A stretch of DNA of 64,000 bases from Thermoanaerobaculia bacterium (GCA_963719365.1 OY970380.1:3005885-3069884), one strand, 5' to 3'. Shown: positions 1-64,000, counted from the stretch's first letter. Numbers and translations: made by a program. The notes: generated by a model not told the origin, from the sequence alone.

Positions 1-8503: not shown

Positions 8504-10078
8504 ATGTCCGTGATCAGCCGCCTCTTCGCAACGAAATCGCTCGACGACCTCATCGCCGGAACCCAGGAAGAGGGCCACCAGCTCAAGAAAACCCTCGGCC
8601 CATGGAACCTGATCGCGCTCGGCATCGGCGCGATCATCGGTGCCGGCATTTTCGCCACGATCGGAACCGCTGCCGCCGGTGACGCGCACCGCCCTGGCGC
8701 AGGTCCGGCGCTGATGATCTCGTTCGTCCTCACCGCCGTCGTCTGCGGATTCACGGCGCTCTGTTACGCCGAGTTCGCGTCGATGGTGCCTGTGTCGGGC
8801 TCGGCGTACACGTACTCGTACGCGACGCTCGGCGAGCTCGTGGCGTGGATCATCGGCTGGGATCTGATGATCGAGTACGCCATCGGCAACGTCGCCGTCG
8901 CCATCTCCTGGGCGAATTACATGAACACGCTGCTGGAGGGATTCGGCATCGTCCTGCCCGGTTGGCTGACCGTCGACTACGGCACAGCGATGTCGAAGAT
9001 GCCGCAAGTCGTGGCCGCGGCGCCGCACATCTTCGGCTTTCCGATCATCTTCAACATTCTCGCGGTCGGCATCGTCACGCTGATCACGATCGTGCTTGTG
9101 TGGGGCATCCGCGAGGCGGCCAGCTTCAACTTCTGGATGGTGGCCATCAAGCTCGCCGTGCTCGCCTTCTTCGTCTTCGTCAGTTTCAAGTACGTCAAGC
9201 CGGCGCACTGGCATCCGTTCGCGCCAAACGGCTTTCACGGTATCGCCACCGGCGCGGCAATCGTCTTCTTTGCCTACATCGGCTTCGATGCCGTTTCGAC
9301 GACAGCCGAGGAGGCGAAGAATCCGAAGAGGGATATGCCGATTGGGATCATCGGCTCGCTCATCATCTGCACGATCATCTACGCGATCATCGCCGCGGTC
9401 TTCACCGGCATGATCCCGTACGGCGACCTTGTGAAGAAACTCTCCAGCGAGCAAGCCGAGCCGCTGACGCTGGCGATGAAGTACGCAACGATGCCGAACT
9501 GGATGGTGGGCGTTGTGGCGTTCGGTTCCGTCGTCGCTCACACCGCCGTACTCCTCGTGTTTCAGCTCGGTCAGCCGCGCATTTTCTTCGCCATGTCGCG
9601 CGACGGACTGCTGCCGCCGTTCTTCGCCCGCGTCCATCCGAAGTTCCGCACACCGCACGTAGCCACGATCATCACCGGCATCTTCGTCGGTATTGCCGCG
9701 CTCTTCTCGTCGCTCGATGCGATGGTCGATCTGACGAACATCGGAACGCTCTTCGCGTTTTTCCTTGTCTGCATCGGCATCATCATCCTTCGCGTCAAAG
9801 ACCCGCACCGCGAGCGCTCGTTCAAGGTTCCCGGCGGCACATGGTTCCTCCCCGTGCTCGGCGCGGCGTCATGCCTCTTCCTGGCAAAGTACCTCCCGAA
9901 AGAATCGTGGTGGCGCTTCGGCATCTGGCTGCTCGTCGGGATGGTCGTGTACCTCTCATACGGCTATCGCAACAGCAAGCTGCGTAATCGAGGCAACGGC
10001 CCGCTCCTCCCACCTGGCGGCATGGTGCGGCACGACTTCAACCCCGAGCAGCAGTGGCCGGAGAAGGATGTGGAGTAG
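8504..10078 (+). CDS. APC-superfamily amino acid permease (cationic amino acid transporter-like)
   Basis: 524 aa with about 12-14 TM segments. The N-terminal region LKKTLGPWNLIALGIGAIIGAGIFATIG is characteristic of AA_permease_2/CAT proteins. Confidence 0.88.
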   Translation: MSVISRLFATKSLDDLIAGTQEEGHQLKKTLGPWNLIALGIGAIIGAGIFATIGTAAAGDAHRPGAGPALMISFVLTAVVCGFTALCYAEFASMVPVSGSAYTYSYATLGELVAWIIGWDLMIEYAIGNVAVAISWANYMNTLLEGFGIVLPGWLTVDYGTAMSKMPQVVAAAPHIFGFPIIFNILAVGIVTLITIVLVWGIREAASFNFWMVAIKLAVLAFFVFVSFKYVKPAHWHPFAPNGFHGIATGAAIVFFAYIGFDAVSTTAEEAKNPKRDMPIGIIGSLIICTIIYAIIAAVFTGMIPYGDLVKKLSSEQAEPLTLAMKYATMPNWMVGVVAFGSVVAHTAVLLVFQLGQPRIFFAMSRDGLLPPFFARVHPKFRTPHVATIITGIFVGIAALFSSLDAMVDLTNIGTLFAFFLVCIGIIILRVKDPHRERSFKVPGGTWFLPVLGAASCLFLAKYLPKESWWRFGIWLLVGMVVYLSYGYRNSKLRNRGNGPLLPPGGMVRHDFNPEQQWPEKDVE

Positions 10079-11966
10079 GACGAAGAGTAGCGCCGGCGGC
10101 TCGCCGGCTGGACCGCCGCCGGCCCCGCGGCGACGTTGGTTTCGATCACCGCTGCCCGGTGCCCTTCTTGGCGCCCTCCTCGTCTTCGCCGTCGCCCCCC
10201 ATTGCATCGGTTGGTTTTCCGTCCCGACCGGCGGCATCGGCGCGGTGACGATCGCAAAATACCCAAAAGGATTCGACTACTTCGTCGTCATCGCCATGAC
10301 GATCGCAAGCGCCCTCGGCGCGCTGGCGCTGAGCGCACGCCAGAAAACTCCGACTCCCGACACCCGACTACCGAAACCCTCGAAGCGCACCGCAACAATC
10401 ATCACGACCATCGCCGTCTTCGTGGTGATGATCGTCATTCACGACCATCCCTACTCGTTCATGGACATGTTCCACGAAGGCGAGCACCTCACGCCAGCTT
10501 CGGTGATGCTCGACGGCGGACGCCCATACGGCGACGTCTTCTTCCTTCACGGCTTCGCCACTGACGGCGGCCTCGATGCGCTCGTCCTCGGCAGCAAACC
10601 GTCGTCGAAGAAGACGCGTCGGTTGGAAACGGTTCTGGACGCCGCGGCGCTGGCGATGCTGGTTCCGATCGCGGCGGAAGTGACGGCGTCGACTGGTGGA
10701 CTCATCGCCGCCGTGATCCTGGCACTCTGCGCCATCGGCGCGGGCGAAGTGCCGGTCTTCCCCTACTTTCGCTGGCTCCCGTTGTTGATCGCGGTTTGGG
10801 CATTGTTGATCCACGGACGAGATCGCGACTCGCTATCCGTCACGGTTGGCGGCGGGACGCCGCCAGGCCAGCCGCCGGGACGGCGGCGTTCCGCTTCGCT
10901 CTATGTGGCCGCGGTTGCCTCTTCGCTTGGCGTTCTATGGAGCCTCGACGTTGGCATCTGCGCAGTCGCGGCGAGCGCAATTGTCATTCTGATCTACACG
11001 CGAAGAGTTACGTTGATCGCCGTATCTGCGATCGCTGCGCCGCTCATCGTTCTGCTTATCGCGCGCGCCGATCTGCATCACTTCTTTCGCGATTCGTTCG
11101 TCATCATTCCCCGAGCGATCGACGCCATCTGGTCGCTGCCGGCGAAGCCGCTTCCGTCGCTGGCGCTTCTCATTCACCCTGTCCAACTCTGGGATTGGTT
11201 CGCATCGGAAGCAGCGCGCTACTACCTGCCGCCGGTCTTCTTCGGATTTCTCGTCGCGCTGGCCGTTCGCAAGCGCGATTTGCGCATCGCCATCGTGGCC
11301 ATCTTCTCGATCATCCTCTTCCGCACGGCCGCCGGCCGTTGCAGTTGGAGTCACACGCGATTCGGCATCCCACTCCTCGCCATCGCCGTGGTGGCATTTC
11401 TGTTCGAGCCGCTTTGCCGCGATTGGTTGCGGCGTCAGCGAAGCGTCTGGCGCGGTGTCGCGATTGTCGTCTTCGCGATTCTCAGCTTCCGCTATTTCGA
11501 GGTCGCGCTGAACGCAACACTAGGATGGAAGTTCATCGCCGGCTGGCCCGCGCGCCAGCGCCACGCGGGGATGGTGCCGTATCCGATGCCGCGCGGTCGC
11601 GGAATCTACACGTACGCCGAGAACGCCTCCGATCTCGCCGCGCTGCGCGACCTCGTGCAGCAAACCGGCCCCGGCCCGATCTTCGATCTCTCCGGCGAGC
11701 GCGCGCTCTATTACCTGCTCGACCGCCGCCCCGCCACCCGCTGTCCCGACCTCGCGATGCTCTCCACGCCCGAGTTGAGCGCCGAAGCACTCCACCAACT
11801 CGCCGCGCACCCGCCAGTCTTCGTCGTCCTCGAAGGAATGAAAGTCTTCGCCTCGCTCGACGGTATCGCCAACCGCGACCGCATCCCGCCGATCGCGGCG
11901 TGGATCGACGCGAATTATCCGGTGCGGGTTAGGGCGGGGCGGTATTTGGTGGGATTCAGGAAGTAG
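10068..11966 (+). CDS. large polytopic membrane protein, function unknown
   Basis: The ATG at 10068 overlaps the permease 3' end by 11 nt. The protein is about 633 aa with many hydrophobic segments and a soluble C-terminal region. The upstream part of the 733-aa ORF overlaps the permease and is unlikely to be coding. Confidence 0.6.
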   Translation: MWSRTKSSAGGSPAGPPPAPRRRWFRSPLPGALLGALLVFAVAPHCIGWFSVPTGGIGAVTIAKYPKGFDYFVVIAMTIASALGALALSARQKTPTPDTRLPKPSKRTATIITTIAVFVVMIVIHDHPYSFMDMFHEGEHLTPASVMLDGGRPYGDVFFLHGFATDGGLDALVLGSKPSSKKTRRLETVLDAAALAMLVPIAAEVTASTGGLIAAVILALCAIGAGEVPVFPYFRWLPLLIAVWALLIHGRDRDSLSVTVGGGTPPGQPPGRRRSASLYVAAVASSLGVLWSLDVGICAVAASAIVILIYTRRVTLIAVSAIAAPLIVLLIARADLHHFFRDSFVIIPRAIDAIWSLPAKPLPSLALLIHPVQLWDWFASEAARYYLPPVFFGFLVALAVRKRDLRIAIVAIFSIILFRTAAGRCSWSHTRFGIPLLAIAVVAFLFEPLCRDWLRRQRSVWRGVAIVVFAILSFRYFEVALNATLGWKFIAGWPARQRHAGMVPYPMPRGRGIYTYAENASDLAALRDLVQQTGPGPIFDLSGERALYYLLDRRPATRCPDLAMLSTPELSAEALHQLAAHPPVFVVLEGMKVFASLDGIANRDRIPPIAAWIDANYPVRVRAGRYLVGFRK

Positions 11967-11995
11967 GTGTAATGATTTATCGTTGGCACCTGCCA

Positions 11996-12295
11996 ATGAA
12001 GTCCGCGTCAAAGATTAGGAATCCGAATTCACCGGGACCCGCCATCCCTCCCGGCGAGATGCTTCTCGAGGAGTTTCTGAAACCGCTTGGCGTCACTCAG
12101 GTCGATGCTTCAAAGCGGCTCGGAATCTCGTTGAACCGGTTGAACGAGATCGTGCTCGGAAAGCGCGCCATCAGCGCCGATACGGCTCTGCGATTGGCGA
12201 GCCTGTTCAAGACCTCGCCGCAGTTCTGGATGCGTTTGCAGGCTGATTGGGAACTCCATCAGGCAATCGCGCGCGCCTCGAAGAAAGCTTCGTAG
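11996..12295 (+). CDS. higA: HigA-family antitoxin / XRE helix-turn-helix protein
   Basis: IPPGEMLLEEFLKPLGVTQVDASKRLGISLNRLNEIVLGKRAISADTALRLASLFKTSPQFWMRLQ matches the HigA/VapI antidote family. I chose the start at the internal ATG (MKSASK...). No HigB-like ORF lies upstream. Confidence 0.8.
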   Translation: MKSASKIRNPNSPGPAIPPGEMLLEEFLKPLGVTQVDASKRLGISLNRLNEIVLGKRAISADTALRLASLFKTSPQFWMRLQADWELHQAIARASKKAS

Positions 12296-12302
12296 TCGCC
12301 GC

Positions 12303-13799
12303 TTACCGCTTCCACCGCAACACCGGCTGCCTGGCCGCTCTTGCTTCGTCCAGCCTTCGCACGGGTGTCGTGTGCGGTGCGCTGCGAACCAGTTCCGGGC
12401 GCTCTTCGCATTCGCGGGCGATGGCGATCATCGCGTCGCAGAAGGCGTCGAGCTCTTCTTTCGGCTCGCTTTCGGTGGGCTCGATCATCAAAGCGCCGGC
12501 GACGATCAGGGGGAAGTAGATCGTTGGCGGGTGGAAGCCGTAGTCCATCAGGCGCTTGGCGATGTCGAGCGTGTGGACGTCTTTCGGCGTTTGCAACTTG
12601 TCGCTGAAGACGACTTCGTGCAGCGACGGCGCGTCGTAGGGGAGGTGATACGAGCCGCGCAGACGGGCGCGGATGTAGTTCGCGTTCAGCACGGCGATCT
12701 GCGCGATGCGGCGCAGGCCGTCGGGACCCATCGAGCGCATGTACGTCAGCGCGCGCACGAGCACGTTGAAATTGCCGTTGAAGGCGCGGACACGGCCGAT
12801 CGAATGGGGGTGGCTGTGATCGAGATAGAACTTTCCGTCCTCGCGCTTCTCGACTGTCGGCGTCGGCAGAAACGGCACGAGCCGCTCGGAAACACCGACC
12901 GGTCCCGCGCCTGGACCGCCGCCGCCGTGCGGCGTCGAAAACGTCTTGTGCAGATTCGAGTGGATGACGTCGATGCCCATGTCGCCGGGGCGTGCGATGC
13001 CGACGAATGAATTGAGATTCGCGCCGTCGCAGTAGAGATAGGCACCTTTGTCGTGGAGGATCTCGGCGAAGCGCTTGATGTCCGTTTCGAAAACGCCGAG
13101 CGTGTTCGGCACCGTGATCATCAGCGCGGCGACGTCTTCGGTCACCGCGGCAGCGAGCGTGTCGATGTCGACGGTGCCGCGATTGTTCGACTTCAGTTCT
13201 TTGATCTGGTAACCGGCGAAAGCGGCCGACGCCGGGTTCGTGCCGTGCGCGGAATCGGGGATGAGGATGTATTTGCGCGCGTTGCCACTCTTCGCCAGCG
13301 CCTTGTGCACCATCAGGATGCCGGTGAGCTCGCCGTGTGCGCCGGCGACCGGTTGCATCGTCACGCGTGGCAGACCGAAGATCTCTTTCAGCGTTTGCTC
13401 GATGTGCCAGATGAGGCCGAGGTTGCCTTGAACCTGATGATCGGGTTGGAGCGGATGCGACAGCGCAAAACCGGGCGTTCGCGCTAGCTCTTCATTGAGC
13501 CGCGGGTTGTGCTTCATCGTGCACGATCCGAGCGGGTAGAGGCCGGCGTCGATCGACACATTCAGTTTCGACAGCCGCGTGAAGTGCCGGATCACATCGA
13601 CCTCGGACACCTCGACCTCATCGACGATCTCGCCGCGCCGCAACGCCGCCGACAACGCCTCGGCATCTTCAGGCACATCGAGATCCGGCAGTTTGTAGCC
13701 GCGCCGGCCGCGCTTCGAATGCTCGAAGATCAACCCTTCGCGATTCGCGCTTTGCGGCACGGCAGTGGTCGCGGCATCGCTTTCGAGAATCGTGGTCAT
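12303..13799 (-). CDS. gcvPB: glycine dehydrogenase (decarboxylating) subunit 2
   Basis: The start MTTILESD overlaps the gcvPA stop (ATGA). The PLP region SNLHKTFSTPHGGGGPGAGP is present. The protein is about 498 aa. Confidence 0.93.
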   Translation of the reverse strand: MTTILESDAATTAVPQSANREGLIFEHSKRGRRGYKLPDLDVPEDAEALSAALRRGEIVDEVEVSEVDVIRHFTRLSKLNVSIDAGLYPLGSCTMKHNPRLNEELARTPGFALSHPLQPDHQVQGNLGLIWHIEQTLKEIFGLPRVTMQPVAGAHGELTGILMVHKALAKSGNARKYILIPDSAHGTNPASAAFAGYQIKELKSNNRGTVDIDTLAAAVTEDVAALMITVPNTLGVFETDIKRFAEILHDKGAYLYCDGANLNSFVGIARPGDMGIDVIHSNLHKTFSTPHGGGGPGAGPVGVSERLVPFLPTPTVEKREDGKFYLDHSHPHSIGRVRAFNGNFNVLVRALTYMRSMGPDGLRRIAQIAVLNANYIRARLRGSYHLPYDAPSLHEVVFSDKLQTPKDVHTLDIAKRLMDYGFHPPTIYFPLIVAGALMIEPTESEPKEELDAFCDAMIAIARECEERPELVRSAPHTTPVRRLDEARAARQPVLRWKR

Positions 13800-15193
13800 C
13801 GCCGCTCCCGGGAAATCGCCGCCGTGAGCGCAGCGGCAAAGTGATCGAGGTTCTCGCGTGTGTGCAACTCGGTGACGGCGACGAGGAAATCGTTGTCGTG
13901 ACCTTCGTAAAACGGGCCGAGCGGAATCCCGCCGAGGATTTTGTCGTGCTCGAGGTCGGCGAGGATTTGCGTGGCAGGAAACGGCGTCCGAACGACGATC
14001 TCGTTGTAGACAGGTCCACTGAACGGCAGCGAAATCGATCCGACGCCGTTGAGTTTTTTTCGCAGATACGCGGTCTTTTGCAGGCATTGCTCGCCGACTT
14101 CGCGCAGTCCCTCTTTGCCCATCAGCGAGAGATACATGTTCGCGCCGAGTGCGATCAGCGCTTCATTCGTGCAGATGTTCGACGTAGCCTTGCCGCGGCG
14201 GATGTGCTGCTCGCGCGTGGCCAGCGTGAGCACGTACGCGCGGCGGCCGTCGACGTCGACGGTCTCGCCGACGAGGCGCCCCGGCATGTGCCGTTTCAGC
14301 GCGTCTTTGACGACCATGAAGCCGACATAAGGCCCGCCGAACTGCGTCGGGATGCCCCAGGCTTGCCCTTCGCCGACGGCGATGTCGAAGCCGTGCGCGC
14401 CCGGCGGCGTGAGAATTCCGAGCGACGTCGCCTCGGTGATCACGGCGATCTTCACCGCGCCGCAGGCGTCGGCAATTTCGCGGATCGCGTCGTAGTCCTC
14501 GATCACGCCGAGAAAGTTCGGAGATTGCACCGCGACCCCAAAGACATCGCTCGTACACGCCTCGCGCAACGCAGCGGTATCGACGCGTCCATCAGCGGTC
14601 CAGCCGACTTCCACGATCTCGTAGCCGAGGTTCTGGACGTACGTGCGGACAGTTTCGGTGTACTGCGGATGAACAGACCGCGCGATCACAACCTTCTTGC
14701 GATTGCGCACCACGCGCTCGGCCAGCAACACCGCTTCGCACAATCCAGTCGAGCCGTCGTAGAGCGATGCGTTAGCGACGTCGAGGCCGGTCAGCAGACA
14801 CTGGTGCGTCTGGTATTCGAAGATCGTCTGCAGCGTTCCCTGCGAGACTTCAGGCTGATAGGGCGTGTACGAAGTTAGGAACTCGCCGCGCAGCAGCAGT
14901 TGATCGATACATGCCGGCTGATAGTGAAGATACGCGCCGCCGCCAAGGAACGAGACGTGATCGGCAGCCGACTTGTTCTTCGCCGCCAGCTCGCGAAACC
15001 AGCGCCGCGATTCGATCTCCGACCAGGGGCCGGGGATGTCGAGCAGCGCGGTCAGTTTGACTTCGTCCGGAATCGTCTCGAAAAGCTTATCGATGGAATC
15101 GACGCCGATGACCTCGAGCATCTCGCGGACATCTTCGGAAGCGTTGGAGATGTAGCGGTGGACCGAGGTAAGTGGATCGGGGAGGTTGGACAC
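13796..15193 (-). CDS. gcvPA: glycine dehydrogenase (decarboxylating) subunit 1
   Basis: 465 aa with typical GcvPA N-terminal and central motifs (YTPYQPEVSQGTLQ). Confidence 0.93.
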   Translation of the reverse strand: MSNLPDPLTSVHRYISNASEDVREMLEVIGVDSIDKLFETIPDEVKLTALLDIPGPWSEIESRRWFRELAAKNKSAADHVSFLGGGAYLHYQPACIDQLLLRGEFLTSYTPYQPEVSQGTLQTIFEYQTHQCLLTGLDVANASLYDGSTGLCEAVLLAERVVRNRKKVVIARSVHPQYTETVRTYVQNLGYEIVEVGWTADGRVDTAALREACTSDVFGVAVQSPNFLGVIEDYDAIREIADACGAVKIAVITEATSLGILTPPGAHGFDIAVGEGQAWGIPTQFGGPYVGFMVVKDALKRHMPGRLVGETVDVDGRRAYVLTLATREQHIRRGKATSNICTNEALIALGANMYLSLMGKEGLREVGEQCLQKTAYLRKKLNGVGSISLPFSGPVYNEIVVRTPFPATQILADLEHDKILGGIPLGPFYEGHDNDFLVAVTELHTRENLDHFAAALTAAISRERR

Positions 15194-15194
15194 G

Positions 15195-15584
15195 TTAGTG
15201 AGATTCCGTCTCCACGTACTCGTCGTATTCCTCGGCGTTCATGAGCAGCTCATCGACCTCACTCGGGTCGGTCACTTTCATGCGCACCATCCAGCCGTCG
15301 CCGTACGGATCGGTGTTGATCAGCTCCGGCTTCTCGGCCAGGCGCTCGTTCACTTCGACGATCTCCCCGCCGACGGGCGCGAAAAGCTCGGAGACCGCTT
15401 TGACCGATTCGATCGATCCAAGCTCGTCGCCGGCTTCGAGTTGCGTACCGACCTGCGGCAGCTCGACGAAGACGACGTCGCCCAATTCTTTCTGCGCGTA
15501 TTCGGTGATGCCGATCGTGCCGATCTCACCTTCTACGTTGATGTATTCGTGGCTCTTGGCGTATCTACTGTCTTCCGGAGTCAT
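15195..15584 (-). CDS. gcvH: glycine cleavage system H protein
   Basis: 129 aa with the lipoyl-lysine motif ESVKAVSELF. Confidence 0.95.
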   Translation of the reverse strand: MTPEDSRYAKSHEYINVEGEIGTIGITEYAQKELGDVVFVELPQVGTQLEAGDELGSIESVKAVSELFAPVGGEIVEVNERLAEKPELINTDPYGDGWMVRMKVTDPSEVDELLMNAEEYDEYVETESH

Positions 15585-15593
15585 CGCCGCTCC

Positions 15594-16691
15594 TTATTTT
15601 GATCGCTTGTAGAAGGGTGTGGGGACAACGCGCGCCCGAACTTCTTTTCCTCGGATGAGGACCATGAATTCGTTGCCGGGCGCTGCTTTGTCGAGCGGAA
15701 GATATGCGAGACCGATCGCTTTTTTCAATGTTGGCGCGTGCGTGCCGCTGGTGACGACACCAACTTCCTCGCTGCCATCGACGACGGGATATCCGTGCCG
15801 GGCGATTCCGCGATCGACCATCTCGAATCCAGCCAGCTTGCGGCGCGGTCCTTCGGCCTGCTCGCGCTGCAGGACGTCGCGTCCGAAGAAGTCGCCCTTT
15901 TCGACTTTGACGATCCATCCGAGGTCGGCTTCGAGCGGCGTGGTGGTCTCGTCGATGTCGTTTCCGTAGAGCGCCATCTTTGCTTCGAGACGGAGAGTGT
16001 CGCGCGCGCCGAGGCCGCATGGCTTCGCGCCGGCATCGAGCAGTTTGCGCATGATCCGCGGCCCCTCGGACGGCGCGACGTAGACCTCGAATCCGTCTTC
16101 GCCCGTGTAGCCGGTGCGCGACACGATGGCAGGCACGCCATCGACTTTGCCGCTGCCGAAGCGGTAGTACTTCATCGGTGCGAGATCGACATCGGTCATC
16201 GGCTGGAGCAGGCGCTCGGCCTCGGGACCCTGCAACGCGAGCTGCGCATAGTCAGCGCTGACGTTGCGGACTTCCACGTCCATCCCTTTCGCGGCGTCGG
16301 CAATCCATTCGAAGTCTTTGTCGCTGTTCGAAGCGTTGACGACGACGAAGAAGTCATCGGCGGCTTTCTGGTAGACGAGGATGTCGTCGACGAACCCGGC
16401 AGTCGGATAAAGCAGCCCGTTGTATTGCGCGCGTCCGTTCTCGAGCTTCGAGACGTCGTTGCACGTCGCGCGCTGCAACAGCGCCAGGGCATCCGGACCT
16501 TTGACGGTCAGCTCGCCCATGTGCGAGACGTCAAAAAGACCGACATGCTCGCGCACCGCAGCGTGCTCCTCGAGGATCCCGTTGAACTGCACCGGAAGCT
16601 CCCAGCCACCGAAATCAACCATCTTTCCGCCAAGCTCGTGCTCGAGCTGGTTCAGTGGGGTTTTCTTGAGAGTTGTGACCTCGTCAGTCAT
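15594..16691 (-). CDS. gcvT: aminomethyltransferase (glycine cleavage T protein)
   Basis: 365 aa containing GWELPVQF, FDVSHMG and TGYTGEDGFE motifs. It is the first gene of the gcv operon. Confidence 0.95.
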   Translation of the reverse strand: MTDEVTTLKKTPLNQLEHELGGKMVDFGGWELPVQFNGILEEHAAVREHVGLFDVSHMGELTVKGPDALALLQRATCNDVSKLENGRAQYNGLLYPTAGFVDDILVYQKAADDFFVVVNASNSDKDFEWIADAAKGMDVEVRNVSADYAQLALQGPEAERLLQPMTDVDLAPMKYYRFGSGKVDGVPAIVSRTGYTGEDGFEVYVAPSEGPRIMRKLLDAGAKPCGLGARDTLRLEAKMALYGNDIDETTTPLEADLGWIVKVEKGDFFGRDVLQREQAEGPRRKLAGFEMVDRGIARHGYPVVDGSEEVGVVTSGTHAPTLKKAIGLAYLPLDKAAPGNEFMVLIRGKEVRARVVPTPFYKRSK

Positions 16692-16894
16692 CGACAGCCT
16701 CCGGGGGGAGCGAACCTAGCACGCGCTATGCCGCAGGCGCAATGACGGTGGCGCTGGCGAAGCTGATTTAGGAATCGGACAAACTCCCAGTCCGTTCTTT
16801 CAGCCGGGACTGGGAACTCCTGGTCGGCAAAATGGCCCTGAGCAATCGGGGCCTTTTGTTTTCCAGGCGTATCATCGTGATTGGGAGCGCGGGC

Positions 16895-17797
16895 GTGACG
16901 AACGAAATTGGCGATTTCCTCGATTACCTTACTTACGAGCGAAATGTCTCCGTCAATACGATTCATGCCTATCGCGATGATCTCGAGTCGCTGATCTCGT
17001 TTCTCTGCAACGACTACCTGACGCTGGGCCGCGATCAGCTCGACTTCAAGCTCATCGATCATCTCGCCATCCGTTCGTACCTTGCGCATCTTGCCCGACG
17101 CAAACTTGCACGCGCCTCGGCGGCGCGGCATCTGTCGGCGGTACGTTCGTTTTTCAAGTACCTGATGCGCGAAGGTGTCGTCGAAGCCAATCCTGCTCGG
17201 AGCGTCTCGACTCCGAAGCGCGAGAAGCATCTGCCGACGGTGCTGCAGCCAGCCGACGTGGCGCTTCTGCTTGAGCAGCCAGACATTTCGAATCCGCTCG
17301 GTGTTCGCGACCGTGCGTTTCTCGAAGTTCTCTACGCCTCGGGATTGCGCATCAGTGAGCTCGTCGGAATCAACATCGATGACGTCGAGCTTCGTGCCCG
17401 GCTGGTGAAAGTGCGCGGCAAAGGATCGAAGGAACGGATCGTGCCGTTCGGCTCGAAAGCGGAGGCGTCGATTCGCGAATGGCTGGCCGTTCGAGGCGAG
17501 CTAGCCACCGACATCGAGGAGCCCGCGCTCTTCGTAAACTATCGCGGCCAGCGCATCACGACGCGCAGCGTACGCCGCCATTTCGATCGCTACGTTCGCA
17601 AGGCGTCGTTGCGCGCCGGCGTTTCGCCGCACACGATGCGCCACTCTTTCGCCACGCACCTCCTCAACGCCGGCGCCGATCTTCGCGGCATTCAGGAGCT
17701 TCTCGGCCACGTCTCGCTTTCGACGACGCAAAAGTACACGCATCTCAACGACTGGCAGTTGATCGCGGTGTACAAGAAGGCGCATCCGAAAGCGTGA
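16895..17797 (+). CDS. tyrosine recombinase XerC/XerD family
   Basis: N-terminal SAM-like domain (FLDYLTYERNVSVNTIHAYRDDL) and catalytic HTMRHSFATHLL...LLGHVSLSTTQKYTHL. A GTG at 16895 with an upstream GGGAG gives a typical 300-aa size. The alternative ATG at 16832 has no RBS. Confidence 0.85.
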   Translation: MTNEIGDFLDYLTYERNVSVNTIHAYRDDLESLISFLCNDYLTLGRDQLDFKLIDHLAIRSYLAHLARRKLARASAARHLSAVRSFFKYLMREGVVEANPARSVSTPKREKHLPTVLQPADVALLLEQPDISNPLGVRDRAFLEVLYASGLRISELVGINIDDVELRARLVKVRGKGSKERIVPFGSKAEASIREWLAVRGELATDIEEPALFVNYRGQRITTRSVRRHFDRYVRKASLRAGVSPHTMRHSFATHLLNAGADLRGIQELLGHVSLSTTQKYTHLNDWQLIAVYKKAHPKA

Positions 17798-17961
17798 AGC
17801 AGCCGGCGAGTCTTTTCGGTTCGCCTCGCGGCGTCGTTTCGTCTTTCTTCGTGAGCCGGGTCACCACATTCGCGCGATTCCCAACCTAACTTGTGAAAAC
17901 TGCACGCGGCCGTCCCCGCCGGGCACCCTGATCGCAAAATCCGAAATCGAAGGAGCTCTAC

Positions 17962-19263
17962 TTGAGTCGTTTGAGGAATCGTTTTGTCAATCCGCTGCTC
18001 ATCGCGGCCGTAGCGTTATTCACATCGACAGTTGCCATGGCCGGAGTCGTTGGGAGCGGAACCCCGGCGTCATGCACCGAGGGGGCGTTGTCGACGCAAA
18101 TCCAGGCCGGCGGCACCGTAACGTTCAACTGCGGCGCCGGAGCGCAGACCATCCCCTTCACGTTCACCCTGGCAATCGGAGCGTCGAACCCGAAAGTCAC
18201 GATCGACGGCAATGACGCCATCACACTCGACGGAACCGGCTTGACGTTGGGCATGCTGAGCGTCTTCGGCGACGCGACGACCTTGCCGGATGTGACGTTC
18301 AAGCGCATCACGTTCGCCAACGGCAACATCACGACGGGGCTGAACGCTGGCGGTGCGATCCAGAACTTCGGAAAGCTGACACTCGACACGGTCACGGTCA
18401 GGAACAGTCACGCGGACGGAAACGGCGCCCTTTTCCAGGAGCTCTGTACCGGCTGTCCCGACGCCTCGCTCGTCGTCACGCACTGTCTATTTCAGAACAA
18501 CAGCACCGGCAGTGGTGGCTCCGCGATCACCATGGAAGGCGGAAACGCCGCCATCTCCGATTCAACGTTCACCGGCAATTCCGGACCGAGCGGCGGAGCC
18601 ATCTACATCTACGGCAACTCCACGTTCAAAGTGAGCATGTCGATCGACCGCTGCGCGTTCAACGGAAATGCAGCCACATTCGGCGGCGGTGCCATCGCGG
18701 TCGAGGTGCTCAACGCCGGCAGCAGCGTCTCGATCACGAATGACACCTTCACAGGCAACTCCGCCACCGGAGCGACCGGTCAAGGCTCGGCCATCTACAT
18801 CGGCGCGTCGCCGGTGACGATTACCAATTGCACGATCGCCGGCAACACCGCTGCGACGGCAGGCGGCGCCGTTTACTTCGGTGATCGCACGACGGCCATC
18901 AACAACACGATCATCGCCAGCAACAGCGGCGGCAATTGTTCGTTTGCTTCCTCGGGCACCTTTACCGGAGGACACAACATTCAGTACGGCGACTCCACCT
19001 GCTTGCTGATGAACGTAGCCAATCCGCTGCTTGGCTCGCTGACAGACAACGGCGGACCGGCGCGCACGATGGCCCTCGGCACCAACAGTCCCGCCATCGA
19101 CGCCGCCGATCCCGCCAAGGCTCCGGCGACGGACGCACGCGGCATCGTACGAACCGACGGCAACGGAGATGGAATCGTCGTCGCCGATATCGGATCGTTC
19201 GAGGCGCCAACCGCGACGACGAACACGAATCCAGTGGGACGCCACCACGCCGTTCGCCCGTAA
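17962..19263 (+). CDS. secreted right-handed beta-helix protein with a choice-of-anchor-Q-like C-terminal region
   Basis: TTG start and a signal peptide. Repeated G-x-GGAI/NS motifs indicate parallel beta-helix repeats. The C-terminal region NPLLGSLTDNGGPARTMALGTNSPAIDAADP...TDARGIVR fits choice-of-anchor Q. Confidence 0.75.
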   Translation: MSRLRNRFVNPLLIAAVALFTSTVAMAGVVGSGTPASCTEGALSTQIQAGGTVTFNCGAGAQTIPFTFTLAIGASNPKVTIDGNDAITLDGTGLTLGMLSVFGDATTLPDVTFKRITFANGNITTGLNAGGAIQNFGKLTLDTVTVRNSHADGNGALFQELCTGCPDASLVVTHCLFQNNSTGSGGSAITMEGGNAAISDSTFTGNSGPSGGAIYIYGNSTFKVSMSIDRCAFNGNAATFGGGAIAVEVLNAGSSVSITNDTFTGNSATGATGQGSAIYIGASPVTITNCTIAGNTAATAGGAVYFGDRTTAINNTIIASNSGGNCSFASSGTFTGGHNIQYGDSTCLLMNVANPLLGSLTDNGGPARTMALGTNSPAIDAADPAKAPATDARGIVRTDGNGDGIVVADIGSFEAPTATTNTNPVGRHHAVRP

Positions 19264-19280
19264 ACGTGATGCACAAAAAA

Positions 19281-19310
19281 AGGCCGGGCGCGTGCCCGGC
19301 CTTTCGCGTT
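19281..19310. terminator. bidirectional Rho-independent terminator
   Basis: The stem aggccgggc/gcccggcct with loop gcgt is preceded by an A7 run and followed by a T-rich tract. It lies between convergent genes. Confidence 0.7.
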
Positions 19311-19323
19311 TCGCTTTGATTCA

Positions 19324-19602
19324 CTACCTCGGCGTCACCGCGCGATAGATGTGCGCGCGCTGCCGCATGTGCCACTGGTGAAGCCGCTGGAACATGCCCG
19401 CGACGCCGTGGTGACGCGGAGCGTGTTGCGCGCTGTTCACGACGATTACGTGACGCGCGTGCGGCGGTCCCGGCGGCAACACGCTCGCGTTGACGTCGAC
19501 GACCTCGGTGCTTCGATGATGCGGCGGTGCCGCGAGCGCCGCTGGCGTGCCCGCGAGACACAGTGTGAGGATGCCTGCCTGCACTGTTCTGTTGATGTTC
19601 AT
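19324..19602 (-). CDS. small secreted histidine-rich protein
   Basis: The internal ATG at 19602 is preceded by GGAGG. It gives MNINRTVQAGILTLCLAGTPAALA (signal peptide) followed by a mature part of about 68 aa carrying 11 His (PPHH, HARH, HAPRHH, HQWH). Confidence 0.55.
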   Translation of the reverse strand: MNINRTVQAGILTLCLAGTPAALAAPPHHRSTEVVDVNASVLPPGPPHARHVIVVNSAQHAPRHHGVAGMFQRLHQWHMRQRAHIYRAVTPR

Positions 19603-19657
19603 GCTTGCACCTCCAAGTCGATAAAAAGTGCAAGGCGCTGGCCTGTTTGCGGCGGCT

Positions 19658-20008
19658 CTAACTCCCTCGATACGTTGAATATCCATACGGGCTGAGCAGC
19701 AGCGGCACGTGGTAATGCTGTGCCCCCTTTTCCACCATGAACTCGATCACGACGCGCGGAAAGAATCCCTCGGGATTGTAGGAGCCCGTATCGAAGGAGA
19801 TCCTGTACAAGCCCGGCTCCGGCATCTCGTCGACGAATTTCAATCGTCCGTCAGCGTCGGTCGAGCCGCTGGCGATGATCACCCATCCTTCGCGATCCAT
19901 TTGCGGTTCACGAGGAGGCGCCATGTGGGGACCGTGGCTGAGGACGACTTTGATTCCGGCTGCTGGCCGTCCTTTCGTCGTGTCGAGAATGTGCGTCGAA
20001 ATACCCAT
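19658..20008 (-). CDS. uraH: 5-hydroxyisourate hydrolase (transthyretin-like)
   Basis: 116 aa starting MGISTHILDTTKGRPAAG and ending in the family-diagnostic YRGS. Its start overlaps the upstream stop (TGATG). Confidence 0.9.
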   Translation of the reverse strand: MGISTHILDTTKGRPAAGIKVVLSHGPHMAPPREPQMDREGWVIIASGSTDADGRLKFVDEMPEPGLYRISFDTGSYNPEGFFPRVVIEFMVEKGAQHYHVPLLLSPYGYSTYRGS

Positions 20009-21477
20009 CAGCCCACCAGTTTCATCAGACGTAATTTCGTGATCTTCATCTGCTCTGCGGCGGCGATTCGCAATTCCTCGTCGGGCGCATTCTCCAACCG
20101 CTGCCAGGCCATCGCCAGCATCTCGTCGGCACTGCGGCCGGTTGCGCAGACGATGTAGATGTATCCGAAACGCGCTTCGTATTCGCGATTCGCCGCCGCC
20201 AGCGCGTCCATGCTTTCGCTCGACGCCGATGCCGTCCCCGATTGTTCCTGCCGCGCCCAGCGCGATGCCGATCGCTCGCCGATCCGCGGATGCGCGGCAA
20301 ACGCTTCGCGCCAATCGTCCGCCATCAGGCCATTCCAGATCTCCTCGGACGCATGCATCAAGTCATGACCGCTCGCAAACGGACGCGCCGCCAGCATCCG
20401 CCGTACCCACTCGCCCGATCCGCAACAGTTGCGCAGTTGCGCAGCGGCAACATCGTCAGTCAGAGTGCTGACGTACTTTCCGGCGGCATTCGCGCGGCCT
20501 TCTTCCGAAGCCACGCCGAAGACGCGCAGCCGGCTCACACCGCCGTCGGGAAAAACGTTCAGCCGCAGGTGCGTCACCGGCCCGTTCTGCTCCAGCTCAT
20601 CGATGAAGAGATGCCGCGTGTGCGCCTGCAACTTCGTTCGCGGCAAAATATCGAACCATTCATTGCTGGCGAATGCGCGCGTGCCCTCGATCGAAGCAGT
20701 GTCGGGATAGTTGCCTTTGAAGTGATTCGTGTCCACCTCGATGCGCTTCACGACACCCTCGGCGGCAAGTTGCACGATCACCCAATCGTGTCCCGGCCCG
20801 CGCCGCCGCTTCGTCTCCCAACCATCGCTCATGTTGGCCGCGCGGCCCGGCATGATCAGGTTGTGCTTCGGACCGAAGAACATGTCGCTGCACGCCAGCA
20901 CGTCGCCGCCATGTTCTGCCGCGGCGAGATCCGTCTCGATCGACAGGCCGCCCTCGCGGCGCCAGTCGGGAACCACTTCGCCATGCACGCGCAACCGCGC
21001 CACGCCGCCGTCGGGAAAGATGCGCAGCCGCAAATGCGTGAACGCAAACGCCGAACCGGTCGCGAAGAGATTCTCCGAATTGCCCTCGAGATCGGACTTC
21101 GGAAGAATCTCGATCCAGTTCGTCGACTCCGACAACAACTTCTCCACATCCGCCTCGGGACGCGCCGCGCACGCCTCGATCGAGCATTGCGCCGGATAGT
21201 TCCCCCGAAAAAACGCCGTATCGACGACGACACCACGCACGATGCCGCGAAGCCCGAGCCGGATAATCGCGAAGTCGTGACCGGGAATCCGCTTCCGACG
21301 GCTCTCCCACCCATCCATCCACTTCCCGCGATCGGTGTACTCGTGCTCTTTCCATACCGGCTTCGATGCCTTGAGAAGATTTTCCTTCTCCGCGAAATAG
21401 TCGTCGGTGGCATAGAGCACGGAGCCGCCGAGGCGCTCGGAAGCGAGATCGAGGAGATCCTGGAAGTTTGTTGTCAT
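20008..21477 (-). CDS. allantoicase fused to OHCU decarboxylase
   Basis: 489 aa. Two allantoicase repeats are present (GWESRRKR..., GWETKRRRGPGHDW...). The C-terminal ~160 aa (CCGSGEWVRRMLAARPF...AHPRIGE...FGYIYIVCATGRSADEML) match OHCU decarboxylase. Confidence 0.85.
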   Translation of the reverse strand: MTTNFQDLLDLASERLGGSVLYATDDYFAEKENLLKASKPVWKEHEYTDRGKWMDGWESRRKRIPGHDFAIIRLGLRGIVRGVVVDTAFFRGNYPAQCSIEACAARPEADVEKLLSESTNWIEILPKSDLEGNSENLFATGSAFAFTHLRLRIFPDGGVARLRVHGEVVPDWRREGGLSIETDLAAAEHGGDVLACSDMFFGPKHNLIMPGRAANMSDGWETKRRRGPGHDWVIVQLAAEGVVKRIEVDTNHFKGNYPDTASIEGTRAFASNEWFDILPRTKLQAHTRHLFIDELEQNGPVTHLRLNVFPDGGVSRLRVFGVASEEGRANAAGKYVSTLTDDVAAAQLRNCCGSGEWVRRMLAARPFASGHDLMHASEEIWNGLMADDWREAFAAHPRIGERSASRWARQEQSGTASASSESMDALAAANREYEARFGYIYIVCATGRSADEMLAMAWQRLENAPDEELRIAAAEQMKITKLRLMKLVG

Positions 21478-21500
21478 TTATCTTTCAGCAACAAGAAGAA

Positions 21501-21593
21501 CCGAATGTTGAATGTTCAGTGTTGAGTGTTGGATGTTGAATGAAACACGCGGCGATCACCGACTCCATTCAACACTCAACACTCAACATTCCG
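21501..21593. repeat. heptad-periodic palindromic element (TGTTGAR family), copy 1
   Basis: The sequence is ccgaatg ttgaatg ttcagtg ttgagtg ttggatg ttgaatg, then a 22-nt spacer, then cattcaa cactcaa cactcaa cattccg. It sits in the allB-allantoicase intergenic spacer. Confidence 0.85.
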
Positions 21594-21607
21594 CTTTTGA
21601 CGCACCT

Positions 21608-22933
21608 TCACCCACGCACCCACTCCCCGACAGTCCCGCCCAAATGCCGGCCATCCTCCCACACCTTGTGGCCGCGAACGAACGTCGCTTTCACGACGCC
21701 GCTCAGCGTTTCGCCCGCATACGGTGTGACCTTGTGCCGGTGTTGCACGAGCTCCGTCTTCACGACGAAACGCTTCTCCGGATCGAAGACGACGATGTCC
21801 GCATCGTACCCGGCAGCGAGGCGTCCTTTGCGCTTGTCCAGTCCCGCCAGCGTCGCCGGACCGATCGTCATCAGCTCCACGATTTTCTCGAATGCAATCC
21901 CACGCCGCTTCGCCTCGGTCCAGACAATCGGCAATCCAAATTGCAGCGATGCGATGCCGCCCCAGGCCCTGGCGATGTCGCCTTCCTCCATCCGTTTCAA
22001 CTCCGGCGTGCATGGCGAGTGATCGCTGACGATGGCGATGAACAAGCCTTCTTCGATGCCGCGCCACAACGCATCGCGGTTGGCGCGTTCGCGGATCGGC
22101 GGCGCGCATTTGAACTCCGTCGCGCCGTCCGGCACACGCTCGGCGTCGAAGTAGAGATAGTGCGGCGTCGTCTCCGCCGTCAACGGCACATTCGCATCGC
22201 GCGCGCGCCGGATCGTCTCCAGTCCATTCGCAGACGACAGATGAACGATGTGCGCCTTCGCCCCCGTCTTGCGCACACATTCATACACCAGCGCAATCGC
22301 CGCATCCTCGGCCTCATGCGGCCGCGACGCGAGATAGCTCGCATACGAGCTCGCATCATCGCCATGTGCGTGAAGATGCTCGCCCAACTCCGCATGAACG
22401 AGCAGCGGCGCGTTCGTTCCACGCAATTCGTTCAGCGCTTTTTCCAGACCAGCGGCATCGAGATGCCCAAACTCCGGAACGCCCGAGTCGACCAGAAAAC
22501 ACTTGAAGCCGCGGGCGCCGGCTTCGAGCATCGGCCGGAGCTGACCCGCGTTCCCCGGCACCGCACCGCCCCACAACGCAACATCGACGCGGCACTTGCC
22601 CTGAAGCGCATGAACCTTCGTCTCCAGTGCCGAAACCGAAGTCGTCGGCGGAATCGAATTCAACGGCATATCGACAATCGTCGTCACGCCGCCCGCCGCC
22701 GCCGCATGCGTCGCCGTCTCAAACCCCTCCCACTCCGTCCGCCCCGGCTCATTCACATGCACGTGCGAATCGACCACGCCCGGCATCAGCGTCAGCTCGC
22801 CGAAGTCGTCAATCGCGACACCGTCAGCAACATGGTCGTACGCGCCAACACGATCGATAACCGCACCCTTCACATGAATCGTCGCCGGACGAATCCCCTC
22901 CGGCGTAACGACATTGCGGCTGCGAAGAATCAC
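21608..22933 (-). CDS. allB: allantoinase
   Basis: Cyclic amidohydrolase motifs are present (PGVVDSHVHVNEPGRTEWEGF, metal-binding His/Asp). I chose the start at GTG 22933 (VILRSRNVVTPEG), which overlaps the upstream stop as GTGA. The longer ORF would overlap the DUF5131 gene. Confidence 0.85.
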   Translation of the reverse strand: MILRSRNVVTPEGIRPATIHVKGAVIDRVGAYDHVADGVAIDDFGELTLMPGVVDSHVHVNEPGRTEWEGFETATHAAAAGGVTTIVDMPLNSIPPTTSVSALETKVHALQGKCRVDVALWGGAVPGNAGQLRPMLEAGARGFKCFLVDSGVPEFGHLDAAGLEKALNELRGTNAPLLVHAELGEHLHAHGDDASSYASYLASRPHEAEDAAIALVYECVRKTGAKAHIVHLSSANGLETIRRARDANVPLTAETTPHYLYFDAERVPDGATEFKCAPPIRERANRDALWRGIEEGLFIAIVSDHSPCTPELKRMEEGDIARAWGGIASLQFGLPIVWTEAKRRGIAFEKIVELMTIGPATLAGLDKRKGRLAAGYDADIVVFDPEKRFVVKTELVQHRHKVTPYAGETLSGVVKATFVRGHKVWEDGRHLGGTVGEWVRG

Positions 22934-23685
22934 GCGGTGGATGATAGCGGACGAGCGGCTCCAACCACGGGCATGTAGTCGTACGTGCGCCCGTTCAGCT
23001 CCCGGCCGGCCTTTTTCTTGCGTACGCCTCCCCATTGCTTGAAGAAGAACGGCACGTGCGACGCTTCGCACTGGTCAAGGAGCGACGTAACCCATTCGCG
23101 CCTCATCGGACGAGCGCCTGGTCCTGATTCGCCGCCGACAATGACCCAACTGATGCCGGCCAGGTCAATCTCGCCAAGATCTTCCAGAAGCGGCTCGATT
23201 GAAAGAAAGCGAACAGCAGCGGGTGTATCCCGAAGATGATCGATCCTTGGAACGCCGTATTTGCGATCCTCCACGCTCACTCCCCACCAGATGTGAGGCA
23301 TCGCGGCAATCTCGCGGAGCTCACCGCTCAGCATCGAACGGAGGCGCTGTGAGCGCTTGGTCAGGACCTGAAACACATGCCAATCTGCTCGGCGCATCAC
23401 GTCCGCAACAGCTAGTACATAGCCGGCTGCCACTTCATCCTGAAAGAGATCGCTCATTGAGTTGACAAAGATGTTGCGGGCGCTCGACCAGCGAAGCGGG
23501 ACATCGAGCTTTTCAGGTACCAATCGGAGATCAAAGCCTTGTTCGTATGGATGTCCCGGAACTCCCCGAAAGCGTTCCGCAAAAGTCGCTGCATAGCAAT
23601 TCTTGCAGCCGGGACTCACCTTCACGCAACCCCGAACCGGGTTCCAGGTTGCATCGGTCCATTCGATCGTTGATTTATCTGACAT
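22930..23685 (-). CDS. phage Gp37/Gp68 family protein (DUF5131), three-Cys-motif protein
   Basis: MSDKSTIEWTDATWNPVRGCVKVSPGCKNCYA... is the characteristic N-terminus with the C-x6-C-x2-C motif. The gene is about 251 aa and markedly lower in GC than its flanks. Confidence 0.85.
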   Translation of the reverse strand: MSDKSTIEWTDATWNPVRGCVKVSPGCKNCYAATFAERFRGVPGHPYEQGFDLRLVPEKLDVPLRWSSARNIFVNSMSDLFQDEVAAGYVLAVADVMRRADWHVFQVLTKRSQRLRSMLSGELREIAAMPHIWWGVSVEDRKYGVPRIDHLRDTPAAVRFLSIEPLLEDLGEIDLAGISWVIVGGESGPGARPMRREWVTSLLDQCEASHVPFFFKQWGGVRKKKAGRELNGRTYDYMPVVGAARPLSSTA

Positions 23686-23690
23686 TGCTC

Positions 23691-24548
23691 TCACATAAAC
23701 GAAAACTTCGTTTGAGTACGCGTGTACTTCTTGCATTCATCCCAGAATCGACCCGCCAAGGGAGCGCGGCTGAAGAATGACAGATGGTAAATCACCGAGT
23801 TCTTCTCGTTCTTGATGGTTCGTGTACTTGGCACGCCTTCCCATAGAAAACCCAGCCGCTCCATCGCCAATCCGAACTGGTCGACGAAGAAACTTGCAAA
23901 CCCTCGACGATTTTGCTCTTCGATTTTCCACGCGTCCCGCCAAGCAGGATTGTCCAGAAAATCCGCGTACAGGGAGTTCTCTTGGCGAGTGTTTCTCTGA
24001 GCGTCCATACCAGATGGGATCAGGCACAGAAAGTCGATCCTTCGTTTGCCTTCCGCAAGCTGCCTGATCGTTTCGAACTTGAGATTCTTGATGTTGAACG
24101 GATCGACAAAGCAAAACGTCAACACACGGTTACCAGAAGAGTACGGTGGAATTAGGCTCAGTACTTGCCCCACAGTGGCATTTGAGTCGCCTGGCACGTA
24201 ACGAACGTCCCGGTCCGGATAGTCAAGCCTAACGCGCGACTTTAGCGCTTCGATGTTCGCTTCATCGAGATCGCAGAAGATATATCGATCGAAAGGGTCC
24301 GTGATACCAAGAGCGAGAAGCGGCGATGCTGGAACAATTCGGCCGGAGTCCCTCAATCGCGCCCGGCCAGCTCCCGAGTAGAGGTCGATGTAGATGCGCT
24401 GCTCCCACTTGTTTTTCATCGAACGCGCAAAGACCTGCGCATAACAACTGACGAGTTGATATTTCTCTTCGGCCCATTCGCCCACGACTGGAGTGGCCAA
24501 CCCGTCATCTGCCAGTGATGGCAATGCTTCCATGAATAAAGAGTACAC
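23691..24548 (-). CDS. tcmP: three-Cys-motif partner protein TcmP
   Basis: 285 aa. The N-terminal region EWAEEKYQLVSCYAQVFARSM...IYIDLYSGAGR and its position directly upstream of a Gp37/Gp68 gene fit the TIGR04474 description as I recall it. The gene is low in GC. Confidence 0.7.
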   Translation of the reverse strand: MYSLFMEALPSLADDGLATPVVGEWAEEKYQLVSCYAQVFARSMKNKWEQRIYIDLYSGAGRARLRDSGRIVPASPLLALGITDPFDRYIFCDLDEANIEALKSRVRLDYPDRDVRYVPGDSNATVGQVLSLIPPYSSGNRVLTFCFVDPFNIKNLKFETIRQLAEGKRRIDFLCLIPSGMDAQRNTRQENSLYADFLDNPAWRDAWKIEEQNRRGFASFFVDQFGLAMERLGFLWEGVPSTRTIKNEKNSVIYHLSFFSRAPLAGRFWDECKKYTRTQTKFSFM

Positions 24549-24595
24549 ATCGGCGGGTCATCCTCCAAATTAACTACAGGCGGTAGAACCTCTGT

Positions 24596-26941
24596 CTACA
24601 TCTGCGGCGCCGCCACTTCGCGCGCATCGGCTCCGCGGACGGCGTGACGGTAATCGCTCATCCGCATCAGAATCTCTTCGCCCGTTGCAGGTGCGTGCAG
24701 CCTCGGGATCTCGCCTTCGCTGAGGTAAGACAGCGCGTTCTTCACGGCCATCCAGACGGAGATCGCCAGGACCAGCGGCGGCTCGCCGGTGGCTTTGCTC
24801 GATCGGATATTCAGCGCGTTTTCGGCGTCGATCCAATCGACGTTGAAGATTGGCGGAACGTCCTGAATGTTGGGGATCTTGTATGTTGTCGGTGAGTGCG
24901 AAAGCACGTTGCCTTTGGCGTCGTGCCGCACTTCTTCGTTCGTCAGCCAGCCCATGCCCTGAATGAACGCGCCGGTGATCTGGCCGCGGTCGATGCCGGG
25001 ATTGATCGGCTTGCCGATGTCCATGAGCAGATCGCTGCGGCGCACGTGCATCATGCCGGTGAAGCGGTCGATCTCGACTTCGGAAATTGCGGTGCCCTGC
25101 GTGAAATAGAGGAACGGCGCGCCGCATCCTTTGTCAACATCCCAATCGAGACCTTGCGTCGAATAAAAACCGCGCTCGCCGACGGAGACGCGCTCGAGGT
25201 GACACATCTTCACGAGCGCGGGAAACGGAACGCGTTGCGGGGGATTGCGGCGATCGAACACTTCGCCATTTTCGAAAACGATCTCGTCTGCCGATTGCTC
25301 GATGCCATCGACGCGCTCGAAATACTCGGCGGCAACGTCCGCCATGCGCGCGCGAATTTTCCGGCAGGCGTCGGCGGCGGCGCTGCCATTGAGATCGGCG
25401 CCGCTCGACGCCGCGGTCGCCGAGGTGTTGTTGTTTTTCTCGGTGGAGGTGGCCATGAGTTGCACGTGCCCGGCATCGATTCCGAATTCGTCGGCCACGA
25501 TCTGGCGGATCTTCGTATTGACGCCCTGCCCCATCTCCGTCGCGCCTGTCGAGACCTGCACCGAACCGTCGAGATAGACGTTGACGAGCGCGTTGGCCTG
25601 ATTGAGGAACTTTGTGTTGAACGAGATTCCGAACTTCACGGCCGTGCAGGCGATGCCGCGCAAATGCGTGCGCGATGACGCGTTGAAATCGGCGACCTGC
25701 GCCACGCGCTCGTGATAGTCGCCGCGCTTCGCGATCTCATCGAAGAGGTGCGGCAGGTGATTGTTGCGCACGACCTGACCGTATGGCGTGGTGTTGCGGT
25801 CGTCGATGCCGTAGCAGTTGCGCCGGCGGATCTCGAACGGATCCTTTTTCAGAACGATCGCGATCTCTTCGAGGATCGTCTCGATCGTGGCGATTCCCTG
25901 TGGTCCGCCGAAACCTCGAAAGGCCGTATTCGGCGGATAGTTCAAACGGCAGACCGTCCCCCGAATCAGCGCATTCGGCAGGTAGTAGGCGTTGTCTGCG
26001 TGCGTCAGCGCGCGGCCGAGCACGGACGTGGAGAGATCAGCGAACGCGCCGCCGTCGGAGTAGAAATCGATCTGCGCGGCGGTGATCACGCCGTCGTCAT
26101 CGAACGCCACTTTGTAGTCGTTCTGGAACGGATGGCGCCCACCGGTGACGCACATGTCGTCGTCTTTCCCGTACGCGATGCGCGCTGGACGTTTGAGTTT
26201 GTGCGCGACGAGCGCCGCGATCGTTGCTGGATGGGTGGCCTGACATTCTTTGCCACCGAATCCGCCGCCCATTCTCTTCGTCACGACGACCACTTTGTTG
26301 ATCGGAAGCCCGAGGAGGTGCGCGATGACGTCCTGCACCTCGGAAGGATTCTGCGTCGATGAATGAACGGTGAGCTGATCGAATTCGCCCGGCACCGCCA
26401 GCGCCGCCTGCGACTCGAGATAGAAATGATCCTGGCCGCCGTTGACGAACGTTCCTTCGAGAATGTTCTTCGCCGAGGCGAAGGCGGTCTCGACATCGCC
26501 ACGCCGAATCGTGCTCGTCTTGCCGATGAAGAGGCCGCGCTTCTTCGCCTCATCGATGGTGAAGACCGGCTCCAGCTCTTCGATGTCGATCTTGATCGCT
26601 GCCTTCGCGGCACGAATCGCGGCGCGCGACTCCGCGGCGATGACGACGATCGGGTGCCCGATGAACGACACCACATCCTCGGCCAGCAGGAACTCGTCCT
26701 GAATGATCGCGCCGAAGAGGTTGTGGTGCAGATCGCGATACGTGAAGAGACCGGCGATACCGGGCAACGCGCGGGCGGCGTCGAGGTCGATCGCGCGGAT
26801 GCGTCCGTGCGCGACCGGCGACCAGACAAAGTCGACGATCAGCTCACTGCGCAGCGGCGCCATATCGTCGATGTAAACCGATTCGCCGCTGACGTGACCA
26901 GCGGCCGAATCGTGCGGGATGTTTTTTCCGACCGAGGGCAT
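24596..26941 (-). CDS. xdhB: xanthine dehydrogenase molybdopterin-binding subunit
   Basis: I chose the start at ATG 26941 (MPSVGKNIPHDSAAGHVSGESVYIDD). XDH-type active-site motifs GGGFGGKE, AFRGFGGPQG and KATGEPPL are present. The upstream 48 codons of the tracked ORF just read through the repeat element. Confidence 0.88.
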   Translation of the reverse strand: MPSVGKNIPHDSAAGHVSGESVYIDDMAPLRSELIVDFVWSPVAHGRIRAIDLDAARALPGIAGLFTYRDLHHNLFGAIIQDEFLLAEDVVSFIGHPIVVIAAESRAAIRAAKAAIKIDIEELEPVFTIDEAKKRGLFIGKTSTIRRGDVETAFASAKNILEGTFVNGGQDHFYLESQAALAVPGEFDQLTVHSSTQNPSEVQDVIAHLLGLPINKVVVVTKRMGGGFGGKECQATHPATIAALVAHKLKRPARIAYGKDDDMCVTGGRHPFQNDYKVAFDDDGVITAAQIDFYSDGGAFADLSTSVLGRALTHADNAYYLPNALIRGTVCRLNYPPNTAFRGFGGPQGIATIETILEEIAIVLKKDPFEIRRRNCYGIDDRNTTPYGQVVRNNHLPHLFDEIAKRGDYHERVAQVADFNASSRTHLRGIACTAVKFGISFNTKFLNQANALVNVYLDGSVQVSTGATEMGQGVNTKIRQIVADEFGIDAGHVQLMATSTEKNNNTSATAASSGADLNGSAAADACRKIRARMADVAAEYFERVDGIEQSADEIVFENGEVFDRRNPPQRVPFPALVKMCHLERVSVGERGFYSTQGLDWDVDKGCGAPFLYFTQGTAISEVEIDRFTGMMHVRRSDLLMDIGKPINPGIDRGQITGAFIQGMGWLTNEEVRHDAKGNVLSHSPTTYKIPNIQDVPPIFNVDWIDAENALNIRSSKATGEPPLVLAISVWMAVKNALSYLSEGEIPRLHAPATGEEILMRMSDYRHAVRGADAREVAAPQM

Positions 26942-27004
26942 GGGGAAAGTATAACGGGGAGGCGGTGGGTTGGCGCGGGCTCGGCTGGAATCGAGCTCGA
27001 AGAA

Positions 27005-27117
27005 GCGGAATGTTGAATGTTGGGTGTTGAATGTGAATGTTGAATGTTGAATGCCCGCGAGCTTCTTTTTCACTTCATTCAACATTTACACTCAACATCC
27101 AACATTCAGCATTCCGC
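27005..27117. repeat. heptad-periodic palindromic element (TGTTGAR family), copy 2
   Basis: The sequence is gcggaatg ttgaatg ttgggtg ttgaatg tgaatg ttgaatg ttgaatg, then a spacer, then attcaac atttacactcaac atccaac attcagc attccgc. It has the same CGGAATG/CATTCCG ends as copy 1 and lies between marR and xdhB. Confidence 0.85.
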
Positions 27118-27137
27118 TGTTCACCGCGAACGGATGC

Positions 27138-37602: not shown

Positions 37603-37830
37603 GGGTTGGGTTGTGGGTTACTTGGTTGCCCGGTTGCCGGGTTGCCGGGTTGCCTGGTTGCCTGGTTGCCTGGTTGCCCGTTGCCTGGTTGCCGGTTGGC
37701 CGTCTGAATTGAACGTTCTTCAATATGGCCTGGATTCTTGAAGCTCCCAAACGAATCCGTTCGCCCGGCAACCCGGGCAACCCGGGCAACCTGGCAACCT
37801 GGCAACCCAACAACCAGCCAACCCAGCAAC
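37603..37830. repeat. large palindromic element built from 8-9-nt GGTTGCC/GGCAACC tandem units
   Basis: The left arm has seven GGTTGCC units at an exact 8-nt period (37624-37678), an eighth perfect copy at 37687, and degenerate copies. The right arm has five GGCAACC copies (37767-37807) plus degenerate ones. A 60-nt spacer carries two further small inverted repeats. The element lies between divergent gene starts. Confidence 0.85.
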
Positions 37831-37864
37831 TCAGTACCAAATCGCGATAGCATCTAACTTCACC

Positions 37865-39154
37865 GTGTCGAAGAATGTGATCATCGTTGGCGGCGGTCTG
37901 GCTGGACTCTCGGCTGCCGTCTATCTCGCCCGCGCCGGACGGACCGTCACGATCTTCGAGCGCCGCCGCTACCTCGGCGGACGCGCAGTGACTCATCTTC
38001 GCCACGGCTACCGTTTCAACCTCGGGCCTCACGCCTTCTTCCGCGCCGGTCACGGTTGGAACGTCCTGCGCGAGCTCGGCATCCCCGTCCGCGGCGGCGT
38101 GCCCAAAGTCCGCGGCGTGGCTATGCTGGGCACGCAGCGCTTCAAGTTTCCCGGAAGCTTCCTGTCGATCCTGACGACGTCGCTCTTCGGACTCAAAGCG
38201 AAGATGCAGATGCTGATGCTCCTTCTGCGCATTCGCGGCATCGACCCGAAGCCGTACGCGTCGATGACCGTGCGCGAGTGGATCGATGCGAACGCGTCCG
38301 ACGAGCGCGTGCGGCTCCTGCTCGAAGCGCTCTTCCGGCTGGCCACCTACAGCAACCGCCCCGATCTTCAGAGCGCCGCTTCCGCTCTTGCGCAATTGCG
38401 TCTTTCGATTCGCGGCGTCGTCTACATCGACGAAGGCTGGCAGAAGATCGTCGATTCACTTCACAGCGCCGCGGTGGCCTCGGGCGTGAATTTCGTGACC
38501 AGCTCCCGCGTCGTCAGCGTCGAACACGAAGGCGGCGCCGTGCGAGGCGTGGAGCTCGGCGGACTGGAAGTCGAGGACCGCAAAGACACGATGTCGCTGG
38601 TCATGCCGGACATGTCCGATCCCGACAAGGGAACGCGCATCCCCGCCGATACCGTCCTCCTAGCCGTCGATCCATCCACCGCCCGCGAGCTCGTTCGCGA
38701 TGTCGATTGGCCGGAAACAACCGCTGTTGTGATGTCATCGCTGGACATCGCCCTGTCCAAACTGCCGCAGCCGCACAGCACCTTCGCCCTCGGCCTCGAC
38801 AAGCCGCACTACTTTTCCGTGCACTCAGCGTGGGCGCAGTTGACGCCGAAGGGTGGCGCGCTGCTTCACGTTGGTCACTACGGCGACGGCGGGTCGGAAG
38901 CAGAGTTGGAATCGATCGTCGATGAGTTGCAGCCGGGCTGGCGCGATCTCGTCGTACATCGCCGTTTTCTTCCAGCGATGACGGTCTCGAACGCGCTCGT
39001 GCAACCGGATGGCGTCACGACGCGAATGAAAGCGGTCACTCCGGTGCGTGGCCTATACGTCGCCGGCGATTGGGTCGATGAAGGCGGCATCCTTTCGGAC
39101 GCCGCCTTTGCCAGCGCGCGCGCCGCCGCGAAAGCAATCCTCGCGGCCGGCTGA
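37865..39154 (+). CDS. FAD-dependent oxidoreductase (phytoene desaturase/amine oxidase superfamily)
   Basis: 429 aa with an N-terminal dinucleotide-binding motif VIIVGGGLAGLSAAVYLARAGRTVTIFERRRYLGGRA. Confidence 0.8.
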   Translation: MSKNVIIVGGGLAGLSAAVYLARAGRTVTIFERRRYLGGRAVTHLRHGYRFNLGPHAFFRAGHGWNVLRELGIPVRGGVPKVRGVAMLGTQRFKFPGSFLSILTTSLFGLKAKMQMLMLLLRIRGIDPKPYASMTVREWIDANASDERVRLLLEALFRLATYSNRPDLQSAASALAQLRLSIRGVVYIDEGWQKIVDSLHSAAVASGVNFVTSSRVVSVEHEGGAVRGVELGGLEVEDRKDTMSLVMPDMSDPDKGTRIPADTVLLAVDPSTARELVRDVDWPETTAVVMSSLDIALSKLPQPHSTFALGLDKPHYFSVHSAWAQLTPKGGALLHVGHYGDGGSEAELESIVDELQPGWRDLVVHRRFLPAMTVSNALVQPDGVTTRMKAVTPVRGLYVAGDWVDEGGILSDAAFASARAAAKAILAAG

Positions 39155-39165
39155 GTTACATTTTG

Positions 39166-40146
39166 CTAACGCTCAAGCCGGATGTCGCCGCCGGAGCTGC
39201 GGAGCACGAGCTTCGGTCCGCCGCCGTTCAGTTTCCCGTTCAACGATGAGTCGTCCTGCTTGCCCTGAATCGTGACCGGAACATCCGAGGCGACGTCGCC
39301 CCCGCTCGTGTGCGCATCGATGTCCAGCGCAACGTTCGGCGCGACGTGGATCGTGATTCCGCCACCCGAGGTCGAGAACCGCGAGTCTGCGTGCGGCTGA
39401 CGCGAAAGGTGCGCTTTGATCGAGCCGCCCGAGGTGGAGGCATCGACGGCACCGCCAGCGTCGCCGATCTCGATCGATCCGCCAGACGTATGCGCCTTCA
39501 GATCGGCGGAAGCGCGGCGGATGTCGATCGAGCCACCCGAGGTCTTGGCGATCAGCGAGCCGGCAGCGTCGCCAACTTTGATGTCGCCGCCTGATGTGGA
39601 GAGCGTTGCGGCCGCGTGGGAGCTGGCCATGGAAACGTCGCCGCCCGATGTGTACGCGTCGACGAGACCGTCGATTCTGCCGAGGGCGACATCGCCGCCA
39701 GAGGTACGGACTTTGGCGCGGCCGGCCAGATCGGAGACGGCGATGTCGCCGCCCGACGTCGTCAGATCGACGTTGTACTGCGCGGGAACATTGACGACGA
39801 AGCGCACTTCCAGATCGTTGTTCCAATGAAACCAGGAGGTCGGATGGTTGTAACGCGCGTGGATGTGAACGTCGTTCTGTGCCTGCGAGAACTGGACGTC
39901 GAGATCTTTGAATAGTTCGTTCGCCCGCTCGCTATTCGACGTCTTCGCGCGGCGGATGACATCGACGCTGACGTTGCTCGCGCCCGAGGTGACTTTGATG
40001 TCGCCAAGATCGGCGTCGATGGTGATGGTGCCGCCGGCGTGAACGTTGAAGTTGCGGTGAATGGGACTGTCGATCGCAGCGTGCGCGGCGGAGATCGACG
40101 CCAGCCCAATCACAGCCGCGAGCGCTGCAGTGCGAATGCGCGTCAT
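39166..40146 (-). CDS. DUF4097-family beta-strand-repeat protein (putative adhesin)
   Basis: 326 aa with a signal peptide and more than 10 repeats of TSGGDI/TSGGSI. Confidence 0.8.
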   Translation of the reverse strand: MTRIRTAALAAVIGLASISAAHAAIDSPIHRNFNVHAGGTITIDADLGDIKVTSGASNVSVDVIRRAKTSNSERANELFKDLDVQFSQAQNDVHIHARYNHPTSWFHWNNDLEVRFVVNVPAQYNVDLTTSGGDIAVSDLAGRAKVRTSGGDVALGRIDGLVDAYTSGGDVSMASSHAAATLSTSGGDIKVGDAAGSLIAKTSGGSIDIRRASADLKAHTSGGSIEIGDAGGAVDASTSGGSIKAHLSRQPHADSRFSTSGGGITIHVAPNVALDIDAHTSGGDVASDVPVTIQGKQDDSSLNGKLNGGGPKLVLRSSGGDIRLER

Positions 40147-40206
40147 GGTGTTGCCTCCTGTGCCGGGTAAGTACGCTGGAGGAGGCGAAAGGTTAGCAGC
40201 GGGGTG

Positions 40207-40719
40207 TCAGGTGTTCTTCAATAGCGAGGGGCAGACTTGATGCTGGGGATCCCACCAGAGAACCTGAAGCACGGCCCCTTGACGAAAGCCCCATATCCTC
40301 TCCGTTCCAGTCAAGTGCAGGGAGATCACCTCGTCTACGTCGAAGAGATTGAGTGACGAAAGGTGATTCTGAGCCTCGTTACTGATTCGAGAAACGGAGA
40401 CTGAGTGGTTGCGCTTCTTCGCGGTCACGAGGATGCCGTTCCACGTCATCGATTCGAAGTTGGCCAGCTTTGCGCGAATTTCCAGCAGCTTGGCGGGGGC
40501 AATCTCGCGCCAACCGTGCGGACTGACCAGTTTCAATCTGGCGACGCGCCATGAAGGCGAAAGGTGATTGGTGCTCGGGTCAGCCGCGACAATCGGAACG
40601 TTCCCTAACCTGGGCTCCATCCCGGTGAGTGGCCGCTTCGCGATGTTCGGTTGCGCAGCCGCCTTGGGACGTTTGTCTCCGATTTGCCAAAGCTGCCTAC
40701 GATCGAGTGAGGCTGCCAT
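40207..40719 (-). CDS. unrecognised protein, candidate toxin partner of the Panacea-domain antitoxin
   Basis: About 170 aa from ATG 40719, which has a GGAG 4 nt upstream and overlaps the upstream gene by 23 nt. ATG 40620 is an alternative start. The C-terminus reads ...ERIWGFRQGAVLQVLWWDPQHQVCP. I recognise no family. Confidence 0.5.
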   Translation of the reverse strand: MAASLDRRQLWQIGDKRPKAAAQPNIAKRPLTGMEPRLGNVPIVAADPSTNHLSPSWRVARLKLVSPHGWREIAPAKLLEIRAKLANFESMTWNGILVTAKKRNHSVSVSRISNEAQNHLSSLNLFDVDEVISLHLTGTERIWGFRQGAVLQVLWWDPQHQVCPSLLKNT

Positions 40720-41134
40720 AGTACTCCGCCATGGCCGCGGGCGTGATCTCGCTGTTTCCGCGTTCCGTGGGAGCAAGACCGCGTCGCGCATCTCGCCACG
40801 GCAGCTCGGCGTGAGTCAGATCGCTCAGCCACTGCGTGCTCTTGTCCCCGTAGAATTCGAGAACAGCGTCGACCGTCTCACGCTGCAATGCGGTGAGGTT
40901 ATCGGGATTGCCTCGGGGCCATTCCTTGAGATCAAACATGCCACGATGAACCGCGTAAAGATGCGGCAGCACCGGACCATTGATCCACGCCTCAATCCGG
41001 TCATGGAACAATGGTTTCTCATCCCACACGAGTGACCAGGCCTGCGAGTAGTAAACAAGCTTTTGCAGCTTCATCGCGGTCATCCGTCCCTGCTTCTTCA
41101 GAATGTAGTTTGCGATGTCGTGTGCGTTGGCCAT
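40697..41134 (-). CDS. Panacea-domain (DUF4065, SocA/GepA-like) protein, putative type II antitoxin
   Basis: 145 aa. MANAHDIANYILKK...MTAMKLQKLVYYSQAWSLVWDEKPLFHDRIEAWINGPVLPHLY matches the DUF4065 consensus. Confidence 0.8.
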   Translation of the reverse strand: MANAHDIANYILKKQGRMTAMKLQKLVYYSQAWSLVWDEKPLFHDRIEAWINGPVLPHLYAVHRGMFDLKEWPRGNPDNLTALQRETVDAVLEFYGDKSTQWLSDLTHAELPWRDARRGLAPTERGNSEITPAAMAEYYGSLTRS

Positions 41135-41261
41135 GGTCGGTCCTCGCGCCGCAGTGGTCCGGCGATGCTTGTCTAACTACGATTCTGCCACGGCTATGCC
41201 GGCGCAAGGTAAATGTCTACGTGCCGTGGAATCGCAGGCGCGTCGAAAACTGAACCAAGTC

Positions 41262-41717
41262 CTACTTCACGCGCTCCCGCTTGATCGCGATCGGTGAGAC
41301 CTGGCTGGAGATGTTGAGCCATCCTTCGTCGGTCTTGATCCAGACGTCGTTGTAACGGAGCTCGGCGATGACTCGTTCGTTCGCTTCTTTGTAGCGTTGA
41401 ACGATGCGGCCGGTAATGATGGCGGTGCTGCCGTGAGCGCGGATGTGGGCGTCGCTCGCTTCGTAAGGCTCGATGTAAGGTCCGCGCTTCTTCATCGATT
41501 CGACCAACTCTGCTTTGGTCTGCAGCTCGCCGGTGCTGGTGATGCGAACGTAGTCGTCGGAGAGATGGACGCGGAACCAGTCCGCGTCCGCCATGTACGT
41601 GGCGATGGCCATCTCGCGGTCGAGTTTTCGCAATGCCTGCTCATCGCTGGCGAAATTCGCGGCAGTCACCGATGCCGCGATGACGGCGAAGCAGAGCGAG
41701 AGGATGGCTGTTTTCAC
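41262..41717 (-). CDS. secreted NTF2-like (DUF4440/SnoaL-like) protein
   Basis: 151 aa with a signal peptide. The pattern ...DDYVRITSTGELQTKAELVE...NDVWIKTDEGW is typical of DUF4440. Confidence 0.65.
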   Translation of the reverse strand: MKTAILSLCFAVIAASVTAANFASDEQALRKLDREMAIATYMADADWFRVHLSDDYVRITSTGELQTKAELVESMKKRGPYIEPYEASDAHIRAHGSTAIITGRIVQRYKEANERVIAELRYNDVWIKTDEGWLNISSQVSPIAIKRERVK

Positions 41718-41740
41718 GGCGTTATTCTGTCACGTAGACT

Positions 41741-42403
41741 GTGGCGATGATCGCCATCGCCGCTGCCACGATCCTGCTCGCCATGAAGATCAAACCGTCT
41801 CCTGCGCGGGTCCTTGCGCTCGGCGACTCGTACACGATCGGTGAGAGTGTGGCCGTTGCCGACCGCTGGCCGAATCAGCTCGCGCAGGCGTTACGCGCGA
41901 AGGGGCTGTCGATCGGCGAGCCGGAGATCGTCGCCAAAACCGGCTGGACGACGGACCGGCTCTTGTCAGGAATCGACGCCGCGAAACCGCTTGGGCCTTA
42001 TTCGCTCGTAACGCTGATGATCGGCGTCAACGACCAGTACTGGGACCGCGACAGGGATCGATACCGGGCCGGATTCGTCGAGCTGTTGCATCGCGCGATC
42101 AGCTACGCGGGCGGAAACGCCAAACACGTTGTCGTCGTCTCGATCCCCGATTGGAGCGTGACGCCCTTCGCGGTTGACCGCGACCGGGCAAAAATCGCTG
42201 CGCAGATCGATCGTTTCAATGCTGTGGCGCGCGAAGAGACCGCATTCGCCGGCGCGCATTACGCCGATGTAACGCCAATCTCCCGCCGCGCGGCCACCGA
42301 CGCCACGCTCATCGCGCCCGACGGCCTGCATCCCAGCGCGAAGATGTACGCGCAATGGATCACCGTCATCGAGCCGGCGGCGAGGCAGGCGCTCGCTCAC
42401 TAA
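41741..42403 (+). CDS. SGNH/GDSL hydrolase family protein
   Basis: Block I LALGDSYT, block III IGVNDQ and block V DGLHPS are present. Confidence 0.85.
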   Translation: MAMIAIAAATILLAMKIKPSPARVLALGDSYTIGESVAVADRWPNQLAQALRAKGLSIGEPEIVAKTGWTTDRLLSGIDAAKPLGPYSLVTLMIGVNDQYWDRDRDRYRAGFVELLHRAISYAGGNAKHVVVVSIPDWSVTPFAVDRDRAKIAAQIDRFNAVAREETAFAGAHYADVTPISRRAATDATLIAPDGLHPSAKMYAQWITVIEPAARQALAH

Positions 42404-42743
42404 TCGCGGCCGCCGTACCAATGCTCGAGCTCCGAGGCCGCGCGCCGGAGGCCGCGCATGTCTTCATCTGCGAGGATTGCGCGCAGCTCCTGATCCGCTG
42501 CCTTCACTGCATCCCGCACGAAACCCTCGTGATTGATTCTACGAGACGTAGAAACCGGCAATTTCCTGTCAAGAGAAACTTTCACTTTTCAACAGGCCGG
42601 GTCATCGCTCTGCTAACGTCGGCTCGCTTCCCCAGTCGATGGCACTTGCCGTCCTGTGGAAAAGATGTGGAGGGACTGTTTAGCGATTGTGGGCATCGCG
42701 GCGTGACGACAAACCGGCCCCACACTGCGCGTCCCAAAGTCCA

Positions 42744-45179
42744 ATGTCTGTTGCCCAACTCGACGTCGCGCTCGACCGGCCGATGCCGCAGTCTCCTGAT
42801 GCGGAGCGTGCGGTACTCGGATCGATTCTGATCAACAACCATGCGTTTTACCGCGTGGTGGGAACGATCAACACGGAGGATTTTTTTCGCGACGCGCACC
42901 GCACGATATTCGCCACGATGCGGCGCCTGGCCGAGCAGTCGCGCGAGATCGATCCGCTCACGCTGCGCGAGGAGTTGTCGAAGAATGCGCAGCTCGAACA
43001 GGTCGGCGGATCCGCGTACGTCGCATCGCTCGTCGACGGCATCCCGGACATTGCCAATGTCGAACGGTATGCGCGCATCGTGAAAGAAAAGTCGACGTTG
43101 CGCCGGCTGATCGTAATGGGCAATTCCGTGATGCGCGCCGCGCTCGATGCGCCGAGCGAGCCGGCCGATGTCCTCAACATCGCCGAAAAGTCGATTTACG
43201 AGATTGCTGAAGGATCGATCGAGAAAGGATTCGTCGCGCTCGATCGGATCACGCGCACCAACATGACCGCGATCGAGCAACTGCAACACGCCGGAAAACT
43301 GCTGACCGGCATCCCCACCGGCTACGACCGCTTCAACGAATTCACGTCCGGATTTCAGAATCAGGATCTGATCATCATCGCGGCAAGACCGTCGATGGGG
43401 AAAGCGCAGCCGCTCGACGCAAAGGTTCTCACGCGACGCGGCTTTGTCTGCATGGGCTCTCTCCGCATCGGCGACGAGCTCGCGTCAATCGATGGTGCGG
43501 ATTCCCGCGTTGTCGGAATCTTTCCGCAAGGCGAACGTCAGCTCTATCGTGTCGAGCTCTCGGACGGACGGAGCGCCGAATGCTGCCGCGAACATCTGTG
43601 GCGTGTCTGTTATCGCGGCTGGGATGCGCCGCGTGTCGTCTCGACCGAACGGCTGATGGAGTTGCTGCAGCGGAAGCGATACCAACGCCGGCTCTACATC
43701 GAAACGTTCTCCGGTGAATTCGGCAATGACGACGATTTGCCACTCGATCCCTGGCTGCTCGGGTTTCTGATCGGTGACGGCACAACACACGGAACGTCAG
43801 TGGGCTTTTCCACTGCCACGCCTGAGACTCTCGAAGAAGTTCGCCGCGTCGTTGGCCCGGCCTACGAAGTCAAATGGGGCAGCGCGTACGACTATCGCAT
43901 TATTCAGACGGGGCCGAAGACGCGCAGCCGCGGTTACCGTTTGCCGAATCCCTTGAAACAGGCTTTGGAGGCCCTCGGCATCTGGGGCTGTCGTGCCGAA
44001 GACAAGTTCATTCCGAAGAGGTACCTGGCAACGACGCTCGCCAGCCGCAAGCGGTTGTTAAAAGGACTCATCGACTCCGACGGATGGGTTGAAAAATGGG
44101 GCAGCATTCGCTTCGCGTCCTGCAGCGAACGACTGGCTCGCGATGTGGTCGAGTTGGTGCGATCGATGGGCGGAAGCGCGTCGTATTTCCCGAAAAAGAC
44201 ATTCTTCACCTATCGCGACGAGCGGCGCGACGGACGTCAGTCCTATGTCTGCAACATCCAACTCCCGAAGGATTTCGATCTTCAGCTCGTGACGGAGAAA
44301 GAGCAACGACGGACGCGCACGCGTCTCCGGCGGCTCAATGTCTGCTCGATCACCCCCAGCCGGTTTTCGCAAACGCAGTGCATCGCCGTCTCGCACCCGT
44401 CGCACCTTTACATTACGAACGACTACATCGCGACGCACAACACGTCGTTCATGATGAACATCGCCGAATCGATCGCCATCCCCGAGCGATCGGGCGGTCC
44501 GCGGCCACCGGCGCAACGGCTTTATTCGGTCGGCGTTTTCTCGCTCGAAATGTCGAAAGAGCAGATCGGCTTGCGCATTCTCTCGTCGGAGTCCGGCGTG
44601 TCGAACCATCTCATTCGCGCCGGCATGCTGAGCGAGCGTAACTGGCGCGATCTCGCCGATGCCTCGGCACGCCTGGCGAAGGCGAAGATCTTCATCGATG
44701 ACACGCCGGGCATGGACATCATGGAGATGCGGGCCAAAGCGCGGCGTCTCAAGATGGAAGCGGGCCTCGACATGATCATGGTCGATTACCTCCAGCTCAT
44801 GGCCGTGAAGGGGAAGACCGAATCGCGCAACCAGGAAATCTCGCAGATCTCGCGCGGGCTGAAGGCGATCGCGAAAGAGCTGAACGTGCCGCTCATCTCG
44901 CTCTCGCAGCTCTCGCGCCGGCCGGAGCAGCGCACGGGCGATCACCGGCCGCAGCTTTCCGACCTTCGTGAATCAGGATCGATCGAGCAGGACGCCGACG
45001 TCGTTTGTTTCATCTACCGCGACGAGGTCTACAACAAAGACACGGAAGAGAAGGGCATCGCCGAGATCATCATCGGCAAGCAGCGCAACGGCCCGATCGG
45101 CGACTTCAAGCTCGTCTTCCGAAACGACATCACGAAGTTCTTCAACTACGAGCCGACGCCCGACTACGGCCCGCAATAG
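42744..45179 (+). CDS. dnaB: replicative DNA helicase DnaB (intein-containing precursor)
   Basis: I chose the start at MSVAQLDVALDRPMPQSPDAERAVLGSIL. The Walker A motif ARPSMGK|...|TSF is interrupted. The C-terminal RecA-like domain motifs are intact (DYLQLM, SLSQLSR, SGSIEQDADVV). Confidence 0.92.
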   Translation: MSVAQLDVALDRPMPQSPDAERAVLGSILINNHAFYRVVGTINTEDFFRDAHRTIFATMRRLAEQSREIDPLTLREELSKNAQLEQVGGSAYVASLVDGIPDIANVERYARIVKEKSTLRRLIVMGNSVMRAALDAPSEPADVLNIAEKSIYEIAEGSIEKGFVALDRITRTNMTAIEQLQHAGKLLTGIPTGYDRFNEFTSGFQNQDLIIIAARPSMGKAQPLDAKVLTRRGFVCMGSLRIGDELASIDGADSRVVGIFPQGERQLYRVELSDGRSAECCREHLWRVCYRGWDAPRVVSTERLMELLQRKRYQRRLYIETFSGEFGNDDDLPLDPWLLGFLIGDGTTHGTSVGFSTATPETLEEVRRVVGPAYEVKWGSAYDYRIIQTGPKTRSRGYRLPNPLKQALEALGIWGCRAEDKFIPKRYLATTLASRKRLLKGLIDSDGWVEKWGSIRFASCSERLARDVVELVRSMGGSASYFPKKTFFTYRDERRDGRQSYVCNIQLPKDFDLQLVTEKEQRRTRTRLRRLNVCSITPSRFSQTQCIAVSHPSHLYITNDYIATHNTSFMMNIAESIAIPERSGGPRPPAQRLYSVGVFSLEMSKEQIGLRILSSESGVSNHLIRAGMLSERNWRDLADASARLAKAKIFIDDTPGMDIMEMRAKARRLKMEAGLDMIMVDYLQLMAVKGKTESRNQEISQISRGLKAIAKELNVPLISLSQLSRRPEQRTGDHRPQLSDLRESGSIEQDADVVCFIYRDEVYNKDTEEKGIAEIIIGKQRNGPIGDFKLVFRNDITKFFNYEPTPDYGPQ
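43404..44441 (+). mobile_element. intein (346 aa) with a LAGLIDADG homing endonuclease domain, inserted in the DnaB P-loop
   Basis: The intein starts with Ala (GK|AQPLDAKVLT) and ends ...IATHN|T. LAGLIDADG motifs LLGFLIGDG and LKGLIDSDG are present. Trp follows the block-B His by two residues (EHLW), a Cys sits in block F (TQCIAV) and Thr precedes HN. Confidence 0.85.
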
Positions 45180-45227
45180 TCGCAGTTCCGTTATCGCGCT
45201 ACTGTCAGGAAGAGTACGATCAGCGCT

Positions 45228-46496
45228 ATGAGACGCGTCCTCGTCGTTGCCGCACTCTTCGCCACCATCGCTCTTCGCGCCCGCGCGAACGTGCTGCGGC
45301 TCAACGTCAACGATACGATCCAGCCGATCAGCGATGAGTTCATCGGGCGGGCGCTCGATCAGGCCCAGCGCGAGCACGACGATGCGGTGATCCTCGTCAT
45401 CAGCACGCCGGGTGGTCTGCTCGACTCCACGCGCTCGATCGTCGAAAAGATCATGACCTCGCGCGTGCCGGTGATCGTTTTCGTCGCGCCGGCGGGGAGC
45501 CGCGCGGCATCGGCGGGATTCTTCATCCTCGAGGCGGCAGACATCGCCGCCATGGCTCCCGGCACGAACACCGGCGCTGCCCATCCGGTCCTCTTCGGCG
45601 AAAAGATGGACGAGATCATGAAGGTGAAGATGGAGAACGATGCCGCCGCCTTCATGCGCACGATCGCGGCGAAGCGCGGCCGGAACGTCGCGGTCGCGGA
45701 GAGCGCCGTGCGCGAGTCGAAGTCGTTCACGGAACAGGAAGCGCTGGCGCAGAAGCTGATCGATGTGATCGCGCCCAACGACCGCGCGCTGCTCATGGCG
45801 ATCAACGGCCGGACGCTCAAGCGTTACGACGGAACGATGACGACACTTCACCTGACGAACGAAAACATCAACACCGTGAAGATGTCGCTGCGTCAGAAGA
45901 TGATGTCCGCGCTGATGGATCCAAACTTCGCTTTCCTTCTGCTGGTCCTCGGCGGGCTGGCCATCTTCGCGGAGTTCAACCACCCGGGAGCGATTGCGCC
46001 TGGCGTCGTCGGCGTGATCGCGATCCTTCTGGCGCTGTTCGCGCTGAACCTGCTGCCGGTTCGCTACGCTTCGCTGGCGCTCTTGGTTGCGGCGTTCATT
46101 CTCTTCGCGCTCGAGGCCAAGTTCGCCAGCCACGGCGTCCTCGGCGCGGGCGGAATCGTCTGCATGGTCATCGGCGGACTCTTTCTCGTCGACGGACCGA
46201 TTCCGCAGATGCGCGTGAACATCCTCACCGCACTCGCCGTCAGCATCCCCATCGGCTTGATCGCCGTTTTCCTGACGACGCTCGTGTTACGCGCGCGGCA
46301 TGGCAGGGTGTCGACCGGCAGCGCCGGCATGATCGGCGAGATCGGCGTAGCCCGAACGTCAATCGGTACGGATGGAAAAGTCTTCGTTCACGGCGAGCTG
46401 TGGAACGCCGTGGCGAAGAGCGTGATCCCGGAAGGCTCGCGCGTCCGCGTGGCCGGAATCAACGGATTGCATCTGCTAGTCGAGCCGGCGGAGTAG
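45228..46496 (+). CDS. nfeD: NfeD-family membrane-bound ClpP-class serine protease
   Basis: 422 aa. It has a signal peptide, a ClpP-like domain (VISTPGGLLDS...AASAGFFI), TM helices and a C-terminal OB-fold region (KVFVHGELWNA). Confidence 0.85.
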   Translation: MRRVLVVAALFATIALRARANVLRLNVNDTIQPISDEFIGRALDQAQREHDDAVILVISTPGGLLDSTRSIVEKIMTSRVPVIVFVAPAGSRAASAGFFILEAADIAAMAPGTNTGAAHPVLFGEKMDEIMKVKMENDAAAFMRTIAAKRGRNVAVAESAVRESKSFTEQEALAQKLIDVIAPNDRALLMAINGRTLKRYDGTMTTLHLTNENINTVKMSLRQKMMSALMDPNFAFLLLVLGGLAIFAEFNHPGAIAPGVVGVIAILLALFALNLLPVRYASLALLVAAFILFALEAKFASHGVLGAGGIVCMVIGGLFLVDGPIPQMRVNILTALAVSIPIGLIAVFLTTLVLRARHGRVSTGSAGMIGEIGVARTSIGTDGKVFVHGELWNAVAKSVIPEGSRVRVAGINGLHLLVEPAE

Positions 46497-46827
46497 AGAA
46501 ACCGCAGGACACGACGGTACCGCCGATCTCGCTGTCGTTCGACGATGCAATTAAGGCTTTTCTAGGGACGCCACCGCCGAAGAAAACGAAGCGCTAATGA
46601 AAGCAACACTTAGGGCTGAGTGAGTTCCTTTGGCTTGACTCTCCCCTAGCTATCCTTTACTCTTTGCAATAGGTTAAGACAAACGAGTTCTTCGGGAGGG
46701 GTGTATCTTTCTGCCTTCGGGAGTAAACATCGTTGTTCACTGCGTTTCCGCAAGCGAGAGCGGCGAACGCGGTGCCCGCCTTCGGAGCAACATGCAAATG
46801 ACAAGCAACCGCTAGCGCTCCAATCAC

Positions 46828-48339
46828 ATGAACCTGCTAACTTCACATTTCGACTTTCTCTCACCTCTCGACACCCGATACTACGGCGCGGAAGCCCCAT
46901 TCTTCGCTGCGCTGCATCCGTATCTCTCCGAAAATGCAACCCTGAAATACCAGTTACAGGTTGAGCAGGCATTGCTGGCGGAGTTGGAGACGGAAGGGCT
47001 GGCTCCGCCGGGTACATCGAAATCGCTCGCCGAAGCCTTGGCCGCGAACCCCATTACCCCCGAAGAGGTCTACGCCGAGGAAGAGAAGATACATCACAAC
47101 ATCCGGGCTCTAGCCAACTGCATCCGCGCGAGACTTTCTGAAGAGCGCAAACCGTTCGTCCACTTGTTCGTCACGTCGAACGACATCATGGACACAGCTC
47201 GCTCACTTGCCTTTCGTGATGTCGTGCGCGAGGTTGTTTTGCCGGATCTCCATGAACTCCTTGAAACTATCGTCGGGATCGCGCGACAGCATGCCGACAC
47301 GGTTCAAATCGGCCGGACGCACGGTCGGCATGCTGTACCGCTGACGCTCGGTTATTGGCTGGCAAACTACGTTGACCGGATTGGTCAGCGAATGGAGAAT
47401 CTTGCCACGTCGACAGGGAATCTCCGTGGGATGGTTTCGGGCGCTGTAGGTGCCCATAACTCTTTCGCGTTGAAATGGCCGACCGATCCCGCTCTTTTCG
47501 AGCAGATGATGCTCAAACGCCTTGGGCTGAGGGCATCGGACACCGCAATCTCAACGCAAGTCGTCCAGCCAGAATACGTCACGGATTTCGCCCATTCTAT
47601 CGTTTCTGCTTTCTCGGTCCTTGCAAACCTAGCTGATGATTATCGCAACCTGATGCGCAGCGAAATCGAGGAAGTTGGAGAAAACGATACTTATCGCGTA
47701 GGTTCATCGACGATGCCCCACAAGGTCAATCCGAAGAACTTTGAAAACGTGAAGAGCCTTTGGAAGGCTTTCATGCCCCGGATGACTACCGTGTACATGG
47801 ATCAGATCAGCGAGCATCAGCGTGACCTTACGAACAGCGCTAGTAGCCGTTTCCTCAACGAGCTGATCGCTGGGTTCGACTACGCCGTTCGACGCTTGAA
47901 CAAAGCGATTGGTGGCACGGTTGTCAACGTTGATCCGCTGAAGCGTAACTTTGACTTGGGTCGGCAGTGGACGGTAGCAGAACCGTTGTACATTGCCCTA
48001 GCGCTCTCTGGCGATCATGATGCCTACGAGACTTCAAAGAATTTGGTCAAGAAGTGTCGAGATGAAGGCGTCGGGTTATTGGATTACTTGCATTCACCCG
48101 GCGGCAGCAAAACGATTGATTCCTTGCTACCCATGTTTCAGCGGATAGTGTTGGCTCCTGAAGAGTATTTGGGCGACGCTCCGTCACGCACTTTGTTCGT
48201 ATGTGACCATTGGTGGGGAGTGCTGGGAGAGCAGCCTGGCCGGGCAAACCCGTTGAATACTCTTACTGGCCGACTCGCTCGGCCTCGTGACGATGAAGCG
48301 CTGATCGCTACCGCTGGCAGTTATGCGTATTTAGGTTAG
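46828..48339 (+). CDS. adenylosuccinate lyase-like enzyme (fumarate lyase superfamily)
   Basis: 503 aa with N-terminal LSPLDTRYYG and the superfamily signature GSSTMPHKVNPKNFE. The gene is lower in GC than its surroundings and has a ~50-aa C-terminal extension. Confidence 0.8.
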   Translation: MNLLTSHFDFLSPLDTRYYGAEAPFFAALHPYLSENATLKYQLQVEQALLAELETEGLAPPGTSKSLAEALAANPITPEEVYAEEEKIHHNIRALANCIRARLSEERKPFVHLFVTSNDIMDTARSLAFRDVVREVVLPDLHELLETIVGIARQHADTVQIGRTHGRHAVPLTLGYWLANYVDRIGQRMENLATSTGNLRGMVSGAVGAHNSFALKWPTDPALFEQMMLKRLGLRASDTAISTQVVQPEYVTDFAHSIVSAFSVLANLADDYRNLMRSEIEEVGENDTYRVGSSTMPHKVNPKNFENVKSLWKAFMPRMTTVYMDQISEHQRDLTNSASSRFLNELIAGFDYAVRRLNKAIGGTVVNVDPLKRNFDLGRQWTVAEPLYIALALSGDHDAYETSKNLVKKCRDEGVGLLDYLHSPGGSKTIDSLLPMFQRIVLAPEEYLGDAPSRTLFVCDHWWGVLGEQPGRANPLNTLTGRLARPRDDEALIATAGSYAYLG

Positions 48340-48425
48340 CGAAGCGGCGAGTCCTCGAAATCCGAGGACTTCGCACAGGAGCTGTTCGACTGGCTCGCGG
48401 AGGTGGGGCTGGAAGAGGCGCGGAA

Positions 48426-48623
48426 CTAGACCACAAAGCGGTTTTCTGGTGAGCGTGCGTGTTCCGCGAATGCTTCGATGCTCGGATAATCAAGCTCGAA
48501 GCTAGCGTCCCCTCCAGCGCTTACCCATAGGGTGCCAGCACGTTCAGTTACCAGCACGACTTGATCGCAGTTGATGAACACGGCACGATCTCCGCCTGTC
48601 AGTTTCACTTTGATCAGAACCAT
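48426..48623 (-). CDS. small hypothetical protein (65 aa)
   Basis: The ATG is preceded by GGAGG at 6-nt spacing. The translation MVLIKVKLTGGDRAVFINCDQVVLVTERAG... has normal composition. It lies in the low-GC island. Confidence 0.5.
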   Translation of the reverse strand: MVLIKVKLTGGDRAVFINCDQVVLVTERAGTLWVSAGGDASFELDYPSIEAFAEHARSPENRFVV

Positions 48624-48749
48624 TGCGCGCCTCCGTTTGGTTCGACGGAGCCTACAGCTAACCCGCTCAATCTGGCCGATTTAGGGCCTCGCGCAAATAA
48701 CCTAACCCTGCGTGGGTTTGCAAAGGACATAATCTCGGAGTTTCTTTTT

Positions 48750-48858
48750 CATTCCGAACCGGCGAAGACGGAGAGGGATCCCACTCCGATATGGAGACGG
48801 CCGCTCGAATTCAGGGGATTCCTCTCCGTCCTCCGCTGCGCTCCGGCGGTTCGGAATG
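48750..48858. repeat. palindromic element with CATTCCGAACCG/CGGTTCGGAATG termini
   Basis: Perfect 12-bp terminal inverted repeats lie at 48750-48761 and 48847-48858. Inner 19-bp arms (48764-48782 and 48814-48833) match at 17/19. The element ends 40 nt upstream of the SPFH gene start. Confidence 0.75.
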
Positions 48859-48897
48859 ACAAGCTATACAATCGCCAACGTGCGCGCGGAGGTTTCA

Positions 48898-49650
48898 ATG
48901 GCTCCAATCTTCGTCATTCTCATCATCTTCGGTTTTTACCTGCTGACCGCCATCAAGATCCTGCCCGAGTACGAGCGGGGCGTCATCTTCCGGCTGGGAC
49001 GTTTGCTTCCCGAGGCGAAGGGGCCGGGGATTTTTCTGGTGTTTGCGCCGATCGACCGCATGGTGCGCGTCTCGTTGCGGCAGGAAGCCTTCGAAGTTCC
49101 GCCCCAGGACATCATCACGCGCGACAACGTCACGCTGAAGGTGAACGCGGTCGTCTTTCTGCGCGTGATCGAGCCGCGGAACGCCGTCGTCGAAGTGTTC
49201 GACTACCGCTACCAGACATCGCAGTTTGCGCAGACAACCCTTCGCTCCGTCCTTGGCGAGGTCGAGCTCGACGAGCTCCTCGCGCACCGCGACGCACTCA
49301 ACGCCCGCATCCAGACGATTCTCGATCAGCACACCGAACCATGGGGCGTGAAGGTGGCGAACGTGGAAGTGAAGCAGGTCGACCTACCGGAATCGATGCT
49401 GCGTGCCATGGCCAAGCAGGCCGAGGCCGAGCGCGAGAAGCGGGCGAAACTCATTCATGCCGAGGGCGAGTTCGCGGCGTCGCAGAGACTGGCGGATGCC
49501 GCGCACGTTCTGGCCACGCAGCCGACGGCGCTCCAGTTGCGCTACCTGCAGACGCTGACTGAGATCGGCGTCGAGAAGAACACGACCATCGTCTTCCCGT
49601 TGCCGATCGACATCCTTTCGGGATTGACGAAGTTCCTGAATCAAGAATGA
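48898..49650 (+). CDS. SPFH/Band 7 (stomatin-like, slipin) protein
   Basis: I chose the start at [35 protein letters not shown], preceded by GGAGG. The SPFH core and a C-terminal coiled coil ([17 protein letters not shown]) are present. Confidence 0.88.
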
Positions 49651-50210
49651 GTGTCGTCATGATCGAGGCCGCGGTCTTTCAGTTGCGGGCCGCGGCAGAC
49701 GAAATCGATGCCGGGCTGGCGCCGCAGCTCGGCCTTTGCGTGAGCGTCCTGGCGCGCGCAGTCGAGGCGGCGCGTGATGGCGTGAACGCTGCGCGCGTGA
49801 GCGACATCGAGTTCGCAGTCAACGACTTAACCGGCGCGGTCGATGAGCTGCCACCGAACGATGCCGGACGTATTCAGCCGTTGCTCGACGCCATTCGCGG
49901 CGACCTGGACGCACTCAAGATCGCGACCTCGCTCGATCCGAAGCTGATCGAGCAGATCAACGCCTTTCAGTCGAAGCTGCGCGAGCGGATGAAAGCGATC
50001 GAGAGGCAAACGTACGTCGAAGGCGGCACGGACGCGCCGTTGCCGCATCCGCCGGCGTCGCTCCGTCACGACGCCATCCCTCTTTCTCACGAGCTGGCTG
50101 CGGCCGGATTCGCGACGCCGTCACTCGATGCGCTGATCAACAAACACGACGAGCTGCGCTACCACTCGATTCGGGAAATTCTCGACGAGCTCGAAGTCAT
50201 CGTGGGCTGA
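49647..50210 (+). CDS. hypothetical helical protein
   Basis: 187 aa. Its ATG overlaps the SPFH stop (ATGA). No family recognised. Confidence 0.5.
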
Positions 50211-50295
50211 TTCATTCATCGCCCGGCAGCCGAGTTCGGTATACTATCGAACAAATCGGTCACAACTTGCGCTTGGAGAAGGAGAAGGAGAAGAG

Positions 50296-50688
50296 ATGAA
50301 CGCTCTGTTCGCACTCGCACTACTACAGGAAACGTCCACCACCGACACCAGTGCCGTCCCGTCGGCGGCCGCGGCCGGCATGGGCATCGGGGGAATGCTC
50401 GTCTTTTTCGCCCTTGGCTTGCTGATGCTCATCTCGGTGTGGAAGGTCTTCACAAAGGCCGGCAAGCCAGGATGGGCCTCGATCATTCCGATTTACAACA
50501 TCATCGTGTTGTGCGAAATCTGCGGCAAGCCAATCTGGTGGTTCATCATCTCGCCGTTCCTGGTCTTTCCGCTGGCAGCGAGGTTCGGCAAGGGTGTTGG
50601 TTTTGCTCTCGGCCTGTGGTTCTTGTTTCCTATCTTCTGGCCAATACTTGCGTTCGGCTCCGCGAAGTATCAGCCGGTAGTCGCGTAA
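50296..50688 (+). CDS. DUF5684 domain-containing membrane protein
   Basis: 130 aa. WKVFTKAGKPGWASIIPIYNIIVLCEICGKPIWW...FGKGVGFALGLWFLFPIFWPILAFGSAKYQ fits the DUF5684 pattern. Confidence 0.75.
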   Translation: MNALFALALLQETSTTDTSAVPSAAAAGMGIGGMLVFFALGLLMLISVWKVFTKAGKPGWASIIPIYNIIVLCEICGKPIWWFIISPFLVFPLAARFGKGVGFALGLWFLFPIFWPILAFGSAKYQPVVA

Positions 50689-50978
50689 GACTTTTGTAGA
50701 GCCCAGTCGCGCCGAGCCGAGTTCCCGCCTTTCATAGAGAGAGACGGCGAACCCGGTCCTGCTTGCTGGGCTCTACATGTCTCTGAACGGCGCGACGATC
50801 CTTTCTAGCCCGCGCTACCCGTCTTCATCGGTCGGAGATCTGGCTGGTCATGCCAAGGTTCCGATTTGACCTGAGGCAACGCCGCGGAAGGTTCTTCTCC
50901 TCGCCTCTGCCGGCCATGTTCACCCGGGCGCAGCCAATTCGCTATACTGCTGGCACTCCGTCATCCATTGGTTATCGA

Positions 50979-52415
50979 ATGACATTTCCATGCCTAGCGT
51001 GTCACAGCACGATCGACGGCTTGTCTAGGAGTTGTCCATCTTGCGGAACTGAGATCAGCGACTTCGCCCGCGAATACTCCGTAAAACCCGTCAACGGAAC
51101 ATACGAGCTCGTCTCTCGGATTGGAATGGGTGGAATGGGTGAGGTTTTTCGGGCACGCCATCTGATCTTCGGAACCGACTTCGTGATCAAGGTGATGAAG
51201 CCCGATTTGCGAACAAATGCGGCGCTTCAGACTCGGTTCATACGTGAAGCGCTCTTCGCGAGAAAGGTGAGGCACGCGAACGTCGCCTCCGTCGCGGACG
51301 CCGCACGTTTGCCGGACGGGACCCTCTTCATCGTCGCCAACTTCATCGAGGGCGCGAGTCTCGCGAGCGTCATCCGCGCAGCAGGACGCCTGTCTCCGCC
51401 GCGCTGCCTGAATATCGCGCGTCAAGTGCTCAGTGGGTTGGAAGCAATTCACGAGGCCGGTCTGATTCACCGAGACCTCAGCCCGGACAACATCATGATC
51501 TCTGGAGCCGACCACGCAACGATAATCGACTTCGGCATTGCGAAAGAGATCGACAATGACGTCTCGCTGACCGATAGTCATCTCTTCCTAGGCAAGATGC
51601 GCTACGCGTCGCCCGAGCAATTGCGGGCTGATCCCGAGGCTCCGATTGACACGCGATCAGACCTCTACTCCTTCGGTATTGTCCTGTACGAGATGCTGAC
51701 TGGAAAGGTGCCGTTCAATGCTCCGAGCCCCGTCGCACTGCTTTCGTTGCATCTTTTCTCTTCCCCGCCGGAGCTTCCGCGGGCAATCGGCCCGGCCCCG
51801 CTCCGCGACGTCATAGCCCGCTCGCTCGCCAAGGGACGAAGTGATCGGTTTTCAAGCGCTCATGCGCTTCGCCTTGCGCTGGAGAAATCATTTGAATCGG
51901 GTTCCATCCGACTGCCTGAGGAAATCGTTTCCACGGTCCCGATGACGAACATTCCATTCAAAAGGCCATTACCCCCAGCCCCACCGCCTAAGTCTCGACT
52001 ATCAATTCGAGTATCGGTAACAATCACTCTCGTTATAGCTGGGCTGGTGACGCTCGTAGTTGAGTGGCCGCAACTCGTGTCGCTGTTCAACACCCGACAG
52101 TCTGACTCGAGCGGAATCGGTCTGGTCATCTTGACCTGCTACTTAGGGGTCGTCGTGTTGATGGTCGCTTCCATGTGGAAGGTTTTCGTCAAGGCTAGGA
52201 AACCGGGCTGGACCGCGATCGTTCCGCTCTACAACATCATCGTGTTGACTCAAATCGCCGGCAAGCCGCTTTGGTGGATCATCATCTATCCGTTCATCGT
52301 CTTTCCGCTGGCAGGCAAGTTCGGAAAGGGTGTCGGCTTTGCGCTCGGTTTGCTCTTCCTGTCTCCGATCTTTTGGCCGATCCTTGCGTTCGGCGACGCC
52401 AAGTATCAGCGGTAG
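50979..52415 (+). CDS. Ser/Thr protein kinase with an N-terminal zinc ribbon and a C-terminal DUF5684 membrane domain
   Basis: I chose the start at MTFPCLACHSTIDGLSRSCPSCG (CxxC...CxxC). Hanks kinase motifs are present: GMGGMGEVF, VIKVMK, HRDLSPDNIM, DFGIAK and SPEQ. The C-terminal 90 aa are about 75% identical to the preceding gene. Confidence 0.85.
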   Translation: MTFPCLACHSTIDGLSRSCPSCGTEISDFAREYSVKPVNGTYELVSRIGMGGMGEVFRARHLIFGTDFVIKVMKPDLRTNAALQTRFIREALFARKVRHANVASVADAARLPDGTLFIVANFIEGASLASVIRAAGRLSPPRCLNIARQVLSGLEAIHEAGLIHRDLSPDNIMISGADHATIIDFGIAKEIDNDVSLTDSHLFLGKMRYASPEQLRADPEAPIDTRSDLYSFGIVLYEMLTGKVPFNAPSPVALLSLHLFSSPPELPRAIGPAPLRDVIARSLAKGRSDRFSSAHALRLALEKSFESGSIRLPEEIVSTVPMTNIPFKRPLPPAPPPKSRLSIRVSVTITLVIAGLVTLVVEWPQLVSLFNTRQSDSSGIGLVILTCYLGVVVLMVASMWKVFVKARKPGWTAIVPLYNIIVLTQIAGKPLWWIIIYPFIVFPLAGKFGKGVGFALGLLFLSPIFWPILAFGDAKYQR

Positions 52416-52725
52416 CAGCTTAGGCCTCGACAGGGTCGCCCATGTGGCGGCCCCAGTCGCTCACTCTTGCCTCATCGTCGACGCCAGATGGATCGCACCT
52501 CGTTCTTGCTGACGTCGCTCGCCAACTGACGATTGCGAGCGCGCCTCTGCTGTACGCTTCTCGACATCGCCCCGATGACGCGCCAAAGCCATACTGGCAG
52601 GAGTGATCGCGCTGCTTCACGGCTCTGGCAGATGCATAGCAGGGCTTGCTCTGCGGCTGAGTCTGGTGTACCGTCCAACCACATCAACCACAATTCGGGC
52701 AACTCAACAGAAAAGCGAGGCGGTC

Positions 52726-53013
52726 ATGATCGTTCGTCGAGTAGGTCCTCTTTCATTCGCCAGGGTTATGGGCATGTTGTACGCTCTGATGGGATTGATG
52801 CTAGGGGCATGTATCAGTCTGTTCTCATTCATAGGAAGCGCGTTTTCGCCGAGAGACATGCCGGGAGGAATGGGCATCTTGTTTGGGGTGGGCGCGATTG
52901 TGGCGCTTCCGATCTTTTATGGCCTTGTTGGATTCATCTTTTCGCTAGTCGGTGCAGCCTTATACAACCTGGTGGCCTCGTGGGTCGGCGGTGTCGAACT
53001 AGATGTTCAATAG
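52726..53013 (+). CDS. small membrane protein (95 aa)
   Basis: An internal ATG with an upstream GAGG. The protein has three hydrophobic segments (MGMLYALMGLMLGACISLFSFIG...). Confidence 0.5.
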   Translation: MIVRRVGPLSFARVMGMLYALMGLMLGACISLFSFIGSAFSPRDMPGGMGILFGVGAIVALPIFYGLVGFIFSLVGAALYNLVASWVGGVELDVQ

Positions 53014-53023
53014 TCTCTAAGAC

Positions 53024-53479
53024 GTGCAGCGTAGGCTAGAGGAGCATCCAATAGACTTCGCAATTATCCCGAGGATGCTTCTCGACAAACTCGACCTCGA
53101 CCCGGGAAGGCGTATTCACATCAACGTCCTTCTGAGCACGTTGGTTTTGTTTGTCGCAATAGTTTCCCTTGGTCACTCTGGGGACGTTCTACTCGCAGTC
53201 CCGCACATTTGTCTCGCTCAGGCACTTTTCGGCGTTCCATGTCCAGGATGCGGGGTCACGCGTAGTGTTCTGGCATTCATCGCCGGCGACATACACCGAG
53301 CGTGGACACTGAATCCGGCCGGCCCGTTTGTTTGCGCGGCAACGGCGTTTCAGGTCCCGCTTCGCTATCTGGCACTGAATGGCGGCTGTACCGACAGCAC
53401 CGCGATAACTACGTCGCGCGTTTTGACTTCAATTGTTGTCACAATTCTGGTGATGACCTGGTTAATTCACATCTGTTAA
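53024..53479 (+). CDS. DUF2752 domain-containing membrane protein
   Basis: The CPGCGVTRS motif with flanking TM helices is typical of DUF2752. The start is uncertain (GTG 53024 or ATG 53075). Confidence 0.7.
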   Translation: MQRRLEEHPIDFAIIPRMLLDKLDLDPGRRIHINVLLSTLVLFVAIVSLGHSGDVLLAVPHICLAQALFGVPCPGCGVTRSVLAFIAGDIHRAWTLNPAGPFVCAATAFQVPLRYLALNGGCTDSTAITTSRVLTSIVVTILVMTWLIHIC

Positions 53480-53494
53480 TAGGAGAGAGATTCA

Positions 53495-53662
53495 ATGAGT
53501 CAACTTTCGTGTCCGAAATGCGGCGAAATGACAATGCGTGGTGGATTCAAGGCATGGCAGATCATCGTTTCAATCTGCTTTTTTCCGATCGGATTGCTGG
53601 CATTGATGGCAGACCGCAATCCTACGCAGTGTCCGAAGTGTAGCCACGCATGGCAGGCCTGA
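53495..53662 (+). CDS. small zinc-ribbon membrane protein (55 aa)
   Basis: Below the ORF-track size cutoff. An AGGAGAGAGA box lies 4 nt upstream of the ATG. My translation is MSQLSCPKCGEMTMRGGFKAWQIIVSICFFPIGLLALMADRNPTQCPKCSHAWQA: two CxxC pairs flanking one TM helix. Confidence 0.55.
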   Translation: MSQLSCPKCGEMTMRGGFKAWQIIVSICFFPIGLLALMADRNPTQCPKCSHAWQA

Positions 53663-53742
53663 CAGCGTCGTTAGGCCCCGGCCGCTATTCGTACGGAGGT
53701 TGCTAGAGTTTGGTTTGACTTCAATACTGGCTCAGATCGGCC

Positions 53743-54207
53743 CTACGTTTGTCCGAACAGGGCGACGATCTTCTCGAGACCGCGCTGATCCTCGTCGTCG
53801 AACGCGTTGAGTTGATCGGAGTCGACGTCGAGCACGCCCACGAGTGCGCCGTCGGCTGCGAACACCGGCACGACGATCTCCGACTTCGAATTCGGATCGC
53901 AGGCGATGTGGCCGGGAAATGCGTTCACGTCCGGCACGATGATCGTCTTGCGTTGCGCTGCAGCAGTGCCGCAAACGCCGCGTCCAAACGCGATCTGCAG
54001 GCAGCCCACGGTTCCGATGTATGGACCGACCACGAGGCGGTCTCCGCAAACGCGGTAGAAGCCGGTCCAGTAGAAGTGCGGGAAGCGGTGCGCGAGGATC
54101 GAGTTGATCGTGGCCATGAGCGCGATGTCGTCGAGCGTCGTTCCGCCCTCATCGCGCCAGATGGCAACGATCGATTGGTAGCACTCTTCGTACGCGGCGG
54201 CCTTCAT
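53743..54207 (-). CDS. GAF domain protein (free methionine-R-sulfoxide reductase-like)
   Basis: I chose the start at MKAAAYEE, which overlaps the glgA stop (ATGA). The motifs YWTGFYRV...GPYIGTVGCLQIAFGRGVCGTAA...PDVNAFPGHIACD are typical of fRMsr. Confidence 0.8.
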   Translation of the reverse strand: MKAAAYEECYQSIVAIWRDEGGTTLDDIALMATINSILAHRFPHFYWTGFYRVCGDRLVVGPYIGTVGCLQIAFGRGVCGTAAAQRKTIIVPDVNAFPGHIACDPNSKSEIVVPVFAADGALVGVLDVDSDQLNAFDDEDQRGLEKIVALFGQT

Positions 54208-55670
54208 GAGAACTGGGCGCGATGATAGATGGTCTCGTATTCGCGCGCCGAGCGTTCCCACGATAAGTCGGCGGCCATGCCGTTGTCCTGCAAGTGGCGC
54301 CACGTCTTCGCATCGCGATGATTGAGCATGGCCAGCCAGGTGGCGGTGTAGAAGTCGGCGGGGTTGGTGGCAATGAAACCGAAGCCGTTCGCGAAATCAA
54401 GGTTGGCGCCGTGAAACGGGATCACGGTGTCGGCCAGACCGCCGGTCAGGCGCACGACCGGCACCGTGCCGTAGCACAGCGCGTACATCTGATTCAGGCC
54501 GCACGGTTCGTAAATCGACGGCATGAGCAGGATGTCGGCGCCGGCGTAGATGCGATGCGCGAGTGCGTTGTCGAAGCCGATGACGACGCGGCAGGAATCA
54601 GGATGTTGCGCCGCGATGTGAGTCAGCGCGTTCTCGAAACGCGGCTCGCCCGATCCGAGGATCACCGCTTGCGCGCCGGCGGCAAGCATTTGCGGCAGCG
54701 CGGCGATCAGCAGGTCGATTCCTTTCTGATCGGTCAGCCGCGAGATGAATCCGAGCAGCGGCCTTCTCGACTTCTGCGTCAGCTTGAATTCGCGGAGGAG
54801 CGCCCGTTTCGAAAGGCTCTTGCCGAGCAGATGGCCGCGGTGAAACGGTGACGCGATGTTGGGATCGTCCGCCGGATCCCATTCTTGAACATCGATCCCG
54901 TTCAGAATGCCATGCAACTTGAACGAGAGGCTGCGCAGGATTCCGTCGAGGCCAGCGCCCATCTCATGCGTCTGGATCTCCTTCGCGTAACTCGGCGAGA
55001 CCGTCGTCACCTGATTGGCGAAGATGATGCCGCCCTTCATCAGGTTGACATCGCCGAAGTGTTCGACCGCGTCGGGCGCCCAGTAGCGGCTGTGAAGTCC
55101 GAGGGTGGCGAACTGCCGCCGCGTGCCGATGCCCTGGTAATTCAGATTGTGGATCGTGTAGACCGAGCGCGCGCCGCGGAAGTTTTCGCTGCCACGCAAA
55201 CCCGAGTGCAGGTAGATCGGCAGCAGAGCGGTATGCCAGTCGTGCGCGTGAACAATGTCCGGCGCGATGCCGAGGAGCTCGCAGCCGCGAATGACAGCGC
55301 GGCAAAAGAACGAGTAGCGCTCGATGCCGTCGTCGTACCCGTCGAGCCGCGGCGAGTAGATCTGCGGCCGGTTGAAGAAGTATTCGTTCGCGACGAGGAC
55401 GAGCGGGATCTCAGTTCCCGGCAGCGTCGTCCGCAGATACGCCGCCTCAGCAGCCCAATTCCCCCAGTTGATGTAAACCGGCGGCAAGGCTTCTTCGAGC
55501 GCGACGCCGTTGTTGGCAAACCATTCGTGCGCCTCGCGGTAGTACGGCATGAAGATCGTGACGTCGTGCCCGAGGTTCGCCAGCGCTTTCGGCAGCGAGC
55601 CGCACACATCGCCCAACCCGCCCGTCTTGGCGATCGGCGAAACCTCGGCGGTAGCAAACAGGATCTTCAC
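54204..55670 (-). CDS. glgA: glycogen synthase (ADP-glucose type)
   Basis: 488 aa beginning MKILFATAEVSPIAKTGGLGDV, with C-terminal GT1 motifs (EPCGLNQMYA). Confidence 0.92.
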   Translation of the reverse strand: MKILFATAEVSPIAKTGGLGDVCGSLPKALANLGHDVTIFMPYYREAHEWFANNGVALEEALPPVYINWGNWAAEAAYLRTTLPGTEIPLVLVANEYFFNRPQIYSPRLDGYDDGIERYSFFCRAVIRGCELLGIAPDIVHAHDWHTALLPIYLHSGLRGSENFRGARSVYTIHNLNYQGIGTRRQFATLGLHSRYWAPDAVEHFGDVNLMKGGIIFANQVTTVSPSYAKEIQTHEMGAGLDGILRSLSFKLHGILNGIDVQEWDPADDPNIASPFHRGHLLGKSLSKRALLREFKLTQKSRRPLLGFISRLTDQKGIDLLIAALPQMLAAGAQAVILGSGEPRFENALTHIAAQHPDSCRVVIGFDNALAHRIYAGADILLMPSIYEPCGLNQMYALCYGTVPVVRLTGGLADTVIPFHGANLDFANGFGFIATNPADFYTATWLAMLNHRDAKTWRHLQDNGMAADLSWERSAREYETIYHRAQFS

Positions 55671-55740
55671 GTCGAGACAGTATCTCCTTCGCGGCTTCTA
55701 TCTGCGTCCCATCTGCGACATCTGCGGATAATGGTTCTCT

Positions 55741-56559
55741 TCACGAGATCGCGATCGCCGCGTACCCGACAACATGCGAGTAGTCGCCGTTGACGTCGCC
55801 GCTCGTGGCGTGCCGGATCAGCCTTGCGTGTTTCGCGCCGAGCTTCGTCGCCGCAATCAGCATCGCCGTCGTCGGGATGAATCCGCACATCGAGATGTCG
55901 GACTGTTCGACAGCACGCCAGAGTCCATGCGGATCAAGGCGCAGCACCTCATCGATCGCAAGCTGGTCCTTGCGCAGCGTCGTCTTCTGGTCCTCGTAGT
56001 GATTGAGGTCGGAGCTGGCGATGATGCCCACCGGTTCGCCGGCCGCGGCGATCACTGTCGCGATGGCGTTTCCGATTTCTTCGCAGTAGTCGTAACGATT
56101 GGCGCCGAGGCAAATGGGAACGAAGGTGAAGTCGTCGCCAAGGAGTTGCTGCAGAAATGGGAGTTGCACTTCCAGCGAATGCTCGCGCGCGTGCGCACGA
56201 TCGTCGTCGGCGAGAAGCGGCGACTGCTGCATTAACGCATCGGCGAGCGGCGTCTCGATGGCGACGTCGCCGAGGGGAGTGCGCCAGGAACCCTGGCGAT
56301 TGATCGCCGCGAAGTGACCGAATCCCGTGTGATTCGGACAAAGAATGATGAAGCGGCGCGGCAATTCCGCTTGCGCGTAAAACGCCGCCGCCACATGCCC
56401 GCTGTACATCAACCCGGCGTGCGGAACGACGGCGCCGATGAACTTCTCGCCGGCTTCGACGTCGCCGTTTTCGGCGAAGCAGGCGCTGACCTGCGCGGCC
56501 AGACGGTCCGGGTCGCCCTCGTAAAACGTGCCTGCCACGGCTGGCTGGCGGATAGCCAT
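55741..56559 (-). CDS. AmmeMemoRadiSam system protein B (MEMO1 family)
   Basis: The real start is MAIRQPAVAGTFYEGDP at ATG 56559. The motifs VPHAGLMYSG, EHSLEVQLPFL and SSDLNHY are present. The 848-aa tracked ORF is an antisense extension over the yihY-like gene. Confidence 0.85.
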   Translation of the reverse strand: MAIRQPAVAGTFYEGDPDRLAAQVSACFAENGDVEAGEKFIGAVVPHAGLMYSGHVAAAFYAQAELPRRFIILCPNHTGFGHFAAINRQGSWRTPLGDVAIETPLADALMQQSPLLADDDRAHAREHSLEVQLPFLQQLLGDDFTFVPICLGANRYDYCEEIGNAIATVIAAAGEPVGIIASSDLNHYEDQKTTLRKDQLAIDEVLRLDPHGLWRAVEQSDISMCGFIPTTAMLIAATKLGAKHARLIRHATSGDVNGDYSHVVGYAAIAIS

Positions 56560-56619
56560 GATCCGCAACGTTATCGCATCTCCTCGCCGCTGGCTCACCC
56601 TTGCATTTATAGTTGAGGC

Positions 56620-58089
56620 ATGGCCGGAATCCGGCGCGAGGGAGAGCGTCGCGCGAAACTGAAAACGAGGTTTGCCAACGCCCGCAAGGTCGTCTGGTCG
56701 TGGCTGACCGACCCGGCGGTGCTGCTGTACCGCCGTGAAGCGCACGGCCGGAAGCGGGCGCGCGTTACGACGGTCGAGTTTTTTCTCTTCCTTCGCGAGG
56801 TGACGCGGGAGTTTTACGACATCGAGGGAGCCTCGCGCGCAGCCGCGCTCGCGTACACGACGCTCTTGTCGCTCATCCCGCTGCTCGTCGCCTTCACGAC
56901 CACCTTGCAGCGCTACTTCCGCAGCGTCTTCCCCAATTTCCAGTCGCAGATCGACAACATCCTCAACAACATCATCCCGTACCAGTCGCCGGTGATCTCG
57001 TATCACATCGCCAAATTCGCGGAGACGGCGCAGGCGGCATCGACGTTCGGCGTGATCATCTTCATTGTCATCACCTTCCGCCTTTTCCTGGCTGTCGAGA
57101 CGACGGTGAATCAGATCTGGAAGGTGCGAAACATTCGCGGCTACCGCCAGAAAATCATCGCGTTCACGATGCTCTTTTTCTGGGGACCAGTGCTGATGGG
57201 CATCTCGTTCACGACGACGAACACGCTGGAGAAGAACCGCTATCTGCGCGTGCTGTTCCGCCAGGACATCATTTTTCACATCGCGCCGATCGTCGTGCTC
57301 TTCATCGCGTTCACGATGCTCTTCTGGCTCGTGCCGTCGACGCGCGTGCGCTTTGCCGCAGCCGCCGTCGGTGCGATCGTGACGACGTCGCTCTTCACGC
57401 TGGTCCGTTTCGGCTTCGGCATCTACGCCGATCATCTGTTCCACGGCCGGTTCAATCTGATCTACGGCGCGCTGGGGTTGGCGATCATCTTCCTGATCGC
57501 GATCGACATTCTCTGGATCGTCATCCTCCTCGGCGTCGAGATCAGCTACGTCTACCAGAACCTCTACGGACTGTTGCGGGCCAACGAGCAGCAGGTGCAG
57601 GACGAGCCGCGGTTCGATCTCTACTTCGCGCTGCGCGCTCTGATCGAGATCTCGCGGCGTTTCGACCGCCGCGAGGAAGCGCCGTCTTCGTACCGGCTGG
57701 CGGAGCAGTTCGGCACGACCGACTCGCAGATGCTCCGCGTCCTGCGCCGCCTCGGCGAAGTGCAATTGGTCAAAGAGACTGGAGGAGATTGGGCCGGCTT
57801 CGTTCCCGGCTGCGATCCGGACCGCATCACCGTCGAAGAGATCGTGGCGCAGGTCGAAGGACCTCGGCGCGAGATGCCAGAGATTCAGGCGGAAACGCCC
57901 GAGCGCGCTGCAATCGGCGATCTCTTCGCCCGCCTCGGCACCTGCTTCAGCAACGCCCTCGATCACAAGACGATCGGGCAGCTCGTGCGCGAACTGTATG
58001 GCCAGCGAGCGCCGTCGCGCCTGCACGATGAGCGGGCGGAGGACGAAGAGCAGGGATCGGAGACGAGCGATCAGGACACACCGGTCTGA
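56620..58089 (+). CDS. YihY/BrkB family membrane protein with a C-terminal winged-helix-like extension
   Basis: 489 aa. The core AAALAYTTLLSLIPLLV...YGALGLAIIFLIAIDILWIVILLGVEISY is YihY-like. A ~170-aa soluble C-terminal region follows. Confidence 0.8.
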   Translation: MAGIRREGERRAKLKTRFANARKVVWSWLTDPAVLLYRREAHGRKRARVTTVEFFLFLREVTREFYDIEGASRAAALAYTTLLSLIPLLVAFTTTLQRYFRSVFPNFQSQIDNILNNIIPYQSPVISYHIAKFAETAQAASTFGVIIFIVITFRLFLAVETTVNQIWKVRNIRGYRQKIIAFTMLFFWGPVLMGISFTTTNTLEKNRYLRVLFRQDIIFHIAPIVVLFIAFTMLFWLVPSTRVRFAAAAVGAIVTTSLFTLVRFGFGIYADHLFHGRFNLIYGALGLAIIFLIAIDILWIVILLGVEISYVYQNLYGLLRANEQQVQDEPRFDLYFALRALIEISRRFDRREEAPSSYRLAEQFGTTDSQMLRVLRRLGEVQLVKETGGDWAGFVPGCDPDRITVEEIVAQVEGPRREMPEIQAETPERAAIGDLFARLGTCFSNALDHKTIGQLVRELYGQRAPSRLHDERAEDEEQGSETSDQDTPV

Positions 58090-58195
58090 TCTCCGTTTCT
58101 GCGATCGGCCCGTGACGGGAGATGAGATCAGAAGACTAGCGATCAGGGTATGCCGGTCCGGGCGCTGAATCTCTGACTCTTGTCTCCGCGTTTCG

Positions 58196-58284
58196 CCAGA
58201 TTGCGGGGTCTCCGGCGTCGTTCTGTCACCCGCTGAAGCGGGCTGCGAAATTTGGGGGCGTCCGTTTTCCCCCGCCTGAAGGCG
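58196..58284. repeat. left arm of a ~90-bp inverted repeat (chain of GC hairpins with TGAA loops)
   Basis: Its reverse complement aligns at about 85% with 60029-60118. It contains cccgcTGAAgcggg and ccgccTGAAggcgg hairpins. Confidence 0.8.
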
Positions 58285-59693
58285 CAATGGCCTTAACTTA
58301 AGCGATTATTGATAGGAATCGCTGTTGGGGGGGTGTGATGGGGACTGGGCGAGGCGTGAGGATCGATCTTGACGCGTTGATGGCGTTTCCTCTGGAAGAG
58401 ATCGAGCGGATCCTGGAGGCAACTGGACGAGGCAGCCAGCGCAGGAGGAAGTTGCCGGCGCATGTGATGGTGTACTACGTCATCGCGCTTGGTCTGCTGG
58501 CGAGTGTCGGAGCACGTGAGGTATTGCGGCGCGTTCTCCACCGGGAAGAACAAGAATTTACGTTCACGGTGGCGACGGATGCGGCCATCAGCAAGGCGCG
58601 GCAACGGTTGGGCTGGACTCCACTGAAGGCGCTGTTTGAGCAGTACGTTCGGCCGATTGCGACGCGAACGATGTCGTGGGCCTGGTTCAAAGGCCGCCGG
58701 CTGGTGGCGCTGGACGGAAGCACACTGAACGTCGTCGATAGCCGGGCCAACGTTCGAGCGTTCGGCAAACCGCCATCTTCGAAGGGGCAAACGGTCTTCG
58801 CGCAGATACGCTGGGTCGCGCTCGCCGAGATCGGAACGCACGTGCTGTTCGCCGCGCGAATGGCTGGCTGGAGAGTCAGCGAGTATGCAATGAGTCTCCA
58901 TTTGGTGAGCTATCTCAAACCAGGGATGCTTTGCCTGGCAGACCGTCTGTTTTATGGATTCGAGATGTGGAGCAAAGCAGTAGGAACAGGGGCGGATCTT
59001 CTCTGGCGTGTCCAGAAAAACATCCCCCTGCCACGTCTGCGTACACTCAAAGATCGTTCGTACCTAAGCGAGGTGCGGCCGCGAAGCACGGAAAGGAAAA
59101 AGGTCCGCGAGCGGTCGATTCCAGTCCGAGTCGTGGAATTCGATGTAACGGTTGGCGGACGCCGGGAACACTACCGATTGATCACCACTCTGCTCGATCC
59201 CCGGCAGGCCTCAGCGATGGAGCTTGCCCAGCTCTATGCAAAACGCTGGAAAATCGAAACCATCTTCGATGAGATGAAAGACCATCGGCGTGGAGGAGGT
59301 ACCGCCGTCGCACTTCGTAGCAAGCGGCCGGATCTTGTGCGGCAGGACTTCTACGGCCTGCTGCTTGCGCACTTCGGGGTTCGTTCATTGATGGTCGAAG
59401 CGGCCCAGGAAGCGGATGTCGAACCAGGTTGCATCTCGTTTACTCACGCCTTGACGGTCGTGATCCGGCGGCTCCCGGAAATGGTTTCTTTTCCCCCCTC
59501 AATCCAAGCGGCGCTGCCATAGATCTGCAGTCATCGAAATCAGTGGTCTCCTCATTCGACAGCGGCCCAATCGACACGTTCCGCGCGGAGTTCGAGCCCG
59601 ATCCCCGAGCCGCTATCCAATCCTCACAAAACTCCGCCGCCGCCGGAACTCTTTCACCGAGGAGCCCAAGATCACCTTAAGTTAAGGCCATTG
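58285..59693 (+). mobile_element. IS4-family insertion sequence (1409 bp)
   Basis: Perfect 18-bp terminal inverted repeats CAATGGCCTTAACTTAAG lie at 58285-58302 and 59676-59693. They are flanked by the 11-bp direct repeat GCCTGAAGGCG (58274-58284 and 59694-59704). Confidence 0.9.
58338..59522 (+). CDS. IS4-family DDE transposase, 3' end frameshifted
   Basis: N-terminal IS4-type domain, DDE residues (LVALDGS, LCLADR) and a Y-2-R-3-E-6-K signature (YAKRWKIETIFDEMK). The conserved-looking C-terminus (...EISGLLIRQRPNRHVPRGVRARSPSRYP...) continues in the +1 frame after a C6 run at 59493-59498. It stops at 59683-59685, inside the right inverted repeat. Confidence 0.85.
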   Translation: MGTGRGVRIDLDALMAFPLEEIERILEATGRGSQRRRKLPAHVMVYYVIALGLLASVGAREVLRRVLHREEQEFTFTVATDAAISKARQRLGWTPLKALFEQYVRPIATRTMSWAWFKGRRLVALDGSTLNVVDSRANVRAFGKPPSSKGQTVFAQIRWVALAEIGTHVLFAARMAGWRVSEYAMSLHLVSYLKPGMLCLADRLFYGFEMWSKAVGTGADLLWRVQKNIPLPRLRTLKDRSYLSEVRPRSTERKKVRERSIPVRVVEFDVTVGGRREHYRLITTLLDPRQASAMELAQLYAKRWKIETIFDEMKDHRRGGGTAVALRSKRPDLVRQDFYGLLLAHFGVRSLMVEAAQEADVEPGCISFTHALTVVIRRLPEMVSFPPSIQAALP

Positions 59694-59749
59694 GCCTGAA
59701 GGCGGGGGCTACGGATCTCACGCGGGCTCCGCCGGCTCTTCACTTGCAA

Positions 59750-59876
59750 TCTCGGATCTCTCGGATCTTTTGATTCTGATCTCCCGATCTTCTGATTCCG
59801 AACTCCCGGTCTTCTGCTTCTGATCTCCCGGTCGATTCTGATCTGCCGGTCTTCTGCTTCTGATCGGTCGGCTGAT
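59750..59876. repeat. tandem heptad array (TCTGATC/TCCCGGT-type units)
   Basis: The region has 7-nt periodicity throughout. The perfect 20-nt direct repeat ccggtcttctgcttctgatc occurs at 59806-59825 and 59846-59865. Confidence 0.75.
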
Positions 59877-60028
59877 TTTTTTACTCACTGTTCGTGATCG
59901 TCCGATTTCGAATTTCGAAAAATGCGCCCTCATTGCCGAGCACGAAGGATGCTCACGACGAGGCGATTAATGGCTACCAGGGCGGTGAAGTCCGTAGGAC
60001 GTGAGATCCGTAGCCCCCGCCTTCAGGC

Positions 60029-60118
60029 CGCCTTCAGGCGGGGGAAAACGAACGCCCCCAAATTCTCGCAGCCCGCTTCAGCGGGCGGCAGAGCGACGTC
60101 AGCCGGAGACCTCGCAAA
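60029..60118. repeat. right arm of the ~90-bp inverted repeat
   Basis: It pairs with 58196-58284. It is preceded by 60001-60028, a perfect 28-bp inverted copy of 59694-59721. Confidence 0.8.
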
Positions 60119-60145
60119 TCACGCCCACGATCGGGAGATCCGAAA

Positions 60146-61012
60146 TCAGAAAACGCGCGTCTGATCTCTTGTCTCTGCCTCTTCCTTGTCTCTGCTTCCT
60201 CGCACCCGCCGGATTCTTCGCAACGTCTCGTAGGCGACTGTCGTTGTCGTCACCCAAACCGTTCCGGCGGTGATGCCGGCGAGGACGTCGGAGATCCAGT
60301 GGACGCCGAGGTAGACGCGGGAGAGGGCGATGGCGGTGATGAGCGTGTAGAGGAACGCCATCACCGCCGTTTTCGCGGGCCAGCTCCGAATCGCGCGGAA
60401 CGCGAGGTAGGCCAGCGCGCCGAATGCCACCGCCGAGCCCATGGCGTGGCCGCTCGGAAACGAATAGCCGTTCGCGCGGCGCAGCATCTCCGCCACGGCG
60501 GGGCGGGCGCGGGCGAAATAGCGTTTCAGCTCGAGGTTCAGCAGACCGCCACCGCCCGCGGTGACGGCGAGGTAGATCAGCCAGCGCCACCGTCGAAGAA
60601 TTGCCAGGATCGCCGCGACGATCGCGACGATCATAGCAACGCTGACCGGCCCGCCGATGATCGTCATGAGCGTGAAGAACGTCGTCGCAGCAGGTGATCG
60701 CTCGGTGACACTCCAGTCGTGGATCACCGCGTCGGTCTGCACGAGCGCGGCATTTTTCGCGCGCACGTTTTCGGCGAGGTCGAGGAAGCCGTCGCCGGCC
60801 CACGCCGCGAGCAGCGCACCGGCCAGGAGAATCGCCGCCACCGGGATGTAGTTCTTGAATCGATCGCGCGTTCTCGAAATGAAGCCTGTCGCCCAGGCGC
60901 TGCGTGCGATGAGCCGGGCAAGCACCTGTCCGAGATGCCTCACCGCAGGAAGCGTGGCGTAGACGACCGCCCAGAGAACGAGAAAAACCGCTGCAAAGAT
61001 GAAGAACAACAT
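60146..61012 (-). CDS. PAP2-family phosphatase (membrane)
   Basis: 288 aa with PAP2 motifs KRYFARARP, SFPSGH and SRVYLGVHWISD. The last ~18 codons are encoded by repeat-derived sequence. Confidence 0.85.
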   Translation of the reverse strand: MLFFIFAAVFLVLWAVVYATLPAVRHLGQVLARLIARSAWATGFISRTRDRFKNYIPVAAILLAGALLAAWAGDGFLDLAENVRAKNAALVQTDAVIHDWSVTERSPAATTFFTLMTIIGGPVSVAMIVAIVAAILAILRRWRWLIYLAVTAGGGGLLNLELKRYFARARPAVAEMLRRANGYSFPSGHAMGSAVAFGALAYLAFRAIRSWPAKTAVMAFLYTLITAIALSRVYLGVHWISDVLAGITAGTVWVTTTTVAYETLRRIRRVRGSRDKEEAETRDQTRVF

Positions 61013-61145
61013 TCAGCGCGACCTGAGCATAGACGATGCCCGTCGTGCCTGGACGTCGCGGTTCGGGAAACCCGACTCCCGACCGAGTCCGAAATCCTCG
61101 GACCCTCTTGGACGTTCCATCCTGCACTGCCGTACCTGTGTGACG

Positions 61146-61766
61146 ATGCTCGCGGAAGTACTCCGAATGATCCCGACAAACGACTCTCCGGAGCCAGACG
61201 ACCGCCAGTTGGTCGAGCAGATCCGGCACGGCGACGATGGCGCGTTCGAGACGCTCGTCCGCCGCAAGACTTCCAAGGTCTACGGCCTTTGCTACCGCGT
61301 CATCGGCAACAGCGAAGACGCCAAAGACATCTCGCAGCTCGTCTTCATCAAGCTGTGGGAGAACCTCGAAAAGTACGACGCCCAATACGCCTTCGACACC
61401 TGGCTCTATCGCATGGTAACCAACGTCGCCATCGACTTCATGCGCAACAAACAGTCGCGCGACAACGCCGTCAACTCGACGTTGCGCCTCGTCAAGACGG
61501 CGGTCGATCCGGAGCAGACAGTGACCGTGCAGCGCAAGGAAGTCGAGGCGGTTTTCAACGCCGTTTCGGACGTTCTCTCGCCCAAGCAGAAAACAATTTT
61601 CGTCATGAGCGAGATGGAAGACCTTCGCTCCTCCGAGATCGCCAAGATCCTCGGGTGCCAGGAGTCCACCGTCCGCAATCACCTCTTCAACGCCCGCAAG
61701 GTGATGCAGCAGCAGTTGAAACGCCGCTTCCCTGAATACGCGCGGCTGTGGGAGGAATCGCGATGA
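61146..61766 (+). CDS. ECF-type RNA polymerase sigma-70 factor
   Basis: Region 2 (FETLVRRKTSKVYGLCYRVIGNSEDAKDISQLVFIKLW...WLYRMVTNVAIDFMR) and region 4 (LSPKQKTIFVMSEMEDLRSSEIAKILGCQESTVRNHLFNARK) are present. The start is ATG 61146 or 61167. Confidence 0.85.
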   Translation: MLAEVLRMIPTNDSPEPDDRQLVEQIRHGDDGAFETLVRRKTSKVYGLCYRVIGNSEDAKDISQLVFIKLWENLEKYDAQYAFDTWLYRMVTNVAIDFMRNKQSRDNAVNSTLRLVKTAVDPEQTVTVQRKEVEAVFNAVSDVLSPKQKTIFVMSEMEDLRSSEIAKILGCQESTVRNHLFNARKVMQQQLKRRFPEYARLWEESR

Positions 61767-62287
61767 TGACCTGCCGGACCTTCCGCGAAAAACTCCAGCC
61801 CGGAACGACCGAGCCGGAGTTGCTCGAGCATCTTCGTCATTGCGATGCCTGTCTCGACTTCGCGATGAGCGTCGATCCCGATCTCTTCTTCCGCGCGATC
61901 GGCGGCGAAGAAATCGTTCCGCCCGGCGGCGTCGATGCCTTCGTCGGCGACGTGATGTCGCAGGTTCGCGTGCGCCAGGCGGAAACCTCGCTCGCACCGC
62001 ATCGCACGGTCAGCGTGTGGCAGCGGCTCGCCATCGCCGCAACGATCGCGGCCGGTGTCACCGCCGCGACGCTCGCCTATCGCTTCGAGCATCGCCCGGT
62101 CACGCATCCGGCGAGCCCGATCGTTGTCGCTGCGAACGCGCCGGCCACTCATTTCGCCCCGACCGCGACGAAATCGTTCGTCGAATCGTATTCATCCCAT
62201 GACGCGACGATTGTCGAGATGCCGGCCGACGGCAGCGACACCAAAGTCGTGATGATCTTCGACGATAAGCTGCCGGCGGATTTATGA
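61763..62287 (+). CDS. putative anti-sigma factor (zf-HC2 type)
   Basis: The ATG overlaps the sigma factor stop (ATGA). The N-terminus MMTCRTFREKL...HLRHCDACLDF contains an H-x3-C-x2-C motif, followed by one TM segment (RLAIAATIAAGVTAATLAY). Confidence 0.7.
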   Translation: MMTCRTFREKLQPGTTEPELLEHLRHCDACLDFAMSVDPDLFFRAIGGEEIVPPGGVDAFVGDVMSQVRVRQAETSLAPHRTVSVWQRLAIAATIAAGVTAATLAYRFEHRPVTHPASPIVVAANAPATHFAPTATKSFVESYSSHDATIVEMPADGSDTKVVMIFDDKLPADL

Positions 62288-62991
62288 ACTTCAAACGTGT
62301 CTTTCTGATGATCTCGATGACGCTGGCCCTCTGCGGTGCGGCGCTTGCCGAAACTGTAGGCGAGCCTGCCGCGGCAACGGATGCCAAGCCGGCGCTGTCC
62401 GTGCGCTCGTTTACGTTCAAGTTCAAGCAGGCCGACAAAGCTGCCGCCGCGATTAAGCCGCTTCTGAGCGCCGAGGGGTCGATGTCGATCCAGCCGTCGG
62501 CGAATGCGCTTGTTGTCACTGACCACGCCGAGAACATGAAAGCCGTCGCCAAAATGATCGGCGACTTCGACAAAGAGCCGCAGAGTTTTCGTCTTTACGT
62601 CCGCATCGTCGGCGCCTCGCGCGTCGAAGGGGCGGCGAAGATTCCTGACGATCTCAAAGATGTCGCCCGCAAGCTGTCCATGCTTCCGTACAACACGTAC
62701 GAGGCTGTCGGCGAAGCGACCGTGCAGGGAAAAGAAGGCGATCCGGGACTCATCGACATGCCCAGCGGCTACCGGGCCGGCTTCCACTTCGGCGAATACG
62801 ATCCGGCGAGCGATTCGATCGCGGTCAAAGACCTGCAGATCTCGAAACTCACCGGCGCACAAAAGGATCAGTTGACGTCGCTGCTCAAGACCTCGCTGAA
62901 CCTGACCATTGGCCAGACTTACATTCTCGGCGCATCGAAGGCTCCGCAAAGCCAGCGTGCGCTGATGATCGTCCTCGTCGCTCGACGGTAG
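62284..62991 (+). CDS. secreted protein of unknown function (secretin-N/NolW-like fold suspected)
   Basis: 235 aa with a signal peptide. Its start overlaps the anti-sigma stop (ATGA). Confidence 0.55.
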   Translation: MNFKRVFLMISMTLALCGAALAETVGEPAAATDAKPALSVRSFTFKFKQADKAAAAIKPLLSAEGSMSIQPSANALVVTDHAENMKAVAKMIGDFDKEPQSFRLYVRIVGASRVEGAAKIPDDLKDVARKLSMLPYNTYEAVGEATVQGKEGDPGLIDMPSGYRAGFHFGEYDPASDSIAVKDLQISKLTGAQKDQLTSLLKTSLNLTIGQTYILGASKAPQSQRALMIVLVARR

Positions 62992-63015
62992 AGCGGCGTC
63001 CTCTCCTACGCATCC

Positions 63016-63054
63016 GGGCGCGGCGGATTCACCCTCCTGCCGCGCCCTTTTTTT
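63016..63054 (+). terminator. Rho-independent terminator
   Basis: A 9-bp GC stem GGGCGCGGC/GCCGCGCCC with a 14-nt loop is followed by T7. Confidence 0.75.
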
Positions 63055-63065
63055 AGTGGCCTCGT

Positions 63066-63155
63066 AGTGGATTAGTAGATCAGTGGATTCGTCGATCAGG
63101 AGTACAAGCCCTGCGGATTGACCGATCCACGAATCGACTAATCTACTAATCCACT
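63066..63155. repeat. heptad-periodic palindromic element (GTGGATT/AGTAGAT units)
   Basis: A perfect 15-bp outer stem pairs agtggattagtagat (63066-63080) with 63141-63155. The inner arms are related but have shuffled heptads. Confidence 0.8.
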
Positions 63156-63194
63156 CTGCTATCCTTCGCCCAATTCGTTCATCGGAGGATTTCC

Positions 63195-64000
63195 ATGCGC
63201 AGATTCCTTTTTCTGGTCGCGGTTTGTACGCTGATCGCGCTTCCGCTTGCCGCACAGAACACCGACATCGAATCGCTCTCCGGATTGCAGTTCAACTTCG
63301 GCAATCCGGGCGCGCGGTCGCTGGGGATGGGCGGCGCGTTTCTCGGTCTCGCTGACGACGCCTCCGCAGCGGAAGCCAATCCGGCCGGGCTGACCATTCT
63401 TCGGAAGCCCGAGATCACGATTGAAGGCCGCAACTACCAGGAGCAGCAGGTCTTCACGACCAGCGGTACGTTCCCTGATCTCGTCCGCACAGGTTTCAGC
63501 CATTACAGCCAGCGCGTCGACGCCACCTTCGCCAGCATCGTTTATCCGACGAAATACCTCACCTTCGGCGCTTACTATCACGAGCCGTTGCGCAACGAAG
63601 GAGTAGGACAGGTCGTCCCCGTTCGGAACGATTTCACGGGCGAGATCAAGTCTGACGTCCCCAACTTTTTCCTGCCGGTCGACAACAACGGAAACGCCAC
63701 CGGGGGTCCGATTACGGCCGCCGCCTGCCAGGCACTGCGCAACACGAATCCGTTCGCCTGCCTCGAGTACACGGTCCTGCCGTTTCTCAGTTCGGTAAAG
63801 ATTCAGGAGAAGACGTTCGGCCTCGCCGTCGCCTACAAGATCGGCAAGTTCTCCATCGGCGCAACGGCACGCTCCCAGCGGTTCAACGAGACCGCGTTCA
63901 CGTACCGCGTCACACCGACGGGCGACTTTTCCAGCATCTCGGTGCAAGCCACGAGCGACATCCGCAAGAACAACGACGTGGCCAGGGATGAGAGCGACAT
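63195..64000 (+). CDS. outer-membrane beta-barrel protein (FadL/PorV-like N-terminal motif), partial
   Basis: Absent from the ORF track because it runs off the window end. GGAGGA lies 5 nt upstream of the ATG. My translation is MRRFLFLVAVCTLIALPLAAQ (signal peptide), then GNPGARSLGMGGAFLGLADDASAAEANPAGL, and stays open to position 64000. Confidence 0.65.
   Translation, partial: MRRFLFLVAVCTLIALPLAAQNTDIESLSGLQFNFGNPGARSLGMGGAFLGLADDASAAEANPAGLTILRKPEITIEGRNYQEQQVFTTSGTFPDLVRTGFSHYSQRVDATFASIVYPTKYLTFGAYYHEPLRNEGVGQVVPVRNDFTGEIKSDVPNFFLPVDNNGNATGGPITAAACQALRNTNPFACLEYTVLPFLSSVKIQEKTFGLAVAYKIGKFSIGATARSQRFNETAFTYRVTPTGDFSSISVQATSDIRKNNDVARDESD

What the first reader, a model, noticed from the sequence alone, without database searches (positions are those of the whole stretch)
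22930..24548. Low-GC TcmP + Gp37/Gp68 (DUF5131) two-gene module wedged inside the purine catabolic operon
A gene pair lies between xdhB (stop at 24596) and allB. Its GC is visibly lower: single 60-nt lines give about 43-50%, against roughly 65-70% (estimated by eye) in the flanks. The pair encodes a three-Cys-motif partner protein (TcmP-like) and a Gp37/Gp68 family protein with C-x6-C-x2-C. As far as I know this conserved pair has no established function. The three-Cys protein family has been noted to resemble radical-SAM cluster binding and to occur in phage and defence contexts.

The module is on the same strand as the operon and tightly packed. There is a 5-nt gap between the two genes, and the second gene's stop overlaps the proposed allB GTG start (GTGA). 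It would therefore be co-transcribed with, and translationally coupled to, ureide catabolism genes.
Basis: partly seen in the sequence, partly recalled or inferred. Interest (0 to 1): 0.75.

Follow-up and report, generated by a model that had tools for sequence, protein, structure and literature searches.

The report
Accessory TcmP/DUF5131 pair in purine operon
Two low-GC genes of unknown function, a radical-SAM-like enzyme and a methyltransferase-like partner that is listed as a candidate anti-phage pair, sit in the tiny spacer between two purine-breakdown genes, a spot where related bacteria carry nothing or other defence-like genes.

Summary
On the minus strand, TcmP (23691-24533/24548; TIGR04474, 135 bits) and DUF5131 (22930-23685; PF07505, 322 bits; Cx6Cx2C) lie between xdhB and allB. 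They are 5 nt apart, and the DUF5131 stop overlaps the allB start (GTGA). GC is lower, but less so than stated: 54.7% against 61.1%, and GC3 about 0.60 against 0.74-0.78.

The insertion reading is supported. About 90 related contigs show that the xdhB-allB spacer (27 nt in its shortest form) is a variable hotspot.
- Many relatives have an empty site, including one with 95% XdhB identity.
- At least nine branches carry a TcmP/DUF5131 pair of several types.
- Other relatives carry a NucC-like nuclease, a DUF4760 protein or a kinase there.
- One lineage keeps a 197-bp direct repeat of the xdhB 3' end bracketing the pair.

The pair is not recent junk: dN/dS is 0.04-0.10, and its divergence matches the flanks.

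TcmP models as an RlmJ-like class I SAM methyltransferase fold. DUF5131 is radical-SAM-like. The pair matches PADLOC candidates PDC-M41/M30 and occurs in prophage lysogeny regions and defence islands.

The most likely role is an accessory SAM-dependent nucleic-acid-modifying module involved in phage conflict, not purine metabolism. Its biochemistry is untested. It is a new member of a known, uncharacterised kind.

The parts
23691..24548 (-). tcmP: three-Cys-motif partner protein with a class I SAM-methyltransferase fold (RlmJ-like). The likely true start is the ATG at 24533 (280 aa).
   Evidence: TIGR04474 scores 135.3 bits against a cutoff of 53. PADLOC PDC-M41A scores 84 bits. The AlphaFold model has pLDDT 91, and the best PDB match is RlmJ at TM 0.55. 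Motif I D55-L-x-x-G59-x-G61 and C146-F-x-D149-P150 are invariant. Homologues are 280 aa and start at the ATG.
22930..23685 (-). DUF5131 / Gp37-Gp68 family, a radical-SAM-like enzyme with Cx6Cx2C and a GGESG motif. Its last ~6 codons are read from the native allB leader.
   Evidence: PF07505 scores 321.8 bits. PDC-M41B scores 336 bits. phrog_2045 also matches. C20, C27, C30 and G184-G185-E186 are invariant. The TIGR04471 radical SAM mobile pair A match has E 8e-19. Homology of the empty site L125 resumes at 22950.
24534..24595 (-). Leader of the inserted module, between the xdhB stop and the tcmP start.
   Evidence: Homology to the empty-site relative L125 ends at 24596. The leader ending in TTATTC-ATG is shared with L082. 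No promoter- or terminator-like site was found here.
22933..22950 (-). Native allB leader (motif GCTATCATCC) plus the GTG start. It is fused to the 3' end of DUF5131 and marks the right boundary of the insertion.
   Evidence: The motif CCGCTATCATCC-CCGC-GTG is conserved upstream of allB in both empty and occupied sites.
24596..26944 (-). xdhB, xanthine dehydrogenase molybdopterin subunit: the left flank of the hotspot. The real start is probably at 26944, not 27085.
   Evidence: TIGR02965 scores 904 bits. Homologues are 781 aa, and nucleotide homology starts at about 26944-26967.
21608..22933 (-). allB, allantoinase: the right flank of the hotspot.
   Evidence: TIGR03178 scores 544.7 bits against a cutoff of 357.85.
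20008..21477 (-). Allantoicase fused to OHCU decarboxylase, the next gene downstream in the operon.
   Evidence: The orthologues in L081, L082 and L086 carry Pfam Allantoicase and OHCU_decarbox.
19658..20005 (-). 5-hydroxyisourate hydrolase (transthyretin family), the last gene of the operon.
   Evidence: PF00576 scores 108 bits.
27138..27572 (-). MarR-family regulator upstream of xdhB on the same strand. The only sigma-70-like promoter match of the region lies just upstream of it (27613-27584).
   Evidence: PF12802 and PF01047 match.

Best explanation
The pair is an accessory, horizontally exchangeable two-gene module. It occupies a variable hotspot in the intercistronic spacer between xdhB and allB of a Thermoanaerobaculia-like purine-catabolic operon. 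It is not part of purine metabolism.

DUF5131 is the conserved catalytic subunit. It is a radical-SAM-like enzyme whose Cx6Cx2C motif is presumed to hold a [4Fe-4S] cluster that cleaves SAM. TcmP is a fast-diverging, swappable partner with an RlmJ-like SAM-methyltransferase fold. It most likely binds SAM and supplies substrate or target specificity.

Together they most likely install or process a SAM-derived modification on nucleic acid. This would serve phage-host conflict, as defence or as protection from restriction. The module corresponds to the PADLOC candidates PDC-M41/M30.

In this genome the native spacer has been lost. The DUF5131 frame runs into the allB leader. The pair is probably expressed by read-through from the marR-xdhB promoter, and allB translation is probably coupled to it.

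Shown: the family membership, the fold of TcmP, the insertion with its polymorphism and hotspot character, and purifying selection.
Inferred: cluster binding, SAM chemistry, a nucleic-acid substrate, a role in phage conflict, and co-transcription.
For: Family calls.

Insertion and hotspot:
- Empty sites occur in close relatives, and the breakpoints are exact.
- The pair is present on at least nine separate branches of the XdhB tree, interleaved with empty sites.
- Three different pair types occupy the same site. L139 has TcmP at 25% identity and DUF5131 at 73%. L117 has DUF5131 at 37% identity and the reversed gene order.
- Other cargo occupies the same site: a DUF6602/NucC-like nuclease in L109 and L113, DUF4760 in L114, and a Ser/Thr kinase in L131, L150 and L086.
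- A 197-bp direct repeat of the xdhB 3' end brackets the pair in L082 and L111/112/152.
- GC3 is lower in all carriers.

The module is functional: dN/dS is 0.04-0.10 and dN matches the flanks.

Conflict and mobile contexts elsewhere:
- In Gordonia phage BaxterFox the pair lies between the integrase and the immunity repressor.
- L090 has it next to an integrase and a TIR protein.
- L088 has it in a TIR/SLATT/nSTAND/NucC-like island.
- 181 phage records carry DUF5131.
- Two proviral contigs carry convergent pairs.

Enzymology:
- TcmP matches RlmJ at TM 0.55 with probability 1.0.
- The methyltransferase motifs of TcmP are invariant.
- A TcmP 52% identical to this one (tblastn) pairs with a canonical CxxxCxxC SPL-family radical SAM enzyme.
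- RadicalSAM.org places DUF5131 in the radical SAM superfamily, Megacluster-5-2 (PMC9477430).

The partner diverges much faster than the enzyme. TcmP/DUF5131 identities across carriers are 92/90, 73/89, 82/86, 63/74, 49/75 and 25/73. L091 has a mosaic TcmP.
Against: - No experiment on any member of either family was found. PDC-M30 and PDC-M41 are only candidates.
- DUF5131 has no significant structural match in the PDB. The best radical SAM hit is SkfB at TM 0.49, E 0.04.
- DUF5131 has no PF04055 hit.
- DUF5131 shows no profile similarity to the SPL-like partner.
- There is no nuclease or other effector in the two-gene unit, so a defence mechanism is not obvious.
- Window-type TcmP is rare in isolated phages and viral contigs.
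- The pair has been kept at this one site for a long time, and in four lineages its stop overlaps the allB start. That could hint at a link to the operon.
- TcmP motif IV is D-P-F/Y rather than the DPPY of amino-methyltransferases.
Confidence: 0.6

Rival explanations
1. DNA-repair module. DUF5131 would act like spore photoproduct lyase and directly reverse a DNA lesion by radical chemistry, with TcmP as an accessory or SAM-handling subunit. The pair would be kept as a stress or repair function rather than for phage conflict.
For: RadicalSAM.org groups DUF5131 with SPL and MJ0683-like 'DNA repair photolyases' in Megacluster 5. Weak Foldseek hits to SPL exist. TcmP can pair with an SPL-family enzyme. 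DUF5131 is extremely conserved, at about 73% identity across phyla, which fits a universal substrate such as DNA. In phages it sits among recombination and replication genes. In L086 a DNA_alkylation repair gene and DinB-family genes lie nearby.
Against: A repair enzyme would not need a rapidly diverging, swappable partner. The patchy presence/absence among close relatives, and replacement by nucleases at the same site, fit conflict genes better. The prophage lysogeny-region location fits that too. Similarity to SPL is not significant.
Confidence: 0.15
2. Small-molecule antiviral synthesis. The radical-SAM-like enzyme and the methyltransferase-like partner would convert a nucleotide into a modified analogue that poisons phage replication. 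This resembles prokaryotic viperins in logic but not in ancestry.
For: It is a two-enzyme unit with no nuclease or effector. It occurs in defence contexts. High conservation of DUF5131 fits a universal small substrate.
Against: There is no homology to viperin. The closest TcmP fold match is an RNA-base methyltransferase with a helical substrate-recognition subdomain. The high variability of TcmP is hard to reconcile with a fixed small-molecule substrate.
Confidence: 0.1
3. Domesticated metabolic function. In this lineage the pair would have been recruited to purine or ureide catabolism, for example cofactor maturation or processing of a purine intermediate. That would explain its position and its overlap with allB.
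For: It sits on the same strand inside the operon. The stop/start overlap with allB occurs in four lineages (WIN type, L139, L002, L086). It is retained under purifying selection across relatives with XdhB identity down to about 70%.
Against: Many close relatives run the same operon without it. Unrelated cargo replaces it at the same site. Homologues at about 50-57% (DUF5131) and about 48-52% (TcmP) identity occur in prophage-like elements and defence islands with no purine genes. GC3 remains foreign. TcmP is frameshifted in L086/L087 while the operon is intact.
Confidence: 0.05
4. Functionless passenger. The pair would be a decaying remnant of a mobile element that persists only because removing it would disturb the operon.
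For: No integrase or repeats remain in the window. The native spacer is deleted, so precise excision is no longer possible. TcmP is frameshifted in one lineage.
Against: Both frames are intact. dN/dS is 0.04-0.10 over dS of about 0.4 to saturation. All catalytic-looking residues are conserved.
Confidence: 0.05

Closest known systems
PADLOC phage-defence candidates PDC-M41 (A+B) and PDC-M30 (A+B)
   Same: Both proteins hit the A and B models and are adjacent. PDC-M41A scores 84 bits, PDC-M41B 336 bits and PDC-M30B 331 bits. The architecture is the same: a TcmP-like protein plus DUF5131.
   Different: These are bioinformatic candidates. No anti-phage test or mechanism was found in the literature searched. 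Here the pair lies inside a metabolic operon rather than in a classical defence island.
NCBIfam TIGR04474 TcmP with PF07505 (phage Gp37/Gp68, DUF5131) partner pair
   Same: Both score above the curated cutoffs. The genes are adjacent with the partner upstream, and the three-Cys motif Cx6Cx2C is present.
   Different: Nothing differs at the family level. This instance adds the chromosomal hotspot context and the fusion to the allB leader.
Radical SAM enzymes of the spore photoproduct lyase group (RadicalSAM.org Megacluster 5)
   Same: It has a three-Cys motif near the N-terminus, a GGE-type motif and an alpha/beta partial-barrel prediction. A close TcmP relative pairs with a canonical CxxxCxxC SPL-family enzyme.
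   Different: The spacing is Cx6Cx2C rather than CxxxCxxC. There is no PF04055 hit, no significant structural or profile match to SPL, and no biochemical evidence.
RlmJ / DUF519 (23S rRNA m6A2030 methyltransferase)
   Same: It is the best structural match of TcmP (TM 0.51-0.55, probability 1.0). Both have a class I Rossmann fold with motif I and an acidic-Pro-aromatic motif after strand 4, plus an inserted helical subdomain.
   Different: Identity is 12-13% and there is no sequence-level hit. The motif is D-P-F/Y rather than DPPY. TcmP always works beside a three-Cys enzyme.
Defence hotspots between conserved core genes (variable islands with alternative cargo)
   Same: The flanks are conserved (xdhB, allB). 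The site is empty in many relatives. It carries alternative low-GC cargo, including a NucC-like nuclease and several pair variants.
   Different: The hotspot is an intercistronic spacer of about 27 nt inside an operon. Cargo is usually co-oriented, and no integrase or mobile-element backbone is present.

Membership tests
[quoted passage not shown] | Whole-protein HMM score above the curated cutoff | tested here: met
   135.3 bits against a cutoff of 53, covering profile positions 1-260 of 263.
[quoted passage not shown] | Encoded next to a three-Cys-motif (DUF5131 or radical SAM) protein | tested here: met
   There is a 5-nt gap to DUF5131. The same adjacency is seen in all related loci.
PF07505 DUF5131 / phage Gp37-Gp68 | Pfam score above the gathering threshold over the full model | tested here: met
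   321.8 bits against 28.9, covering model positions 1-243 of 243.
PF07505 DUF5131 / phage Gp37-Gp68 | Conserved N-terminal Cx6Cx2C | tested here: met
   C20, C27 and C30 are invariant in 57 sequences.
Radical SAM superfamily | Canonical CxxxCxxC cluster motif | tested here: not met
   The spacing is Cx6Cx2C. This is a variant spacing, so membership rests on other features.
Radical SAM superfamily | Match to the PF04055 Radical_SAM profile | tested here: not met
   There is no hit even at E<=10. A sub-threshold hit to TIGR04471 'radical SAM mobile pair protein A' (E 8e-19, 68 bits against a cutoff of 355) shows homology to a family that NCBI names radical SAM.
Radical SAM superfamily | GGE-type SAM-binding motif and partial TIM-barrel fold | tested here: inconclusive
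   G184-G185-E186-S-G is invariant. The model is alternating beta/alpha. The best radical SAM structural hits are weak: SkfB at TM 0.49 and E 0.04, SuiB and SPL.
Radical SAM superfamily | [4Fe-4S] cluster and reductive SAM cleavage | not testable with these tools
   This needs anaerobic reconstitution, spectroscopy and a 5'-deoxyadenosine assay.
PADLOC PDC-M41 / PDC-M30 candidate defence system | Adjacent genes hitting both the A and B models | tested here: met
   PDC-M41A has E 2.9e-24, PDC-M41B E 2.6e-101 and PDC-M30B E 1.2e-99. The PDC-M30A match is weak at E 6.6e-06.
PADLOC PDC-M41 / PDC-M30 candidate defence system | Demonstrated protection against phage | not testable with these tools
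   No experimental report was found. Only prevalence listings in Pseudomonas surveys turned up.
Class I SAM-dependent methyltransferase (RlmJ-like) | Rossmann methyltransferase fold | tested here: met
   The model has pLDDT 91. RlmJ is the top match at TM 0.55, and 264 PDB matches at E<=0.001 are nearly all SAM methyltransferases. The viral library also returns methyltransferases.
Class I SAM-dependent methyltransferase (RlmJ-like) | Motif I (acidic-x-x-x-G-x-G) and motif IV (D/N-P-P-Y/F) | tested here: inconclusive
   Motif I, D55-L-[FY]-x-G-x-G, is invariant. Motif IV reads D149-P150-F/Y with a single proline. Catalytic competence is unknown.
Restriction-modification system | A cognate endonuclease next to the modification genes | tested here: not met
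   Only two genes lie between xdhB and allB. Neither has a nuclease domain.
Integrative mobile element / genomic island | Integrase and flanking direct repeats | tested here: not met
   The window has no integrase and no repeats around the pair. A 197-bp direct repeat exists only in the L082 and L111/112/152 lineage. An integrase lies next to the pair in the unrelated L090.

The most novel reading that the evidence does not exclude
TcmP/DUF5131 is a mechanistically new radical-SAM-based system for nucleic-acid modification or defence, with the methyltransferase-fold partner as a swappable specificity subunit. In this lineage its expression has been captured by a MarR-controlled purine-catabolic operon. 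It would then be induced by purine breakdown products, such as those released when DNA is degraded during phage infection.
Probability: 0.08. Interest if true: 0.8.

Novelty: new member of a known kind. Interest (0 to 1): 0.4.

Why it matters
The TcmP/DUF5131 pair is widespread. The TcmP profile finds about 4,500 clusters (50% identity), more than 8,000 close DUF5131 relatives were scored, and 181 phage genomes carry DUF5131. It is catalogued as a candidate defence system but has no known chemistry.

This locus does not reveal the chemistry. It does supply useful material:
- natural series of related operons with the site empty, occupied by different pair types, or occupied by other defence-like cargo;
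- evidence that the pair is a selected, functional unit;
- a structural assignment of TcmP as an RlmJ-like SAM-binding fold;
- evidence that TcmP partners interchangeably with DUF5131 or a canonical SPL-family radical SAM enzyme.

It also shows that a spacer of about 27 nt inside a metabolic operon can act as a hotspot for accessory genes.

Tried and rejected
- Sequence search of both proteins against the PDB found nothing meaningful.
- Foldseek of the DUF5131 model against the PDB gave no hit at E<=0.001.
- A profile comparison of DUF5131 with the SPL-like TcmP partner of L088 found no similarity. The profile was shallow, with Neff 1.8.
- Pfam at E<=10 gave no Radical_SAM hit for DUF5131 and no methyltransferase hit for TcmP.
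- Literature searches used DUF5131, TcmP, TIGR04474, PF07505, PDC-M30/M41, COG4422, DUF6602 and radical SAM plus defence terms. They returned only listings and no functional study.
- The IMG/VR scan with the TcmP profile found only two contigs.
The metagenome scan showed many empty and differently filled sites.
- A foreign origin for one copy of the 197-bp repeat in L082 was rejected. Both copies resemble local relatives, and the downstream copy is merely more decayed.
- The two other low-GC stretches of the window (46-49 kb and 51-54 kb) hold ordinary genes.
- The promoter/terminator scan found nothing inside the module.
Full report
**1. What is in the window**

The minus strand carries a co-oriented gene row:
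- a MarR-family regulator (27138-27572);
- xdhB (24596-26944; TIGR02965, 904 bits);
- a 285-aa ORF (23691-24548);
- a 251-aa ORF (22930-23685);
- allB (21608-22933; TIGR03178, 545 bits);
- an allantoicase/OHCU-decarboxylase fusion (20008-21477);
- a 5-hydroxyisourate hydrolase (19658-20005).

The first of the two middle ORFs is TcmP (TIGR04474, 135.3 bits against a cutoff of 53). The second is DUF5131/Gp37-Gp68 (PF07505, 321.8 bits). DUF5131 carries C20-x6-C27-x2-C30.

The two genes are 5 nt apart. The DUF5131 TGA overlaps the allB GTG as GTGA. Homologues of TcmP are 280 aa and begin at the position of the ATG at 24533, so that is the more likely start.

**2. Composition**

The module is 54.7% GC against 61.1% for the whole window. 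Same-size windows have sd 2.3%, and only 1.6% of them are as low. GC3 is 0.60 for TcmP and 0.61 for DUF5131, against 0.74-0.78 for xdhB, allB and alc. 60-nt lines average 55% in the module and 62% in the flanks.

**3. Is it an insertion?**

The first relatives I retrieved all had the same order, xdhB-TcmP-DUF5131-allB-alc. These were L002, L081, L082, L086, L091 and L093, from Thermoanaerobaculia-type MAGs and soil metagenomes.

Three results came from that set:
- In all of them the pair has lower GC3 (0.56-0.69 against 0.75-0.86).
- dN/dS against the window is 0.04-0.10.
- In the closest relative, dN and dS of the pair equal those of the flanks. For L093, dS is 0.41-0.57 in the pair and 0.43-0.61 in the flanks.

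So the pair is functional and has been inherited with its flanks in this clade.

A scan of metagenome contigs with XdhB then gave 80 more loci at 64-95% identity. These changed the picture.
- About 25 loci have xdhB followed directly by allB, with gaps of 27-500 bp. One is L125 (XdhB 95%, AllB 91%), which sits next to the module-bearing L097 in the XdhB tree.
- The pair is present on at least nine separate branches, interleaved with empty sites.

Against the empty site L125, window homology stops exactly at the xdhB stop (24596). It resumes at 22950, 17 nt before the allB start. The motif GCTATCATCC-CCGC-GTG is the native allB leader in both empty and occupied sites. In the window the DUF5131 frame has lost its own stop and reads through this leader. 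This explains both the 251-aa length (245-246 aa elsewhere) and the GTGA overlap.

In L082 and L111/112/152 the pair is bracketed by a 197-bp direct repeat (92% identical) of the xdhB 3' end. This is an insertion scar of the kind left by recombination of a segment that carried that xdhB end. Both copies resemble local relatives, and the downstream non-coding copy is the more decayed.

**4. The site is a hotspot**

Other relatives carry different things at the same position:
- a pair with a quite different TcmP (L139: 25% identity, strong PDC-M41A hit) but a similar DUF5131 (73%);
- a different pair in reversed order (L117: DUF5131 at 37% identity, followed by a TcmP-like protein);
- a 328-aa DUF6602/NucC-like PD-(D/E)xK nuclease (L109, L113);
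- a DUF4760 protein (L114);
- a Ser/Thr kinase with PD40 repeats (L131, L150, L086, L138);
- a desaturase, a glycosyltransferase, or low-GC tandem repeats.

The same DUF6602 nuclease family sits immediately upstream of a TcmP pair in a TIR/SLATT/nSTAND island in L088.

TcmP diverges or is exchanged much faster than DUF5131. TcmP/DUF5131 identities across carriers are 92/90, 73/89, 82/86, 80/86, 63/74, 60/73, 57/74, 49/75 and 25/73. L091 has a mosaic TcmP whose first 55 residues are nearly identical to the window and the rest about 70%. In L086/L087 TcmP is frameshifted near residue 231.

**5. What the proteins are**

TcmP models with high confidence (pLDDT 91). Its best solved match is RlmJ, the 23S rRNA m6A2030 methyltransferase (TM 0.51-0.55, probability 1.0). 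A long list of class I SAM methyltransferases follows. The residues D55-L-[FY]-x-G59-x-G61 (motif I) and C146-F-x-D149-P150-[FY] are invariant.

DUF5131 models moderately well (pLDDT 83; the Cys loop has low confidence) as an alternating beta/alpha domain. Its PDB matches are weak and include the radical SAM enzymes SkfB (TM 0.49), SuiB and SPL. None reaches E<=0.001.

Other evidence bearing on DUF5131:
- The three cysteines and G184-G185-E186 are invariant.
- It hits TIGR04471 'radical SAM mobile pair protein A' below threshold (E 8e-19).
- RadicalSAM.org lists DUF5131 as Megacluster-5-2, beside SPL (PMC9477430).
- A TcmP 52% identical to the window's (tblastn) is paired in L088 with an SPL-family protein. 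That protein has a canonical C36-x3-C40-x2-C43 motif.
- DUF5131 is unusually conserved, at 70-75% identity to proteins from Sorangium and other phyla.

**6. Where else the pair lives**

- PADLOC lists the architecture as candidates PDC-M41 and PDC-M30.
- DUF5131 occurs in 181 phage records, mainly Mycobacterium, Gordonia and Burkholderia phages.
- In Gordonia phage BaxterFox an unannotated DUF5131 gene converges on gp42. That protein is a TcmP (175 bits) and lies between the integrase and the immunity repressor.
- Two IMG/VR contigs show the same convergent pair.
- L090 has TIR-TPR, TcmP, DUF5131 and an integrase in a prophage-like region. L089 adds an Sll1717-type P-loop ATPase.
- The TcmP profile finds 4,491 clusters (50% identity) at E<=0.001 among 1.84 billion proteins.

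**7. Literature**

No paper in the held library reports a function for either family. The hits are annotation tables, prevalence lists and the RadicalSAM.org classification.

**8. Interpretation**

The pair is an accessory module in a hotspot, not a purine-catabolic function. The most likely mechanism is a two-subunit SAM-dependent enzyme acting on nucleic acid. DUF5131 would do the radical chemistry, and the variable RlmJ-like TcmP would give substrate or target specificity. This would be used in phage-host conflict. I put about 0.6 on the accessory, conflict-related, nucleic-acid-modifying reading as a whole, and less on any specific chemistry.

The rivals are:
- an SPL-like DNA-repair role (0.15);
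- viperin-like small-molecule synthesis (0.10);
- a recruited metabolic role (0.05);
- a functionless passenger (0.05).

Co-transcription with the operon and translational coupling to allB are plausible. The genes share a strand, no promoter- or terminator-like sites lie inside the module, and the stop and start overlap. Neither has been demonstrated.

**9. Verdict**

The locus is a new member of a known but uncharacterised kind. The added value lies in the hotspot, the insertion scar, the evidence of selection, the TcmP fold, and the interchangeable radical SAM partners.

Noticed in passing
window 27004-27118 and 21495-21596: Two long imperfect palindromes are built from tandem GAATGTT heptamers, with arms of about 26-43 nt that are about 91% complementary. 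They are the only two such sites in the 64 kb (10 heptamer-array matches against 0 expected). Both lie in intergenic spacers of the purine operon (marR-xdhB and allB-alc). The allB-alc copy is conserved in relatives. They could be an operator array or an mRNA hairpin.
   Followed up: partly
window 26945-27085: The mechanical xdhB ORF (829 aa from 27085) over-extends through the heptamer palindrome. Homologues are 781 aa and homology starts near 26944, so the real start is probably the ATG at 26944.
   Followed up: partly
L096 (Gordonia phage BaxterFox NC_031226.1) 4001-4750 (+) and 4747-5733 (-): A full-length DUF5131 gene (50% identical to the window's) is not annotated. Two small opposite-strand ORFs (genes 40 and 41) are annotated over it. 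The convergent gene 42, annotated 'hypothetical', is a TcmP (TIGR04474, 175 bits). The pair lies between the integrase and the immunity repressor.
   Followed up: yes
L095 (Mycobacterium phage prophiT36-2a) 4001-4906: The DUF5131 homologue is annotated 'RNA methyltransferase'. It sits after a DNA methyltransferase and RecE/RecT-like genes, and no TcmP was recognised next to it.
   Followed up: no
L082 9737-9933 and 11587-11783 (also L111, L112, L152): A 197-bp direct repeat of the xdhB 3' end exactly brackets the TcmP/DUF5131 pair. A 63-bp-period tandem repeat array (11979-12342) lies in the spacer before allB.
   Followed up: partly
L113 9021-9260: A strongly diverged fragment of an xdhB 3' end (49% aa identity) lies just upstream of the DUF6602 nuclease cargo. 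This suggests the cargo arrived together with a piece of a foreign xdhB.
   Followed up: no
L086 / L087 about 8680-8700: TcmP is frameshifted near residue 231 in this lineage, in both an NCBI MAG and a JGI contig. In L087 DUF5131 is called as only 169 aa. This may be decay of the pair or a shared assembly error.
   Followed up: partly
L091 9140-9997: TcmP is mosaic. The first ~55 residues are about 98% identical to the window and the rest about 70%, while the neighbouring genes are 89-95% identical. This indicates allelic recombination within tcmP.
   Followed up: partly
L088 6819-9906: A DUF6602/NucC-like nuclease, a TcmP and a canonical CxxxCxxC SPL-family radical SAM protein lie in a row inside a TIR/SLATT/nSTAND island. 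This may be a three-gene variant of the system.
   Followed up: partly
L125 8347-8632: The empty xdhB-allB spacer of this close relative is itself a long inverted repeat (GGAGTGCGGGCGTCTCGCC ... GGCGAGACGCCTGCACTCC) around about 250 nt.
   Followed up: no
window 46081-49360 and 51361-54430: These are two further stretches with GC below 57%. They hold ordinary-looking genes (an adenylosuccinate-lyase-like lyase, an SPFH/Band 7 protein, a Ser/Thr kinase with DUF5684, and DUF2752).
   Followed up: partly
window 27138-27572: The MarR-family regulator heads the operon. Urate-responsive MarR regulators of uricase genes are known from my own knowledge (e.g. HucR). If this is one, the inserted pair would be urate-inducible. 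This was not tested.
   Followed up: no
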